Source: an uncultured Flavobacteriales bacterium
GTDB taxonomy: Bacteria > Bacteroidota > Bacteroidia > Flavobacteriales > UBA1820
DNA: 64,000 nt
Direction: 5' to 3'
NCBI GenBank assembly: GCA_938023515.1
Contig: CALJDR010000053.1
Location: forward strand, 28,331 to 92,330
In this document: piece by piece, positions 1 to 64,000 of the stretch
Layout: each line of letters opens with the position of its first letter
Position numbering within the stretch: position 1 is the stretch's first letter
Program-made: the position numbers and the translations under genes
The notes under the pieces: model-generated
The model's input: only the letters and a program-made list of their open reading frames with translations
The model's database searches: none
What the model was told of the DNA's origin: nothing

Positions 1-618
1 AGCCTCGATTCGCTGGAAAACGTCACAGGCAAAAAATACCTGCTCACCACGGCGGTGGGCGGTTTCAAGAAATTCGCCGATATGACCGAGATGGACAAGG
101 CCCAGCAGTACCTCGACTATATCAACCTGATGACCTACGATTACTATCCCGATACGCTGGCCGTACATCACACCAATTTATATGCTTCGGAGAAATATCC
201 CGTGGACAACAGCGGGGATGCGGCATTCCGGGCGTTCCGGGCGGCAGGTGTGCCGGCCGAGAAACTCGTGATGGGCATCGCGTTCTCCTCCCGCGCATTC
301 GAACTGAAAGAAGGTTCGCAGGCGGGAGTCGGCGATACGGTTGTCAAGCAAGTGCGCGGCGGGGGCGGCTTTACCCGGATAAAAGACAGCCTGGAAAACC
401 AAAAAGGCTTTGTGAAATATTGGGACGAGGCGGCCCGCGCCCCTTATTTGTTCCATCCCACAGACCGGGTGTTCATTACCTATGACGACGAACGCTCCGT
501 TAAGGAAAAATGCCTGTATGCCAAAGAGAACGGCATGGGTGGGGTGATGTTCTGGGAATACATGGCCGATCCGAAAGAGTACCTGCTCGACGCGATCAAC
601 GAAGCTTTTTTGGAGTAA
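1..618 (+). CDS. glycoside hydrolase family 18 (chitinase-like) protein, C-terminal part; 5' end lies outside the window
   Basis: Frame 1 is open from base 1 (SLDSLENVTGKKYLLTTAVGG...) into ORF 55..618. The LDYINLMTYDYY and GGVMFWEY segments are typical of the C-terminal half of GH18 TIM barrels. Confidence 0.7.
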   Translation, partial: SLDSLENVTGKKYLLTTAVGGFKKFADMTEMDKAQQYLDYINLMTYDYYPDTLAVHHTNLYASEKYPVDNSGDAAFRAFRAAGVPAEKLVMGIAFSSRAFELKEGSQAGVGDTVVKQVRGGGGFTRIKDSLENQKGFVKYWDEAARAPYLFHPTDRVFITYDDERSVKEKCLYAKENGMGGVMFWEYMADPKEYLLDAINEAFLE

Positions 619-839
619 GATCCCTCGGAGATAAAGAGCAATGCCTCCTTTTCATCCCCCACGAATGGAAAGGAGGCGTTATGTTAATCTTTTTTAAACT
701 GCTAAAAACTTCCGCTAATATTTGTTATTTTTGGACTGAGACAAAAGAATGCCGGTGCGGGGCCTTTTCCCGACCGGACGGTTTGTCGGCGCCTTTTTTG
801 CCAAACCATACCCGTGCAAAACCTTAAAACAATATAATT

Positions 840-2582
840 ATGGGAAAAATTGTAGCAGACCAGCTTGTGGAGACCATAGCCCAGGCCGGGATCAAACGTA
901 TCTACGCCGTAACGGGCGACAGCCTGAACCATGTGAACGATGCGGTGCGCCGTCTGGGCAGTGTCCAGTGGGTGCATGTGCGCCATGAAGAATCCGGGGC
1001 TTATGCCGCAGCGGCCGAGGCCGAACTGAACGGGATCGCCTGTTGCGCAGGTAGCAGCGGCCCGGGGCATGTGCACCTGATAAATGGGTTGTACGATGCG
1101 CATCGTAGCAATGCGGCTGTGTTGGCCATCGCTTCCACTTGCCCTTCGGAAGAATTCGGCACCTCGTATTTTCAGGAAACGAATACCATTCGCCTGTTCG
1201 ACGATTGCAGCGGGTACAATCAGGTGGCAGTCACCCCGCACCAGTTCCCCCGGATGCTTCAGCAGGCGCTCCAGCACTCCCTGCTCCGGCGGGAGGTGTC
1301 GGTCATCGGGATGCCCGGCGACCTGGCGGCTGAGGAAGCGGAAGAAGGATCGACTGCCGAATTTCTGTTGCCGACCAAGGGTGTGTACCGCCCGCAGGAT
1401 TCGGAACTCCAGGCATTGGCCCAGTTGATCAATTCCCACAAGAAAATTACGATTTACTGTGGTGTCGGGGCCAAAGGCGCCCACGACCAATTGGTCAAGC
1501 TGGCGTCGGTCATCAAAGCGCCGATCGCCTATAGTTTTAAATCCAAATTGGCCATCCAATACGACAATCCGTACGAGATCGGCATGACCGGCCTTCTGGG
1601 GCTCCCATCCGCCTATGCCAGCATGCATGAGTCGGATTTGCTTATCCTGCTCGGCACGGATTTTCCGTACGAGAATTTCATGCCTACCGGGTGCAAGATC
1701 GTGCAGGTGGATGTGCGGCCCGAGCGCATTGGGCGCCGGGCAAAAGTGGATATGGCCCTGGGCGGCGACGTAAAGGACACGATCGAAGCCCTTTTGCCCC
1801 TGCTCGAGGAAAAGGAGAATGACGATTTCCTGCAGGAGCAGTTGAGCGTATATGCAGGCCTGCGGGAGACGATGGCCAATATCGCGGCCAAAAAAGGAGA
1901 GGACGATATGATCGCTCCCGAATATGTAGCTACGGTGATCGACAAACTGGCCGACGACGACGCGATCTTTACGGTCGATACCGGTATGTGCTGTGTCTGG
2001 GGAGCCCGCTACCTGACGGGCACGGGTAAGCGCGAAATGCTCGGATCGTTCAACCACGGTTCGATGGCCAATGCCATGCCGATGGCTATCGGCGCGGCCT
2101 TCGCCCGACCGGATCAGCAGATCATCGCTTTCTGCGGCGACGGCGGCCTTTCGATGCTGCTGGGCGACTTGGCAACTATCGTGCAGTACAAGCTGCCGAT
2201 CAAACTGATCGTGTTCAACAACCGGGCCCTGGGTATGGTGAAACTGGAGATGGAAGTAGCCGGACTGCCCGACTGGCAGACGGGCATGTACAATCCGAAT
2301 TTTGCCGAAGTGGGCCGTGCGATGGGTATGACGGCATTCTCGGTGAGCAAACCTGCGGACGTGAAAAAGACGCTGAAAAAAGCCCTCGCTACCGAAGGCC
2401 CCGTACTGGTGGAGGTCATGACCGACCCAAACGCTCTGGCCCTGCCGCCCAAAATAGAGTTCGGCCAGATGTGGGGATTCGCTTCCTCCATGGTCAGGCT
2501 CGCCTTCGACGGGCGGGTAAGCGAGGTGGTTGATACCATCAAGAGCAATATGAAGCATCTGCCGGATATCTTGAAGAGATAG
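840..2582 (+). CDS. poxB: pyruvate oxidase / pyruvate dehydrogenase (quinone), thiamine-diphosphate enzyme
   Basis: The 580-aa product is collinear with E. coli PoxB as I recall it (GIKRIYAVTGDSLN, HEE..AAA..L.G, GPG..HLINGLYD, YFQE, GSFNHGSMANAMP, GDGG.SML.GD, PPKIE..Q..GF). Confidence 0.85.
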   Translation: MGKIVADQLVETIAQAGIKRIYAVTGDSLNHVNDAVRRLGSVQWVHVRHEESGAYAAAAEAELNGIACCAGSSGPGHVHLINGLYDAHRSNAAVLAIASTCPSEEFGTSYFQETNTIRLFDDCSGYNQVAVTPHQFPRMLQQALQHSLLRREVSVIGMPGDLAAEEAEEGSTAEFLLPTKGVYRPQDSELQALAQLINSHKKITIYCGVGAKGAHDQLVKLASVIKAPIAYSFKSKLAIQYDNPYEIGMTGLLGLPSAYASMHESDLLILLGTDFPYENFMPTGCKIVQVDVRPERIGRRAKVDMALGGDVKDTIEALLPLLEEKENDDFLQEQLSVYAGLRETMANIAAKKGEDDMIAPEYVATVIDKLADDDAIFTVDTGMCCVWGARYLTGTGKREMLGSFNHGSMANAMPMAIGAAFARPDQQIIAFCGDGGLSMLLGDLATIVQYKLPIKLIVFNNRALGMVKLEMEVAGLPDWQTGMYNPNFAEVGRAMGMTAFSVSKPADVKKTLKKALATEGPVLVEVMTDPNALALPPKIEFGQMWGFASSMVRLAFDGRVSEVVDTIKSNMKHLPDILKR

Positions 2583-2605
2583 CCCGTTGTTGCTCTTACC
2601 AAAAA

Positions 2606-2633
2606 CCCCGTACGGTATCCGTGCGGGGTTTTT
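2606..2633. terminator. bidirectional rho-independent terminator between convergent poxB and the GH16 gene
   Basis: A 10-bp stem (ccccgtacgg / ccgtgcgggg, one G-U pair) is flanked by an A-run upstream and TTTTT downstream. Confidence 0.6.
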
Positions 2634-2681
2634 AGATGGGGACAATAAGTGTTGTTAGGCCGGGAGATGCCGGCTTAGCGG

Positions 2682-3509
2682 TTATTTTCTCTGGTATACT
2701 TTCACGTAGTCTATGTCGTGATACTGTGGGAATACCGTCGTCTCGTCCGGGTTTCCCGGCCAGCTGCCGCCGATAGCCGTGTTCATTATCAGAAAATGAG
2801 GCTCGTGCGGAACGCCTTCGGTGGCGGTATGGATGAGTTTTCCGTCGATGTACCAACGGATGGCTTCGGGCTCCCATTCCAGCACGTAGGTGTGGTAGTC
2901 GTCCGAGAAGTTGAAGTCCGCCACGTATTTGGCCGAGGAAGTCATTTTCTTCCCTTTGAAGGAATTGTAATGATACGTGGCGTAGAACACGTTCGGTTCG
3001 TGTCCGAGGAATTCCATCATGTCGATTTCGGTATACCAGGGGCGCAGTTCGGGGATCGAAGTTTCCTTACCGTTGGCCACAGCCTCCTGCATGACGTACT
3101 CCATTGCCCAGTCGCGGTTCTGGGGGTAAAGCCAGTAAGCGGGCCAGATGCCTTGTCCTACGGGTAGTTTTCCGCGGATCTCGATCTTTCCGTAAGTGAT
3201 GGCTAATTTATCTTTCGTATCCAGGCGGCCGCTGGTATAATGTTTGTTTCCATAATCCCTTTTGCTGCTGCGGATGCGCAGGTTGCCGTCCTGCAAGTAA
3301 ACTTCTTCGGGGATGTAGTACTGGAGTTCGTCGTGTTTGCTGGTCTCCCGGATCAGTACGTTCCATTTCTTGGGATTCAGTTTTTTGCCGTTGAAGTCGT
3401 CCTTCCAGATGAGTTTCCACTCTTTCTTTCCGGCGTCCTGTCCCCATGCGGTATGGCCGAGGGGCAGCAGGAACAGGGATAAAAATAAAATAAGACTGAT
3501 TTTTTTCAT
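2682..3509 (-). CDS. secreted glycoside hydrolase family 16 (beta-glucanase/laminarinase-like)
   Basis: N-terminal signal peptide (MKKISLILFLSLFLLPLGHTAWG). GH16 catalytic ExDxxE motif (EIDMME). Typical WPA.W and GGSWPG segments. Confidence 0.85.
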   Translation of the reverse strand: MKKISLILFLSLFLLPLGHTAWGQDAGKKEWKLIWKDDFNGKKLNPKKWNVLIRETSKHDELQYYIPEEVYLQDGNLRIRSSKRDYGNKHYTSGRLDTKDKLAITYGKIEIRGKLPVGQGIWPAYWLYPQNRDWAMEYVMQEAVANGKETSIPELRPWYTEIDMMEFLGHEPNVFYATYHYNSFKGKKMTSSAKYVADFNFSDDYHTYVLEWEPEAIRWYIDGKLIHTATEGVPHEPHFLIMNTAIGGSWPGNPDETTVFPQYHDIDYVKVYQRK

Positions 3510-3914
3510 CGATTGAGTTTTTTAGCGGTTATCCTGCCAAAGGTAACCCGGCCGGGTGTTATATCAAAGGGTTTTTCGAATAATTCAAAGGGGATTTTAA
3601 GTGATTGTCGTTAAATATATTGCGGTTTGCAAACTCGATAATCGACAATTTGTGCTTTTTGCAGGGGCAAAATGTTGGTAATAGATAAAAATTAGCTACT
3701 TTTATTGCGAAATGCGGGGATGGAGTTTCTAATCTGTTTTACCTGAGTTCGTAAAGGTTGACAGGGGGGGGCTTATTTCCCACATGCCGAAAGAAATGAA
3801 GACTGAAATCTGGAAAATGACTGAGGGAGAAGAAATAATAGGCGGAAAAAAACGGATTGAAAGCCTTTTAGGAAAAGTCTTTAGGGGTAAAATGATTAGA
3901 ATTGCGGTAGTGCC

Positions 3915-6680
3915 ATGAAAATATTCTCCGAATCAGGATCCGGCCGGGAACAGTCTCCGGCAGGTCAGCAGGATGGTATCCAGGGGATATCGGCTGAACA
4001 GTTGCTTTCCTTGAGTCCCGATATGATCTTTGTGCATGACGGAGAACTTCGTATCATGCAAGTGATAAATGCCGACGATTCGCTACTGCCCATTCCTTCC
4101 GGCCAAATGGTAGGTATGAGCGTGGACCAGGTCATCCTCGACAAAAAGATGGCCGACGATTATCGGGGGCACCTTCTGGATTCTCTGCACCAAGGGCTCC
4201 GGAAGCGTTTTGAGTTCAGTATCCCGGTAAATGGCAGCCTGGTCTATTTCGAAGTCTGCACGGCTCCTTTAACTCCCGGACGTGTCGTCACTTTTCTGCG
4301 CGATATCACCCAGAATACCCTTCACCGGCTCGAATCCGAAAAACTCCGCGCGTTTTTGAACAAAGCGCTGGACAATATCGGGATCCCCACTTCCATCAAG
4401 GATATGGAGACCGAAACGTACATTTTCTGGAGCCGGCAGTCCTCCATTTTCGGCTATACAGCCGAACAGATGGTGGGCAATACCGAGTATCAGTTCATGG
4501 AGCGCGAGCGGGCGGATTATTACCGGGAGTTCGACCGCAAGCTGGCCCGGGAAACGGGGAAATACGAAAGCATCGAAAAAATAGTTTTGGCCGACGGGAA
4601 AGAACACTCCCTAATGGTCACCAAGAATATTTTCGCCTCGGACGGAGTAAAATGGCTGATATGCAGCACGCAGGATGTGACCGACATCCAGCGCCAGCAG
4701 GAAGAGGTCGAATCCATTACCCATAAGCTGACGCTGGCTCTTCATATCGCCCGGCTCACGCTTTGGATGTACGACACTACCCGAAATGTCTTTATCCTGG
4801 ATTCCGCCCAGATAGCCGGGCAGTACAAGGAAACGCTCGATTGGGATAAGGAACTTCCGGGTTCTTTCTTCTTTTCAGCGCTCTATCCGGAGGATCGGCC
4901 GATCGTTGCGGGCTATTTCGAGGCCCTCAAAGCCGGGGAAATGGAACGCGTGCAGACGGTGGCCCGGGTCGATTTCCGGGGTACAGGCCATTACGTATGG
5001 GTGGAACTCCATGTATCGGTGGACGAACGGGATGCCTCCGGTCGCGTCGTGCGGCTGATAGGGACAACGGTCTCGGTGAACGAGCATAAAGAACTCGAAA
5101 GATCGCTCACCCGCGCCAAAGAGGAACTGGAGATCACGAACTCCATGATGAGCTCGGTCCTGAGCCTTTCCAAGGTACTTCCCTGGGACTGCGACGTTCC
5201 TTCCCAAACGTTCTCGTGCGATTATCATATTTACCACCACGAGAGCCAGCCCGAACCCATAGACGGAAAATACTTTTGCACGGTCGATAAATATGTCGAA
5301 TCGATCCACCCGGACTACCGCGAACATATGCGGGAAGTGTTTACCGACCTGGTGACCGGAAAACGGAAAGAGTTCCATGAAGTGTACCAGGTGCATTGGT
5401 ACAACGACCGCGAGTACGAATGGATCGACAAACAGGGCGCCGTCTACGAATACGATAAGGCCGGAAAACCGAAAACCATTATCGGGTCGAGTATCGTCAT
5501 TACCGAGCGCAAGCGAATGGAACAGAACCTGATGCTCGCTAAGGAACAGGCCGAGGAATCCAGCCGGCTCAAGAGCGCTTTCCTGGCCAATATGAGCCAT
5601 GAGATCCGCACCCCGCTCAATGCGATCGTCGGTTTTTCGTCCGTGCTGGCCCAGACGGACGACGAAAAAGAAAGGCAGGAATACCTGAGCATCATAGAAA
5701 GTAATAATGCGCTGCTCCTGCAATTGATCGGGGACATCCTCGATCTGTCCAAGATCGAGGCCGGAACGCTGGAATTTGTTTACAGCGATGTGGATATCAA
5801 TGAATTGTTGGCCGAGATAGAACAAATGACCCGGTTAAAAGTCGACGGGGAAAAGGTCCAAATATCTTTCGACCAGCGGCTTCCCCACTGTATCGTCCAT
5901 ACCGAGCGTAACCGTCTGTCGCAGGTAGTCAACAATTTCATCAATAATGCCATAAAATTTACTGAGAAGGGGAGCATCCGTCTCGGATACAGACAGCAGG
6001 GAAAAGAACTTTACTTTTACGTGGCCGATACGGGCCGGGGCATTCCGGCGGACAAACGCGACCATGTATTCGGCCGTTTCGTCAAACTGGACAGTTTCTC
6101 CCAGGGCACGGGATTGGGGCTGGCCATCAGCGAAACGATCGTCAAAAAACTCGGCGGGCGCATCGGCGTGGAATCGGCCGAAGGGCAGGGATCAACGTTT
6201 TGGTTCACCATTCCTTACGATTCGCAGGACGGCCAGCCCCCGGCGGAAGAATGTCCGCCTGAAATGGCTGCTCCAGAGGCTCCCGCTGCAACAAAAGAGA
6301 GAAAACCGCTGGTGCTGATCGCCGAAGACAACCCGAGCAACTACAAGTTGTTCGAAGCGATCCTGTCTCGGGAATGTACGCTTGTACATGCCCACGATGG
6401 TGTCGAAGCGGTTGAGTTCTTCAAGAACCTGCACCCGGCCCTCATATTGATGGACCTCAAGATGCCTTTGATGGACGGGTACCAGGCGACGGCCGAAATA
6501 CGGAAATTGTCCGCCGAGGTGCCTATCATTGCCGTGACGGCTTTTGCATTTGCCCAGGACGAACAGCGGGTGTACGACAGCGGGTTCGACGATTACCTGC
6601 CCAAGCCTGTTCATGCCGAGATCCTGCGGGAGAAAGTCCGGCATTATACCGGTGAGCACAGCAAGAATACTAATAAATAG
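3915..6680 (+). CDS. PAS-domain hybrid sensor histidine kinase (PAS repeats - HisKA - HATPase - receiver)
   Basis: H-box [16 protein letters not shown] boxes ([22 protein letters not shown]). C-terminal receiver ([12 protein letters not shown]...[10 protein letters not shown]...K). Confidence 0.85.
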
Positions 6681-6714
6681 AAGAAATAGAGAGATTTTTT
6701 GAGGATAAAGAGAA

Positions 6715-8697
6715 ATGAATGAGAACGAAATAATCGGGCGTATTCTCTCCGATGCCAAGATCGGATGGTGGAAGGCAGATTTTAAACGCCGTACTTATAT
6801 TTTTTCGGATTACTTCAGGGATCTTTTGGGCTTTTCGCAAAGCGAGATTCCGTTTGAAGAGTTTATAGGCTACGTACGTCCGGAATTCCGGGACCGCCTG
6901 CGCAGCGAATTCGATACATATGCCAATCAGTTTATTTACGACCGTTCGATCCCTGTCCGGACTCCGAAAGGCGAAATCTGGATACGGGCCAAAGTGATCG
7001 ACCGTATTACACAGGAGGACGGATCGGTCATCCATATAGGGTACGCCCAGATCGTACCCGGAGAGGATATTCCGGAAAACGAGGAGTCGGTGTTGCGGAC
7101 CAACGATTTGCTGTACCAACTCAACAGCATATCCCACACGCTGCTGTCTTTCCTCCATGCCGAATCGGTGGACGAGATCATTCGCAAGATACTCGGCGAC
7201 ATACTTAAGCTCTTTAAAGGAGGCCGTGCTTATATCATCGAATACGACCTGGAAAACAAGACTCAGACCTGTACGTATGAAGTAGCGGATAAAAATGTAA
7301 GCCAGGAACAGGGTCGGATAGATCACCTCCCGATGGCGGATACACCCTGGTGGACCCGGCAGGTATGTACCGGCCAATCGATCATCCTTTCCGATTTGGA
7401 CGATCTCCCGTCCGAGGCGGCGGTCGAGAAAGAATTTCTGTCCGTACAGAATATAAAATCCCTGATCGTCGTGCCGCTTATCGCCAAAGACGGTGTCTGG
7501 GGGTATGTGGGTATCGATATCGTCGAGGAAGCCCACCGGTGGACCAACGAAGACTGCCAGTGGTTTTCTTCGCTGGCCAATGTCATCAATATCTGTATGG
7601 AGCTCCAGAAATCGGAGCAGGAAGCCAGCAAGGAGCGGACGTACCTGCGGGGCCTTTACCAGCATATGCCGGTAGGCTATCTCCGGTTGAAGATGCTTTA
7701 CGACAGACAGGGCAACCTGTCCGATTATATTTTCCTCGATGCCAACGATGCCACGGAACGCATCGTATGGAATTGTGAAAAGGAGGACTATATTGGTTTC
7801 CGCGCCAGCGAAAAAGGCCGCAATCTGAGCGTTGAACTTCCGGTGCTGGCACAGGTGCTCCATAGCGAGCAATATATAGACATGACCGATTACATGAAAG
7901 ATGCCTGCAAATATGTGCGGACGATCATGTATTCGACCCAGAAGGACGAGGTGATCTGCCTGATGTCCGACATGACTGAAATATATGAAGCGCATCAGGC
8001 CCTGGACCGCAGTGAAAAGATCCTGCGCAACATTTACGACAACCTCCCGGCCGGAGTGGAGCTTTACAACAAGGAGGGGCTCCTGATAGACCTGAACAAC
8101 AAGGATATGGAGATATTCGGGGTGAAGGATAAAGAAACAACCCTCGGCGTCGATTTTTTCTCGAACCCCAATGTCCCTGAAGATATCAAGGAAAAGGTCC
8201 GCAACCGGGAAAATGTTTCTTTTAAACTCGTCTATCCTTTCGACCATATCGGCGATTACTACTCCTGCCAGAAGACCGGATCTATAGAGATATATACTAC
8301 GGTAAGTATGCTGTACGATTCGCAGGGCGAACTGATCAACTTCATGCTCATCAACATGGACAATACCGAGATCAACCGGGCCCACAGCCGGATCGCCGAG
8401 TTTGAAAGTTCTTTCTCGATGGTCTGCCGTTTCGGTAAGGTGGGCTACTGCCGTTTTGACCTGCTTACCAAAGAGGGGTACGGGGTGCCACAGTGGTATC
8501 ACAACCTGGGCGAGAAGGAAGACACGCCGCTCCGGGAGGTGCTTGGAGTATACAATCATGTCCATCCGGACGACAAGAGTTACCTGATGGAGTGCATCCG
8601 CCGGGTAAAACTGGGCGAGATCGACAATTTTACCGCCGACCTGCAGATAAGCACGCCCCAGGGCAATAAGGCAATAAATGGACGCGTGTCAATGTAA
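6715..8697 (+). CDS. sensor (PAS/GAF) half of a second hybrid histidine kinase, ended prematurely by a frameshift
   Basis: 660 aa of PAS/GAF-like sensory repeats with no transmitter. It ends in ...TPQGNKAINGRVSM* immediately after an 8-bp tandem duplication at 8662-8677. Confidence 0.7.
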   Translation: MNENEIIGRILSDAKIGWWKADFKRRTYIFSDYFRDLLGFSQSEIPFEEFIGYVRPEFRDRLRSEFDTYANQFIYDRSIPVRTPKGEIWIRAKVIDRITQEDGSVIHIGYAQIVPGEDIPENEESVLRTNDLLYQLNSISHTLLSFLHAESVDEIIRKILGDILKLFKGGRAYIIEYDLENKTQTCTYEVADKNVSQEQGRIDHLPMADTPWWTRQVCTGQSIILSDLDDLPSEAAVEKEFLSVQNIKSLIVVPLIAKDGVWGYVGIDIVEEAHRWTNEDCQWFSSLANVINICMELQKSEQEASKERTYLRGLYQHMPVGYLRLKMLYDRQGNLSDYIFLDANDATERIVWNCEKEDYIGFRASEKGRNLSVELPVLAQVLHSEQYIDMTDYMKDACKYVRTIMYSTQKDEVICLMSDMTEIYEAHQALDRSEKILRNIYDNLPAGVELYNKEGLLIDLNNKDMEIFGVKDKETTLGVDFFSNPNVPEDIKEKVRNRENVSFKLVYPFDHIGDYYSCQKTGSIEIYTTVSMLYDSQGELINFMLINMDNTEINRAHSRIAEFESSFSMVCRFGKVGYCRFDLLTKEGYGVPQWYHNLGEKEDTPLREVLGVYNHVHPDDKSYLMECIRRVKLGEIDNFTADLQISTPQGNKAINGRVSM

Positions 8698-9926
8698 TGC
8701 GCAATATGCTGAACACCGACCCCTCGAAACTCGAGATGGTCTGCGTGAACTATGATATTACCGAACTGAAACGGACGGAGAAGAACCTGATCGAGGCCAA
8801 GAACCGTGCCGAAGTTTCGGACCGGCTCAAGAGTGCTTTCCTGGCCAATATGAGCCATGAGATACGTACTCCGCTCAATGCGATTGTCGGTTTCTCGAAT
8901 CTGCTGGTCGAGGCCGAGGACGCGGAAGAAAAGAAAGAGTACATCAGTATCGTACAGGAAAACAACGACCTTTTGCTCAAACTCATTTCCGATATCCTCG
9001 ACCTGTCCAAGATAGAGGCCGGTACGTTCGAGTTTGTCAACGGCGAAGTGGATGTGAATCAATTGTGTACCGAGATTATCCGGTCGCTCGGAATGAAGGC
9101 GGCCGATACCGGGGTGGAACTTCGTTTCGGGGAGCATCTCCCGCAATGCCGTATGATCAGCGACAAGAACCGGTTGATGCAGCTCATATCGAATTTCATC
9201 AACAATGCCCTGAAATTCACTGCCGAAGGGTCAATTACTTTAGGATATCGCCTGGAGCCGAAAAAAGAGATACTGTTTTATGTCCGGGATACGGGAACCG
9301 GTATTCCCCCCGATCAGCAACAGGCTATTTTCGACCGCTTTGTCAAACTCAACAGTTTTGTCCAGGGCACCGGCCTCGGACTTTCCATCTGCAAAAGCAT
9401 TGTTGAGCAGATGGGCGGCCGCATCGGGGTGGAATCGAAAGAAGGGGAAGGCTCCACGTTTTGGTTTTCCGTGCCTTTCGTGGAAGGAGCGTACGAATCT
9501 GAAATGGAAAGCAATATGATAGAATCAGGATCCTGTTTGACCGGCCATTCGGACGAAAACCGCCCGACTGTCCTTATCGCCGAGGATACCGACAGCAATT
9601 ACCTGCTCCTTTTTCTGCTGCTGAAAAAGGAATACCACATAGTCCGGGCCCTCAACGGCCTGGAAGCGGTTGAAATGCACGAAAAGCTGCACCCCGACAT
9701 TATCCTGATGGATGTGAAAATGCCGGAGATGGACGGTCTGCAGGCTACCCGGGAAATCCGCAAGAAAGACACGGCCGTTCCGATTATCGCGATCACAGCG
9801 TTCGCTTTCGACCAGGACAAACAACGTACCCTTGAGGCCGGCTGCAACGATTATATGTCCAAACCGGTACAGGGAGCCTTGCTGCGTGAGAAGATGCAGC
9901 AATTCCTTCGGGGCGATAAAGGTTGA
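8697..9926 (+). CDS. transmitter plus receiver half (HisKA-HATPase-REC) of the same hybrid histidine kinase
   Basis: The ATG overlaps the upstream stop (TAATG). H-box [29 protein letters not shown], and receiver LIAEDTDSNY...MDVKMPEMDG. Upstream, the same frame reads GNKWTRVNV, which continues the PAS domain. Confidence 0.75.
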   Translation: MRNMLNTDPSKLEMVCVNYDITELKRTEKNLIEAKNRAEVSDRLKSAFLANMSHEIRTPLNAIVGFSNLLVEAEDAEEKKEYISIVQENNDLLLKLISDILDLSKIEAGTFEFVNGEVDVNQLCTEIIRSLGMKAADTGVELRFGEHLPQCRMISDKNRLMQLISNFINNALKFTAEGSITLGYRLEPKKEILFYVRDTGTGIPPDQQQAIFDRFVKLNSFVQGTGLGLSICKSIVEQMGGRIGVESKEGEGSTFWFSVPFVEGAYESEMESNMIESGSCLTGHSDENRPTVLIAEDTDSNYLLLFLLLKKEYHIVRALNGLEAVEMHEKLHPDIILMDVKMPEMDGLQATREIRKKDTAVPIIAITAFAFDQDKQRTLEAGCNDYMSKPVQGALLREKMQQFLRGDKG

Positions 9927-9972
9927 TCTTTTCGCACTCTGCCGATCGGAAAAAGAATAAAAAGATCCGAAG

Positions 9973-10003
9973 TCCCTTGTCGTTTGCCGGCAGGGGATTT
10001 TTT
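9973..10003 (+). terminator. rho-independent terminator after the kinase genes
   Basis: 7-bp stem tcccttg/cagggga (one G-U pair), 11-nt loop, followed by TTTTTT. Confidence 0.5.
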
Positions 10004-10168
10004 CTGACGGAAAAAGTTCCTTATCATAACTTTGATTCCCCTTGTCCCGGCTCCCGCAGACCGGAGATTTTTGCCGGAATTGCCCTCCCGGTAGTGTATA
10101 AAGATGCCCTCAAATTTTTTCCGGGGATTGCTTTTACGAGCCTCTATTTATTGCTACTTTTATCGACG

Positions 10169-10328
10169 CTTTCGGTGGCGGAAATTCGCTCCGCCCCAAG
10201 AGGGAATACCGTGCGATCCGGTAACAGTACCCGCTGCTGTGATTCTCGCCGAACCCGGAAAAAGATGCCACTGCGATTTTGTGGGAAGGCGTTCCGAGGG
10301 AGAGATAAGCCAGAAGACCTGCCGAAAG
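10169..10328 (+). promoter_or_regulatory. cobalamin (B12) riboswitch aptamer in the nrdDG leader
   Basis: P1 pairs CTTTCGG (10169-10175) with CCGAAAG (10322-10328). Conserved core AGGGAAUACCGUGCGAUCCGGUAACAGUACCCGCUGCUGU, then GCCACUG, GGGAAGGC and the B12 box AAGCCAGAAGACCUGCC. Confidence 0.75.
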
Positions 10329-10510
10329 ACCCTATCGAGATTTCTGCTTTCGGGAGTTAAAGCACGGGAACGGTTGGAATCCGGCGCGTCGGTGCGCATT
10401 TCGTTTTCCTTTCATTTCCTTCTTTATCCTTAGAGCATTGCACATCCCTGCAGGGCGGGCCCATCGTGTGGACAAGACATACAATATATAAACGAACCAT
10501 AGGAATAATT

Positions 10511-12613
10511 ATGAAACCATCCGATTTCTACATCGTAAAACGGGACGGGCAAAAAGAGCCGTTCTCCATGGACAAGATCACGGCGGCCATCGAAAAGGCC
10601 TTCCGGTCGGTCGGCAAGACGGCTACCAATGAACTGCTGGAAAAACTCACCTCCAGCCTCTACATCCACGAGGGGACGAGTGTGGAGGAGATCCAGAACC
10701 AGGTCGAGCTGGCCCTGATGAGCCATGGGTATTACGGTGTGGCCAAATCGTTTATCATCTACCGCCAGCACCATTTGGAGGACCGTGAGGTGCGCGACAA
10801 ACTGGCCTTCCTGGTGGATTATTGCCAGGCCGAAAACCCGGCCACCGGCAGCAAGTACGACGCCAATGCCAACGTAGAGAACAAGAATATCGCCACGCTG
10901 ATCGGCGAACTGCCCAAACAGAACTTCATCCGGCTCAACCGCCGCCTGCTTACTGACCGCATCAAGGAGATGTACGGCAAAGAGATGGCCGACAGCTATC
11001 TTGAACTACTGGACAAACATTTTATCTACAAGAACGACGAAACGAGCATGGCCAATTACTGCGCCAGCATCACAATGTATCCCTGGCTGCTATCCGGCAC
11101 GACACCTATCGGGGGAAATTCCACCAAGCCAACCAACCTCAAGTCGTTCTGCGGCGGGTTCGTCAACATGGTGTTTATTGTTTCCAGTATGCTCAGCGGG
11201 GCTTGCGCCACGCCCGAATTCCTGATGTATCTCAATTACTTCATCAGCCTGGAGTACGGGGAGGATTATTACAAGGATGCCGGACGGAAGGTCGACCTCT
11301 CGCTCAAACAGCGGAGCCTGGACAAGGTGATCACCGATTGCTTCGAGCAGATCGTGTACTCCATCAACCAGCCTACCGGAGCGCGCAATTTCCAGGCCGT
11401 ATTTTGGAATATCGCCTATTACGACCGCTACTACTTCGAAAGCCTGTTCGGCGAGTTCGTATTCCCCGACGGTTCGCGGCCCAAATGGGATTCCCTGGAC
11501 TGGCTCCAGCGCCGGTTTATGCAGTGGTTCAACGAAGAGCGCATGAAAACAGTCCTCACGTTCCCTGTCGAAACCATGGCGCTGCTTTCCGAGAACGGCG
11601 ACGTAAAGGACAAAGCCTACGGTGACCTGACCGCCCGGATGTATGCGGCCGGGCACTCGTTCTTTACCTATATGAGCGACAATGCCGACTCTCTGAGCAG
11701 CTGCTGCCGCCTGCGTAACGAAATACAGGACAACGGTTTCAGCTATACCCTGGGTGCGGGAGGTGTTTCTACTGGCTCCAAAAGTGTACTGACGATCAAC
11801 CTGAACCGTTGTATCCAGTATGCCGTGGGTAAAGGGATCCCTTACACCGAATTCTTGGAGGACGTGGTAGACAAGGTGCATAAGTATCAGTCGGCCTACA
11901 ACGAGAACCTGAAAAATCTCCAGGCCAACGGGATGTTGCCCTTGTTCGATGCCGGGTATATCAATATGGGCCGTCAGTACCTGACTATCGGAGTGAACGG
12001 GCTGGTAGAAGCCGCCGAATTCCTCGGGCTGGCCATCGATGACAATCCGCAGTACCAGGCTTTCGTACAGGATATCCTGGGGTTGATCGAAAAATACAAC
12101 AAACAGTACCGTACGGCGGACGTGATGTTCAACTGCGAAATGATCCCGGCGGAAAACGTAGGGGTAAAACACGCCAAATGGGACCGTGAAGACGGTTACC
12201 AGGTGACGCGCGATTGCTACAACAGTTATTTTTACGTGGTGGAGGATACTTCACTCACCGTACTCGACAAATTCCGACTTCACGGACGGCGGTATGTGGA
12301 ACATCTTACCGGCGGGTCGGCCCTGCATATGAACCTCGACGAGCATTTGTCCGAGCAGCAGTACCGCCAGCTCCTCCGCGTGGCGGCCAGCGAAGGCACC
12401 AACTATTTCACGTTCAATATCCCCAATACCGTGTGCAACGATTGCGGGCATATCGACAAGCGTTACCTCAAGGAATGCCCCCATTGCCATAGCCAGAATA
12501 CGGATTATTTGACCCGTGTCATCGGTTACCTCAAACGGGTGAGCAATTTCTCGCGTCCGCGCCAGAAAGAAGCAGCCATGCGCCATTACAACCACGCAGC
12601 CGGGGAAATGTAA
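10511..12613 (+). CDS. nrdD: anaerobic ribonucleoside-triphosphate reductase (class III)
   Basis: N-terminal ATP-cone (VKRDGQKEPFSMDKI). C-terminal Zn ribbon CNDCGH...CPHCHS and glycyl-radical tail RVIGYL.R. ATG 10511 is preferred over the GTG at 10466 reported in the ORF track. Confidence 0.9.
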   Translation: MKPSDFYIVKRDGQKEPFSMDKITAAIEKAFRSVGKTATNELLEKLTSSLYIHEGTSVEEIQNQVELALMSHGYYGVAKSFIIYRQHHLEDREVRDKLAFLVDYCQAENPATGSKYDANANVENKNIATLIGELPKQNFIRLNRRLLTDRIKEMYGKEMADSYLELLDKHFIYKNDETSMANYCASITMYPWLLSGTTPIGGNSTKPTNLKSFCGGFVNMVFIVSSMLSGACATPEFLMYLNYFISLEYGEDYYKDAGRKVDLSLKQRSLDKVITDCFEQIVYSINQPTGARNFQAVFWNIAYYDRYYFESLFGEFVFPDGSRPKWDSLDWLQRRFMQWFNEERMKTVLTFPVETMALLSENGDVKDKAYGDLTARMYAAGHSFFTYMSDNADSLSSCCRLRNEIQDNGFSYTLGAGGVSTGSKSVLTINLNRCIQYAVGKGIPYTEFLEDVVDKVHKYQSAYNENLKNLQANGMLPLFDAGYINMGRQYLTIGVNGLVEAAEFLGLAIDDNPQYQAFVQDILGLIEKYNKQYRTADVMFNCEMIPAENVGVKHAKWDREDGYQVTRDCYNSYFYVVEDTSLTVLDKFRLHGRRYVEHLTGGSALHMNLDEHLSEQQYRQLLRVAASEGTNYFTFNIPNTVCNDCGHIDKRYLKECPHCHSQNTDYLTRVIGYLKRVSNFSRPRQKEAAMRHYNHAAGEM

Positions 12614-12624
12614 AAGGTCCCGGC

Positions 12625-13140
12625 ATGTTGAAATACGTCAACTACGACATTGTTTTTCAGGAAATTCCCGATGAGGTGACCCTGGCGGTCAACCTCTCGG
12701 GCTGTCCTGTGGGTTGCCCGGGCTGCCATAGTTCTTTCCTGAAAGGGGATGTGGGCGATGAGTTGTCTACGGCTGTATTGGACCGCTTATTGGAAAAATA
12801 CGGACGCGATATTACCTGCCTGTGCTTTATGGGAGGGGACGGCGCCCCGCAGGAAGTGGCTGCATTAGCTGGTTACCTGTGGAAAAAAACATCAGGATGC
12901 CTTAAAACGGGCTGGTATTCCGGCCGGCAGGAACTGCCGGAAGGGGTCGACCCGTCGGTGTTCGATTACGTCAAACTGGGGCCTTATGTGGAGGAGAAAG
13001 GCGGCCTCCGCAGTCCTCGAACCAACCAACGGCTCTATAAGGTAATAGCCGGTGCCGGAATATCTGGACAGAGGATTGCAGTGAAAGATAACCGGAACTT
13101 TTTATTACAGGACATCACCTCGGTTTTCTGGGAAAAATAA
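12625..13140 (+). CDS. nrdG: anaerobic ribonucleotide reductase activating protein (radical SAM)
   Basis: Cys cluster CPVGCPGCHS. Small size. Lies 12 nt downstream of nrdD. Confidence 0.8.
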   Translation: MLKYVNYDIVFQEIPDEVTLAVNLSGCPVGCPGCHSSFLKGDVGDELSTAVLDRLLEKYGRDITCLCFMGGDGAPQEVAALAGYLWKKTSGCLKTGWYSGRQELPEGVDPSVFDYVKLGPYVEEKGGLRSPRTNQRLYKVIAGAGISGQRIAVKDNRNFLLQDITSVFWEK

Positions 13141-13141
13141 A

Positions 13142-13543
13142 ATGATGGAACAGCGTCTGACTTTAATTACTCTCGGGGTCGCCGATCTTCGGCGTTCGCT
13201 CGATTTTTATGAAAAAGGCCTTGGCTGGGTACGCTCGGAGAGAAGCAGCGGGGATATGATCGCTTTCGAAATGCCGGGGATCATGCTGGCATTGTATCCT
13301 ATTGAGGAACTGGCCAAAGATGTTACCATTGCCCATGAACCGTCGCGGTTTTCCGGGATGACTATCGCCCACAATGTGCGCAGCGAAAAAGAAGTGGATG
13401 AATTGATGGCTACCGTAACTATGCTGGGAGGGACGGTGCTCAAGCAGCCGCAGAAAGTATTTTGGGGCGGCTACAGCGGCTATTTTGCCGATCCGGACGG
13501 GTATGTGTTCGAGGTCGCTTACAATCCTTTCTGGGAGTTTTAA
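13142..13543 (+). CDS. VOC (glyoxalase/bleomycin-resistance/dioxygenase) family protein
   Basis: 133 aa with L.V.DL..S..FY..GLGW at the N-terminus and F.DPDGY.FEV near the C-terminus, typical of VOC-fold proteins. Confidence 0.7.
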   Translation: MMEQRLTLITLGVADLRRSLDFYEKGLGWVRSERSSGDMIAFEMPGIMLALYPIEELAKDVTIAHEPSRFSGMTIAHNVRSEKEVDELMATVTMLGGTVLKQPQKVFWGGYSGYFADPDGYVFEVAYNPFWEF

Positions 13544-13919
13544 CGGCATATCCAGATCTTTCCTGTCTCGCACTTTATTTTTCCGCTTTTGCATTTCATC
13601 CGGTTTCCGAAGGATATTCCTTTTGTTTAGTAGGATAACAGATGGTATATCCGGGATTTTCCAATCGATTGATTTATTCATAGCGGGTTAATTTCTCCGG
13701 ACAGAGCAGACGCTTTATCGATAAGGGGCCGAAAAACCAAGCCTGATGGATGGTAAAAATAGACGATTTGTAACTTCATTATAAAATATAATTTGCTATT
13801 TGCTCCGGAACATAGGTGAAATTAACGATGCTGTTTTTCTTTAACTCTTCAATCGTTATGGATTCTCTGAATTTCCTGTAAAAAATCTCTTTTTTCGATT
13901 CGTACAAATAGTATAGATG

Positions 13920-13968
13920 TATGGGCAGCAGAACGAAAGGTACTGTACCTTTCGTTCTGCTGCCCATA
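13920..13968. repeat. 49-nt near-perfect palindrome (24-bp arms, 1-nt centre)
   Basis: tatgggcagcagaacgaaaggtac-t-gtacctttcgttctgctgcccata. Checked base by base. It sits at the 5' truncation edge of the methyltransferase remnant. Confidence 0.9.
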
Positions 13969-13984
13969 ATATGGCCTCAGTTAA

Positions 13985-14468
13985 ATAGTATTGGATGCGA
14001 GTAAATGCGGAGTGCCTCAAAAAAGAAAAAGATTTTTATGGTTGGTCGATTAGGGGAACAGGATGGATTTATAGATAATTATTTATCTGATGGATTTTCT
14101 GAAAAATCAATGACCGTGGCAGATTATTTAGGCGATACTTTAGGCCTTGTAGACGTCCTCGTAGTTACGCCCGACGAGGAATATTCAGTATTTATGAGCC
14201 CAGTCCAACTATTAGAGGAGTGAATCGTCCAATGCCTCCGAATTACAGATTAAAACACAATGATCCTGTCCAGTCAAAAGAAGGGGTCCGGGCATTGACA
14301 ACACTTGAAAGAAGTTATATACAAACTTTTCCTAAAACCTTTAGGTTTATAGGAGGAAAGACGGATATGGAGCAATTAATAGGGAATGCCGTGCCTGTAA
14401 ATTTGGGTTTTTATGTTGCCTGTGCAATACGACGCTATAGGATAGATAATGGATTAATAAATGACTGA
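13985..14468 (+). pseudogene. DNA (cytosine-5) methyltransferase remnant, 5'-truncated with two frameshifts
   Basis: Three frames together give VLDASKCGVPQKRKR(F)/IFMVGRLG (motif VIII region), YEPSPTIRG, and RALTTLERSYIQTFP...QLIGNAVPVNL (motifs IX-X). Motifs I-VI, including the catalytic PC motif, are absent. A stop lies immediately upstream. Confidence 0.75.
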
Positions 14469-14866
14469 TGTTTTCTCAAAGGAACAATGTAGTAATATTA
14501 TGCGAAAAGTGAAAAGTAAGCGTAATAAATCTACGGGATTAAGGCTTATTGAATTTTTTAAAAGTAACCATATAATAGGGTAATTATATGGGCATCCTGA
14601 TTTTGTATTTCTCAAGATAAAGTAGCTATTTTTCTTGATGGATGTTTTTGGCATGGGCATGATTGTAGAAATACTAAACCAAAAGATAACGAAATTATTG
14701 GTGCAATAAAATTGCGCGTAATCAGAAACGAGATATAGAAGTAACGGAGGCTCTTATAAAGAAAAAATGGAGAGTTGTAAGGATATGGGAGTGTGAGCTC
14801 AAGAATAAAACATATATCTCCGAAGTATTTGGTAGCATTGGGTTTGGGAGCGATATAGATGTCTAA
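14461..14866 (+). pseudogene. vsr: very-short-patch repair endonuclease (Vsr) pseudogene
   Basis: The ATG overlaps the methyltransferase stop by 8 nt, as in dcm-vsr pairs. SKEQCSNIMRKVKSK, GHPDFVF, FLDGCFWHGHDC and WRVVRIWECEL are readable, but only across at least three stops or frameshifts. Confidence 0.75.
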
Positions 14867-14869
14867 AAT

Positions 14870-15370
14870 TTATTTTATAAACCACACCATCTCCCATACC
14901 GAAGCTTCTACGAAGTCCACAATCTTCCGGTAGCCCGAAATCTGTTCCGCCCCAGTACGGTCTAAAAAACCGTCTATATTCGCGCGTTTCGTGCGCATCG
15001 TACTGCACTACCGAAATGAGCGATACGACCGTTTAAATATCCTGCTAATGCCTCTGCGACCTCCGCAAGTGTAATGAAATCGCTTCCGATACAAATACCG
15101 TTCGGTCGCCCGTGAAATGCGATGTATAAAACCGTGTAATTCCGGTAACGCTTAAATGTGTACTGCCGTAAGTATTCAAAAAATTCGTCCCGCGTGTTGC
15201 ATTTGCGGTAAATGTATTTGATTCCGGCCGAATGGTAAAGTTTCGAGAAGCGGGCGCACGCTTTGTTTACTACGAGGGTTGGTGTTCCGGTTGCCCTCTA
15301 AACAATATATGTACCTCTTTTTCTTCAATCCTGCATAGTCCGGCCAATGACTGTAATGCGCTGTACGCAC
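14870..15370 (-). pseudogene. frameshifted hypothetical gene
   Basis: Pieces in three frames join into one plausible protein: ...YIYCLEGNRNTNPRSKQSVRPLLETL / YHSAGIKYIYRKCNTRDEFFEYLRQ...TVLYIAFHGRPNGICIG...GRIAHFGS / CSTMRTKRANIDGFLDRTGAEQISGYRKIVDFVEASVWEMVWFIK*. At least two frameshifts are needed. Confidence 0.4.
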
Positions 15371-15511
15371 AAGCCGTTATGCGTGTATTTTCTTGAAATA
15401 ACCCCGTAAAGTTACGAAAAAATCAACACACACGCCAATTAATACGCTGAAAATCAGATAAATAACAACTAAATCAAAAAATGTTTTACCTATGTTTTAC
15501 CCCCGATAAAT

Positions 15512-15546
15512 AAAAAACGTTGCAACCGGTATGGTTACAACGTTTT
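15512..15546 (-). terminator. terminator hairpin downstream of tRNA-Phe
   Basis: 12-bp stem aacgttgcaacc/ggttacaacgtt (one mismatch), flanked by A- and T-runs. Confidence 0.55.
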
Positions 15547-15561
15547 ACGTGGTTTTTCAAG

Positions 15562-15634
15562 TGGTACCCCCAGGAATCGAACCAGGGACACAAGGATTTT
15601 CAGTCCTTTGCTCTACCAACTGAGCTAGGGTACC
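15562..15634 (-). tRNA. tRNA-Phe (anticodon GAA)
   Basis: The reverse complement GGTACCCTAGCTCAGTTGGTAGAGCAAAGGACTGAAAATCCTTGTGTCCCTGGTTCGATTCCTGGGGGTACCA folds as a cloverleaf with a perfect acceptor stem and discriminator A. The T-stem has one U-U mismatch (positions 51-63). CCA is not encoded. Confidence 0.85.
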
Positions 15635-15738
15635 TCTACAGCGGTGCAAATATAGGGTTAAATTTTTAAAACCGCCAAATTTTTAGTAAAAAATCAAACA
15701 GTTGATTTTTTACTGAAGCCTTACACTTGGGAATCGGG

Positions 15739-17136
15739 TTAATCCGTATAACCGAGGATTTTCATGAACTCTTCGGCCGATTGTTCCTTGCGGAATACAT
15801 AATCGGTGAAATTGCCGTCTTTATCCTTGTCCACGATGATATGCTGAGGCTGAGGGATCAGGCAGTGCTGTATTCCTCCGACACCGCCCAGTTCGTCCTG
15901 GTAGGCACCTGTGTTGAAAAAGCCTATGTACAAGGGTTTCTTTTCGCTGAACTTGGGCATATAGATGGCGTTCACGTGCTGTTCAGAGTTGTAGAAATCG
16001 TCCGAATCGCAAGTCAGCCCACCCATTAATACCCTTTCGTAGGAGTCTTTCCAACGGTTCACCGGAAGCAGGACGAATCGCTGGTTGATGGCCCAGGCAT
16101 CGGGCAGGGTAGTCATAAACGATGAGTTGATCATATCCCAGCGCTCGCGGTCATTCTGTTCTTTCTGATGCATGACCTCGTAAATGGTCGCACCGCTTTC
16201 CCCGACGGTAAAAGTACCGAACTCGGTAAAGATGTTGGGCACGGGGATTTCCCGATCTTCGCACATCGTTTTGATCTGGCTGATGATTTCATCTACCATA
16301 TACTGGTAATCGTATTCGAAAGCCAGAGAGGTCTTGATGGGGAACCCGCCTCCGATGTTGAGCGAATCGAGTTCCGGGCAGTCCTTTTTCAGGTCGGCGT
16401 ATACCTTGAGGCATTTCAGGAGTTCGTTCCAGTAGTAGGCGCTGTCCTTGATACCCGTATTGATGAAAAAGTGGAGCATCTTCAGACGAGCCTTCGGGTG
16501 GTTCTTGATCACCCGGCGGTACAGGGGCGCGATGTCGCGGTATTTGATGCCCAGACGCGAGGTGTAGAAGGTAAATTTAGGTTCTTCTTCCGAGGCGATG
16601 CGGATGCCGATCTCGAACGGCCCGTCGATGGCTTCGGAGAGGTAGTCTATCTCGTCCTCATTGTCGATCACCGGGATGGTATTATGGTGCCCGGTATTGA
16701 TGAGGCGGGCAATGTAATCGACGTATTTTCCCCGTTTGAATCCGTTGCACAGGATGTAGCTGTCCTTGGCCAAATGTCCTTCTGCGATGAGTTTTTCGAC
16801 GATGGGAATATCGTAGGCCGAGGAAGTTTCGATGTGTATGTCGTTCTTGAGCGCCTCGTGCATGATGAAACTGTAATGCGAACTCTTGGTACAATAGCAG
16901 TAATTGTAGGAGGCGTGGTAGTCGTTCTTTTTCATTGCCTCGGCAAATATCTTCTTGGCGCGCTGGATGTTCTCCGAAATGCGGGGGAGGTAGGTGAGTT
17001 TGAACGGGGTGCCGTATTTTTCGACCAATCCCATCAGGTCGATGCCGTGAAAGGTGAGGTTATCCCCGTCGAGGCCGAATTCCTCCTGCGGAAAATAAAA
17101 CGTTTGGTCGATAAGATCTATGTAACTTGTTTTCAT
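15739..17136 (-). CDS. type III PLP-dependent decarboxylase (arginine/ornithine decarboxylase family)
   Basis: PLP-lysine context YCYCTKSS, LNIGGGFPI glycine motif, and C-terminal GGLTCDSDD active-site cysteine motif. The 465-aa size matches the short arginine decarboxylase type annotated in Bacteroidota. Confidence 0.6.
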   Translation of the reverse strand: MKTSYIDLIDQTFYFPQEEFGLDGDNLTFHGIDLMGLVEKYGTPFKLTYLPRISENIQRAKKIFAEAMKKNDYHASYNYCYCTKSSHYSFIMHEALKNDIHIETSSAYDIPIVEKLIAEGHLAKDSYILCNGFKRGKYVDYIARLINTGHHNTIPVIDNEDEIDYLSEAIDGPFEIGIRIASEEEPKFTFYTSRLGIKYRDIAPLYRRVIKNHPKARLKMLHFFINTGIKDSAYYWNELLKCLKVYADLKKDCPELDSLNIGGGFPIKTSLAFEYDYQYMVDEIISQIKTMCEDREIPVPNIFTEFGTFTVGESGATIYEVMHQKEQNDRERWDMINSSFMTTLPDAWAINQRFVLLPVNRWKDSYERVLMGGLTCDSDDFYNSEQHVNAIYMPKFSEKKPLYIGFFNTGAYQDELGGVGGIQHCLIPQPQHIIVDKDKDGNFTDYVFRKEQSAEEFMKILGYTD

Positions 17137-17548
17137 CCTTGTTCCGGGTGGCTTGAAAGCCTTTTTTATGATTAGAGAAACGACTGAAAATTAAAAATCC
17201 CGGCATATGGCGCTTGTAGGCATGCGGGACTCTGCTGGGGCTGTGCCCTCAGATGCGGATGAAAAACACGCTGCGGCGTGCAAAAACAGGGAAGGTTTTT
17301 TTCAATGTCTGCTACATAAAATAATTAAATAGGACTTTATGCGGGTCGGGCTTTTTCCCAAAAGCTACGACCGCGCAAAAGTACGCAAAAATTTTGATAA
17401 ATGGCGGCGTGTTTTTTTGCTTTTAACGCAATGGGGGACAGGAGCAAGGTGATTGGGGCACAAAGGATTGTAAAAGCTGTACCCCCAAACGCGCGAGCGT
17501 GCCCCGAAGGGGCGGGAAGCGAGCGCGGGCCGGATGTATTTTAGTCGG

Positions 17549-18040
17549 CTATTTCCCCTCCGAACGGACTCTCTCGCTGGCCTTGAAGACTTTCTCTTTC
17601 AGGGCTTCTTTGAAGGCGATGATGCGTTCCCTCAGGGCGGGATCGGCCGTGGAGAGTATCTGGGCGCCCAGGATACCGGCGTTGCGCGCCCCGTCCAAGG
17701 CGACGGTGGCTACTGGTACTCCGGCGGGCATTTGGAGGATGGACAGCACGGAATCCCATCCGTCGATGGAATTGGAGGATTTGACCGGTACGCCGATTAC
17801 AGGCAGGGGGCTGATGGCAGCTACCATGCCGGGCAGGTGGGCGGCGCCTCCGGCCCCGGCGATGATCACACCGATACCGCGGTTATGGGCGTTCTTGGCA
17901 TAGTCAAACATTTTCTCGGGCGTGCGGTGAGCCGATACGATGTCTATTTCGGTCTCCACACCCAGTTCCTCGAGGACGTCCCGGGCGGCGCCCATTACTT
18001 TCAGGTCGGAGTCCGACCCCATGATGATGCCTGCTTTCAT
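17549..18040 (-). CDS. purE: N5-carboxyaminoimidazole ribonucleotide mutase
   Basis: 163 aa with the characteristic IIMGS.SD, SAHRTP and AGGAAHLPGM motifs. Confidence 0.9.
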   Translation of the reverse strand: MKAGIIMGSDSDLKVMGAARDVLEELGVETEIDIVSAHRTPEKMFDYAKNAHNRGIGVIIAGAGGAAHLPGMVAAISPLPVIGVPVKSSNSIDGWDSVLSILQMPAGVPVATVALDGARNAGILGAQILSTADPALRERIIAFKEALKEKVFKASERVRSEGK

Positions 18041-18063
18041 AGCTCTTAGCTTGTTTTTATTTT

Positions 18064-19506
18064 TTATTCGGTTGTTTTGAACGTATATATGAAACTAAAT
18101 CCTCCGCCACCATCCATCACATACCCTTTTTTGGAATGGAAAAATCCGAATTTGGCTCCATACGTTTTACCTTTCTGTAACCCGTCTTTTTTTAGTACAA
18201 GGACAAAAGTAAATCCGTCTTTCCACCATCGCTTTTCCACTGGAAGAGGCAATATAGTTTTATTTTCCATAGCGGTAAAGCCGCTGTCTCCTCGCATCGG
18301 CTCGGAAAAACGAATAAAAATAGTGTCGGTATCCGCTGTAACTGTTTCTCCAAGGTTGGGAGATACTTGGACGATATAAGGTTTGCGAATGCTGAATTCG
18401 TACAATACCTCATCGAAATGACCGGCCGTATGTTTGACAAACTCCACAACTTGGGGCATAAAACTGTCCATTGTGGAATATTTATCCCGATTGTCGATAA
18501 AACCCTGCATAAACTGTACACTCCTGTCCATCCAGATAAATCCCCGATCCTGATAGGAGGCCACCAACTGGGCTGGGGAGATTTGCGTATCTTTTTGAAT
18601 CTGCGGATGCTCCATAAAGTACAGGCAGACCATAAGGTTGTTGAACCATTCCAGCATCGTCGTTTTGGCACTTGCATAGGCATTTCTATACATAGCTTCG
18701 CGTACATGGGGATAGATCTTTTGGGTCGCCACCGAATCGATCTGGGGCCAATATTCGTCGCTGAGCCGATTTGTAAAGCTGTGTAGGATTTCATGCAGGA
18801 TAATGGACACAAATCCTGGGGCATATGCGGGCATTCCTTTATTATCACTGCCGGAACCGACCACTATCCGAACTTTTTTTGTCTTACCTGCTCCGAAGGT
18901 GCCCCCATAATTGCTTGGCCCGTTGGTAAGGGATGCCACGATTATCGGGTCTTCCAGTTCTTCTCCGAAAACCGACCCGAACCATTTTATATCGATAATC
19001 GCCAGCCGTTTATCCAGTCTTTCTTCAGCCAGGCGGTACAAATCGGAGTGCTTATTATAAAAATCCTGGAAGTTCGATTTTTTGTAAAAATCGTTCAGAT
19101 AAAGGGCAAAGGTCTTAAAGGCTTCCGGAGTCCAGCGGCCCAGGTCTTCTTTTTTCAATTTCGAGACATCGATGTCCGGGTTAATGCTTACCTTTCCATT
19201 CTTGATCTCAAGCAAGCCTGCCGCAGCAGCGACATCTCCGTAGGATACCCCGTATTTATTTCTTTCCCCCTCGATAAAAGGGATGATTTTGTGATTTTTG
19301 TACGACGCAAAAGCGCGGTCGATATCTTTCGCGTATTGCGGTACGCCACATTGGGTGTATTCTTTTGCTCCGGCCAGGCGGAAGACAATGCTGGTGAGCT
19401 CAAAGCGTTCGTCTACATGGCTCTTCAGCGGAGCGGGGGCAGATTCGGTTGTCGCGAAGCCGGAAACACCCAATAACGACACGAGAAATAAAAGTAGTTT
19501 TTTCAT
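18064..19506 (-). CDS. secreted protein with an HExxH motif (DUF4932-like) and a C-terminal Ig-like domain
   Basis: Signal peptide MKKLLLFLVSLLGVSGFA. IILHEILHSF (HExxH). C-terminal beta-rich roughly 100 aa. The family name is from memory only. Confidence 0.45.
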   Translation of the reverse strand: MKKLLLFLVSLLGVSGFATTESAPAPLKSHVDERFELTSIVFRLAGAKEYTQCGVPQYAKDIDRAFASYKNHKIIPFIEGERNKYGVSYGDVAAAAGLLEIKNGKVSINPDIDVSKLKKEDLGRWTPEAFKTFALYLNDFYKKSNFQDFYNKHSDLYRLAEERLDKRLAIIDIKWFGSVFGEELEDPIIVASLTNGPSNYGGTFGAGKTKKVRIVVGSGSDNKGMPAYAPGFVSIILHEILHSFTNRLSDEYWPQIDSVATQKIYPHVREAMYRNAYASAKTTMLEWFNNLMVCLYFMEHPQIQKDTQISPAQLVASYQDRGFIWMDRSVQFMQGFIDNRDKYSTMDSFMPQVVEFVKHTAGHFDEVLYEFSIRKPYIVQVSPNLGETVTADTDTIFIRFSEPMRGDSGFTAMENKTILPLPVEKRWWKDGFTFVLVLKKDGLQKGKTYGAKFGFFHSKKGYVMDGGGGFSFIYTFKTTE

Positions 19507-19624
19507 GATTCATGCAGTTTTTTACGGCTCAAAAATAATCGTTTCGGGTGAAATAATCCCTAATTTCCGAACGATAAAGGTTGTTTTAGGATGATTCGTT
19601 CTCTTTTTACAGATGAAACGAAGT

Positions 19625-20812
19625 TCATTCTTTATCCGGTTTTGAGATCACGCGGATGGTCTGTTTCACTTTTTCGGCTGTGGCGCGTGCGCAGGCAATG
19701 TCCGGGGCGGCAACGGTGATATGTCCCATTTTGCGGAACGGGCGTGTCTGGCGCTTACCGTAGATATGTGCCGATACGCCGTCCATGGCCATCACACGCT
19801 CGATGCCGTCGTATACCACGTCGCCGGAAAAACCTTCCTCCCCTACCAGGTTGACCATTACGGCGGGGACTTTGCTTTGCGGGTCGCCCAGGGGCAGGCC
19901 CAGTACGGCGCGGATGTGCTGTTCGAACTGGCTGGTATAGGCTCCTTCGATGGAATAGTGGCCGGAATTGTGTACGCGGGGTGCCGTTTCGTTGACCAGA
20001 ATTTCATCGCTCTGGGTGAGGAACATTTCCACGGCCATTACCCCGGCCGTGCCGAATGCTTCGGCGGTCTTCAGGGCGGCCATGTGAGCCTTGCGGGCGA
20101 TTTCCTCGCTGATGCGGGCCGGGCAAAGAACGTATTCCACCTGGTTGGCCACGGGATGGAATTCCATTTCCACCACCGGGTAGGTGCGGGTATGGCCGTC
20201 GGTACTGCGGGCCACAATGACTGCCAGTTCCGTCTTGAACGGGATGAGGTCTTCTACAATACACGGCACGTCGGGTATCTGGTCGATATCCGTTTTTCTA
20301 TGCACTACTTGTACTCCGCGGCCGTCGTAACCTCCCTGGTCGGCTTTCCAGACGAAACTTTCGCCGGGGATGTCGCCTTTTTCAATGGCTTCCAGCAAGG
20401 CTTTTTTCCCGCCGAATTTTTGGTAAGGAGCGGTCGGGATATGGTTTTGAATATAGAAATCCTTTTGAACGGATTTATCCTGGATGATGCGCAGTACGCG
20501 GGGGCTGGGATAGACCGGCAGGCCTTCCTTTTCCAAAGCTTCCAGCGCATCGATATTGACGTGCTCTATTTCGATGGTCAGGGCGTCCACCGTTTTGCCG
20601 AAGCGGTACACGGTGTCGTAATCCTTGAAATCGCCTACCGTGAATCGGTTGGAACCGATCGAACACGGGGCGTCCGGGCTGGGGTCGAGCACCGATACGG
20701 CGATGTCCATCCGGCGGGTGGCGGCGATGAGCATTTTCCCTAACTGGCCGCCGCCGAGGATGCCGAGGGTGAAATCCGAGGAGAATACGTGTGTGGAGTT
20801 TTTTCCGGGCAT
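19625..20812 (-). CDS. purK: N5-carboxyaminoimidazole ribonucleotide synthase (ATP-grasp)
   Basis: GILGGGQLG N-terminus, ATP-grasp core, NSGH motif (RVHNSGHY), and C-terminal R.MGH. Confidence 0.85.
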   Translation of the reverse strand: MPGKNSTHVFSSDFTLGILGGGQLGKMLIAATRRMDIAVSVLDPSPDAPCSIGSNRFTVGDFKDYDTVYRFGKTVDALTIEIEHVNIDALEALEKEGLPVYPSPRVLRIIQDKSVQKDFYIQNHIPTAPYQKFGGKKALLEAIEKGDIPGESFVWKADQGGYDGRGVQVVHRKTDIDQIPDVPCIVEDLIPFKTELAVIVARSTDGHTRTYPVVEMEFHPVANQVEYVLCPARISEEIARKAHMAALKTAEAFGTAGVMAVEMFLTQSDEILVNETAPRVHNSGHYSIEGAYTSQFEQHIRAVLGLPLGDPQSKVPAVMVNLVGEEGFSGDVVYDGIERVMAMDGVSAHIYGKRQTRPFRKMGHITVAAPDIACARATAEKVKQTIRVISKPDKE

Positions 20813-20828
20813 GGCGATACGTTTGGCT

Positions 20829-22628
20829 TTAGTCGTCCGAGAGTTTGAGCACGGCCATGAATGCCGACTGGGGTACTTCCACGCGGCCGATCTGGCGCAT
20901 GCGTTTTTTGCCCTGTTTCTGTTTTTCGAGCAACTTACGCTTGCGGGAGATGTCGCCTCCGTAGCATTTGGCGGTCACGTCCTTGCGCACGGCCTTGATG
21001 GTTTCGCGGGCGATGATCTTGGCCCCGATGGCTGCCTGCAGCGGAATGTCGAACTGCTGCCGGGGAATGAGTCCGCGGAGTTTCTCGACGATCCTTTTGC
21101 CGATATTGTAAGCGTTGTCCCGGTGGATGAGCGAGGAAAGCGCGTCTACCGGTTCGCTGTTGATCAAAATATCCACCTTCACCAGGTCGGCCGCCCGGAA
21201 ATCGATCGGGGTGTAGTCGAATGACGCATACCCTTTGGACAGGGATTTGAGCCGGTCGTAAAAGTCGAACACCACTTCGGCCAGCGGAAGCTCGAAGATG
21301 AGTTCCACACGGGTCGGTGTGAGGTACGACTGGTTTTTAAGCACGCCCCGCTTGGAGATGCAAAGGGCCATCACCGGGCCGATATATTCGGATTGGGTAA
21401 TGATAGAGGCGCGGATATAGGGTTCTTCCACCCGGTCGAGCCGCGAAGGGTCGGGGAGCTCGGAAGGGTTGTGTATCACCAGGGCATGGTTGCGGTCGGA
21501 AGTCTGGTAGACGTGGTACGAAACGTTGGGCACGGTAGTGATGACCGTCATGCCAAATTCGCGCTCCAAGCGCTCCTGGATGATCTCCAAGTGCAGCATG
21601 CCGAGGAATCCGCAGCGGAACCCGAAGCCCAGTGCGGCGGACGATTCCGCCTCGAAGGTAAGGGAGGCGTCGTTCAGGTGGAGTTTTTCCATCGAAGAGC
21701 GCAGTTCCTCGTAATCCTCGGTGTCCACCGGGTATATACCCGCAAAGACCATAGGCTTGACCTCCTCGAAACCTTCGATGGCTTTGAGGGTCGGCCGTTC
21801 GACCGAGGTGATGGTGTCGCCCACTTTCACTTCGACGGCTTCTTTGATACCGGATATGACGTAGCCTACGTCCCCGGCGCTGATCTGTTTTTTCGGCTGC
21901 TTTTTGAGTTTGAGCGTGCCTACTTCATCCGCCAGGTAAGTTTTGCCGGTGGCCATGAACTTGACCTTTTCGCCTTGTCGGATCGTGCCGTTCACCACTT
22001 TATAGTAAGCCTCCACACCCCGGAAAGGGTTGAATACGGAGTCGAATACCAGGGCCTCGAGCGGGGCCGAAGGGTCGCCTACGGGGGCCGGAATGCGCTC
22101 AACGATAGCTTTCAGGATGTCCTCGACGCCCTGTCCCGTTTTGCCGGAAGCCAGGATGATGTCTTCGGGCTTGCAGTCGATCAGAGCTACGATATCGTCG
22201 GAGACTTCCTCCGGTTTGGCCGAAGGGAGGTCTATCTTGTTGAGCACCGGGATGATGGTCAGCCCGTTTTCCAGCGCCAGGTACAGGTTGGAAATGGTCT
22301 GGGCCTGTATGCTCTGGGCGGCATCGACTACCAGCAGGGCGCCTTCGCAGGCGGCGATGGAACGCGAGACTTCGTACGAGAAGTCCACATGTCCCGGGGT
22401 GTCGATCAGGTTGAGCACGTATTTTTCACCGTTCTGTATGTGGTCCATCTGGATGGCGTGGCTTTTGATGGTGATGCCGCGCTCGCGCTCCAGGTCCATA
22501 TTGTCGAGCAGCTGATCCTGTTTCTCGCGGTCGGATACGGTCTGTGTGTATTCCAACAGGCGGTCGGCCAGCGTCGATTTGCCGTGGTCTATATGGGCGA
22601 TGATGCAAAAATTGCGAATGTTTTTCAT
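20829..22628 (-). CDS. lepA: translation elongation factor 4
   Basis: [35 protein letters not shown] and the LepA-specific C-terminal domain ([24 protein letters not shown]). Confidence 0.95.
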
Positions 22629-22857
22629 GTTCCTTCTCTTCTTCGGCCGGGATATGGGAACACCCGCCGAATCAAGGCCAAAGGTAGTGTTTTTTGACGT
22701 ATTTTATGTTTTGCGGGCTGGGTTTGGCGAAAAAAACACATTCTCTCCGAATTAATAACATTTTATTAAAGAACCGGTTTCCGGGGATCCGGTTATTCTT
22801 TTTATTTTCGCACCTTAGAATCCCCGCATCCGGTGCGGGCCCATAAAATACATCCCG

Positions 22858-23502
22858 ATGGAATCCGTAGGCTTTATACAATGGTGCATCGAGCACCTGA
22901 ATTACTGGACGATCACCCTTTTAATGACGATAGAGAGTTCTTTCATCCCCTTCCCTTCCGAAGTGGTGGTGCCTCCCGCCGCCTACAAAGCGGCCGCCGG
23001 GGAATTGAACGTCGTGTTGGTGGTGGTTTTCGCGACCCTGGGTGCCGACCTGGGTGCACTGATCAATTATTACCTGGCCCGGTGGATCGGACGCCCGATC
23101 ATTTACCGTTTTGCGGAGAGCCGTATCGGACATATGTGTCTACTGGACAAAAACAAAGTGCAAAAGGCTGAGAAGTATTTCGACGACCACGGGGTAATCT
23201 CCACCTTCGTAGGGCGGCTCGTCCCGGCGGTGCGGCAGCTGATCTCCATCCCGGCGGGGCTGGCTAAAATGAAACTTTCCACCTTTTTGATATTCACTAC
23301 ATTGGGTGCAGGCCTGTGGAATACGATCCTGGCCGCTATCGGATATTACCTCCATTCGGTCGTGCCACAGGACGAGCTGATGGCGCAGGTGTTGAAGTAC
23401 AGCAAGGAGCTGTCTTATGTTTTCGTGGTGCTGGCCATCGCGATCGTGCTGTTCTTCGTCTACAAGGGCCTGAAGAAAAAGAAACCGGTGTCGGCGGATT
23501 GA
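22858..23502 (+). CDS. DedA/SNARE-associated (VTT domain) inner-membrane protein
   Basis: E.SFIPFPSE, GR..P..R motif and multiple transmembrane segments. 214 aa. Confidence 0.75.
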   Translation: MESVGFIQWCIEHLNYWTITLLMTIESSFIPFPSEVVVPPAAYKAAAGELNVVLVVVFATLGADLGALINYYLARWIGRPIIYRFAESRIGHMCLLDKNKVQKAEKYFDDHGVISTFVGRLVPAVRQLISIPAGLAKMKLSTFLIFTTLGAGLWNTILAAIGYYLHSVVPQDELMAQVLKYSKELSYVFVVLAIAIVLFFVYKGLKKKKPVSAD

Positions 23503-23606
23503 ACCTTTCGCAAGAAAAAACGGCCCCGGATGTAAAAAAATCAAGAAAATATTTGGAATTAAAGTGAACTTCGCAGTACATTTGTCCCGTTGATATAGAA
23601 AACACA

Positions 23607-23684
23607 ATGAAAAATGCCGTTGTCCTAATTAGCGTCCTGCTGCTGCCCGTGGTGATTACCTCCGGGAGTGAGAAAGGCGTATAG
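23607..23684 (+). CDS. ilv-leu operon leader peptide (25 aa, MKNAVVLISVLLLPVVITSGSEKGV)
   Basis: 12 of 25 residues are Val, Leu or Ile. It sits 90 nt upstream of ilvD, and its last codons overlap one arm of an alternative-hairpin system. Confidence 0.6.
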   Translation: MKNAVVLISVLLLPVVITSGSEKGV

Positions 23685-23716
23685 GTGTGGCGGACATACA
23701 CTAAGGATATACAAAA

Positions 23717-23750
23717 ACCTTTCTCACTCCCATGAGGAAGGTTTTTTTTT
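23717..23750 (+). terminator. attenuator terminator of the ilv-leu leader
   Basis: Stem acctttctca/tgaggaaggt (10 bp, one G-U pair), loop ctccca, then T9. Its 5' arm is also complementary to GGGAGTGAGAAAGG (23664-23677), a 14-bp perfect anti-terminator. Confidence 0.6.
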
Positions 23751-23776
23751 GAACTTATATTTCAGGGAAAAAAGAC

Positions 23777-25600
23777 ATGGAAAAAGAATTGAAACACCCT
23801 CTCCGCAGTGCCCAGACGATGGATTCCCGCCGTATGGCAGGGGCGCGCAGCCTGTGGAGGGCCAACGGAATGAAGAAAGAACAGATGGGCCGTCCGGTCA
23901 TCGCGATCGCCAATTCGTTCACCCAATTCGTGCCCGGACATGTGCATTTGCACCAGGTGGGGCAGATGGTTCGGGAAGAAGTGGAAAAAATGGGGTGTTT
24001 TGCAGCTGAGTTCGATACGATCGCCGTCGATGACGGGATCGCTATGGGGCACGACGGGATGCTTTACTCGCTCCCTTCGCGCGAGATCATCGCGGACAGC
24101 GTGGAATATATGGTCAATGCCCACAAAGCCGATGCTTTGGTGTGCATCAGCAACTGCGACAAGATAACACCGGGGATGCTGATGGCAGCCATGCGCCTGA
24201 ATATCCCGACGATATTCGTTTCCGGGGGGCCGATGGAGGCCGGGAATTTCCGCGGGCGCGGGGTTGACCTGATCGATGCGATGGTGATGAGCGCCGACGA
24301 GAGCGTTTCCGATGAAGATATAAAAGAGTTGGAAGATTGTGCGTGCCCGGGCTGCGGTTCGTGCTCGGGGATGTTCACGGCCAATTCGATGAACTGCCTG
24401 GCCGAGGCGATCGGGATGGCTTTCCCGGGGAACGGGACGGTCGTAGCCACGCATAAAAACCGCGAAAGGCTGTTCAAAAAAGCTGCGAAGACTATCGTAG
24501 AGATCGCCGGGCGGTACTATTACGACGGCGACGATTCTGTGCTTCCGCGTTCGGTAGCTACGAAATCGGCGTTCGAGAATGCGATGTCGCTCGATATCGC
24601 GATGGGCGGTTCGACCAATACGGTGCTGCACCTGTTGGCAGTGGCCCACGAGGCCGGTGTGGATTTCACAATGGCGGACATAGACCGCCTTTCGCGCCAT
24701 GTGCCGGTGCTTTGCAAGGTAGCCCCGAACGGGCACTACCATGTACAGGATGTGAACCGCGCAGGCGGTATCATGGCGATCCTGGGGGTATTGGCGCGGG
24801 CCGGGCTGGTGGATGTATTGGTAAACCGGGCTGACGGCCGCACCTTGGCCGATGTACTGCGCGAATACGATGCCGCGTCCCCCGGTTTTTCCGACGAAGC
24901 GAAAAAACTTTACCTCAGTGCTCCCGCAGGACGTTTTTCCAACGTGATGGGTTCGCAGGAGACGTATTATAAAGAAATGGATACCGACCGGGAGAACGGT
25001 TGCATCCGCGAAGTGGAACACGCGTATTTCCGGGACGGCGGCCTGGCTGTACTCTTCGGCAATATCGCTGCCGGCGGCTGTATCGTCAAGACGGCCGGGG
25101 TAGATCCTTCGCTTTTCACCTTTAAGGGGAAGGCCATAGTGTTCGAATCGCAGGAACAGGCGGTAGACGGTATTCTGGGCGGGAAAGTGAAAGCCGGCGA
25201 CGTGGTGGTGATCCGCTACGAGGGTCCCAAGGGCGGTCCCGGTATGCAGGAAATGCTGTACCCGACCTCTTACCTGAAATCCAAACACTTGGGCAAAGAG
25301 TGCGCGCTGATCACCGACGGGCGCTTTTCCGGGGGGTCTTCGGGGCTTTCCATCGGGCACGTGTCGCCCGAGGCGGCGGCTGGTGGAGCGATCGCCGTGG
25401 TGGAAGACGGAGACGAAATAGAGATCAATATTCCGGAGCGTAAGATAAACCTGCTGGTGGACGAGGCCGAAATGGACCGCCGCCTGAAGGCTATGAAAGA
25501 ATTCAAACCCGTATCCCGCGAGCGAGTCATTCCGCGCTCGCTTCAGGCGTATGCCCTGCTGGTGAGCTCGGCGGACAAAGGGGCCGTCAGGGAGATATGA
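23777..25600 (+). CDS. ilvD: dihydroxy-acid dehydratase
   Basis: 607 aa with RS...[30 protein letters not shown] and TDGRFSGG. Confidence 0.95.
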
Positions 25601-25639
25601 TTCAGATAACGGGTAACGATTTTTTCAATTTAAAAACCA

Positions 25640-27367
25640 ATGGAAACAAAAGAACGATCAGATAAACAGAATAGACAGACTCGCCGGCTTTCAGGTTCGC
25701 AGGCCATCATCGAGTCTTTCATTGCCGAAGAGGCGGATATTATTTTCGGATACCCCGGCGGGCAGATTATCCCGGTGTACGATGCGTTGTACGACTACCG
25801 GGACCGGATCAACCATATACTGGTGCGCCACGAACAGGGGGCTATTCATGCAGCCGAAGGGTATGCGCGTGCCACGGGAAGGGTGGGCGTATGCATGGTT
25901 ACATCCGGGCCGGGAGCGACCAACACGGTGACGGGCCTGGCCGATGCGATGCTCGATTCCACCCCGGTGGTACTCATCAGCGGGCAGGTAGGGGCCAACC
26001 TTTTGGGTTCGGACGCCTTCCAGGAAACTAACTTTATCGGGATCACCCAGGCGGTGACCAAATGGAACTGCCAGGTAAAACGGGCGCAGGATATTCCCGA
26101 AGCCATTGCCAAGGCGTTCTATATCGCCCGCAGCGGCCGTCCGGGCCCGGTAGTGGTCGATATCACCAAGGATGCCCAGGTGGGGATGATGGATTTCTGC
26201 TATGAAAAGGTGGAAAATATCCGCAGCTATGTGCCGGCTCCGGCTCCCGACCGGGAAAAAGTGGCGGAAGCGGCTAAATTGATAAACTTTGCCAAAAGGC
26301 CGATGGCGTTGATCGGACAGGGGGTTATCCTCGGACAGGCCGAACAGGAGCTCGAAGCGTTCCTCAAAAAGAGCGGTATCCCGGCGGCTTCCACTTTGCT
26401 GGGACTTTCCGCCTTGCCGTCTGACCACCCGCAGAACGTGGGGATGCTCGGGATGCACGGCAATTACGGCCCGAACATCAAAAATAAGGAATGCGACCTG
26501 CTCATCGCGATCGGCATGCGTTTCGACGACCGCGTGACGGGCAATCCGGACAAATTCGGCATCAACGCCAAGATCGTCCACCTGGAGATAGACCCTTCGG
26601 AAGTGAACAAGATCGTCTATGCCGAGGTGCCAGTAGTGGGCGACGTCAAGCAGACGCTGCCGATGCTTACCGAGATGATCTCGGAAAAAGACCATAAAGA
26701 GTGGATCGCCGAATTCCGGGCCTGCGACAAGGTCGAGAACCAGAAGATCATAGAAAAAGAACTCCACCCCAAATCCGGCGCTATCCGGATGGGAGAAGTA
26801 GTGCATAAGGTATCCGAAGCGACTGCCGGGAAAGCTATCATGGTGACCGACGTAGGCCAGCACCAGATGTTCGCTGCCCGGTATTTCCGGTACACCACCC
26901 CGCGGAGTATCATTACTTCCGGCGGCCTGGGAACGATGGGCTTCGGGCTGCCGGCAGCTATCGGCGCCAAGTTGGGCTGCCCCGAAAAAGAAGTGGTATT
27001 GTTCGTAGGGGACGGCGGCCTGCAGATGAATATTCAGGAATTGGCTACCATCATGCAGAGCGGCGTGGGGGTGAAAATCATCCTGCTGAACAACAGTTTT
27101 CTGGGGATGGTGCGCCAGTGGCAGGAGCTTTTCTACAACCACCGCTATTCGTTCACCGATCTGCTCAGCCCGGATTATTCCCTGATCGCCCAGGCCAATA
27201 AAGTAGATTACGCTCTGGTGGAAAAACGGGAGGATCTGGACAGCGCCATCGAAAAGATGCTGGCCGCCGAAGGGGCCTGCCTGCTGGAAGTCCGGGTGGA
27301 AAAAGAAGGGGATGTATTCCCGATGGTCCCCGCCGGCGCTGCCGTAGCGGACATTATGCTTGAATAA
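25640..27367 (+). CDS. ilvB: acetolactate synthase, large (catalytic) subunit
   Basis: ThDP enzyme with GYPGG, HEQGA.H.AEGYAR, GPGATN and GLGTMGFGLPAAIGA...GDGG.QMN.QEL. Confidence 0.9.
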   Translation: METKERSDKQNRQTRRLSGSQAIIESFIAEEADIIFGYPGGQIIPVYDALYDYRDRINHILVRHEQGAIHAAEGYARATGRVGVCMVTSGPGATNTVTGLADAMLDSTPVVLISGQVGANLLGSDAFQETNFIGITQAVTKWNCQVKRAQDIPEAIAKAFYIARSGRPGPVVVDITKDAQVGMMDFCYEKVENIRSYVPAPAPDREKVAEAAKLINFAKRPMALIGQGVILGQAEQELEAFLKKSGIPAASTLLGLSALPSDHPQNVGMLGMHGNYGPNIKNKECDLLIAIGMRFDDRVTGNPDKFGINAKIVHLEIDPSEVNKIVYAEVPVVGDVKQTLPMLTEMISEKDHKEWIAEFRACDKVENQKIIEKELHPKSGAIRMGEVVHKVSEATAGKAIMVTDVGQHQMFAARYFRYTTPRSIITSGGLGTMGFGLPAAIGAKLGCPEKEVVLFVGDGGLQMNIQELATIMQSGVGVKIILLNNSFLGMVRQWQELFYNHRYSFTDLLSPDYSLIAQANKVDYALVEKREDLDSAIEKMLAAEGACLLEVRVEKEGDVFPMVPAGAAVADIMLE

Positions 27368-27388
27368 CGACAAAGAAGACTTCAGACC

Positions 27389-27952
27389 ATGGAAAAAGAA
27401 TATATACTGACGGTTTTTTCGGAGAACAAAGTGGGTATCCTCAACCAGATAACCACGGTGCTCACCTGCCGCAACATCAACATCGAGAGCCTGACCACTT
27501 CGGAATCGGCCGCGAGCGGAATACACCGCTTCACCATTGTGGTGAACACCGATCCGGAAAAGGTCGACAAGCTCGTGTGCCAGATTGAAAAGAAGATAGA
27601 GGTGCTCAAAGCTTTTGTCAACACTCCGGACGAGGTGGTGCAGCAGGAGATAGCCCTTTACAAGGTCTCCCGCAACCGCAACGTGGAAAACCTGGTGCGC
27701 GACCATCATGTCCGCATCCTGGAAATAGGCGAGGACTGCATCGTGCTGGAAAAGACCGGACACAAGGAGGAAACGCAGGAGTTGCTGGAACTACTCCGCC
27801 CGTACGGGGTGTACCAGTTTGCCCGCACGGGGCTGGTGGCCATCGTCAAGGACAAGGACAATCTGCTGGACGAATGTCCGGGCTGCAAACCTTTAATCAT
27901 AGAAAATTTTGACAGTCTGTCAAACGATCGAAATAAAAACAAAACGGAATAA
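27389..27952 (+). CDS. ilvN: acetolactate synthase, small (regulatory) subunit
   Basis: ACT-domain start (LTVFSENKVGILNQITTVLTCRNINIESLT), immediately downstream of ilvB. Confidence 0.85.
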   Translation: MEKEYILTVFSENKVGILNQITTVLTCRNINIESLTTSESAASGIHRFTIVVNTDPEKVDKLVCQIEKKIEVLKAFVNTPDEVVQQEIALYKVSRNRNVENLVRDHHVRILEIGEDCIVLEKTGHKEETQELLELLRPYGVYQFARTGLVAIVKDKDNLLDECPGCKPLIIENFDSLSNDRNKNKTE

Positions 27953-27974
27953 TCATTTAAATTTTTAAAACATC

Positions 27975-29021
27975 ATGGCAAAAATGAATTTCGGAGGAGT
28001 CGAGGAAAATGTGATCACCCGCGACGAATTCCCTCTCTCGAAAGCCCTTGAAACAATGAAGGACGAAACGATAGCGGTAATCGGTTACGGCGTACAGGGT
28101 CCCGGTCAGTCGCTCAACCTCAAGGATAACGGTTTCAACGTGATCGTCGGCCAGCGCAAGAACAGCAAAAGCTGGGACAAGGCCGTAGCCGACGGATGGG
28201 TACCGGGCGAAACGCTTTTCGACATCGAAGAAGCCGCCGCCAAAGCGACCGTCATCCAGTACCTGTTGTCCGACGCCGGCCAGATCTCCCTGTGGCCGAC
28301 GATCAAGAAACACCTTACTCCGGGCAAGGCCCTTTATTTCTCGCACGGTTTCGGTATTACCTATAAAGAACGTACGGGCATCGTTCCCCCGGCCGATGTG
28401 GACGTGATCCTGATCGCCCCGAAAGGCTCCGGCACTTCGCTGCGCCGCATGTTCCTCCAGGGACGCGGACTGAACTCCAGCTATGCGATCTTCCAGGACG
28501 CTACCGGCAAGGCTAAAGACCGTGTCGTAGCATTGGGTATCGGCGTAGGTTCGGGTTACCTGTTCGAGACGACGTTCAAGAAAGAGGTTTACTCCGACCT
28601 TACGGGCGAGCGCGGTACGCTGATGGGTGCTATCCAGGGTATCTTTGCGGCCCAGTACGATACGCTGCGCGCCAACGGCCACACCCCGTCCGAAGCGTTC
28701 AACGAAACGGTGGAAGAGCTTTCGCAGAGCCTGATGCCGCTGATCGCCGAGAACGGAATGGATTGGATGTACGCCAACTGCTCGACCACGGCCCAGCGCG
28801 GTGCGCTCGACTGGTGGAAGAAGTTCCGCGACGCCGCCAAACCGGTATTCGAAGAGCTTTACAAAGAAGTGGCTGCCGGCAACGAAGCCCAGCGTTCCAT
28901 CGATACCAACAGCAAGCCGGACTACCGCGAAGGCCTCAATAAAGAACTCGAGGAGATGCGCAATTCCGAGATGTGGCAGGCAGGCGCCGTAGTGCGTAAG
29001 CTCCGTCCGGAAAACAACTAA
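27975..29021 (+). CDS. ilvC: ketol-acid reductoisomerase
   Basis: IGYGVQGPGQSLNL Rossmann motif, HGF, and the SHGFGI/CSTTAQ segments typical of class I KARI. Confidence 0.95.
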   Translation: MAKMNFGGVEENVITRDEFPLSKALETMKDETIAVIGYGVQGPGQSLNLKDNGFNVIVGQRKNSKSWDKAVADGWVPGETLFDIEEAAAKATVIQYLLSDAGQISLWPTIKKHLTPGKALYFSHGFGITYKERTGIVPPADVDVILIAPKGSGTSLRRMFLQGRGLNSSYAIFQDATGKAKDRVVALGIGVGSGYLFETTFKKEVYSDLTGERGTLMGAIQGIFAAQYDTLRANGHTPSEAFNETVEELSQSLMPLIAENGMDWMYANCSTTAQRGALDWWKKFRDAAKPVFEELYKEVAAGNEAQRSIDTNSKPDYREGLNKELEEMRNSEMWQAGAVVRKLRPENN

Positions 29022-29179
29022 ACCCGCTGCCCGGATGCCGGGTACGGAAATATGACGGGCTGTTTTGGCCCTGGCCTGCCGCCCCTGACCGGACGGCAGG
29101 TCCCTAAGCCGGGAGTGAAACGAAGATTCCGGCCCACCGAAAAAGAAATAAAAAAAGGGGGAGAACCCCGGAAAATACC

Positions 29180-30670
29180 ATGAGTGATAAAGTTTACATA
29201 TTCGACACCACACTCCGCGACGCCGAACAGGTGCCCGGCTGCCAGCTCAATACCATCGAAAAGATAGAAGTGGCCCGCCAGCTGGAAAAACTGGGTGTGG
29301 ACATCATCGAAGCGGGGTTCCCGATCTCCAGTCCGGGCGATTTCAACTCGGTGGTGGAAATATCGAAAGCGGTGACCACCCCGACGATCTGCGCCCTTAC
29401 CCGCGCGGTGAAAAAAGATATCGAGGTCGCGGCCGATGCGCTGAAACATGCCAAGCGGGGCCGTATTCATACCGGGATCGGGACATCCCCGTACCATATT
29501 TATGAAAAACTGAATTCCGATCCCCAGGAGATCATCCGCCGGGCGGAAGAGGCGGTGAAATACGCCCGTACGTTCGTGGACGACGTGGAATTCTACGCCG
29601 AGGATGCGGGCCGTACGGAGGAAGAATACCTGGCCCGGGTGGTCGAGGCCGTGATCAAAGCCGGTGCAACGGTGGTCAATATCCCCGATACGACGGGATA
29701 CTGCCTGCCTTCGGAATATGGGGCCAAGATCGCGTACCTGATGAACAACGTGCCCAACATCGACAAGGCTATTATTTCCACCCACTGCCACAACGACCTG
29801 GGAATGGCTACGGCCAATACCATCGCGGCCATTATGAACGGGGCACGCCAGGCGGAGGTGACCATCAATGGTTTGGGCGAGCGGGCTGGCAATACGGCCC
29901 TCGAGGAAGTGGTGATGGCTATCGCCTGCCACAAAAACCTCAATTTCGAGGTAGGGATCAATACCAAGGAGATCATCAATTCCAGCCATTTGGTGTCCAA
30001 CCTGATGCGCGTGCCGGTACAGCCGAACAAGGCGATCGTAGGGCGCAATGCCTTTGCGCATTCTTCGGGGATCCACCAGGATGGGGTGCTCAAGAGCCGC
30101 GAAACATACGAGATCATCGATCCGGCAGACGTAGGGGTAGACCAATCGAGTATTATCCTGACGGCCCGCAGCGGCCGTGCAGCGCTGAAACATCACCTCA
30201 AGGAATTGGGTTACAGTCCGGAAGGCGAGGAACTGGATGCGATCTACCAAAAATTCCTCGAACTGGCCGACAAGAAAAAGGATATCTCCATCCGCGACCT
30301 GGAAGTGCTGGCCGGGCGTACGAAAACGGATATGCCGCTCAAACTGGAGACGCTCCAGGTGGTGTGCGGGCAGTCCACGGTTCCTACGGCGACGGTGCAA
30401 ATCAGTTTCGGCGGGGATACGTTTACCGAGACGGCCAGCGGCAACGGCCCGGTGGATGCGGCTTTCAATGCGGTGAAGAGCATTACCAAGCGCCGGGTGC
30501 ATATCGAGGAATTTCTCGTACAGGCCATTACGCGCGGTAGCGACGACTTGGGCAAAGTGCATTTGCAGGTATCACACAAGGGCAAGGTGTACTATGGTTT
30601 CGGGGCCAATACAGACATCGTAACGGCTTCCGTGGAGTCGCTGCTCGATGCGCTGAGCAAGATCGCCTGA
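29180..30670 (+). CDS. leuA: 2-isopropylmalate synthase
   Basis: [33 protein letters not shown] and a C-terminal LeuA regulatory domain. Confidence 0.95.
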
Positions 30671-30758
30671 CCAAGTGACCCTGGTGGGCAGGAAGGGGAC
30701 AATATTCGGCGGTAATTGTCGAATTATTCCAAACTGCCCTGTCCGGGCACGGACTTAA

Positions 30759-31082
30759 CTTTCTTTTGTCTTGCCAAAAGGCCGGGAGCCCCGGCAAGGC
30801 ATAAAAGAAAAGGCAACCGTTCAGCGACAACAGTCGCCCCTGCGCTAACAGTTTCCTTCGCTTGCTACCGCTGCACGATGAAAACAGACGCTCCGGGCGG
30901 GTAAGTGAAAAGGGCCGCTGCGTTTGCGAGCGAACAGCCCCGGAAGGGCTGAAACATGACGCCCGATGCTTTAAGGTCCTTTCGGGGTGTAAAGAGAGCA
31001 AAGCAAACCATCCGGGAGGACAGCCTCTCTTTCTTTTCCGTTCAGCCGGGATCACCCGGTCTTTTGAGCCGGCAAAAGAAAG
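30759..31082. repeat. structured GC-rich insert with two roughly 55-nt palindromic units, inside the leuA-leuC spacer
   Basis: Left unit (30759-30813): CTTTCTTTTgtcttgcc..GCCGGGagcCCCGGC..ataAAAGAAAAG. Right unit (31029-31082): CTTTCTTTTccg..GCCGGGatcaCCCGGt..cggcAAAAGAAAG. The outermost 27 nt form imperfect inverted repeats. Confidence 0.6.
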
Positions 31083-31180
31083 TGGAATCCGGGTGTCTCC
31101 GGCGGAACAGGAGAAAACGCCTTGCGATAAAAATCGAGATTTTAACCGGAAGAAAAAGATACGATAGAAAATAAAAATAG

Positions 31181-32569
31181 ATGAACACATTATTCGACAA
31201 AATATGGGACGCCCATGTGGTGGGAAAAGTAGAAGGCGGTTCCGATATGTTGTACATAGACCGGCAGTATATCCACGAGGTGACCAGCCCTCAGGCTTTC
31301 GAGGGGCTCCGCCGGCGGGGGACGAAAGTTTTCCGTCCTGCACAGGTCACCGCCAGTCCTGACCATAATATCCCGACCGAACATCAGGAACTCCCCCCGC
31401 GAGATCCCCAGTCCCGCGTACAGGTGGAGACTTTGGTGAAGAATTGCCGGGAAAACGGCATCGAACTTTTCGGGGTGGGAACTCCCCGCAACGGCATTAT
31501 CCATGTCGTCGGCCCGCAGACCGGGCTTACCCGGCCGGGGATGACCATCGTGTGCGGGGACAGCCATACTTCTACCCACGGGGCGTTAGGCTGCGTCGCT
31601 TTCGGGATCGGGACCAGCGAAGTGGAAATGGTGTTAGCCTCCCAGTGTGTCCTTCAGGCGAAGCCTAAAACGATGCGTATCAGTGTCGAAGGGAAACTCG
31701 GCAAAGGCGTCGGTGCCAAAGACATCATCCTGTATATCATTTCTAAAATGGGCACAGGAGGCGGTACAGGCCATTTTATCGAGTTCTCCGGGAGCGCCAT
31801 CCGCAGTCTTTCGATGGAAGGGCGGATGACGGTATGCAATATGAGCATCGAAATGGGTGCCCGTGGGGGTATGATAGCTCCGGACGAGGTGACTTTCGAA
31901 TACCTGAAAGGCCGCGAATTTGCCCCGAAAGGGCAAGAGTGGAACCAAGCGGTGGAATATTGGAAAACGCTCCGCAGCGAACCGGACGCTGTGTTCGATA
32001 CGGAAGTTTCGTTCGATGCGGCCGATATTGCTCCGATGATTACCTACGGGACCAATCCCGGTATGGGTCTGGAAATAACCGGCAGCATTCCTTCGGCCGG
32101 ACAATCGGACGAAAAATCCCGCGTTTCTTTTCAGAAAGCGCTGGATTATATGGGATTCCGGGAAGGGGAGCCGATGATCGGCAAAAGGGTGGATTACGTG
32201 TTCGTGGGCAGTTGTACCAACGGCCGGATCGAAGACCTGCGGGCTTTCGCCGCCTATGTGAAAGGAAAAAAGAAGGCGCCGGGCGTAACGGCCTGGATCG
32301 TTCCCGGGAGCAAGGAAGTCGAACGGATAGCTATCGAAGAAGGGATAAAAGACGTGCTGGAAGCCGCCGGATTTGCCCTGCGCCAGCCCGGATGCTCGGC
32401 CTGCCTGGCGATGAACGACGACAAAGTTCCCGCCGGAAAATACTGCGTATCCACCTCGAACCGCAATTTCGAAGGTCGGCAGGGTCCCGGTGCGCGGACG
32501 CTTCTGGCCGGCCCGCTGGTGGCTGCCGCGGCTGCTGTGACCGGAGTAGTGACCGACCCCCGCTCCTAA
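31181..32569 (+). CDS. leuC: 3-isopropylmalate dehydratase, large subunit
   Basis: Aconitase-family motifs ([30 protein letters not shown]). Confidence 0.95.
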
Positions 32570-32601
32570 AGATTATCCGACCCATTAAGGAAAGAACGAC
32601 C

Positions 32602-33192
32602 ATGATAGAAAAATTTACCATACTCACCTCCACGGCAGTGCCCGTGAACATAGAGAACATCGATACCGACCAGATCATTCCCGCGCGTTTCCTGAAGGCC
32701 ACGTCCCGGGAAGGCTTCGGGGAAAATCTGTTCCGCGACTGGCGGTACGGCCAGGACGGCGCGCCTAAAGCCGATTTTGTGCTCAATCAGGGGACATACA
32801 AAGGAAAGGTGCTGGTCGCCGGGAAGAACTTCGGCTGCGGCTCCAGCCGGGAACATGCGGCCTGGGCTATCTCTGGCGGCGGCTTCCGGGCGGTGGTGTC
32901 AAGTTTTTTCGCGGATATTTTCCGTGGGAACGCGCTGAACAACGGCCTTTTGCCGGTACAGGTATCTCCTGAATTTTTAGCGGGTATTTTCCGGGCGATC
33001 GAGGCCGATCCTTCCGTGGAAATAACCATCGATCTTCCGGCACAGACCATTACCGTACCGGGCATGGGGAGCGAGCGATTCGAGATCACTGCGTACAAGA
33101 AAGAATGCTTGGTAAATGGCTACGATGATGTGGACTACCTGGTTAGCATGCGCGACAAGGTGGAGGATTTTGAAAAGAAAAGAACGAAATAA
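32602..33192 (+). CDS. leuD: 3-isopropylmalate dehydratase, small subunit
   Basis: Starts [32 protein letters not shown] and contains [13 protein letters not shown]. The 452-aa ORF 31834..33192 in the track is an in-frame run-in through leuC. Confidence 0.9.
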
Positions 33193-33204
33193 AACCGACG
33201 GACG

Positions 33205-34272
33205 ATGGAATTTAAGATAGGAGTGCTTCCTGGGGACGGGATAGGCCCGGAGATCACGGCCCAGGCCGTAAAAGCAGTGGATGCCGTATGCCGTAAGTTC
33301 GGACATGCCGTAAAATACACTTATGCCCAGGTAGGGGCGGCCGCGATCGATGAATACGGGAATCCGTATCCGGAGCAAACGCATAAAGTGTGCATGGATT
33401 CCGATGCCGTGCTGTTCGGTGCCATCGGCGATCCGCGATTCGACAACGACCCCTCGGCCAAAGTACGGCCCGAGCAAGGACTTCTGGCTATGCGCAAAGC
33501 ATTGGGTCTGTATGCCAATATACGCCCGGTCTCCCCGTTCGCTTCACTGCTTTACCGTTCGCCGCTCCGCAAGGAGATCGTCGAAGGGGCGGATTTCGTG
33601 TTCCTGCGGGAACTCACCGGCGGGATGTATTTCGGCCGTCCGCAAGGACGTTCCGAGGATGGAAAGACGGCTTACGATACCTGCGTTTATTCCCGGGAAG
33701 AGATCGAGCGGATCTGCCGTCTGGCGTTCGATTACGCCATGGGGCGCCGCAAGAAGCTCACAGTAGTGGATAAAGCCAACGTACTGGCTACTTCACGCCT
33801 GTGGCGCCAGACGGTACAGGAAATAGCCCCGGATTATCCCCAAGTCGAGGTAGAATATATGTTTGTCGACAATGCGGCGATGAAGATTATCCAGCAGCCG
33901 TCCCATTTCGATGTGATCGTGACCGAGAATATGTTCGGCGACATCCTTACCGACGAGGCAAGCGTGATCACCGGTTCGCTGGGGCTTCTGCCTTCGGCGT
34001 CCGTAGGGGTGCACACCTCGCTTTTCGAGCCGATACACGGTTCGTATCCGCAGGCGGCCGGGAAAGACATCGCCAATCCGGTAGCGACTATCCTTTCGGC
34101 AGCCATGATGTTCGAATATGCTTTCTCCCTTCCGGAAGAAGGTGCAGCCATCCGTGCAGCGGTAGTCCGTTCGATCGCCGATGGGATCGTGACCGAAGAT
34201 ATCGCCGAGGCAGGCGTGAAGCCGTCCGGCACACAGGCGGTAGGGGATTACATCGCCGGGTTGATCAAATGA
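33205..34272 (+). CDS. leuB: 3-isopropylmalate dehydrogenase
   Basis: [32 protein letters not shown]...GSLG..PSAS. Confidence 0.95.
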
Positions 34273-34297
34273 ATGTGGTAGTAAAGACTAAGGAATC

Positions 34298-35557
34298 ATG
34301 GATTACGAAAACTATTTTCCGGCCCTTTCCGATGTGATGAAGGCCGAACAGACCCTCTCCGAGATACTGGGGCCTACCCCGCTGCAAAAGAACAGGAACC
34401 TGTCGCAGCAATACGGAGCCAATGTGATGCTCAAACGCGAAGACCTGCAAATGGTCCGTTCGTACAAGATACGGGGGGCGTACAACAAAATAAGATCCCT
34501 TTCCAAGGAAGAAGCTGCCCGGGGCGTGGTTTGCGCCAGCGCGGGCAACCATGCACAGGGAGTAGCCTATTCGTGCAGCAAACTGGGAATCAAGGGGCGG
34601 ATTTTCATGCCTGTCACCACGCCTAAACAAAAGATAGGCCAGGTAAAGATGTTCGGGGGCGATTTTGTGGAAGTGGTGCTCACGGGCGATACGTTCGATG
34701 CGGCCAATAAAGCAGCGATCGAACAGTGCCAAAAAGACGGGATGGTATTTATTCCGCCGTTCGACGATCCTAAAATCGTCGAAGGCCAGGGAACGGTCGG
34801 TTTGGAAATCATTCAGGAAGTAAAAGAACCGATAGATTATGTGTTCGTGCCGCTGGGCGGCGGGGGTCTTATTTCCGGGGTGGGAAGCGTTCTCCGCCAG
34901 ATGAGCCCTTCGACCAAGATCATCGGGGTAGAACCGGCCGGTGCGGCGAGCATGAAGGCTTCGCTGGCCTGTGGCAAAGTGGTCACTCTGGATGAGGTCG
35001 ACAAATTCGTAGACGGGGCTGCGGTGCAGACCGTAGGCGAGCTCACGTTTTCTCTCTGCAAGCGGGTATGCGACGACATTAGCGCCGTACCCGAAGGCAA
35101 GGTATGCACCACGATTCTCAAGCTCTACAATTCGGATGCCATCGTAGTCGAACCGGCCGGGGCTTTGAGCATTAGTGCGCTCGATTTTTACAAGGATGAG
35201 ATAAAGGGCAAAAATGTCGTGTGCATCGTCAGCGGCAGTAACAACGATATCACCCGGATGGAGGAGATCAAGGAGCGTTCGCTGTTGTACGAGGGGCTTA
35301 AACACTACTTCATTGTTCGTTTTCCTCAGCGGAGCGGGGCATTGAAGAGTTTTGTAAGCGATGTGTTAGGTCCTACGGATGATATCACATTCTTCGAGTA
35401 CAAGAAAAAAACGGCCCGTGAAAAAGGCCCTGCAATGATCGGCATCGAGCTGCAGAAAAAAGAAGACTACCAGTCGCTGGTGGAACGTATGCAGCAACAG
35501 GGGATCAAGTATCAGTATATCAACGATAATCTGACGCTTTTCGAGCTGCTTATCTGA
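34298..35557 (+). CDS. ilvA: threonine ammonia-lyase (biosynthetic type, single regulatory domain)
   Basis: PLP site LQ.VRSYKIRGA, GNHAQGVA, GGGGLISG and a C-terminal ACT-like domain. Confidence 0.9.
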   Translation: MDYENYFPALSDVMKAEQTLSEILGPTPLQKNRNLSQQYGANVMLKREDLQMVRSYKIRGAYNKIRSLSKEEAARGVVCASAGNHAQGVAYSCSKLGIKGRIFMPVTTPKQKIGQVKMFGGDFVEVVLTGDTFDAANKAAIEQCQKDGMVFIPPFDDPKIVEGQGTVGLEIIQEVKEPIDYVFVPLGGGGLISGVGSVLRQMSPSTKIIGVEPAGAASMKASLACGKVVTLDEVDKFVDGAAVQTVGELTFSLCKRVCDDISAVPEGKVCTTILKLYNSDAIVVEPAGALSISALDFYKDEIKGKNVVCIVSGSNNDITRMEEIKERSLLYEGLKHYFIVRFPQRSGALKSFVSDVLGPTDDITFFEYKKKTAREKGPAMIGIELQKKEDYQSLVERMQQQGIKYQYINDNLTLFELLI

Positions 35558-35675
35558 TCGCCGGCACTGTGATTCGCCAAAAATTGATAAGGGAATATCC
35601 CTGGAAATTTTTTGGTTGTAAACTTTCGGCTCTTTATATTTGCAATCCCATACACGGTATGGGAAAAGTCAGATT

Positions 35676-35751
35676 GCGGAAATAGCTCAGTTGGTAGAGC
35701 ACGACCTTCCCAAGGTCGGGGTCGCGGGTTCGAGCCCCGTTTTCCGCTCCA
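35676..35751 (+). tRNA. tRNA-Gly (anticodon CCC), CCA encoded
   Basis: GCGGAAATAGCTCAGTTGGTAGAGCACGACCTTCCCAAGGTCGGGGTCGCGGGTTCGAGCCCCGTTTTCCGCTCCA gives a full 76-nt cloverleaf with anticodon loop TTCCCAA. Confidence 0.9.
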
Positions 35752-35797
35752 GAGGCCAAGACAGTAAAAGGCGCTGTCGGGCCAAAAAGTCAGAAAA

Positions 35798-35828
35798 CCC
35801 TTTGAAACGATGTTTCAGAGGGTTTTTT
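35798..35828 (+). terminator. rho-independent terminator after tRNA-Gly
   Basis: 11-bp stem ccctttgaaac/gtttcagaggg (one G-U pair), loop gat, then T6. Confidence 0.65.
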
Positions 35829-36047
35829 CATACCTTCTCCCAAGACATCGGCAGACACCGAAAAGCCATTTTCGGACAACTTAGTGTTCCATAACTGTAC
35901 CCCTTGAAGAAAATAACCCTTCAGGGGGGACAGTTGAGACGCAAAAGGGGGACACTTACCCTTGCTAATTGTTGTTCATCAGACAATTACTTGTTTTAAA
36001 CTGTTTTGAATCGGTTTACCTAATCTTAATTAAATGACAGGTAAACT

Positions 36048-37280
36048 ATGAACAGTACATTCAGAATCCTCTTCTATGCAAGATGGGAAAAGAAAAAAGA
36101 GAACGGTCGAGTTCCCCTACAAGCGCGTATCACTCTCGATGGTGACAAAGTAAAATTCAGCCTTAAAGTTGATGTATCGCCAGACATCTGGGATCCCAAG
36201 GCCGGTAAAGCCACCGGACAAACAAAAGATGCTCTCCAATTGAACCGTTATCTTGACAGCGTCAAAGGGCAAATTATCACACATTATCATCGACTGGCCG
36301 AGGCTAACGAGGTTGTCACTGCCCACATGATAAAGGATGCCTTTCTCGGAACCAATGTCAAAACCAACACACTACTGGATGTCTTTACTGAGTTCAACGA
36401 CCGCCAAGAAAAACTGATCGGGATCGACCTCGCTCAATCCACATTCAATAAATACGACCTGACTTATCGCCGGCTTCAGGAGTTTCTGAAAGTCAAACTC
36501 AAGAAAACCGATATTCTGCTCGGGCAAGTAGACCAGAACTTTGTTCTCGATTTCGAGGCTTACCTCAAAACCGAATACCGGCTCGACACTAACTCATCCG
36601 AGAAGCTGATGCGTATTTTCAAACGCATTACCACGATGTGCTTCCGCAACGGCCAGATGTCGCGCGATCCGTTCTGCGGCCACCAACTCAAAAAGGTCAA
36701 GAAAGACCGGGGCTATCTGACCAAAGCCGAATTGGAATCCATTCTTGACTTCACGCCCGACAGTAAACGATTGGAAAAGGTGCGCGACATCTTCCTGTTC
36801 TGTTGCTTCACTGGCTTCGATTACTCGACGACGGCTGCGCTGACCGAGAAACACATTGTAATGGATGACGACGGTAACCAATGGATCGAAACGCACCGCA
36901 TTAAAACTGGGACTCCGTTGAAAGTCAAATTGCTCGATATTCCGCTCTCCATCATCCGAAAATATGAAGCTACACGCGATGGGGATTTCCTGCTGCCGGT
37001 GATGAGCAATGCCAAGTACAACCTCTACCTAAAGGAGATCGCCTCGGCCTGCGGGATCGAAAAGCGTGTAACCTCGCACCTCGCGCGGCATACTTTCGCC
37101 ACGACGGTCACTTATGCGAACGGTGTGTCGATCGAATCGATCAGCAAGATGCTCGGCCACACCAAGATCAGTACGACCCAGATCTATGCCCGTATTGTCG
37201 ATAAAACCGTTAGCGATGAGATGGATAGTCTTGCCGAAAAACTCAGCAATACTCGACTCGGCAAAACTGAAGTGATTTGA
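36048..37280 (+). CDS. tyrosine-type site-specific integrase (Bacteroides CTn/mobilizable-element type)
   Basis: N-terminal arm-binding domain (FRILFYARW...GRVPLQARITLDG). Catalytic HLARHTFAT and LGHTKISTTQIYARI. Confidence 0.85.
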   Translation: MNSTFRILFYARWEKKKENGRVPLQARITLDGDKVKFSLKVDVSPDIWDPKAGKATGQTKDALQLNRYLDSVKGQIITHYHRLAEANEVVTAHMIKDAFLGTNVKTNTLLDVFTEFNDRQEKLIGIDLAQSTFNKYDLTYRRLQEFLKVKLKKTDILLGQVDQNFVLDFEAYLKTEYRLDTNSSEKLMRIFKRITTMCFRNGQMSRDPFCGHQLKKVKKDRGYLTKAELESILDFTPDSKRLEKVRDIFLFCCFTGFDYSTTAALTEKHIVMDDDGNQWIETHRIKTGTPLKVKLLDIPLSIIRKYEATRDGDFLLPVMSNAKYNLYLKEIASACGIEKRVTSHLARHTFATTVTYANGVSIESISKMLGHTKISTTQIYARIVDKTVSDEMDSLAEKLSNTRLGKTEVI

Positions 37281-37281
37281 T

Positions 37282-38541
37282 TCACGTTGCCGTTGCAGTC
37301 GATAATATGTTGCCAATATCCCGTTTATACTGTTGCTCGAAATCCGCTAAATAATTCTCTGTTGTCAACACGCTAGTATGTCCCAATCCTTTAGATATGT
37401 AGGGAATCGGGACGCCATTATGCATTAATATGGTCGCCCAGGTATGACGGGCGACCATCGAAGTAACGCATTTTTCGATGTTGAGTATCTTGGCGATACG
37501 TTTCATCGTATTGTTAATCACACGTAAAGCGAATCTGTTTGCTGTAACTTTATCTTCGGCGGTCATCGTTTCATCGAAGATACCGAACAGATAGGCATCC
37601 TTATTCTTTTTGCTGCACACAGCCCAGCGATCGATGATTTGTTTAGCTTCTGGGGTCAGGAAGATTTCGACATTCTCTTCCCTGCGACACATATACTTGG
37701 TCTTCTCCCGGATAAAGTAGAGAAAATCATTGTCGACATTGCTCCATTTCAAATTGAAAATATCATTCATATTCATCCCGTTGCAATAAAAGCTCAGCAG
37801 CCACATATCTCTTGCCCATTCTTCTTTTTCGGTTGACCGGTAGTTCTTGATTAGCATGAGTTCACTGTGGAGCAGAGACTTTTTCTTTCGGCGCGATGAG
37901 GGAATTTCGTATTTATTGTGGGCGCGGCGGCCGAATGGGTAATCGAAGGAAGAAATCACTCCTGCACGCTTAGCCATATTCACAATAGCTTTCAAATGTC
38001 GCATCCGGATTCCGACGGTCGACTTCTTGCAGCCGCTGTCCAACATTATTTGTTCGTACTTATAGAGGAATTTCGTGGTTATCTGGTGAAATTTCAGATG
38101 TTTTCGGTAACACTGCAAAGAGGCCATGACGTTCTCGTAAATCTTGGCCGTCCCGACGCGATTTTCTTTTTTCAGTTGCTCTATTTTGACCTGAAAGGTG
38201 GCGTAAGCATCAGTGACATCATATTTATTTTTTCGGGCGGTTCCGAACATGTGTTCCTCAAAATCATCGAACGAAAAATCTTCACTTAGGACCCGAATGA
38301 GTTTTCGGGCCTTGGACAGTATTTCCAGCACGTGATCTTTTTTTTGTCGCACGGTTGGATAAGCGGTTTCGGAATTGATTTTCGACCATTCGTCTGGGGT
38401 GACTTTAATGTTGGTCGGATAGCTCTTTTTTGATTTCGGGTTCTGGTAGAGAAAAAGTCTCAGGTGAAATTCTCCACTTTTTAATAGCCGTCTGTAGTCA
38501 GGCCGGATTGTAGCGGAAATGCAATGTAAATGGGATTTCAT
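37282..38541 (-). CDS. tyrosine-type site-specific integrase
   Basis: Catalytic MVARHTWAT and LGHTSVLTTENYLAD. The internal ATG at 38541 (MKSHLHCISATIRPDY...) is preferred over the upstream ORF start at 38652. Tail-to-tail with the previous integrase, with a 1-nt spacer. Confidence 0.8.
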   Translation of the reverse strand: MKSHLHCISATIRPDYRRLLKSGEFHLRLFLYQNPKSKKSYPTNIKVTPDEWSKINSETAYPTVRQKKDHVLEILSKARKLIRVLSEDFSFDDFEEHMFGTARKNKYDVTDAYATFQVKIEQLKKENRVGTAKIYENVMASLQCYRKHLKFHQITTKFLYKYEQIMLDSGCKKSTVGIRMRHLKAIVNMAKRAGVISSFDYPFGRRAHNKYEIPSSRRKKKSLLHSELMLIKNYRSTEKEEWARDMWLLSFYCNGMNMNDIFNLKWSNVDNDFLYFIREKTKYMCRREENVEIFLTPEAKQIIDRWAVCSKKNKDAYLFGIFDETMTAEDKVTANRFALRVINNTMKRIAKILNIEKCVTSMVARHTWATILMHNGVPIPYISKGLGHTSVLTTENYLADFEQQYKRDIGNILSTATAT

Positions 38542-39034
38542 TTTATGTTTTTGAGGGGTTTGAACACCGGAGGCATTTATATCAGGTGCCTCCAGAATGT
38601 GCCTCAAAAATACGCCAAACAAAATTAATTCCAGGCACCTTTCTAGTTCCAAAAAGAATACATTAGTCTATTTATGAGCAACTTGTAATTCTAATAATAT
38701 ACGAACAATATACGAACCTGACTCATAATCAGAGGGTCGTTAATTAAAAAATACAAAACAGGACAAAAAAATGCAACATTTTGCCCTGTTTTTTTATGTA
38801 GGTATTGGGCTTGGATTCATTTTTATTTGCATTTGTTTATAACTGTTTCCATACGAACAAAAATGCAATGATCATGGTTTTTTGCTAAGAGTCAAGAACA
38901 TCGTGATCTTATTCTGCGAACAATATTCGAAAATAATCGAACGATTGTAAACCATTTTCTGCTGTTTCCTCTATTCCTCATTGTAAGAGTGCAACTCTTT
39001 CAATTACGGATGTTTAACAGTAAAACACAGAATT

Positions 39035-39379
39035 ATGTACCTGTTTAAAAGAGATGGTATCAGTATTAGACCAGTATTGGATATGAGAATCGAAAATGTG
39101 AGAAGGTGTTTCCCTATTCGAATTTGTGTGATTTATCACCGAAAGTCAAAGTACTATTCAACCGGGGAGTCATCATCAACATACGATTGGGCTCGTTTTT
39201 TCGTGAGCCGTCGAAAAGACCTGGCGATATCTCGTCAAAGAGTGGTCAAGCGTTTCGAAATGATCGTTGATATCACTAGTGGTCTTATGGAACAGCAAAT
39301 CTTTTCTTTCGACAACCTCAAAGCCGAATTATTCAAACGGACGTCACCGTCTTACAATCTCAATCACATGGAAGAGTAA
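39035..39379 (+). pseudogene. N-terminal (arm-binding) fragment of a third integrase
   Basis: ISIRPVLDMR...CFPIRICVIYHRKSKYYSTGESSSTYDW resembles the N-terminus of the neighbouring integrases (ATIRPDYRR...FHLRLFLYQN...SYPTNIKVTPDEW). No catalytic domain follows. Confidence 0.4.
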
Positions 39380-39567
39380 AGTTGGCATAGTTACGAAGAT
39401 TGGATAAATTAATAACGATATATAACAATACCCCAAAATCTAAACCCTGTCTATTTTATAGGCAGGGCTTTCTTTATGTTCATACAGTTATAACCTACAA
39501 ATATGTGGAAAGAATGTTGCGAATTAACATTTGCATAGGAACATAGCAAAATCAAGGGTCCAAACTG

Positions 39568-41928
39568 CTATATTGCTGACTGGTATAAGTATCTTTGAAA
39601 AGTCAGGAATGTTTCACGCACGTTTTCAATGCTCCCCAACTCGTTTATTCCTTCGTTAACCGATCCAAATTTCATTTGTAAAAGCACAGGTAGTTTTTCA
39701 AAAGATAGTTCTGTAACACCTGCTTCTATATATTTATTTAAAATAAAATCAATGAAATCCTTTTGTTGTGCGGATAATACGGGATACAAATGAGATGCGG
39801 CAAAGTCAGCGCGTTCGGAACGCTCAATCGGCGTGGTTGCATATGCTATATATTCAAGGACATCGAAAAGATCGCTTTTTTCTGCATTTATCAATTTCTG
39901 TACTTCCCTGAGAACTTCTATACCATAGCCCGCGTCCTGCATCTTAGTCAATAATCCTTCCCTTGTTGTGGGATCACACCATAATGTTCGTAATTCCTGT
40001 TCGTCCTTGAAAAATTCGGGAAGCTTTCCAAAAAGGGTCTCTAGGAATTGTTCCGCAGTAACAGGCCTCCCGTCAACCCAAAACAGGTCACTCCGTATGT
40101 GCCTTATCTGGCGGACGCGACCGTCTGAAAGTGCAATTTTCAGTTTCTCTTTAGGTGGGCAGGTGCAGGGGTCGTTGCCGCACTCTTTACATGTTCGGTC
40201 TTTGTCGCAGGTGCATGGTCTCTCGCCGCATACCGGGCATGGGGGCGTCGGTGATTTAGAGCCGCCTTTGCATGTGCATGGAGTATTTCCGCACTTGGTA
40301 CATACCGGCTCTCCGTCCCAGCTGGGGTCGTTGAATTTTTCGTAGGCTTTTACAAAATCATAAATGGTAAAGTAATGTTTGCCGTCATATAGCCTTGTCC
40401 CACGCCCTATAATTTGTTTGAACTCCACGATAGAGTGTATGGGACGTAACAAAACTATATTCCGTATGTTTAATGCGTCTACACCGGTCGATAATTTATG
40501 GGAAGTTGTTAAGATGGTGGGAATGGTCCGTTCATTATCTTGAAATTCACGCAGGTATTTTTCTCCTGTTTCGCCGTCGTTTGCTGTAACCCTGACACAG
40601 TAAAATGGATTTCTGCTTTTACTTTCTTGGTTGATAATATCTCGGATTGCAGCAGCATGGGGCTGATTATAACAAAACACTAGCGTTTTTTCATGCTTCC
40701 CGATGTACTGCATGAATTCTTTAACCCGGGCGACATCTCTTGCACGTATTTCTATGTTACCCTGATAGAAGTCATTTTCGGTGTACGTCTTGCTCTCTTC
40801 TACTTCTCCGCTTAGGACAACGTCATCCGGCTGATAGATGTAATCATCGATATTACTTTGCATCTTGACATGACGGAACGGGGTAAGAAAGCCTTCTTCG
40901 ATACCTTGTTTGAGGGAATATGTGTAAACTGGCTCGCCGAAATAGTTATATGTATCGGCATTAACATCCCTGCGGGGTGTCGCGGTCAAACCTAATTGAA
41001 CTGCCGGAGAGAAATATTCGAGGATGTAACGCCAATTGCTTTCGTCTTTTGCTCCGCCTCTGTGGCATTCGTCTATGACAATGAAGTCAAAGAAATCAGG
41101 TGGATATTGGCCGAAGTTGGGTTTACCGTCGCCTGTCTGGAATGTCTGAAATATGGTGAAGAAAACGCTCCCGTTAGTTGGAACGCGGCCTTTCTTCTTT
41201 ATGCTTTTGGGGCTGATCCTGACCAGCGCATCGTCTGGAAAACCTCCGAAGCCATTAAATGCCTGATCGGCAAGTATATTTCTGTCTGCCAGAAATAAAA
41301 TACGCGGACGCAGATTGTTCTTGGCCAGATTCCAGCGGGTTTGGAAGAGTTTCCATGCGATCTGGAAGGCGATAAATGTTTTGCCGGTTCCGGTTGCCAA
41401 GGTCAGGAGCAAACGGTTTTTGTCTCCAGCAATACCTTCGAGGACCCGGTTGACGGCAGCTTCCTGAAAATAATACGGGGATTTGCCTCCTGACGTATAG
41501 AATGGTTGCTCATTAAATGTGTCGCGCCAGTAGTCGGTCGTGTAACCGAAGGTTTTACCCCATAATTCATCCGGTGACGGGTAATTATCGCAGGGACCTT
41601 CTTCGCCCGTATCCATGTCGATGGCGTAGATCTCATCTCCGTTAGTGGCGAATGTAAAACGGATTCCCATCATCCGGGCATACAACTTGGCTTGCATTAC
41701 GCCCTCACCGACATGCTTTTCGTCACTCTTAGCCTCGACAATAGCCAACTTAGACCCTTTATAGCTGAGGATATAATCGGCTATAAGAGGCCTCTCTCTT
41801 CTGGTGCCCTGTATTTTACCTTTGGTAATGTTCTGCTGAGTAAGGATGCGGCTGTTCCCGACCTTTCCCCACCCGGCAGCTTCCATGCTGGGCACAACTT
41901 TTTCGAGGCATGTCTGAGCTTCGTTCAT
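39568..41928 (-). CDS. hsdR: type I restriction enzyme, R subunit
   Basis: N-terminal PD-(D/E)xK nuclease (ADYILSY...IVEAKSDEK). SF2 helicase motifs (LATGTGKTF, VIDECHRG, TATP). C-terminal EcoEI_R_C-like domain. Confidence 0.9.
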   Translation of the reverse strand: MNEAQTCLEKVVPSMEAAGWGKVGNSRILTQQNITKGKIQGTRRERPLIADYILSYKGSKLAIVEAKSDEKHVGEGVMQAKLYARMMGIRFTFATNGDEIYAIDMDTGEEGPCDNYPSPDELWGKTFGYTTDYWRDTFNEQPFYTSGGKSPYYFQEAAVNRVLEGIAGDKNRLLLTLATGTGKTFIAFQIAWKLFQTRWNLAKNNLRPRILFLADRNILADQAFNGFGGFPDDALVRISPKSIKKKGRVPTNGSVFFTIFQTFQTGDGKPNFGQYPPDFFDFIVIDECHRGGAKDESNWRYILEYFSPAVQLGLTATPRRDVNADTYNYFGEPVYTYSLKQGIEEGFLTPFRHVKMQSNIDDYIYQPDDVVLSGEVEESKTYTENDFYQGNIEIRARDVARVKEFMQYIGKHEKTLVFCYNQPHAAAIRDIINQESKSRNPFYCVRVTANDGETGEKYLREFQDNERTIPTILTTSHKLSTGVDALNIRNIVLLRPIHSIVEFKQIIGRGTRLYDGKHYFTIYDFVKAYEKFNDPSWDGEPVCTKCGNTPCTCKGGSKSPTPPCPVCGERPCTCDKDRTCKECGNDPCTCPPKEKLKIALSDGRVRQIRHIRSDLFWVDGRPVTAEQFLETLFGKLPEFFKDEQELRTLWCDPTTREGLLTKMQDAGYGIEVLREVQKLINAEKSDLFDVLEYIAYATTPIERSERADFAASHLYPVLSAQQKDFIDFILNKYIEAGVTELSFEKLPVLLQMKFGSVNEGINELGSIENVRETFLTFQRYLYQSAI

Positions 41929-41932
41929 GCGG

Positions 41933-43060
41933 TTACAGTTCCCCGTTGAATGCTTTTGCTAAGATAATGTTTTTTATGGTATTGCAGTAATCTATAGTGC
42001 GCTGATAGTTAATTTTCAGCTGTACATTTTTGTCTTCAATAGCCATGATCTTAATAACTATACTTTTCTGATTATCAATAGAAGGCACATGAATTGGAAT
42101 TCCTTTTAAAATTTTTACAGATGCGACATTTTGAATAGCAGCTCCTTTAGAATGTAACTGTAAAGCATTCTGGAATCTCTGACTCTGCATCCAATACATC
42201 AAATATTGATTATTGAGATTGTCTTTGGGCGTCAGCTTTAATAATGCTTGATTTATGATGCCTTTGGGAGCATCTTGAGGTATTATATACATTTTTCCTA
42301 GCGTTCCCGAGCAACTCATTATTATTTCTCCGGGCAGAACGGCAAATCGATTCATTTCTATATATTTGTCACTGTCAATAAAATATCTGAAATTTAATTT
42401 CCCATATATAGCATGTTGCTGTTCATAAACAGCATAACCAGACAACTTAAAACAATTCTTTTTGAGACTCCCCCCGAAGGGGCCTCTTATGAAATGACAA
42501 ACTTCACCCATCTTTTGGGGTGATATTTCTCCTTCAATTGCCTCAAATATATTGTTTGTGAGCCGATTACATAGAAGCGCAAGGTTTTCGATATTCCTTT
42601 CTGCATTGTGTTTGATCTTGTCGATTTTGACAAATGCGTCATCGAGAATGGCGACAATTCTTTTCTGTTCAACTAAAGTCGGATAAGAAACGGATAATGA
42701 ATAAACATCATCTCTATTTATTCCAGGTTTTACCCCTTTTGATAAACTTGTTAAATCTTTAGATAACAACAAATAATAAAGAAATTGAATGTCGATTTTC
42801 TGATCGTCAAAAACGGTATAATATGTTACATCTAATGGATAAAAAGGAGCATAGCTAATTTGAAGAGCTCCAGCCGTTCCTTTTCGACCTATTATGATTG
42901 ATGGCTTATTGTAGTGCGCTTTATGTGTTTTATCTATTGGACCATTTGCACCAAACACAAGGTATTTTCCATCTGCCGATCTCTCACCGGAAGCTAATGC
43001 TTTCCCATAGCGAAGTTCGCATAAGTCTTTTAGTTGAACCTTTTTCCACTCCTCTTTCAT
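41933..43060 (-). CDS. hsdS: type I restriction-modification system, specificity subunit
   Basis: 375 aa with two target-recognition halves separated by conserved helices (LVEQKRIVAILD..., IDNQKSIVIKIMAIED). The start overlaps the hsdM stop by 4 nt. Confidence 0.85.
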   Translation of the reverse strand: MKEEWKKVQLKDLCELRYGKALASGERSADGKYLVFGANGPIDKTHKAHYNKPSIIIGRKGTAGALQISYAPFYPLDVTYYTVFDDQKIDIQFLYYLLLSKDLTSLSKGVKPGINRDDVYSLSVSYPTLVEQKRIVAILDDAFVKIDKIKHNAERNIENLALLCNRLTNNIFEAIEGEISPQKMGEVCHFIRGPFGGSLKKNCFKLSGYAVYEQQHAIYGKLNFRYFIDSDKYIEMNRFAVLPGEIIMSCSGTLGKMYIIPQDAPKGIINQALLKLTPKDNLNNQYLMYWMQSQRFQNALQLHSKGAAIQNVASVKILKGIPIHVPSIDNQKSIVIKIMAIEDKNVQLKINYQRTIDYCNTIKNIILAKAFNGEL

Positions 43061-44508
43061 AACAGTGCCTTTATTTCTTTCAACAAAACATCGCTTTCGC
43101 GGTTGAGGGTATGCATCTCACTGATTATTTCTTCGGGGGTACGCAAATCTACGTCGTCGGTTCGATTCGGGTTCTTAACCGACAAATCCAAGATGTCGGG
43201 ATCAAGGTCCGACACTTTTATACTCCATGAATTGGGGCTGCTTTTCTGTTTGGGTTGCAATGAGACAAAATCCGCGAGGTCCAGCTCTGTCAGGGGGTTG
43301 GTCTTGCCCAGGTTCCGCTCGGGTGCAAACTGGTAGTACCACACTTTATCGGTTGCATGTCCTTTCTCAAAAAACAGAACGACCGTTTTAACCCCGGCTC
43401 CTGTGAAAACGCCGGAAGGAAGGTCGAGTACGGCATAAAGGTTACAATCTTCCAACAGTTTGCGGCGTAATGCAATGGAAGCATTATCCGTGTTGCTCAG
43501 AAACGTATTCTTTATAATGATTGCAGCCCGGCCTCCGGCTTCGAGGTATCGCATGAAATGCTGCAAAAACAGATAGGCCGTTTCACTGGTCTTAATGGGA
43601 AAGTTATGCTGGACTTCATCGCGTTCTTTTCCCCCGAAAGGCGGATTAGCAAGGATGATCTTGAACTTGTCTTTGTCCTGTACTTCGGCCAAATTCTCAG
43701 AGAGCGTATTCTTATGGATAATGTTGGGAGCTTCGACTCCATGAAGAATCAGGTTCATGATGGCTATGATATAAGCCAGCCCTTTTTTCTCTTTGCCGTA
43801 GAGGGTCCGTTTCTGGAGTTGTTCCATGTCGGCCGTGCTTTTCGCTTTATCGTACAGGTACATAAAGGCTTCGCACAGAAAACCGGCCGATCCGCAGGCA
43901 CCATCGTAAATCGTATCCCCTATTTCGGGCTTAATAACTTTTATCATGGTACGTATGAGGGGGCGGGGAGTATAATATTCACCTCCGTTACGACCGGCGT
44001 TACCCATACGCTTAATGCGGCTCTCATAAAGATGGGACATTTCATGTTTATCGGAAGATGTATGAAATCTCATTTCATCAATTAACCAGAGCATTTCCCG
44101 CAGGTTGTAGCCGCTGGTCAGTTTATTTCGGAGTTCTCCGAATATCTCACCGATTTTGTATTGAATCGTATCGGAAGACTCTGCTCTGTCGCGAAAACTT
44201 TTTAGATAGGGGAATAGCTCTCCATTCACGAAGTCAATCAAATCGTCCCCCGTAAGTGCATTATTATGATCCGGCTTTCCATCTTGCATGTGAGGGGCTG
44301 CCCACTCGGACCACTTGTATTTCCCTTCAATTATGGGAGAATATTTTTGTTTCTTTAATGTGGCCTCTTGTGCTTTATCTATTTCAAGATCGTCAAGGTA
44401 TTTCAAGAAAAGTACCCATGATGATTGCTCTACATAATCCAATTCTGTTCCGCAACCATCATCCTTACGCAAAATATTATCTATATTATTGAAAGCCTGT
44501 TCAAACAT
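43057..44508 (-). CDS. hsdM: type I restriction-modification system, N6-adenine DNA methyltransferase subunit
   Basis: HsdM_N region, SAM motif DGACGSAGFL and catalytic motif IV NPPFGG. Confidence 0.9.
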   Translation of the reverse strand: MFEQAFNNIDNILRKDDGCGTELDYVEQSSWVLFLKYLDDLEIDKAQEATLKKQKYSPIIEGKYKWSEWAAPHMQDGKPDHNNALTGDDLIDFVNGELFPYLKSFRDRAESSDTIQYKIGEIFGELRNKLTSGYNLREMLWLIDEMRFHTSSDKHEMSHLYESRIKRMGNAGRNGGEYYTPRPLIRTMIKVIKPEIGDTIYDGACGSAGFLCEAFMYLYDKAKSTADMEQLQKRTLYGKEKKGLAYIIAIMNLILHGVEAPNIIHKNTLSENLAEVQDKDKFKIILANPPFGGKERDEVQHNFPIKTSETAYLFLQHFMRYLEAGGRAAIIIKNTFLSNTDNASIALRRKLLEDCNLYAVLDLPSGVFTGAGVKTVVLFFEKGHATDKVWYYQFAPERNLGKTNPLTELDLADFVSLQPKQKSSPNSWSIKVSDLDPDILDLSVKNPNRTDDVDLRTPEEIISEMHTLNRESDVLLKEIKALL

Positions 44509-44710
44509 ATTTTATTGAAGTTAGTTTACAAAATTACAAAAATAAGTTTGGGAATCCTTGTGTTTTAGAATGAATAGATCATTTATTGAGGGTACACTTT
44601 CGTCCAATGTGAATTTTCCAAAATCACCCATTAATTTAACCGATTGAGTCATTTCCCGCCTATTTCTTATTATGAATCGGGCGTAATTTTCACGAGAACA
44701 ATATCAACCT

Positions 44711-45034
44711 ATGGAAGTCATAACTATAGAATCAAAGGCATTTAAGCAACTGATGGAGAAACTGGATGTGTTGTCGGGATATGTGTATTCAATGGAACGC
44801 CCGGAGGTTGAGAACGAAGATGAGGGTTGGGTGGACAGTCGCGAAGTCTGCGATTTTCTGAAGATCAGCGAACGAACGTTACAGCGGTTAAGGAAGAATG
44901 GAAAGATCACGTTTACTTGTCTGGGAGGAAAGTATTATTACCAAATTAGCCAAATCAAGAAACGGCTCAAAGATCGCGTGACAAAAAGCACAGACGAATG
45001 CTTACGAGAGTTGATAGCGCATCACAAGAAATAA
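44711..45034 (+). CDS. helix-turn-helix DNA-binding protein (excisionase/Xis-like)
   Basis: W.DSREVCDFLKISERTLQRLRKNGKI....GGKYYY is the MerR/Xis-type HTH common on Bacteroides mobile elements. Confidence 0.6.
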   Translation: MEVITIESKAFKQLMEKLDVLSGYVYSMERPEVENEDEGWVDSREVCDFLKISERTLQRLRKNGKITFTCLGGKYYYQISQIKKRLKDRVTKSTDECLRELIAHHKK

Positions 45035-45426
45035 TGCTTTATTTTTCAGTAAAAAGCGCCTAAGATGACCCCTTAAAAACGGAGGAAAATGAGCCCCTAA
45101 AGTTGAAGCTTGATAAGAGCTAAGAGTTGTTATCCGGCAATGGATGGGGTTTAAAGAGGTTTGATTTTCTCCGAGATCAACATTTTTTTGCAGGTTTTTC
45201 ATCTCGATTTTATGCGAGAGTCCTGGCAGGTCTATTTGATCCGTTCTTGCTGGATCACCAAATACGAGACACCTCGTAATCAGCGCCGTATACCTTCCTC
45301 TGTGGCCCATAAACAGCAAAAAGCATGACTTTGGAATACATTGGATAATATGATTCCAACTTATACCCATTTAGGTATAATATTGGTTTTTTCCACTCAA
45401 TTATACTCAAAAAGGTATAAATTGCG

Positions 45427-45477
45427 AATCTTGTGAACTGTTAGTTCGAATAATTAAAATGAACAGTTCACAAGATT
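45427..45477. repeat. perfect 16-bp inverted repeat with a 19-nt spacer
   Basis: AATCTTGTGAACTGTT ... AACAGTTCACAAGATT, verified by reverse complement. Confidence 0.9.
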
Positions 45478-45642
45478 GTACTGCCTATCGAATTAACAGC
45501 CGCCCTCTACGGTTTCAAATCCTGAATGAATTGTCCGATTCCAAGGATACGTCTGCTGTTCATTTTATTGAATATAAATGCTCGAAATCTTTTTGTTTCC
45601 TCTTTAGGTCGATCTTTTGAAGAATTTCTGCCGATGCTATTT

Positions 45643-46299
45643 TCAATTCTTCCAGGTTGTGAATGCCCGTTTTGCAGCCAAAAAATCATATTCCGGTTTT
45701 GCCTGTGACAGCAGAAACATAACGTCATAAAAATCACGGCCTTTCCCACGGGATAGCATAGCCGATATTTTCATTGAGCATACTACCCCGTCCGATGGCA
45801 CGGGAAAGGGGAAGAAAAAACCGCAACCCTTGATTTGGGCCAACTCAGGCTTGTAGGTGATTTGCTGGTCCTGACTTTCTACCTTTATCAGAAAGCGCTC
45901 GTCCCGATGTCCCGACAGCCCCAGATCGAACCACAACCCCGGGAAATGGATATTGCGCCGGAAGGCTTTTAACTTCGGATTCTCTTTGTCCCTCACCTCC
46001 GCGTTCATTCCATTTCGTATAAGGAATGTTAATACTCCATCGGTCATTTCGATAAATTCTTCCAGCGTCAGTCCTTTGCAATCGAAATCCAGATATTCGG
46101 ATAATAGATCTATGCCTTTGACCAAACGTAAATCCGTTTCCCTAATAAAAGTAATCTTTCGAATATAGGGCATACCCGACAGATAATCCAGAATCATTAG
46201 TTGCAGATATATCTTTGAGCATATGCTTTTGAGACGAGGCGTTATCCCTTAGATTAGCCGGGAAGTAGAGTAGTTCTTTATCGGGTCTAACTGTATCAT
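45643..46299 (-). pseudogene. AbiEii/AbiGii-type nucleotidyltransferase toxin, degraded
   Basis: Has the YLDFD and KGRDFYDVMFLL motifs of the family. The N-terminus needs two frameshifts: the ATG at 46299 overlaps the upstream stop as ATGA, then reads MIQLDP.. / ..ELLYFPANLRDNASSQKHMLKDI / YLQLMILDYLS. FIRETDL stands where I recall the conserved F.GGTAL. Confidence 0.5.
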
Positions 46300-46650
46300 C
46301 TGTATGTGTTTTCTAATAATTTCACTCTTTTATCGAGGACTTTATTGCCGAAGCGCTCCAATAGGCTCCCATGCGCTCGCAATCCAGGTTGTTTTGCATG
46401 AAATCCTCGTCGAGCCGCAATTCTTCCATTTCTTGCTCCGTATTGTAAAACGGGGATAGATACAGCAAGTCGAAAAGGATTTTTGCCGGGCGTATGATTG
46501 GTTTTTCCGCATCTGCCAGCCGGATAGTTATTTAATGCAGGGGGTGTATTCCAGCTATTGGTTGCCTTTTTTACATATAAGGGAGTGAAAAAACCGTAAA
46601 TAACTACAAAATAGGCGTTTATAGGCATTGTCAATCAAGTTGCGTTCTGA
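46296..46650 (-). pseudogene. AbiEi-like antitoxin remnant, frameshifted and truncated
   Basis: The best reading uses two frames: ...ITIRLADAEKPIIRPAKILFDLLYLSPFYNTEQEMEELRLDEDF... then ...LERFGNKVLDKRVKLLENTYR*. No N-terminal winged-helix part remains. Confidence 0.4.
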
Positions 46651-46810
46651 TGTAATTTGATGTTGTGAAATCCAGAAAACTGCGATATATTTGTCTCTGG
46701 AGATAGGTTGACATACGGTGACATTTCGGGGAATTATAAGCGCTCAAAAGTTACTAAAAGGATACCTGTGTAGATGTTTTGATTGCTAATAAGCTGAAAT
46801 GCAAGATAAA

Positions 46811-46841
46811 GAGGAGGCGGGTTTGAATCCCTCTCTCTCCG
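46811..46841 (+). other. orphan tRNA-Ser-like 3' fragment (T-arm plus acceptor 3' strand); probable fossil att site
   Basis: GGCGGGTTTGAATCCCTCTCTCTCCG matches the T-loop and TCTCTCC-G acceptor end typical of tRNA-Ser, with one T-stem mismatch. No 5' half of the tRNA lies upstream. Confidence 0.5.
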
Positions 46842-46870
46842 CGGAGCCAAAGGCTCTTTAATTTTATAAA

Positions 46871-46900
46871 CCCTGAAATCAACGGATTTTCAGGGTTTTT
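46871..46900 (+). terminator. rho-independent terminator following the tRNA-Ser fragment
   Basis: Stem ccctgaaa/tttcaggg (8 bp), 9-nt loop, then T5. Confidence 0.6.
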
Positions 46901-46905
46901 CATTT

Positions 46906-47088
46906 TTGGACGTGTCCATCGAAACGGCCAGCTCTATGTCCGGCCATACGAATATCCGGATGTCACAGCACTATGCGAAGATCGCCATTTCCAACGTGGG
47001 GCGCGATATGGAAAAGTTGAGGGAGCGGAACAAACCAAGTAAGCCTAAGAACGAAAAATCCCGCCATTCGGCGGGATTTTGGTTATGA
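46906..47088 (+). pseudogene. C-terminal approximately 55-aa fragment of a tyrosine recombinase
   Basis: DVSIETASSMSGHTNIRMSQHYAKI aligns with GVSIESISKMLGHTKISTTQIYARI of the integrase at 36048. Everything upstream of it is missing. Confidence 0.65.
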
Positions 47089-47115
47089 AATGAATATCAG
47101 TCAGATTCGCACCTT

Positions 47116-47400
47116 TTATTTATTGGCCCATTCCAGCACGTTCGGGCTTTCGACATCCACCCCGAATTCACGGGCTTTCGTCAGTATCCGGCGGGCCAAC
47201 TCCGGCTTGTCTTCATCGGCTGCGAAATGGAACCGCGATTCTGCCGCACGGACATGTTCGGCATCGGGCATAGGGAATTCGCGTTTTGCCGGAATTCCGA
47301 ACTCCGAATCGGCCAATTCGCTGCGTCCTTCGGCGGTGAGCCGGTCCGTACCGTCATAATGCGGATTGGGGTCGCGGTGGGGTGTCTTCTCTGTTTTCAT
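47116..47400 (-). CDS. small conserved hypothetical protein
   Basis: L.DSEFG.P..REFPMPD.EHVR.A.SRF......KPELARRI..KA.EFGV resembles a small phage/plasmid DUF family; the number is not certain, possibly DUF6582. GC is higher than in the neighbouring genes. Confidence 0.5.
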   Translation of the reverse strand: MKTEKTPHRDPNPHYDGTDRLTAEGRSELADSEFGIPAKREFPMPDAEHVRAAESRFHFAADEDKPELARRILTKAREFGVDVESPNVLEWANK

Positions 47401-47411
47401 ATCGCGGGATA

Positions 47412-47717
47412 TTATTTCTTCTTTGTCAGGTAGATAAAGTCCAAATCAAATGCATGGATTATCTTTTTCATCATCACCTCAGTCGGATTTCGGGTTCCTT
47501 TCTCAATACCAATAATTGTATTTACCCCCACCCCGGCCAACTTCGCCAATTCTGCCTGTGAGATTTTTCGTTTCTTTCTCAATTCCTTGAGTAATTCGCC
47601 AAAACTGGCGGCAGCCACATCATCTTTTTCTGTTATAATGACAGTGCCCCCTTCTTTGACCAGTTCGTCATTAAGAAGTTTAATTAAGGATGATGTCAAT
47701 TCGCTATATTCTCCCAT
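47412..47717 (-). CDS. XRE-family helix-turn-helix transcriptional regulator
   Basis: LKELRKKRKISQAELAKLAGVGVNTIIGIEKGTRNPT is a canonical HTH_3 motif. Confidence 0.75.
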   Translation of the reverse strand: MGEYSELTSSLIKLLNDELVKEGGTVIITEKDDVAAASFGELLKELRKKRKISQAELAKLAGVGVNTIIGIEKGTRNPTEVMMKKIIHAFDLDFIYLTKKK

Positions 47718-47884
47718 ATTTGGGTGTGTTTTCGTTTTTTCTAATACGCCCCGCTCCTTTTAGAAGTTACAAATAATCCACTATTCCAGAATAGCGTTTT
47801 AGGCGCATTTGACAAGCATTTAAGAAATATTGCTTTCTATTTCCCGATAGAAACACGAAATATTTTGTGTAAATCAAAAATATT

Positions 47885-47906
47885 AACAAACCATATATGG
47901 TTTGTT
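47885..47906. promoter_or_regulatory. 22-bp perfect palindrome (candidate operator)
   Basis: AACAAACCATATATGGTTTGTT, about 170 nt upstream of the XRE gene start. Confidence 0.5.
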
Positions 47907-48460
47907 TGCTATATTTGTCAGTAGATACGATTAATCAAACGCCAATGAAGTAAAAACACATAACTTTGTAACGCCACACAGCGCGTTACAAAACGAAAAG
48001 CAAGCAGTTGCTTCTTACCTCTGGTCATCAAATTTCGACACTTGACTTCCTCCGGAGTAAGAAAATGCGACTGCCTGCCCTTAACAACCAGTTTAGGGCG
48101 TGGGCAGCATTTTCTACCTGAGGAAAGGTCGTCGAAAACCTGATGACGGGTAGTTCAGATGTTGTTCCGCGCCTCTTCATTTCCGCCAGGCACGGATCCC
48201 ATCGGACAGAAAGCGACATCCCGTTTTTAGGTCTGGACCGCATGCCCGGCATTTTTTTTTGATGGTTACTTTTTTGTTTTATAGTCTGCCGGGCATGCTT
48301 TTTTGAACAAGGCAAAGGGCTATCCCTTAAAGTATTCTCTATTTCTTTTTTATCATTTTAAGAAGATTGACTGTAAACATTATTGGGTCGATAGAACTCT
48401 TTTATTAACGAAGCATTCATTACGAGAATTTGTATATTTACATACAATATATCTCATCAT

Positions 48461-49372
48461 ATGAATTCAAATGAATTGAAGAAAAAGGCAAAAGGCGTTA
48501 GACCAATAATCTTTGGTGAAATTGCAGGAATAGATGAAGGACATTGGTTTGATAGTAGGCAGGAAATGATGCCTTCAAGTTTTCATCGCAACTGGGGCCG
48601 AGGAATAGATGGGAATGCAGAAGAAGGAACAGCAGCAATCGTTCTCTCTGGAGGATATGAAGATGATCAAGATTTTGGTAATATTATCATATATACAGGA
48701 GAAGGCGGGAATGATCCAAATACTAAAAAGCAAATAAAAGATCAATCGTGGGAAAGTCAAGGCAATGCAGGGCTTCGTAAAAGTATGGATGAGGGATTAC
48801 CCATTAGAGTGATTAGGGGATATATGCACAAATCTGAACTTTCACCTAAAGAGGGATATGTTTACGCTGGATTATATAGCGTTGTCGAAGCCTGGCAAGA
48901 AATAGGAAAAAGTGGTTATAAGATTTGTAGATTTAGGCTTGAATATAGTGGAGTAAACGAAGGAAGAGAAATTCCAAAAAATATAAAACTTGACTACAAG
49001 AAGAAAGAGAAAAAAAGAAAAGAGGGAACTATTGTCCGAATAGTCCGAGATACTAAAATGGCACACGATATCAAGGAATTATATAATTATGAATGCCAGG
49101 TGTGTGGTTCCACAATAAAAACGAAATCAGGCAGATATGCTGAAGGAGCCCATATTAAGCCTCTTGGAATTCCCCATAATGGGGATGATAGTCCAGACAA
49201 CCTATTATGCCTCTGTCCCAACCATCATGTTATGTTTGATCGAGGATGTTTTTCAATAAAGGATGATTATAAATTGATTGGAGAAGCTGAAGGCACCTTG
49301 AAACGCCACGACGATCATAAAATTCAATTATCGAACTTGAAATATCATAGATCAATTCATGGATACAATTAA
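48461..49372 (+). CDS. SRA(YDG)-HNH modification-dependent (type IV) restriction endonuclease
   Basis: N-terminal SAD/SRA domain (FGEIAGI..G.WF.SR.E.....H......GIDG....GTAAIVLSGGYEDDQD.G..IIYTGEGG...GN.GL......G.PIRVIRG......P..GYVYAGLY.V...W). C-terminal HNH domain (CQVCGS...AHIKP....G.DSPDNLLCLCPNHHVMFD). Confidence 0.8.
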   Translation: MNSNELKKKAKGVRPIIFGEIAGIDEGHWFDSRQEMMPSSFHRNWGRGIDGNAEEGTAAIVLSGGYEDDQDFGNIIIYTGEGGNDPNTKKQIKDQSWESQGNAGLRKSMDEGLPIRVIRGYMHKSELSPKEGYVYAGLYSVVEAWQEIGKSGYKICRFRLEYSGVNEGREIPKNIKLDYKKKEKKRKEGTIVRIVRDTKMAHDIKELYNYECQVCGSTIKTKSGRYAEGAHIKPLGIPHNGDDSPDNLLCLCPNHHVMFDRGCFSIKDDYKLIGEAEGTLKRHDDHKIQLSNLKYHRSIHGYN

Positions 49373-49754
49373 AGTTGTTTGTGGTATCATATATAAGGGA
49401 GATAAAATTTTTATTTGCCGAAGAAAGCCAGAAAAGTCTATGGGGGGATATTGGGAGTTCCCAGGTGGAAAAATTGAGGCAGGGGAATCCTTTGAAGAAT
49501 CATTAATCAGAGAATTGGACGAAGAGCTTGGAATGAAAGTTGTGCCTCTAAATCATTTTACCACGGTCATCCATACTTATGATACATTTATAATTGAACT
49601 AATTGCATTGAAATGCCGTTTAGTAGAAAAGCCAACAAAATTGGCCGATCACGATGCGGCTGATTGGGTTGGCGCCAAAGATTTAAAAAACATACAGTTT
49701 GCTCCAGCTGATATTCTCATTGTTCAGGAGTTATTATCACAAGAAACTAAATAA
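49359..49754 (+). CDS. Nudix (MutT/NudG-like) nucleoside-triphosphate pyrophosphohydrolase
   Basis: Complete Nudix box GGKIEAGESFEESLIRELDEELGM. 131 aa. The start overlaps the SRA-HNH stop by 14 nt. Confidence 0.8.
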   Translation: MDTIKVVCGIIYKGDKIFICRRKPEKSMGGYWEFPGGKIEAGESFEESLIRELDEELGMKVVPLNHFTTVIHTYDTFIIELIALKCRLVEKPTKLADHDAADWVGAKDLKNIQFAPADILIVQELLSQETK

Positions 49755-50312
49755 ACCTCTTCTTTTCTGAATGAGGTTCTACCGGCAGGCTTGGGTTTGT
49801 TTTTTCGGGGCGCGGCTTTTTTTACTATAAATAATGCCGACCGTCCTTCATCATCATCTTTCCCCGTATTACTGCAAGCGCGCCCGAAGAAGCGCAGAAA
49901 CCAGCCAATGACATTCCGGAAGCCTTATTGGTCCATGCCGATAGTTTATTTTTCTCCCCCGAATCTGCCAGAACCTGCGATGGTGCCAAACGAGCAGGAT
50001 GCTGGAACAAATTCTTCAAAAAAATACCTCGCCGTAAAAGGACGGGTGTAACTGAAATTACAATGTTTTTTTGACGCGCAAACCGATTTTCGAAACTTCG
50101 CCTTTCTCCGCCGCCGCGTCTTTTTCAAAAAACGAAAACAGCCCCCTGTTTTTTGCGTAATTAGCTGATAAAAAGGCTAAAACAGGCCTATATGTTTTGT
50201 CGTTGAGGTTGTATTAAGAATGGTGGGCAAAGTAAAAGCCGGTTGAAACCCGAGAAACTTAACCCTGCCAGCATTACAAAGTTTATCTAATATTATTTTA
50301 ATGGACATTAAC

Positions 50313-51539
50313 ATGAAAAGATTAAGCTATTTATTTACAGCAGTATTGAGTTTAGGGCTGTTGGCTTCGTGTTCCAAAGAAACGGGTCAGGATACCGATG
50401 CTGTGAACTCGGGCCGGCATGTGGTCATATCTATGGGAGAAATGAAAACGAGAGCTTCTTCGCCTTCGGATATTCTTTCCAAAACAGCCGATGTGGACAA
50501 TATTGTCATCTTCGTGACCAATCCGGGCGGGAAGATCTTAAAGAAAGTAGAGGTCAATAAAGACCTGACGGGGGGATCCGACTGGGATAAGCTTACCGAT
50601 GCCGGTCTGCTTATTTCCAACGTAGGTGCCGATGCGTCGGATGTGGCTATTTACGGGAACTATAAAAAAGGCGGTGAAACGTATGTCACGGGCGCAGTTG
50701 GCGATGCCGTAACGGTTGCCTGCACTTTTGACCAACAGCAGGGAAGCAAAGTGCTCTACAGTGGGAGTGCTGCCCTGTCGTCATTCGGCATAACCGTCGA
50801 AAATGCGAACCAGGAGAATATATATACCTACACGGGCTCTGTGACTATCAAACCGGTTATGGCCCGCATTCAGATCAAGACCGTATCTTTTGTGGAAAGC
50901 GGGACCGAAACAGTGACCAACAATTCCAACGGAGAAACGGCTTCGATCGAATGGACTGGGTTGGACGGAGAATTATTGGGTGTTTACCTTAATAATTTCT
51001 ACAAGCAATTCAACGGATCGGCCGTGACTGCCTCTCTGATGAAAAATACGACTGCTTTTGACAGAGTCAAGGAAGGCAAATGGCTCTTCGGGGCAGATGC
51101 GACCGAAACGGATGAAGCGGCTTTTGCCAGCTACAATCAATGGTCTGCCGGAGCTTATACGCCTTATGATCTGGCTGAGTTTAATACGCCGGCCGATCCG
51201 GACGACAAGAAGTGCTTCGCATTCAACTTTTTCCCCGGCCAGGTTCCGAACCTGCATTTGAATCTGGGCGGCGTGACCGCTGCGACCATCACGAGCGACA
51301 ACCACGATGCCTACAATCCCAGTCTGCTGCCTTTGGCGAAATACGTCAACATAATGAACTATACCAGCGCAGGGACCGATGTGGTCTTTGAAGCCGGCAA
51401 GATATATAACGTCAGCATTGAGATTGAGCCGCAATTTATGCATACCGATATCAATCCGGTGGCTTACAACATATTACTCAAAGTCGTCATCGCCGATTGG
51501 CTGGAAGAGGACATCGATCCTGAATTTCAGCAGCGATAA
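50313..51539 (+). CDS. type V pilus (FimA/Mfa1-like) stalk pilin, lipoprotein precursor
   Basis: Lipobox LLASC. An Arg (GEMKTR/ASS) lies about 50 aa in, at the position of the maturation cleavage site of type V pilins. First gene of a five-pilin operon. Confidence 0.6.
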   Translation: MKRLSYLFTAVLSLGLLASCSKETGQDTDAVNSGRHVVISMGEMKTRASSPSDILSKTADVDNIVIFVTNPGGKILKKVEVNKDLTGGSDWDKLTDAGLLISNVGADASDVAIYGNYKKGGETYVTGAVGDAVTVACTFDQQQGSKVLYSGSAALSSFGITVENANQENIYTYTGSVTIKPVMARIQIKTVSFVESGTETVTNNSNGETASIEWTGLDGELLGVYLNNFYKQFNGSAVTASLMKNTTAFDRVKEGKWLFGADATETDEAAFASYNQWSAGAYTPYDLAEFNTPADPDDKKCFAFNFFPGQVPNLHLNLGGVTAATITSDNHDAYNPSLLPLAKYVNIMNYTSAGTDVVFEAGKIYNVSIEIEPQFMHTDINPVAYNILLKVVIADWLEEDIDPEFQQR

Positions 51540-51564
51540 TCATTGCCTTATTATTTGAGTTGTT

Positions 51565-51588
51565 GGGGGGGGGCACCTCCCCCCTTTT
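51565..51588 (+). terminator. G9-CACCT-C6 hairpin plus T-run (intra-operon attenuating terminator candidate)
   Basis: GGGGGGGGGcacctCCCCCCtttt between the first pilin gene and the next gene. Confidence 0.5.
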
Positions 51589-51613
51589 ATTAACAGATAC
51601 ATGTTCATCGAAA

Positions 51614-52519
51614 ATGAAAGGATACCATCATATTATTATCCTGCTTTTGGCTTTTACCTTATCGGGATGCATTCGGGATGACGGAACCGGAGAAGACTGT
51701 GACCGCACGCAAATTTCGTTCTGTTACTACGGTGACAGTCCTGAACAGGCTTGTCGGTTTGTCGATAAAACAGATCAGGTCACCCTGTTCGTCTACGATA
51801 ATGCAGGCAATCTGGTCATGAGCCGTACCAAGGATAATGCGGCATTGTCGGTCCATAAAGGCATGAATCTCAATTTACCCGATGGGGAATATTATTTGGT
51901 GGCCTGGACCAATATCACCGATTGTACGGAAGCCCGTGAAACAGGAACCTTATCGGCTGCTACATTGGGCAATGGGGAATATTATGCAGGTAATCCGGTC
52001 ATTCAACAGGAAAACGATCGTCTGTATTATGCCAGCAAAAAAATAACGGTTGTCCAAAGCGAGTACCGCCACGAAGAAATGAGGTTCCAACAAGCTTATA
52101 TTCCTCTGCGCATACACATTATGGGGGCTGCTGCTCCGACTGATACCAAGTCGCCGGGGACGCCTGTTGAAATGGACGTGAGCAATCTGCATCCCCAAAT
52201 GGGATTTGACGGGGTAAGTACCGCTTCGCTGACCAGCATCTACCGCCCCGATCTGTCCTATGATACACAGGCCGGGAGTTATACGGCAACCGTATATGCT
52301 TTCCGTTTTTCGGACGAGAACGATATTGAGCTGAAACTATCAAATGTTGGCGGAACGGTGTGTTACAAAACCGTTCGTTTGGCCGATTTTATGAATGAAC
52401 ACGCTATTTCGGTAGATGACAAGGACGAAGCGGAAATAGCCATACGCTTTCGGTTTAACAACACCTCGGTAGAGATAGCCCCTTGGGAAGAGGGAAGTAT
52501 CGATCCGGAACAAAAATAA
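51614..52519 (+). CDS. FimB/Mfa2-like pilus anchor lipoprotein
   Basis: Lipobox TLSGC. About 300 aa. It takes the second position, as mfa2 does in the mfa cluster. The assignment rests on size and synteny. Confidence 0.5.
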   Translation: MKGYHHIIILLLAFTLSGCIRDDGTGEDCDRTQISFCYYGDSPEQACRFVDKTDQVTLFVYDNAGNLVMSRTKDNAALSVHKGMNLNLPDGEYYLVAWTNITDCTEARETGTLSAATLGNGEYYAGNPVIQQENDRLYYASKKITVVQSEYRHEEMRFQQAYIPLRIHIMGAAAPTDTKSPGTPVEMDVSNLHPQMGFDGVSTASLTSIYRPDLSYDTQAGSYTATVYAFRFSDENDIELKLSNVGGTVCYKTVRLADFMNEHAISVDDKDEAEIAIRFRFNNTSVEIAPWEEGSIDPEQK

Positions 52520-52526
52520 AGACCCC

Positions 52527-53942
52527 ATGCAAAAGAATCATTTGTCCAGTACGGCAGCTATATTATTCCTCTTGTTCCCGTTGGTGTTTGCGTGCAGCAA
52601 AACCGCCGGGAATAACGATATGCCTCTGGACGCCGAATTGGGATTGACGTTTACTACCCGCAGCGGCGGAAGCGACGATCTGGTAATAGGCCAAGAAAAC
52701 GAATTTACCAACCTTGCCGTCTATGTATTCAACCATCAGAACGGCGATCTGGAATTTTCCGAACTGAAAACGAGCTTTGCCCCGGAAACATCAGCCCCCA
52801 GCTACACCCGGTCCGTACGGGTTACCGCAGATAAAAAAGCCGTCTATACCTTTGCCAATTATGCCAATCATCATTTCAGCGTGGCGGGGCAAACGGCAAC
52901 GTTGGCGGAGAACACACCCAAATCTACTCTTGATGCGTTGGAAATAAGTTCTACAGCTTTCTCTGCGGACGATCTGCCGATGATCGGGAAAAAAGAGGTA
53001 GATATGACGGGGACATCCGTGACGGCCACCCTGGAAATGGAACGGCTCGTGGGCCGGGTAGACCTGCACATATACAAAGCGGCCGAACTGACCGGTGATA
53101 TGGTGGAATTAGTTTCGGTAGACTTCTGCAATCAGGTAATCCGCAGTAATGCGCAGTATCAAAGCCCTGTTATGCCCCTGGGATCGATCCGGCGCATGGA
53201 AACATACACCCCGGCAGCGGGAAAATACCTCGCCGTCGTGCCGAATGATACGGATTATGCGGGCCTTACTCCGGCCGATGCCGAGAAATCTTTTTACAGC
53301 TATCAGCATATTTCGGGCGAAGACGATCCGGGGGCTGCGCTTCCGGATGAATCCTCATCCCCGCATTTTCTGCTGCATGTAAAAATAAACGGGGCTCCTG
53401 TGACCTATTGCGGATATTTGAAAAACAAGGCCGGCCTGTACGATCTGGAACGTAACCGGGTGTACCGGGTAAAGGCGGTGATAGGGGAACCCAACGATAT
53501 GTTGTTCCTGCGCATAGACGTGTTGGAATGGGATACGGAACTTTCCGGAATAACGTATGAAGACCCCGTCTTCACCTTTTCTGCGGCAAATCCCTCCGCC
53601 GGGCAAGGGCAAATTTCTCAGACCGATCCGGCTCTGTACGATTTTGAATTTACAGCCCCGGCCGGAGCAGTCTGGACAGCCAGTCTCACTAACGGGCTTG
53701 ATTTCAAACTCCAGTCGGACGGAGGATACGCCTGGCAGGGCATTGCACGCACAACCCCTTACAGGATACGAATAGATCCTGTCAAACGTTTTCTGGCAAA
53801 TGAACGCCGCACTACGCAGTTCTATATTTCAATAGACGGTAAAAAAGTCAGGATCAATCCCGATCACGCGGGCGGCAGTTTCGACCAAGGGCGAAAATAT
53901 CCCGGAACTGAAACCGATATCCTGATTGAACAAATACAATAA
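52527..53942 (+). CDS. pilin-like accessory lipoprotein (Mfa3-position)
   Basis: Lipobox LVFACS. Arg site TFTTR/SGG. Tightly packed in the operon. Confidence 0.5.
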   Translation: MQKNHLSSTAAILFLLFPLVFACSKTAGNNDMPLDAELGLTFTTRSGGSDDLVIGQENEFTNLAVYVFNHQNGDLEFSELKTSFAPETSAPSYTRSVRVTADKKAVYTFANYANHHFSVAGQTATLAENTPKSTLDALEISSTAFSADDLPMIGKKEVDMTGTSVTATLEMERLVGRVDLHIYKAAELTGDMVELVSVDFCNQVIRSNAQYQSPVMPLGSIRRMETYTPAAGKYLAVVPNDTDYAGLTPADAEKSFYSYQHISGEDDPGAALPDESSSPHFLLHVKINGAPVTYCGYLKNKAGLYDLERNRVYRVKAVIGEPNDMLFLRIDVLEWDTELSGITYEDPVFTFSAANPSAGQGQISQTDPALYDFEFTAPAGAVWTASLTNGLDFKLQSDGGYAWQGIARTTPYRIRIDPVKRFLANERRTTQFYISIDGKKVRINPDHAGGSFDQGRKYPGTETDILIEQIQ

Positions 53943-53952
53943 ATCGAATGCC

Positions 53953-55926
53953 ATGGCGCTAAAAAACAATATATTACCTATTCTGACGCTAGCCTTGTTT
54001 GCTTTAGCGGTTTCGTGCGCAAAGCAGACGGACTATTCCGACCCCCAAGGCGGCGATCTGAACATCGAACTCACTCTCTCGGAAGAAGCACTTGCCAAGA
54101 CCCGGGAACCGGGGAAGGATGCGCTCCATGAAAATCTGATCGCCACCCTTGACGTCTTTATCTATCAGGACGGTCAGGAGAATTGCATACATTACCAACG
54201 GATCACGCCGGTTTCCGGAATGACCCGTTATGGCCTCGCAAAAAAGCAAAGTGATTTTACAGCCAATAGTCTTTATACGGTGTATGTGATCGCGAACGGA
54301 AATACGGCTACCCAAGGGGCCAAAACACTCGCCCAGCTCAAACAGGCTCTGGTTAGCGAAGCTTTGAACCCCGACGCCGTGCAAACGTCGCTCCTGATGG
54401 ACGGGAAATCGCTTTCCACCATCCTGAATGATGGGACAAAAACCAACAAAAACATCGAGGTATCGCTCAAAAGGGCCGTCGCCAAGATCAGGATCAACCT
54501 TAGTTACGGCACGGGGTACCAGCCCGTAGGCCAGGTGACGAAAAAACTGGTGAACTACGCATCGGATGCCCGGATACTGGAAAGCGGAGATACCCATAGT
54601 CCGTCGCTCGCATCGACACCGCTTTATACCGGAGTCGAAACGGTTTCAGGTACGCCAGGGCAGATCGTATTGTATTCGTATGCCAACGATTGGAACGGAT
54701 CCGTGGCAAATGAAACTTTCGTTTACCTGAATGTTCCGGTACAAAAGGGAGCTTCGACTGTAAACCAATACTATAAAATACCGGTTAATTATCGCCTTTC
54801 CGCTTCCGGCGGCGATCCGGCTCATCTGTACCGGTTGCGGCGCAATTATATCTACGACATCACGGCGCATATAAACGGGGAAGGAGGCAGCAGCGCTCCG
54901 GAAGCCGTGGTACTGGACAACGTCAATTACAGGATAATCGACTGGAGCACGAACGACGTAGACGTATGGATCAAGAACATCATGTACCTCTATGTCGATG
55001 AACAGGCAATAGTGATGAACAACACGGCTACCTATACGACGCGTTTTCAGTCGTCTTCGGACAATATCGAGATCAAAAACCTGCGTGTCACCGTCGAAGG
55101 AAACGATGCTCCCGTTTACGGTGTATCCATTGCCAAAGAGCCCTTCGTACACAACGGTACCATCACAATAACCAGCACCATTCCTGACAATTTCGTCCCC
55201 CGAACGATAGACTTCGACGTGGAGAACAGCGACGGGATCGTTCAGCACGTAAACGTGATACAATATCCTCCGATATGGATCGGGCACATCACTTCGCAGG
55301 ATGTGAATGGATCGTTGAACCGAAATATGTACACGGTCAATATCAAACAGGCCGATCTGCGGACTATTCCCATGCCCGATGTTTCGCCCAGAGGAAGCTG
55401 GGGCGATGCACATATCCGGTGGTATTACCAGGACCTGACCGGAAAGCTCTATACCGGCCCCAATCCTTATAATCCCGTAAACGACGGGCGCGTGGAGATG
55501 GAATATGGCCGTTGTCTGGTCGGCTATCCGACTTTGGATAAGAACGGTTATACCGATCCGTCTACGAATAACCGGTGGATGATTTCCCCGAATTTCATGT
55601 TCGCTTCGCGGGTGTCGTCCTCTACGGATAAAGTGGACTATTGGGCTGCGGTAAGCCGGTGCAAAAATTATTCCGAAACGGATACCGATGGGGTAACTTA
55701 CTCGGGGTGGCGTATGCCCACCTATGCCGAAATGCTTTTGCTGGACGTATTGCAAAACGTGAGCAAATGCGAAATACAGGACATCACCGACCGGCACCGC
55801 TATTGGACGGCCGATCCGGGGTCGAATGCGGCCTTCCGTATTCTGAACCCTTCGGGAGGAACTAACGGTGAAAGCGCCAGCTATGCGGAAGTACGCTGTG
55901 TCCGCGATATCGACCGCCCATTGTAA
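53953..55926 (+). CDS. pilin-like lipoprotein with a C-terminal DUF1566 (Lcl-like lectin) domain; candidate tip adhesin
   Basis: Lipobox LAVSCA. Arg site LAKTR/EPG. The C-terminus YWAAVSRCKNY...GWRMPTYAEMLLL...RYWTAD...VRCVRD matches the W..A...C / GWRLPT..EL / YW / VRCVR signature. Confidence 0.6.
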   Translation: MALKNNILPILTLALFALAVSCAKQTDYSDPQGGDLNIELTLSEEALAKTREPGKDALHENLIATLDVFIYQDGQENCIHYQRITPVSGMTRYGLAKKQSDFTANSLYTVYVIANGNTATQGAKTLAQLKQALVSEALNPDAVQTSLLMDGKSLSTILNDGTKTNKNIEVSLKRAVAKIRINLSYGTGYQPVGQVTKKLVNYASDARILESGDTHSPSLASTPLYTGVETVSGTPGQIVLYSYANDWNGSVANETFVYLNVPVQKGASTVNQYYKIPVNYRLSASGGDPAHLYRLRRNYIYDITAHINGEGGSSAPEAVVLDNVNYRIIDWSTNDVDVWIKNIMYLYVDEQAIVMNNTATYTTRFQSSSDNIEIKNLRVTVEGNDAPVYGVSIAKEPFVHNGTITITSTIPDNFVPRTIDFDVENSDGIVQHVNVIQYPPIWIGHITSQDVNGSLNRNMYTVNIKQADLRTIPMPDVSPRGSWGDAHIRWYYQDLTGKLYTGPNPYNPVNDGRVEMEYGRCLVGYPTLDKNGYTDPSTNNRWMISPNFMFASRVSSSTDKVDYWAAVSRCKNYSETDTDGVTYSGWRMPTYAEMLLLDVLQNVSKCEIQDITDRHRYWTADPGSNAAFRILNPSGGTNGESASYAEVRCVRDIDRPL

Positions 55927-55952
55927 TTATGGAAAAATGAAATAAAAGAAAA

Positions 55953-58211
55953 ATGATGAAAACAAGATTTTATATCATTGCGCTTTCCCTGATTGCGGCT
56001 TTGGTTTCCTGCCAAAAGTTGGATCAGAAAACGGAGTCCAAGCCGACATCAGGCGAAGACAAACTGTTTTCCTATTCTCTGTCCGACTATATGACCTTGC
56101 GTACCAGATCGGTCGAAAATGCGGTCGACGATATCGTCCTGTTGCAGTTTGACGCCAACGGGCAATTCGTAGGGCGTTCGGAAGCGTCGGACCTGCAATC
56201 CGGCACATTCCGGGCTAAAATATCGGGACATACTCGTATCGTCCATTTTATCGCCAACTACGATTGGAGCGGGTTTGATGAGCGGTCCTGGCTGGGCAAG
56301 CACGAAAATACACTTGTGCCAAGCCTCGAATCCGATGGATGGGTGCTGTGGGATCGAAAGCAAATTGATGATTTTGACAATCCTCCTGCGGTAAAGTTGT
56401 TGCGCAACCAAGCTAAAGTAACCGTTGAAATAGACCAAAACCTGCTCGATCTGATAGAACAGGGGCAGAGGGAAGAGTTCACCATCGAAGGATTTGCCCT
56501 GTACAATTACGCGACCCGCGGGACGGTTGCTCCGTTCGATCCTGCGGCTGCCGATCCGTTTGCATGGGCGTTGGACCATCCCACGGTTCCGGCCCAGCCG
56601 AATATATTCACGGATACCCCCACGGCGGTCGATATAGCCCCGAAATATCTTTTTGAAAACGAAAACGAATACAATGACCAAACGGTGGTCATCCTCCACG
56701 GCGGGGGCCAATTCAAAAAATATTACAAAATACAGTTGATCGATGAGGAACTCAATGCATATCCGATCGTGCGCAACACCCATTTTCGGATCAGGATCAT
56801 CGACTACATTCCGGGGAATATCGGTTCGGGAAGCATTAAAAGTGCACTCGATGCCCCGCCGATCAACAATATTTACGCAGAGATTATCCGGGAATCTTCC
56901 GAAATATCGGACGGTTCCGACCGTTTGACCGTCAGCCCCATCATCAATATTATGACCGATCCGGGCGACGGTTCGACGACACAGCGGCTGGAGCTCGACG
57001 TCAAGTATGAAAAAGCCAATATTGTGACCAATGGCGATATCCGCCAACCATTGATCCTCTCCGACGAAGAAGGAATACTGACGAACCTGTCTATCGACCG
57101 CAATGCCGGAAAAGCGTATGCGGATGTAAAAGTCGTCGACCAAGGTTTTAAAAAAGCGGAGATCCGTATTTCTGCCGGCGGCCTGGCGCGTATCGTTACG
57201 GTCATATCCTGCGAGAAATTTGTATTCGATCCGGTAGACATGCCTTCGGGAGTGAACAAAGGAGATACCAAAACACTTACGTTCCATATTCCCGATGACA
57301 TCCCGTCCGCTTTTTTCCCGCTTCAATGCGTCGTTACGGCCAAGTATCTGGAACCGACCAACGCCAGCCGGAATGATCTGTTACTCGAATCCCATGCGGA
57401 CGGCAGCATCAGCTATATCTATACGGCCACACAACCGGGAATGCAAACGATCCATTTCCAAAATTCGAAAGACCACAACGGCGAAATGGTTACGATTGAA
57501 AATCCGATTTTCAAAACCGCCTATATCGGCCCATCGCTCGCCTTGGTATCCATCAATGGTCATCACAATACCTATTTGCAAAATTGCGTGGGATATGGTA
57601 TCGGACAGGAAGCATTGCTCACTTTTTACATGAGCGAAGAGGCTTTTGCCCGTCAGCCATTGATTTTATTCGAAACCCCGAACCTGGAACCGGCGGATAT
57701 GTCCGGATTCAGCGATGACGGCGGCGGCTATTATTATTATACTCCGACCGCGCCGGGCGTACAAACCGTTCGTTTCCGGGTGACGGCAGCTACGCTCGAT
57801 CAGGACACAGCGGCGCGTACGGTCAAATTGTTCCATGATGATATAAACGTATATACCTCTATCACCTACGAATACTATCTGGTTAATACGGAATTCATCC
57901 GGCGTCAATTCCAGCGGTCCGGTTATGCGACCAAACTGGGTAACGGCAGGGAATTATTTGTCGTGAGCGCGTATGCGCTCCGCCATTCCAATCACGATCC
58001 GGCCACCCATGGCAAAACGGGGCGGATAGAGGCGGAAGCAGTCGGCAGTGGAATAGCCCACGGATGGCGTCAGTGGTATATGATTCCGGGGACACGCCTC
58101 GACCACCTGATGTTGTTTGAGATCGAGGAAAGCAGCGACCGCCGGGCCACTCGGGATCTCAGACGGATCATGCGGGAAACGTCCAACGTCATCACACTGC
58201 GGGCCGAATAA
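55953..58211 (+). CDS. large pilin-like lipoprotein (Mfa5-position tip/accessory subunit)
   Basis: Lipobox ALVSCQ. Arg site MTLRTR/SVE. 752 aa. Confidence 0.45.
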   Translation: MMKTRFYIIALSLIAALVSCQKLDQKTESKPTSGEDKLFSYSLSDYMTLRTRSVENAVDDIVLLQFDANGQFVGRSEASDLQSGTFRAKISGHTRIVHFIANYDWSGFDERSWLGKHENTLVPSLESDGWVLWDRKQIDDFDNPPAVKLLRNQAKVTVEIDQNLLDLIEQGQREEFTIEGFALYNYATRGTVAPFDPAAADPFAWALDHPTVPAQPNIFTDTPTAVDIAPKYLFENENEYNDQTVVILHGGGQFKKYYKIQLIDEELNAYPIVRNTHFRIRIIDYIPGNIGSGSIKSALDAPPINNIYAEIIRESSEISDGSDRLTVSPIINIMTDPGDGSTTQRLELDVKYEKANIVTNGDIRQPLILSDEEGILTNLSIDRNAGKAYADVKVVDQGFKKAEIRISAGGLARIVTVISCEKFVFDPVDMPSGVNKGDTKTLTFHIPDDIPSAFFPLQCVVTAKYLEPTNASRNDLLLESHADGSISYIYTATQPGMQTIHFQNSKDHNGEMVTIENPIFKTAYIGPSLALVSINGHHNTYLQNCVGYGIGQEALLTFYMSEEAFARQPLILFETPNLEPADMSGFSDDGGGYYYYTPTAPGVQTVRFRVTAATLDQDTAARTVKLFHDDINVYTSITYEYYLVNTEFIRRQFQRSGYATKLGNGRELFVVSAYALRHSNHDPATHGKTGRIEAEAVGSGIAHGWRQWYMIPGTRLDHLMLFEIEESSDRRATRDLRRIMRETSNVITLRAE

Positions 58212-58260
58212 CCATCAAAGTACAAGAATTAACCGATCCGGTAAACAAACATAGAATACC

Positions 58261-58830
58261 ATGAGCAGAAAAATCATCCTTTTGTTCGTTTTTGCCTTTC
58301 TGGGAATTTCGGCCAGCGCACAAAGGGTCATAGTGAAAAATAATGTCGCTTACGACGCTTTGCTGACGCCCAACTTAGGTTTGGAAATAGGTCTGGGCAA
58401 ATCGACAAGCCTTGATATCACGGGAAATTATAATCCTTTCGTATGGAATGACGGTAAATCGATCAAACATTGGCTGGTGCAACCCGAATTCCGCTATTGG
58501 CTCTGCGAGCGTTTTAACGGGCATTTCTTCGGATTGCACGCGCTCGGGGGCGAATTTAATATTTCCAAAGTGAAACTTCCTTTCGGGATGGCCGAAAACG
58601 GTAAAAATTCGCGCTACGACGGTTACTACCTCGGCGGAGGGATAAGCTACGGTTACCAATGGATGTTCTCCAAACGGTGGGGGCTCGAGGGGACTGTTGG
58701 TTTGGGATATATTCGGGCAAATTACGACCAATACCGCTGCCGCGATTGCAGTCCCAAAATTTACTCCGGGCACAAGAACTATTTCGGACCGACCAAGCTC
58801 GGACTCAGCCTGACGTACATGATTTATTAA
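58261..58830 (+). CDS. DUF3575-like small outer-membrane beta-barrel protein
   Basis: Signal peptide, alternating aromatic beta-strand pattern and a terminal ...LSLTYMIY. This family commonly accompanies Bacteroidales fimbrial operons. Confidence 0.55.
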   Translation: MSRKIILLFVFAFLGISASAQRVIVKNNVAYDALLTPNLGLEIGLGKSTSLDITGNYNPFVWNDGKSIKHWLVQPEFRYWLCERFNGHFFGLHALGGEFNISKVKLPFGMAENGKNSRYDGYYLGGGISYGYQWMFSKRWGLEGTVGLGYIRANYDQYRCRDCSPKIYSGHKNYFGPTKLGLSLTYMIY

Positions 58831-58847
58831 TCAAATCTGAATTTCTG

Positions 58848-60266
58848 ATGAAAAGATATTTATTCATAATCCTCTCGCTGCTTCTCACGGTTGACGCATG
58901 GGCCGGAGAGGCCGTCGGGGTGGTCATAGAAAATGTCCGTGTCCGGAAAACCGGGGAAACCGTAGTGGTATCCCTGGACGTGAACGCGGAAAAACTCAAA
59001 CGAAATTATAAAGCCATCATAACGCCCGTATTGCACAACGGGGTAAACCGTCAACAGTTGGAAGAGATCATCGTGGCGGGACGTCGGCGCGATCTGTACG
59101 AAATTCGAAACCGGACAGCGGGGAAGTCCGGCTACGTCATCAAAAAAGGCAACCCGAAGATCATCCGCTACCAGGCAGAGGTTCCTTATCGGGAATGGAT
59201 GCATACCGTATCGCTTTCGGTTGATATCGATACTCAGGGGTGTAACTGCGAAAATGATCTGCCCGGCGAACTACTTGCCGCCGACAAGTTGCTGTATTAC
59301 CCGATAGATCCGGCGTATAATAAAAAGATGCTCGAATATCGATTGACTGACCTCGAAAAATATTCACTCGAAAACCCCTTCCTGCACCCGGTGGAAGATT
59401 ACCCCGAACGTTACAATATCCTGTTTAATGAACGGGATAAAGGTACAGCCGTTATTCGCTTTACCGTAGGATCGCACAAGATCGACATGAACATCGACGG
59501 CAACCGGGAATTGCTCGATGCAGTAGGGCAGGCTTTCCGCCTGATCGAACAAGATCCGAACGCCACCCTCAAACAAATCATGATAGCCGGTTATGCCTCG
59601 CCGGAAGGTACTTTGGCCGGCAATACGGCCTTGGCGCAAAGACGGGCGGAATCGTTTAAAAAATACCTGGTCGATCATCTCAACATACCAGCCGATAAAA
59701 ATTTATTCGAACTGTATAATGGGCGGGAAGACTGGAACGGCCTGCGTAAACTGGTCGCAGCATCTGATATGGAATACCGTCAGGAAGTGTTGGATATCAT
59801 TGATGCTTATACGATCGATCAGGAAATCCGCAAGAACAAGCTAAAACAGCTCGATGGAGGGAGGCCGTATGCCTATATGCTGAAAAACTTCTATCCCTCT
59901 CTGCGGAATGCCGGTTACCTGCAGGTTTATTACGACATTGACCGTACAGCCTCTATTGCCACCGCCGTTACAGATGAAAACGGCCGTACCACTTGGGTAG
60001 ATCCCGACAGCCCTGAAAACATTGGGGTAACCCGGATCAACCAAGCCATCCGGTCGATGATGGATGGAGATTACGAAAGTGCATTGCAGGCGCTCAAAAG
60101 CCAACAAGATAATCCCGAAGCATTCAATTATATCGGGGTGTGCTATATGATGAAAGGTGATTATGAACGAGCCGAGACTTTTTTCCGAAAGGCAGAAGCG
60201 GCAGGTGATGTTCATGCGCCGGTGAACCTCGGACATATCCGACAGGCTAAAAGGGTTGAACTTTAG
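58848..60266 (+). CDS. DUF3868-like / OmpA-domain protein with a C-terminal TPR-like segment
   Basis: Signal peptide MKRYLFIILSLLLTVDAWA. OmpA-like peptidoglycan-binding core (IAGYASPEGTLAGNTALAQRRAESFKKYL). TPR-like tail (NYIGVCYMMKGDYERAETFFRKA). The internal ATG at 58848 is preferred over the ORF start at 58659. Confidence 0.55.
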   Translation: MKRYLFIILSLLLTVDAWAGEAVGVVIENVRVRKTGETVVVSLDVNAEKLKRNYKAIITPVLHNGVNRQQLEEIIVAGRRRDLYEIRNRTAGKSGYVIKKGNPKIIRYQAEVPYREWMHTVSLSVDIDTQGCNCENDLPGELLAADKLLYYPIDPAYNKKMLEYRLTDLEKYSLENPFLHPVEDYPERYNILFNERDKGTAVIRFTVGSHKIDMNIDGNRELLDAVGQAFRLIEQDPNATLKQIMIAGYASPEGTLAGNTALAQRRAESFKKYLVDHLNIPADKNLFELYNGREDWNGLRKLVAASDMEYRQEVLDIIDAYTIDQEIRKNKLKQLDGGRPYAYMLKNFYPSLRNAGYLQVYYDIDRTASIATAVTDENGRTTWVDPDSPENIGVTRINQAIRSMMDGDYESALQALKSQQDNPEAFNYIGVCYMMKGDYERAETFFRKAEAAGDVHAPVNLGHIRQAKRVEL

Positions 60267-60291
60267 CTTATTCTTCCCAAAACAAATTAAA

Positions 60292-60320
60292 AGCTTGCTA
60301 CTTATGTAGCAGGCTTTTTT
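60292..60320 (+). terminator. rho-independent terminator ending the pilus operon
   Basis: 10-bp stem agcttgctac/gtagcaggct (one G-U pair), loop ttat, then T6. Confidence 0.65.
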
Positions 60321-60601
60321 ATTTCACCGAAAATAAGGCTGGAAAACTCACTGCTGTTTTTCAGTATAAACGGATTAAAATATACTTTATTAACGACCGT
60401 TTATTTATTATTCATACTACAAAAATACAAAGAGGGCAGCAAATAAACAATAAATAAGCTCGTAATAACTAAGTTACAAACTATTTCTGTCATAATTATC
60501 TTATAAAAAAGCCCCCGGAAAGACCTTCTGTTTTAAACGGTCGTTTTTTACTGACAGTAAAGAAAGACCGGATTACCCGGAACCTATATATAACATGATT
60601 A

Positions 60602-61183
60602 TTGGCTAAGCTGAAAAACAAACTGTCTCTTGAGAATGGGGAGATCCCCGTAGAGCAACTCGAAGCCCTGCGCCGAGGCGATCATCAGGCGTATAAAGCG
60701 GTGTATATGTATTACCGAGGCCCTATACAGCACTTTTTATACGGGTTGTTGCGTTCTCGCGAGGAAGCCGAGGAAATCTCACAACATGTCTTTCTGGTCC
60801 TGTGGGAGAAGCGGGGCAGCCTCGATGTTTCGAAGAATATCCGGACATTATTGTACACCATCGCGCGGAATGCCGTGATGAACCTGTATAAACGGTTGTC
60901 GGTCATTGATAAATACCAAAAAAACCAGGATACGGACGAACGGGACCATCAAACGGCCGAGGATATCCTGATTGCCCGTGAGGACGAATTATTGATGGAT
61001 TCGGTGGTGAAAAAATTGGCGCCTATGCAACAAAAGGTGTTCGAAATGATCCGTAAGGATAATTTGTCTCATGATGAGATTGCCGAACGGCTGAATATTT
61101 CGAAACAAAATGTCGCCAATCATCTGTCTCAGGCTCTTAAAAAGATGAAACAGGCTTTTTGTTTGCCGAATCCCTGCATCTGA
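60602..61183 (+). CDS. ECF-type RNA polymerase sigma-70 family factor
   Basis: Region 2 (YKAVYMYYRGPIQHFLYGLL...AEEISQHVFLVLWEKR) and region 4 HTH (LSHDEIAERLNISKQNVANHLSQALKKM). TTG start. Confidence 0.75.
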   Translation: MAKLKNKLSLENGEIPVEQLEALRRGDHQAYKAVYMYYRGPIQHFLYGLLRSREEAEEISQHVFLVLWEKRGSLDVSKNIRTLLYTIARNAVMNLYKRLSVIDKYQKNQDTDERDHQTAEDILIAREDELLMDSVVKKLAPMQQKVFEMIRKDNLSHDEIAERLNISKQNVANHLSQALKKMKQAFCLPNPCI

Positions 61184-61870
61184 CGGGTTATTTTCGATAG
61201 AGGATCGGGAGCGGTAGTTGATGCAATTACAAGGGGTATCGGGGAATGGCATAAAAGATGTTGCCATTTTTTGTTTTTTAATGGGATCATAGCCTGTCGC
61301 GAAACTATGGTCCGGCTTTAGCACCCGGTGTATCTGCTTAGAGTAGAGTTGTTGTTTTAGGTATGACGGGAGGAACCGCTTTCAGCGGTTTCCTTTTTTA
61401 TGCATTTTTTAGCGGATTTATCGGTTATGATTGGTTTTCTTATCCGGGCATGTTATAAATACGGATATTCACGTCTGGTATATTGGGCAATTCTAATCTT
61501 TTTTGAAGATTGGATTTATATGTTTGGAAGTAAAATTCCCTCAGTGCAGTAGTATCTTTTCCTGAAAATGCCGATAAGGTGTAAGCACAATGGATTTGAG
61601 GACCTTCAATTAAAGCATTCTGTTTATAAAATAGAGGAAATTCCGGGTTACAATTAAAAATGTAAACCGGGATTTCCTCTCCATACATTGTTTAGGCCTA
61701 TGTAAATATCCTCTTCAAGCGTAATACCGCTTCGGACCATAAATGTGCGGCCGTTCTTTATGAAGGCTTTTTGGGCCAAGCCGATAAATTGTCCGAAATC
61801 CGTATAGAATGAAGGTACAATATAGGTAGGATGGGATTCCTTTTACGCATTCTTTCGAATAGTTCATCGA

Positions 61871-62896
61871 TTATTTTAGATGATCTTTAAAGAAGGACTC
61901 CAGTTTATTGAACGGGATGAGGTCGGTCCGGTCGTACAGGTCGACATGGCCGGCTCCCGGTACGATATAGAGTTCTTTCGGTTCGGCGGCACGCCGGTAG
62001 GCATCCTCGCTGAAATAACGGGAATGGGCCGTTTCGCCGGCGATGAGCAGGACGGGCCGGGGAGAGATCATTTCGATAAGCTCGAACGGGAAATAGAGCA
62101 TAAAGGCCGGAGTGCTGTTTGCCGATGTGTAAGTAGTAACTCTCGGGTGCTGTCCGCGGGGTGTCCGGTAATAGTCGAAAAACTCGCGGGCGACAGGGTC
62201 GCTGTTTTCATCGATGGACTCCGGCGTGCCTTTCCGGTATTCGGTCGGGGCCCCTTCGAACTCCCGCCAACGCTGCTCGGCGATCTCTTTAAGGATTGCT
62301 TTGCGCTGTTCCATCGAGACCACATCGTTCAGCCCCTGTCGGGTGGCACGGCCCATATCGTACATGCTGACCGTAGCCAGGGCTTTTATACGCGGGTCGA
62401 CGGAGGCCGCACTGATCGAAAACCCGCCGCTGCCGCATATACCGATCACTCCGATCTGTTCCCGGTCGACGAACGGGCGCGTACCGATAAAGTCTACGGC
62501 TGCGCTGAAATCTTCCGCAAATCCTTCGGGGGAGGCGGCGTTGTGAGGCTGGCCGCCGCTCTCACCGTACCGGGAAAGGTCGAACGCCAGGGTGACGAAT
62601 CCCCGTTCGGCCAAAGTCTGGGCGTAAAGGCCGGAACTTTGCTCTTTCGAGCCTCCGAACGGATGGCCGACGATAATGGCTGCGTGTTTTTTACTCATAT
62701 CCATGCCTTTGGGATAATATAGATCCCCGATGAGGTTTACCCCCAGGCGGTTGTAAAACGAGATCCGTTGAGTCTCTACTTTGTCGCTGGCAGGGAAGGT
62801 CTTCCGGTTCAGGTCTTGTGCTACGGTTACATTCTGTGTTTGTCCCATGATGATTCCACTTAAAAGAGTTAATACGGTTAATGCGATTCTTTTCAT
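61871..62896 (-). CDS. secreted alpha/beta-fold hydrolase
   Basis: Signal peptide. Nucleophile elbow GICGSGG, with Cys in place of Ser as in dienelactone-hydrolase-like enzymes. C-terminal GAGHVDLY histidine motif. Confidence 0.65.
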   Translation of the reverse strand: MKRIALTVLTLLSGIIMGQTQNVTVAQDLNRKTFPASDKVETQRISFYNRLGVNLIGDLYYPKGMDMSKKHAAIIVGHPFGGSKEQSSGLYAQTLAERGFVTLAFDLSRYGESGGQPHNAASPEGFAEDFSAAVDFIGTRPFVDREQIGVIGICGSGGFSISAASVDPRIKALATVSMYDMGRATRQGLNDVVSMEQRKAILKEIAEQRWREFEGAPTEYRKGTPESIDENSDPVAREFFDYYRTPRGQHPRVTTYTSANSTPAFMLYFPFELIEMISPRPVLLIAGETAHSRYFSEDAYRRAAEPKELYIVPGAGHVDLYDRTDLIPFNKLESFFKDHLK

Positions 62897-63025
62897 ATCA
62901 TTTATGTTTTGGTTGCGATGTACGGTTTCCGTACAGGCAAAGTAAAAGCAAAAGCCCCGCAGCGGTTTTGCTGCGGGGCTCGGATTTTCTTTTTGTGAGG
63001 CTCAATTTCTAAGCCTGCGGGGATT

Positions 63026-63865
63026 TCAGACGGCGGTAGGAGGGACGCCGTATTGCCTTTTGAAAGCGGTAGTGAAATGCGAGGGATTTTTGAACCCCAC
63101 TTCTACATATACGTCCTGGACTTTTTTGCCGCCCTCTTTCATCTTTTCGTAGGCCGCCTCCAAGCGTTTCTGTATCAGCCATTTTTGGGGGGTGAGGTCG
63201 CTGACCTTTTTAAAGTCCCGTTTGAAAGTAGCCAGGCTGCGACCTGTGAAATTGGCTAACTCTTCGAGGCTGAATTCATACATATAGTTCTGGCTGAGGA
63301 AATCGAGGATATCGATCTTCCAGGGTTCGCTGAAATCGAAGAGAGTGGGGGCAAACCTTTCGTCGATGTCGAGCAGTATCATCAGCCCTTCCTGGAGTTT
63401 GAGGTTCATCAGGCCTTCTTTCGGTTTGACTTCCGACGAAAAATAAGGAATCATAGAGCTGAACAGGCTTTCGATCTCCGCCGTTTGCGGGAGTTTCAGC
63501 ATACTGGTTTTGAGTTTCGGGGTATCTGCCGGGACCCGGCCTTGTTCGAGTTTCTGGAACATTTCCCGCAGGAAATTCCGGGAGAACGAGAGAAAAATGC
63601 CCCAATACTGTTCCCCGTCTACCGGTTTTTTGTGGATCGTTACGCGGTGGTCGCGGCGGATGAATACGCTCTCTCCTTTGCGGACATGGATTTTCTTTTT
63701 CCCGTCGTCCACGATCATTTCCCCGGAATATACGTAGTTGATGGCATGGTTGCGGGACTGGTGGGCGCATCCTATCTCGTCGTTGAAGAAACAACTGAAG
63801 AATACATCGGAATAGTGGAACCGCGTTTCCCCGCCGTAGGCCTGTACTTTATCTTCCTGTGACAT
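63026..63865 (-). CDS. AraC-family transcriptional regulator (cupin sensor plus HTH)
   Basis: The C-terminal double HTH (LEELANFTGRSLATFKRDFKK....TPQKWLIQKRLEAA......V.DVYVEVGFKNPSHFTTAFKRQYGVPP) is canonical AraC. Confidence 0.85.
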   Translation of the reverse strand: MSQEDKVQAYGGETRFHYSDVFFSCFFNDEIGCAHQSRNHAINYVYSGEMIVDDGKKKIHVRKGESVFIRRDHRVTIHKKPVDGEQYWGIFLSFSRNFLREMFQKLEQGRVPADTPKLKTSMLKLPQTAEIESLFSSMIPYFSSEVKPKEGLMNLKLQEGLMILLDIDERFAPTLFDFSEPWKIDILDFLSQNYMYEFSLEELANFTGRSLATFKRDFKKVSDLTPQKWLIQKRLEAAYEKMKEGGKKVQDVYVEVGFKNPSHFTTAFKRQYGVPPTAV

Positions 63866-64000
63866 AGCTTTAAATGTAAACTTTATTTATACAAATATAA
63901 TGGAAAAAGCGACGGATTTTATTGCTTTACGGCTCAAACTTTCTTTCCCGAAAGTTCATTTTGTCATAAACGGATCTTTAGAGCATGCCGGCTCGGGTTT

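Follow-up and report, generated by a model that had tools for sequence, protein, structure and literature searches.

The locus lies in a 64,000-nt stretch of DNA from an uncultured Flavobacteriales bacterium (the window, which is the whole stretch that was analysed) and consists of two overlapping genes, A and B (Table 1). Gene A encodes an SRA-HNH nuclease and gene B a small Nudix hydrolase; the boundaries of both genes and the length of their overlap are exactly those given in the original prediction. At 0.372 for A and 0.366 for B, the GC content of the pair is below that of the left (0.557) and the right (0.498) flank, and the two genes lie at the right-hand end of a ~14-kb low-GC island (35.7–50 kb), in agreement with the earlier description of AT-rich genes at the distal end of an island. 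The island adjoins a tRNA-Gly gene and contains two tyrosine integrases, a type I R-M system and an AbiEii fragment. No direct repeat of the tRNA-Gly 3´ end (at least 12 nt) that would define the island limits was found up to 52 kb. The sole methylase in the island is the N6 type I HsdM, and no credible C5-methyltransferase motif IV (PCQxFS) is present in any frame of the 64-kb window. A divergent XRE-type HTH gene upstream of the pair (47412–47717) was rejected as a general component of the module, because only one weak match to it was found among the 80 genome loci surveyed below. An HTH with 44% identity to it is present in the alternative gut context.

Table 1. Features of the SRA-HNH/Nudix locus (window coordinates).
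Feature	Position	Strand	Basis
Gene A: SRA-HNH modification-dependent (type IV) restriction endonuclease, TagI family	48461..49372	+	303 aa ORF
SRA (YDG) base-flipping domain of A	48512..48943	+	residues 18-161; Pfam PF02182 SAD_SRA, E 2.6e-45
HNH (beta-beta-alpha-Me) nuclease domain of A	49094..49261	+	residues 212-267; Pfam PF13391 HNH_2, E 9e-14
Gene B: single-domain Nudix hydrolase, cytosine-nucleotide branch (NudG / Q5LBB1 / MutT2 / S. aureus 5X1X), not true MutT	49359..49754	+	131 aa ORF
Nudix box of B: G37-x5-E43-x7-R51-E52-L53-x-E55-E56-x-G58-M59	49467..49535	+	read off translation
C-terminal A115-P116-A117-D118 motif of B	49701..49712	+	alignment with NudG, Q5LBB1, 5X1X and MutT
14-nt A/B overlap (ATGGATACAATTAA)	49359..49372	+	end of A (..HGYN*) and start of B (MDTIK..), different frames

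The product of gene A matches TagI (PDB 6ghs) over the full length, with an E value of 7e-69 and ~43% identity, which bears out the assignment to TagI-type SRA-HNH enzymes in the original prediction. The SAD_SRA model scores 154.3 bits, above the Pfam gathering score of 30.7, and the HNH_2 model scores 51.5 bits; 3312 homologues of A were found at E<=1e-10. The predicted SRA pocket is formed by I49, Y66, D69, Y78 and T79, which correspond to I38, Y55, D58, Y67 and T68 of TagI and are invariant in the SRA-HNH alignment. [quoted passage not shown] The HNH domain contains the H, N and H residues, an additional metal-ligand Asp and a structural zinc site. The zinc site (CxxC...CxxH) consists of C212, C215, C252 and H255, and the predicted catalytic residues are H231, D243, N247, H256 and D260; together, they map onto C210, C213, H229, D241, N245, C250, D253, H254 and D258 of TagI. 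H231, N247, H256, D260 and all four zinc-site residues align to TagI residues that were proven essential by mutagenesis, and the CxxH variant of the zinc site is a functional equivalent according to the TagI paper. Gene A is a full-length TagI-type SRA-HNH homologue in which the pocket, zinc-site and catalytic residues are all conserved. PADLOC has no specific model for it and returned weak HNH matches only.

B begins with the ATG at 49359, so that its first 14 nt coincide with the last 14 nt of A, which ends in TAA (49370–49372). The junction, CATGG.TA..ATTAA, recurs in 20 genome loci and in locus L086; the overlap from which the original prediction had deduced a coupling of the two genes is thus conserved and homologous. 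The terminator scan revealed no + strand terminator-like site between A and B, and no convincing + strand terminator around the pair. A sigma-70 promoter scan around the pair was uninformative; Bacteroidota promoters are outside its scope. In four metagenome contigs of identical DNA, the overlapping Nudix gene is uncalled in two and truncated in one. Such pairs are easily overlooked, with the Nudix gene missed or shortened by gene calling.

Gene B was originally described as a MutT/NudG-like Nudix gene with a perfect Nudix box. The family assignment is upheld by Pfam (NUDIX_4, E 1e-21; NUDIX, E 2e-16), by the NCBIfam scores and by sequence matches in the PDB to 5x1x (the best, E 5e-22), 3gwy and 2rrk; the box (GX5EX7REUXEEXGU) is complete, with Met rather than Ile, Leu or Val at its final position, and its residues are invariant across the family alignment. 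The AlphaFold2 model of B (pLDDT 93.8) shows a single-domain MutT-like fold. Its top fold match is Q5LBB1 of B. fragilis (3GWY; TM 0.85, E 3e-13), followed by the Bdellovibrio RNA pyrophosphohydrolase BdRppH, with M. smegmatis MutT2 (5ZRO) and E. coli NudG (2RRK) among the further matches. B nevertheless scores below the NCBIfam NudG equivalog cut-off (PRK10546; 82.1 bits versus 156) and below both MutT cut-offs (81.4 versus 97.9 bits and 79.9 versus 148 bits), and its identity to the characterised cytosine-nucleotide Nudix enzymes is only 30–36%, which weighs against the substrate proposed below. B is an equivalog of neither NudG nor MutT.

The C-terminal motif separates B from MutT. B has FAPAD where NudG has LAPAD (LAPADIP), Q5LBB1 has WAEAD (WAEADKP) and 5X1X has WAPAD (WAPADIP), in contrast to FPPAN (PPAN) at the same alignment position of E. 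coli MutT; A117 and D118 of B are invariant in the family alignment. The motif Asp is important for substrate recognition by Orf135; a literature search on the substrate-recognition residues of Orf135 gave nothing usable. These features bear on the possibility that B is a generic antimutator, i.e. a MutT/NudG pool sanitiser acting on 8-oxo-dGTP, 2-OH-dATP and 5-OH-dCTP that was captured once and has no tie to cytosine methylation. The equal MutT and NudG scores are consistent with such an enzyme, as are the source records, which name homologues 8-oxo-dGTP diphosphatase, and the reported activity of NudG on 2-OH-dATP and 5-hydroxy-CTP; one and the same junction in all 20 pairs may likewise descend from a single capture. 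However, B groups by its APAD motif and its ranked fold matches with the cytosine-specific enzymes and not with E. coli MutT, a single capture cannot account for the five or more further arrangements in which this Nudix clade is linked, and the housekeeping, low-scoring Nudix genes adjoin MutY or TPR genes rather than nucleases (both below). We consider a generic antimutator improbable.

To define the linkage, 80 species-level SRA-HNH loci were surveyed, comprising the 34 closest relatives of A and 46 distant homologues. A Nudix gene lies immediately downstream, with the homologous 14-nt junction, in 20 of the 80 loci, all among the 34 closest, and three further loci carry a Nudix gene in operons with a DUF2075 helicase. 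The resulting 23 of 80 operonic Nudix genes compare with one Nudix-family match in the ~620 other genes called at these loci (Fisher p = 2e-22). The enrichment of Nudix neighbours, named with the original prediction as its check, is thus strongly positive, and the pairing of A and B is not due to chance. It is bound to a clade: 20 of 34 close relatives are linked to a Nudix gene versus 2 of 46 distant SRA-HNH homologues. The paired loci range over Flavobacteriia, Chitinophagia, Sphingobacteriia, Cytophagia and Bacteroidia as well as Vibrio and Photobacterium, and the loci that have no linked Nudix gene include 11 Chryseobacterium species and 44 of the 46 in the distant clade. The divergence of A correlates with that of B across the pairs (Mantel r = 0.39; this r was reached by 1 of 2000 permutations).

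No other recurrent partner of SRA-HNH was found in the 80 loci, in which no other neighbour family occurs more than three times; the 35 remaining operonic neighbours include no Pfam family with more than two occurrences. HIT-domain genes are present in two related SRA-HNH loci, and the DUF2075 helicase in three. Carriage of the module on phages or plasmids was considered and rejected: a set of 2.9 million viral contigs contains only 4 SRA-HNH matches, each close to the end of its contig, and plasmids yielded one full-length match. Relatives of B in phage records share at most 37% identity, and the best of them is in fact S. aureus chromosomal DNA.

Relatives of B also lie beside nucleases that are unrelated to A. 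A nuclease-type neighbour is present in 9 of 16 loci of high-scoring B relatives versus 1 of 64 low-scoring Nudix genes (p = 4e-7); in the same scan, the low-scoring housekeeping genes have MutY or TPR neighbours, not nucleases. The neighbours of B relatives include VcaM4I-like EVE-HNH (PDB 6yex, E 5e-47) and DUF3427 proteins. In one metagenome locus (L088), an EVE-HNH gene is followed by a B-family Nudix gene with a 4-nt overlap, and the S. aureus SauUSI/Nudix arrangement, in which the Nudix is PDB 5X1X, was seen in another locus (L166). Besides the pairs with the 14-nt junction, the B clade occurs in at least five arrangements: operons with the helicase, in either gene order, SRA-HNH in convergent orientation, EVE-HNH, DUF3427/SauUSI and NOV_C. 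Tight coupling is found in independent architectures: the genes overlap by 14 nt in one case and by 4 nt in two, and are separated by 1 nt in S. aureus. In a neighbour-joining tree, which was not bootstrapped, the nuclease-linked Nudix genes form a clade of their own and 5X1X branches beside it. Intact B-like genes also occur where the nuclease is missing or broken (L083, L084, L090, L093, L094 and L101).

The biochemistry of the relatives points to the substrate. Q5LBB1 hydrolyses 5-Me-dCTP and 5-hydroxymethyl-dCTP about equally well, with kcat/Km values of 4.8e6 and 4.4e6 (~5x10^6 M-1 s-1, near the diffusion limit), and is much less active on canonical NTPs. M. smegmatis MutT2 was crystallised with 5mdCTP, and NudG prefers 5-methyl-dCTP (PMC5158307). 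The original prediction had named the action of NudG on this nucleotide; the closer relative Q5LBB1 acts on both modified dCTPs. With Q5LBB1 as the best structural match and with relatives of B beside EVE-HNH and SauUSI, B is most likely, as a prediction, a modified-dCTP pyrophosphatase attached to the nuclease. We infer this substrate from homology and from the association with three unrelated m5C/hm5C readers, and we infer a role in self-protection more weakly.

A substrate other than a dNTP would make B a regulator or an aid of the nuclease that acts, for example, on a nucleotide second messenger, on a capped or 5´-triphosphorylated nucleic-acid end, or on pyrophosphate and ATP products. 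This reading draws on the second place of BdRppH in the fold search and on Xu et al., who guessed a role in pyrophosphate breakdown for the SauUSI-linked gene (PMC3141236). It is very improbable. SRA-HNH enzymes are NTP-independent according to a section heading in the TagI paper, and so would yield no ATP products that need clearance; the Pfam Nudt16-like decapping model remains below threshold on B (21 versus 27 bits); and a deletion of the nudix gene beside sauUSI, reported in 2012, left restriction unchanged (PMC3312211). As restriction was not abolished, the S. aureus Nudix is an accessory rather than a required subunit, which fits a protective accessory better than a part of the nuclease.

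We tentatively propose, at somewhat below an even chance, that A and B form a co-transcribed type IV cassette in which B hydrolyses 5-substituted dCTP, with self-protection as the main benefit. A would act as a TagI-like dimer, in which the SRA domains recognise 5-methyl- or 5-hydroxymethyl-cytosine in entering DNA by flipping the base out, after which the HNH domains would nick or cut the DNA nearby. B would be translated from the same mRNA by means of the conserved 14-nt overlap and would convert 5-methyl-dCTP and 5-hydroxymethyl-dCTP to the monophosphate and pyrophosphate, keeping modified cytosine out of DNA synthesis. Degradation of heavily modified foreign DNA by the nuclease and host exonucleases would free modified dCMP, which, once re-phosphorylated, could be incorporated into the host chromosome and turn it into a target for the host's own nuclease. 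The Nudix hydrolase would close this salvage loop, and would also avert m5C-to-T mutations, which a host that lacks m5C repair could not correct.

Several observations count against this proposal. Most SRA-HNH genes have no linked Nudix gene, and the intact B-like genes without an intact nuclease are better explained by a function of their own than by self-protection alone. In S. aureus, the nudix gene was evidently deleted from a strain in which sauUSI was intact, so that this Nudix is dispensable as an immunity factor under laboratory conditions. Phosphorylation of 5-substituted dCMP may be disfavoured by the dCMP kinases of the host, and T4 needs its own hm-dCMP kinase; with such discrimination, self-targeting driven by salvage would be rare.

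It is possible, though we regard it as rather unlikely, that B is instead a second arm of defence, which hydrolyses the modified-dCTP pool of cytosine-replacing phages, stalls their replication and spares the host dCTP. Such an arm would also hit phages that glucosylate hmC after replication and thereby evade TagI-type nucleases, so that A and B would each cover the escapes from the other. This reading agrees with the equal activity of Q5LBB1 on the two modified dCTPs, and the failure of TagI to cut glucosyl-5hmC DNA gives the Nudix a complementary role. It also agrees with solitary B-like genes or those beside a degraded nuclease, with nucleases that manage without a Nudix, and with a match of B residues 1–128 to positions 3–131 of the 135 in the PADLOC single-gene candidate PDC-S07 (E 9.6e-48). 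The last point is weak as evidence for defence, because PDC-S07 is reported in 99% of Enterobacter genomes and the model probably also picks up the housekeeping NudG; no functional test of it was found in the literature searched. Furthermore, the repeated tight coupling suggests that the benefit of B needs the nuclease to be present, the searchable literature contains no experimental anti-phage phenotype of such a Nudix, and hypermodified-cytosine phages are undocumented in Bacteroidota, a point that the TagI authors make for SRA-HNH hosts generally. A broader form, which we likewise regard as rather unlikely, is that one Nudix clade is a general and so far unrecognised partner in immunity based on modified cytosine. 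At least three unrelated nucleases (SRA-HNH, EVE-HNH and SauUSI/DUF3427) would each have recruited it separately, and it would be an effector in its own right that selectively destroys the modified dCTP of phages.

Type IV enzymes have been regarded as single proteins that need no partner, since the host simply does not carry the modification. The association of a predicted modified-dCTP hydrolase with three unrelated type IV families suggests an overlooked cost or gap: either recycled modified nucleotides endanger the host chromosome, as in the self-protection model, or the nucleotide pool is a second front against modified-cytosine phages. Either option would account for the SauUSI gene linkage that was noted in 2011 and left unexplained. 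If the prediction is correct, it would assign a physiological role to a Nudix family that is annotated as 8-oxo-dGTPases, and possible uses would be a clean pyrophosphatase specific for 5mdCTP and 5hmdCTP and a better transformation of strains with such systems.

Compared with the known SRA-HNH enzymes TagI (Thermocrispum agreste; PDB 6GHS), ScoA3IV/Sco5333 and TbiR51I, A differs neither in its two-domain architecture nor in its length. It is collinear with TagI, with which it shares the pocket residues (Y, D, Y, T and I) and the catalytic H-N-H residues. The differences are the zinc site, which is CxxC...CxxH in A and CxxD in TagI, and an 11-residue N-terminal extension of A, which is absent from its closest relatives. 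TagI cleaves DNA that contains 5mC or 5hmC (TagI paper). Neither that paper nor the PUA/SRA-HNH screen that mapped gene neighbourhoods mentions a Nudix partner. VcaM4I and TspA15I (EVE-HNH) are 5mC/5hmC-dependent enzymes that, like A, fuse a reader to an HNH domain; their reader is an EVE domain of the PUA superfamily instead of SRA, and the VcaM4I paper makes no mention of a Nudix partner.

A close parallel is the SauUSI system of S. aureus, in which a 5mC/5hmC-dependent type IV nuclease is accompanied by a small Nudix that belongs to the same branch as B (SAUSA300_2432; solution structure 5X1X; 34–37% identity to B). The nuclease is unrelated to A, being composed of PLD, an NTP-dependent helicase and a DUF3427 reader, and the gene order is the opposite, with the Nudix upstream across the 1-nt gap. 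The conserved Nudix was noted in 2011, when at least 60 SauUSI-like genes were found to be linked to it (PMC3141236). The novelty that the original prediction claimed has to be qualified: no literature on SRA-HNH with Nudix was found, but the linkage of Nudix to SauUSI was already known.

Q5LBB1, NudG/Orf135 and MutT2 are single-domain proteins of ~130 aa like B, and share with it the complete Nudix box and the C-terminal A-x-A-D; in assays, these enzymes favour 5-substituted (d)CTP. Unlike B, Q5LBB1 is encoded by a stand-alone gene of the B. fragilis chromosome that has no nuclease neighbour, a position that excludes it as a nuclease-linked gene. Nucleotide-depletion defences (dCTP deaminase and dGTPase) and, as their mirror image, the phage T4 dCTPase gp56 manipulate the dNTP pool as well, and thereby determine which DNA is replicated. 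The known depletion defences remove canonical dNTPs, which is costly to the host. In contrast, B, if it acts as proposed, would deplete nothing but the modified nucleotide. If B does act on the phage pool, it would be the first nucleotide-depletion defence against a non-canonical nucleotide, would come at no cost to the host, and would work on the glucosylating phages that evade the nuclease.

The first gene (A) encodes an SAD/SRA domain (residues 18–161; Pfam, E = 2.6e-45) followed by an HNH_2 domain (residues 212–267; Pfam, E = 9e-14) and aligns end to end with TagI, the crystallised SRA-HNH restriction enzyme (PDB code: 6ghs; E = 7e-69, about 43% identity), which bears out the domain architecture of the original prediction. 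The flipped-base pocket of TagI, as described in the TagI paper, consists of Tyr55, Asp58, Tyr67, Thr68 and Ile38, which correspond to Y66, D69, Y78, T79 and I49 of A, respectively; all five are invariant in the alignment. The essential catalytic and structural residues of TagI (C210, C213, H229, D241, N245, C250, D253, H254 and D258) align with C212, C215, H231, D243, N247, C252, H255, H256 and D260, and the sole change is CxxH in A for CxxD in TagI, which the TagI paper describes as functionally equivalent. Given the conservation of the pocket and of these residues, A is predicted, at the sequence level, to be catalytically active and to require 5mC or 5hmC. TagI cuts DNA containing either base and leaves glucosylated 5hmC DNA uncut. 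A is a new member of a known nuclease family with 3312 homologues at E<=1e-10, the nearest of which are 292-aa Bacteroidota proteins (66–75% identical). An N-terminal extension of 11 residues (MNSNELKKKAKGV, window 48461-48499) is absent from all close homologues, which begin at the position of A residue 13. The homologous start position shows no obvious in-frame ATG, GTG or TTG, and the true start codon may differ from the call.

The second gene (B) matches NUDIX_4 and NUDIX (Pfam) and contains a complete Nudix box (G37-x5-E43-x7-R51-E52-L53-x-E55-E56-x-G58-M59), as expected for a small MutT/NudG-like hydrolase. It scores approximately 82 bits on both the NudG and MutT NCBIfam models, under both equivalog thresholds, and is therefore strictly neither. 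The best PDB sequence matches are 5X1X (a 130-aa "MutT"), 3GWY (B. fragilis Q5LBB1, annotated "putative CTP pyrophosphohydrolase"), 2RRK (E. coli NudG/Orf135) and M. smegmatis MutT2, with E. coli MutT ranked lower. The AlphaFold2 model of B (pLDDT 93.8) also has 3GWY as its top structural match, and MutT2, crystallised with 5mdCTP and dCTP, and NudG are among the top dozen. The second match is the RNA pyrophosphohydrolase BdRppH, so the fold ranking alone leaves the substrate of B unsettled. NudG, Q5LBB1 and 5X1X have in common with the B family a C-terminal (L/F/W)A(P/E)AD motif preceded by a His, in place of which E. coli MutT carries FPPAN and Gly, respectively. Q5LBB1 hydrolyses 5-Me-CTP, 5-Me-dCTP and 5-hydroxymethyl-dCTP with a kcat/Km of 4-7 x 10^6 M-1 s-1, without discriminating methyl from hydroxymethyl; it is 50-fold slower on 5-OH-dCTP and much less active on canonical NTPs, and NudG prefers 5-methyl-dCTP over CTP by ~30-fold (PMC5158307). 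The product of the Q5LBB1 orthologue is listed at 96 aa in many B. fragilis assemblies (P0295, 241 blocks of the collection); it lies at 5001-5291 in three B. fragilis contigs (L163-L165), followed in L165 by a 48-aa ORF. The short product may reflect a truncation or frameshift of this characterised 5-Me-dCTPase in some members of the species, or a wrongly called start codon.

Both reading frames lie exactly where the original prediction had placed them, and the 14-nt overlap, from the ATG of B to the end of the TAA stop of A, is confirmed. The two genes are AT-rich relative to the host, as had been noted (G+C of ~37% versus 50-56% in the flanks), and the proposed position at the distal end of a defence island corresponds to the right edge of a low-GC island (window 35676-50000) that carries a type I R-M system. 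The island looks like a composite of several insertions. An att-like repeat of the tRNA-Gly 3' end was sought at the island and not found. To the right lies a Bacteroidales Mfa/FimA-type fimbrial operon; to the left, genes of the isocitrate/isopropylmalate-dehydrogenase family, the aconitase family (C-terminal domain) and a threonine dehydratase look like branched-chain amino-acid biosynthesis. An XRE-type HTH gene lies ~740 bp upstream of A in divergent orientation, and its counterpart at that position in an alternative left flank (L168/L169 1931-2392) is 44% identical; the gene is not conserved across the 80 SRA-HNH genome loci and so could be a local regulator.

Coordinates of the gene pair, of its island and of operons in compared loci
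Feature	Sequence	Coordinates	Strand	Remark
A, SRA-HNH nuclease	window	48461..49372	+	ORF, 303 aa
B, Nudix hydrolase	window	49359..49754	+	ORF, 131 aa
tRNA-Gly(CCC) gene	window	35676-35751		low-GC island starts here
tyrosine integrase 1	window	36048-37280	+	adjoins integrase 2, opposite orientation
tyrosine integrase 2	window	37282-38652	-	adjoins integrase 1
type I R-M system (hsdR, hsdS, hsdM)	window	39568-44508	-	
hsdR	window	39568-41928	-	
hsdS	window	41933-43060	-	
hsdM	window	43057-44508	-	
AbiEii-like fragment	window	45643-46197	-	without AbiEi partner
integrase remnant	window	46906-47088	+	C-terminal 60 aa
DUF6582 gene and XRE-type HTH gene	window	47116-47717	-	side by side
305-aa protein gene and B-family Nudix gene	L088	966-2269		Nudix overlaps the 3' end by 4 nt
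553-aa NOV_C/DUF3883 (PD-(D/E)xK-like) protein gene and B-family Nudix gene	L089	66-2116		Nudix overlaps the 3' end by 4 nt
Nudix - DUF2075/Schlafen-type helicase - SRA-HNH	L015	1777-4870		
Nudix - DUF2075/Schlafen-type helicase - SRA-HNH	L037	1766-4861		
unknown gene (466 aa) - MazG-like NTP pyrophosphatase - DUF2075 helicase - Nudix - SRA-HNH	L039	3-4873		Mucilaginibacter MAG

The A-B DNA is 100% identical across four gut-metagenome contigs (L167-L170), which share the right flank and have two types of left flank that diverge ~200 bp upstream of A; this arrangement identifies the pair as a small mobile cassette. The overlapping Nudix gene is uncalled in L167 and L168, truncated (104 aa) in L169 and correct in L170 alone. 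Small overlapping genes of this type are probably under-annotated, which may be one reason why the pairing went unnoticed.

To determine how often the two genes adjoin, GTDB (one genome per species) was scanned with an SRA-HNH alignment, and the reading frames of the best 80 loci were searched with a profile from B homologues. A close clade of 34 loci is 61-71% identical to A, and in 20 of these a Nudix gene lies directly downstream on the same strand; in the distant clade (44-59% identity) a Nudix is present in only 2 of 46, the predicted linkage being specific to the close clade. All 20 share the junction CATGG.TA..ATTAA, which encodes the C terminus of the nuclease (...HGY(N/D/H)-stop) and, in a second frame, the N terminus of the Nudix (M(D/G/A)(T/I/M)IK...). 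The 20 paired species belong to Flavobacterium, Aquimarina, Robiginitalea, Elizabethkingia, Chitinophaga, Taibaiella, Edaphocola, Sphingobacterium, Algoriphagus, a Bacteroides MAG and two Gammaproteobacteria (Vibrio sp. HN007 and Photobacterium ganghwense); one junction across such diverse species indicates that the cassette moves as a unit. The divergences of A and B are correlated across pairs (r = 0.39, reached by 1 of 2000 permutations). The 14 close loci with no downstream Nudix comprise 11 Chryseobacterium, one Ferrimonas, L015, with the Nudix upstream within a helicase operon, and L031, with a weaker, convergent match; an EamA transporter gene adjoins SRA-HNH in the two Chryseobacterium loci whose neighbour was scanned (L006 and L012). 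Three further loci (L015, L037 and L039) carry the Nudix within longer operons, giving 23 of 80 in an operon. These helicase operons, with the MazG-like protein in L039, may form a composite type IV system that depends on NTP and contains two nucleotide hydrolases. Their helicases (DUF2075/Schlafen-group-3, 608-620 aa) have ~230 N-terminal residues without domain assignment. As a control, no Pfam family occurs more than twice among 35 other operonic neighbours of the 80 genes, and ~620 other called genes yielded one Nudix-family match. Fisher's test gives p = 4e-28 for 20/34 and p = 2e-22 for 23/80, values that ignore shared ancestry; the number of independent arrangements is the stronger argument. 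In two related Flavobacteriaceae loci (L001:3452-3817 and L005:3557-3922), SRA-HNH-Nudix is immediately preceded by a gene for a HIT-domain protein (histidine triad nucleotide hydrolase).

The reciprocal scan of metagenomes with the B family yielded, among the matches listed, 80 Nudix loci that form a graded sample (32-59% identity). Within this sample, 9 of the 16 loci with family-profile scores of 126 bits or more have a nuclease-type neighbour, compared with one of the 64 lower-scoring loci, a small HNH protein (p = 4e-7); the usual neighbours of the latter are MutY glycosylase domains and TPR proteins. The nine neighbours are SRA-HNH (L083, disrupted, L086, L087 and, convergent, L097), an HNH protein (L085), the L088 and L089 proteins, and genes ending in DUF3427 that precede the Nudix (L092 and L098). 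Of these, the L088 protein is closely related to VcaM4I (PDB code: 6yex; E = 4.6e-47), a base-flipping, 5mC/5hmC-dependent EVE-HNH enzyme (PMC7897488), and DUF3427 is the C-terminal domain of SauUSI, the S. aureus type IV nuclease. The N-terminal 430 aa of the L089 protein have no domain assignment, and no PDB relatives were found. In L083 (3131-4414), SRA-HNH is split into ORFs of 209 and 56 aa, and the downstream Nudix is intact with its 14-nt junction kept; at this locus the Nudix has survived the nuclease. An approximate neighbour-joining tree, made without bootstrap, groups all nuclease-linked Nudix genes and B in one clade, next to which 5X1X and NudG branch, with the clade of the stand-alone Q5LBB1 apart and MutT as outgroup.

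Xu et al. (2011) described a conserved MutT/Nudix gene adjoining sauUSI and stated, without showing the data, that at least 60 SauUSI-like enzymes have this linkage; they speculated about pyrophosphate breakdown and left the function open (PMC3141236). Deletion of the Nudix in S. aureus Newman left the strain non-transformable (Monk et al., 2012; PMC3312211), which indicates that it is dispensable for restriction. In the database record L166, 1 nt separates a Nudix ORF from the downstream gene for a 953-aa PLD + helicase + DUF3427 protein. The L166 Nudix has almost the same sequence as the 5X1X chain, whose PDB entry names methicillin-resistant S. aureus; the best-matching solved structure for B is thus a SauUSI-linked Nudix. 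L166 (OR845003.1, 'Staphylococcus phage SA 1306 Kay', UNVERIFIED_ORG, 55.6 kb) holds the S. aureus chromosomal nudix-sauUSI locus and is host DNA, transduced or misassigned, and no phage genome.

Three 5mC/5hmC-dependent nuclease families, all characterised by experiment and with unrelated readers (SRA, EVE and DUF3427), are repeatedly joined to one Nudix branch, whose measured members favour 5-methyl- and 5-hydroxymethyl-(d)CTP. On the simplest reading, which we consider probable, 5-substituted dCTP is the substrate of B, and its hydrolysis is of use next to a nuclease of this kind. Self-protection is tentatively put forward as its main use, in keeping with the tight translational coupling that recurs in independent architectures, the accessory status indicated by the deletion and a plausible source of substrate in modified dCMP from a degraded phage genome. 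One fully substituted phage genome would yield on the order of 10^4 modified dCMP, an amount estimated to be comparable to a bacterial dCTP pool. Direct action of B against phage by starvation, which is not mutually exclusive with self-protection, is considered only somewhat less likely; in its favour, most SRA-HNH genes lack a Nudix, intact B-like genes persist alone or beside a broken nuclease, and such an enzyme would also act on glucosylating phages, which escape TagI-type nucleases. The family is also a single-gene PADLOC candidate, yet that model matches 99% of Enterobacter genomes and is non-specific.

Neither the TagI paper nor the PUA/SRA-HNH screen paper, which mapped 3-kb neighbourhoods in search of methyltransferases, mentions a Nudix, and a full-text literature search combining Nudix with SRA, HNH, type IV restriction or modification dependence returned nothing on SRA-HNH. 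Within this search, the novelty originally suggested holds for the SRA-HNH/Nudix pair; a Nudix beside SauUSI has been known since 2011. The two-gene cassette and the broader pattern, in which several modified-cytosine nucleases carry one Nudix clade, add a new form to type IV restriction, with a function that we infer from its known relatives.
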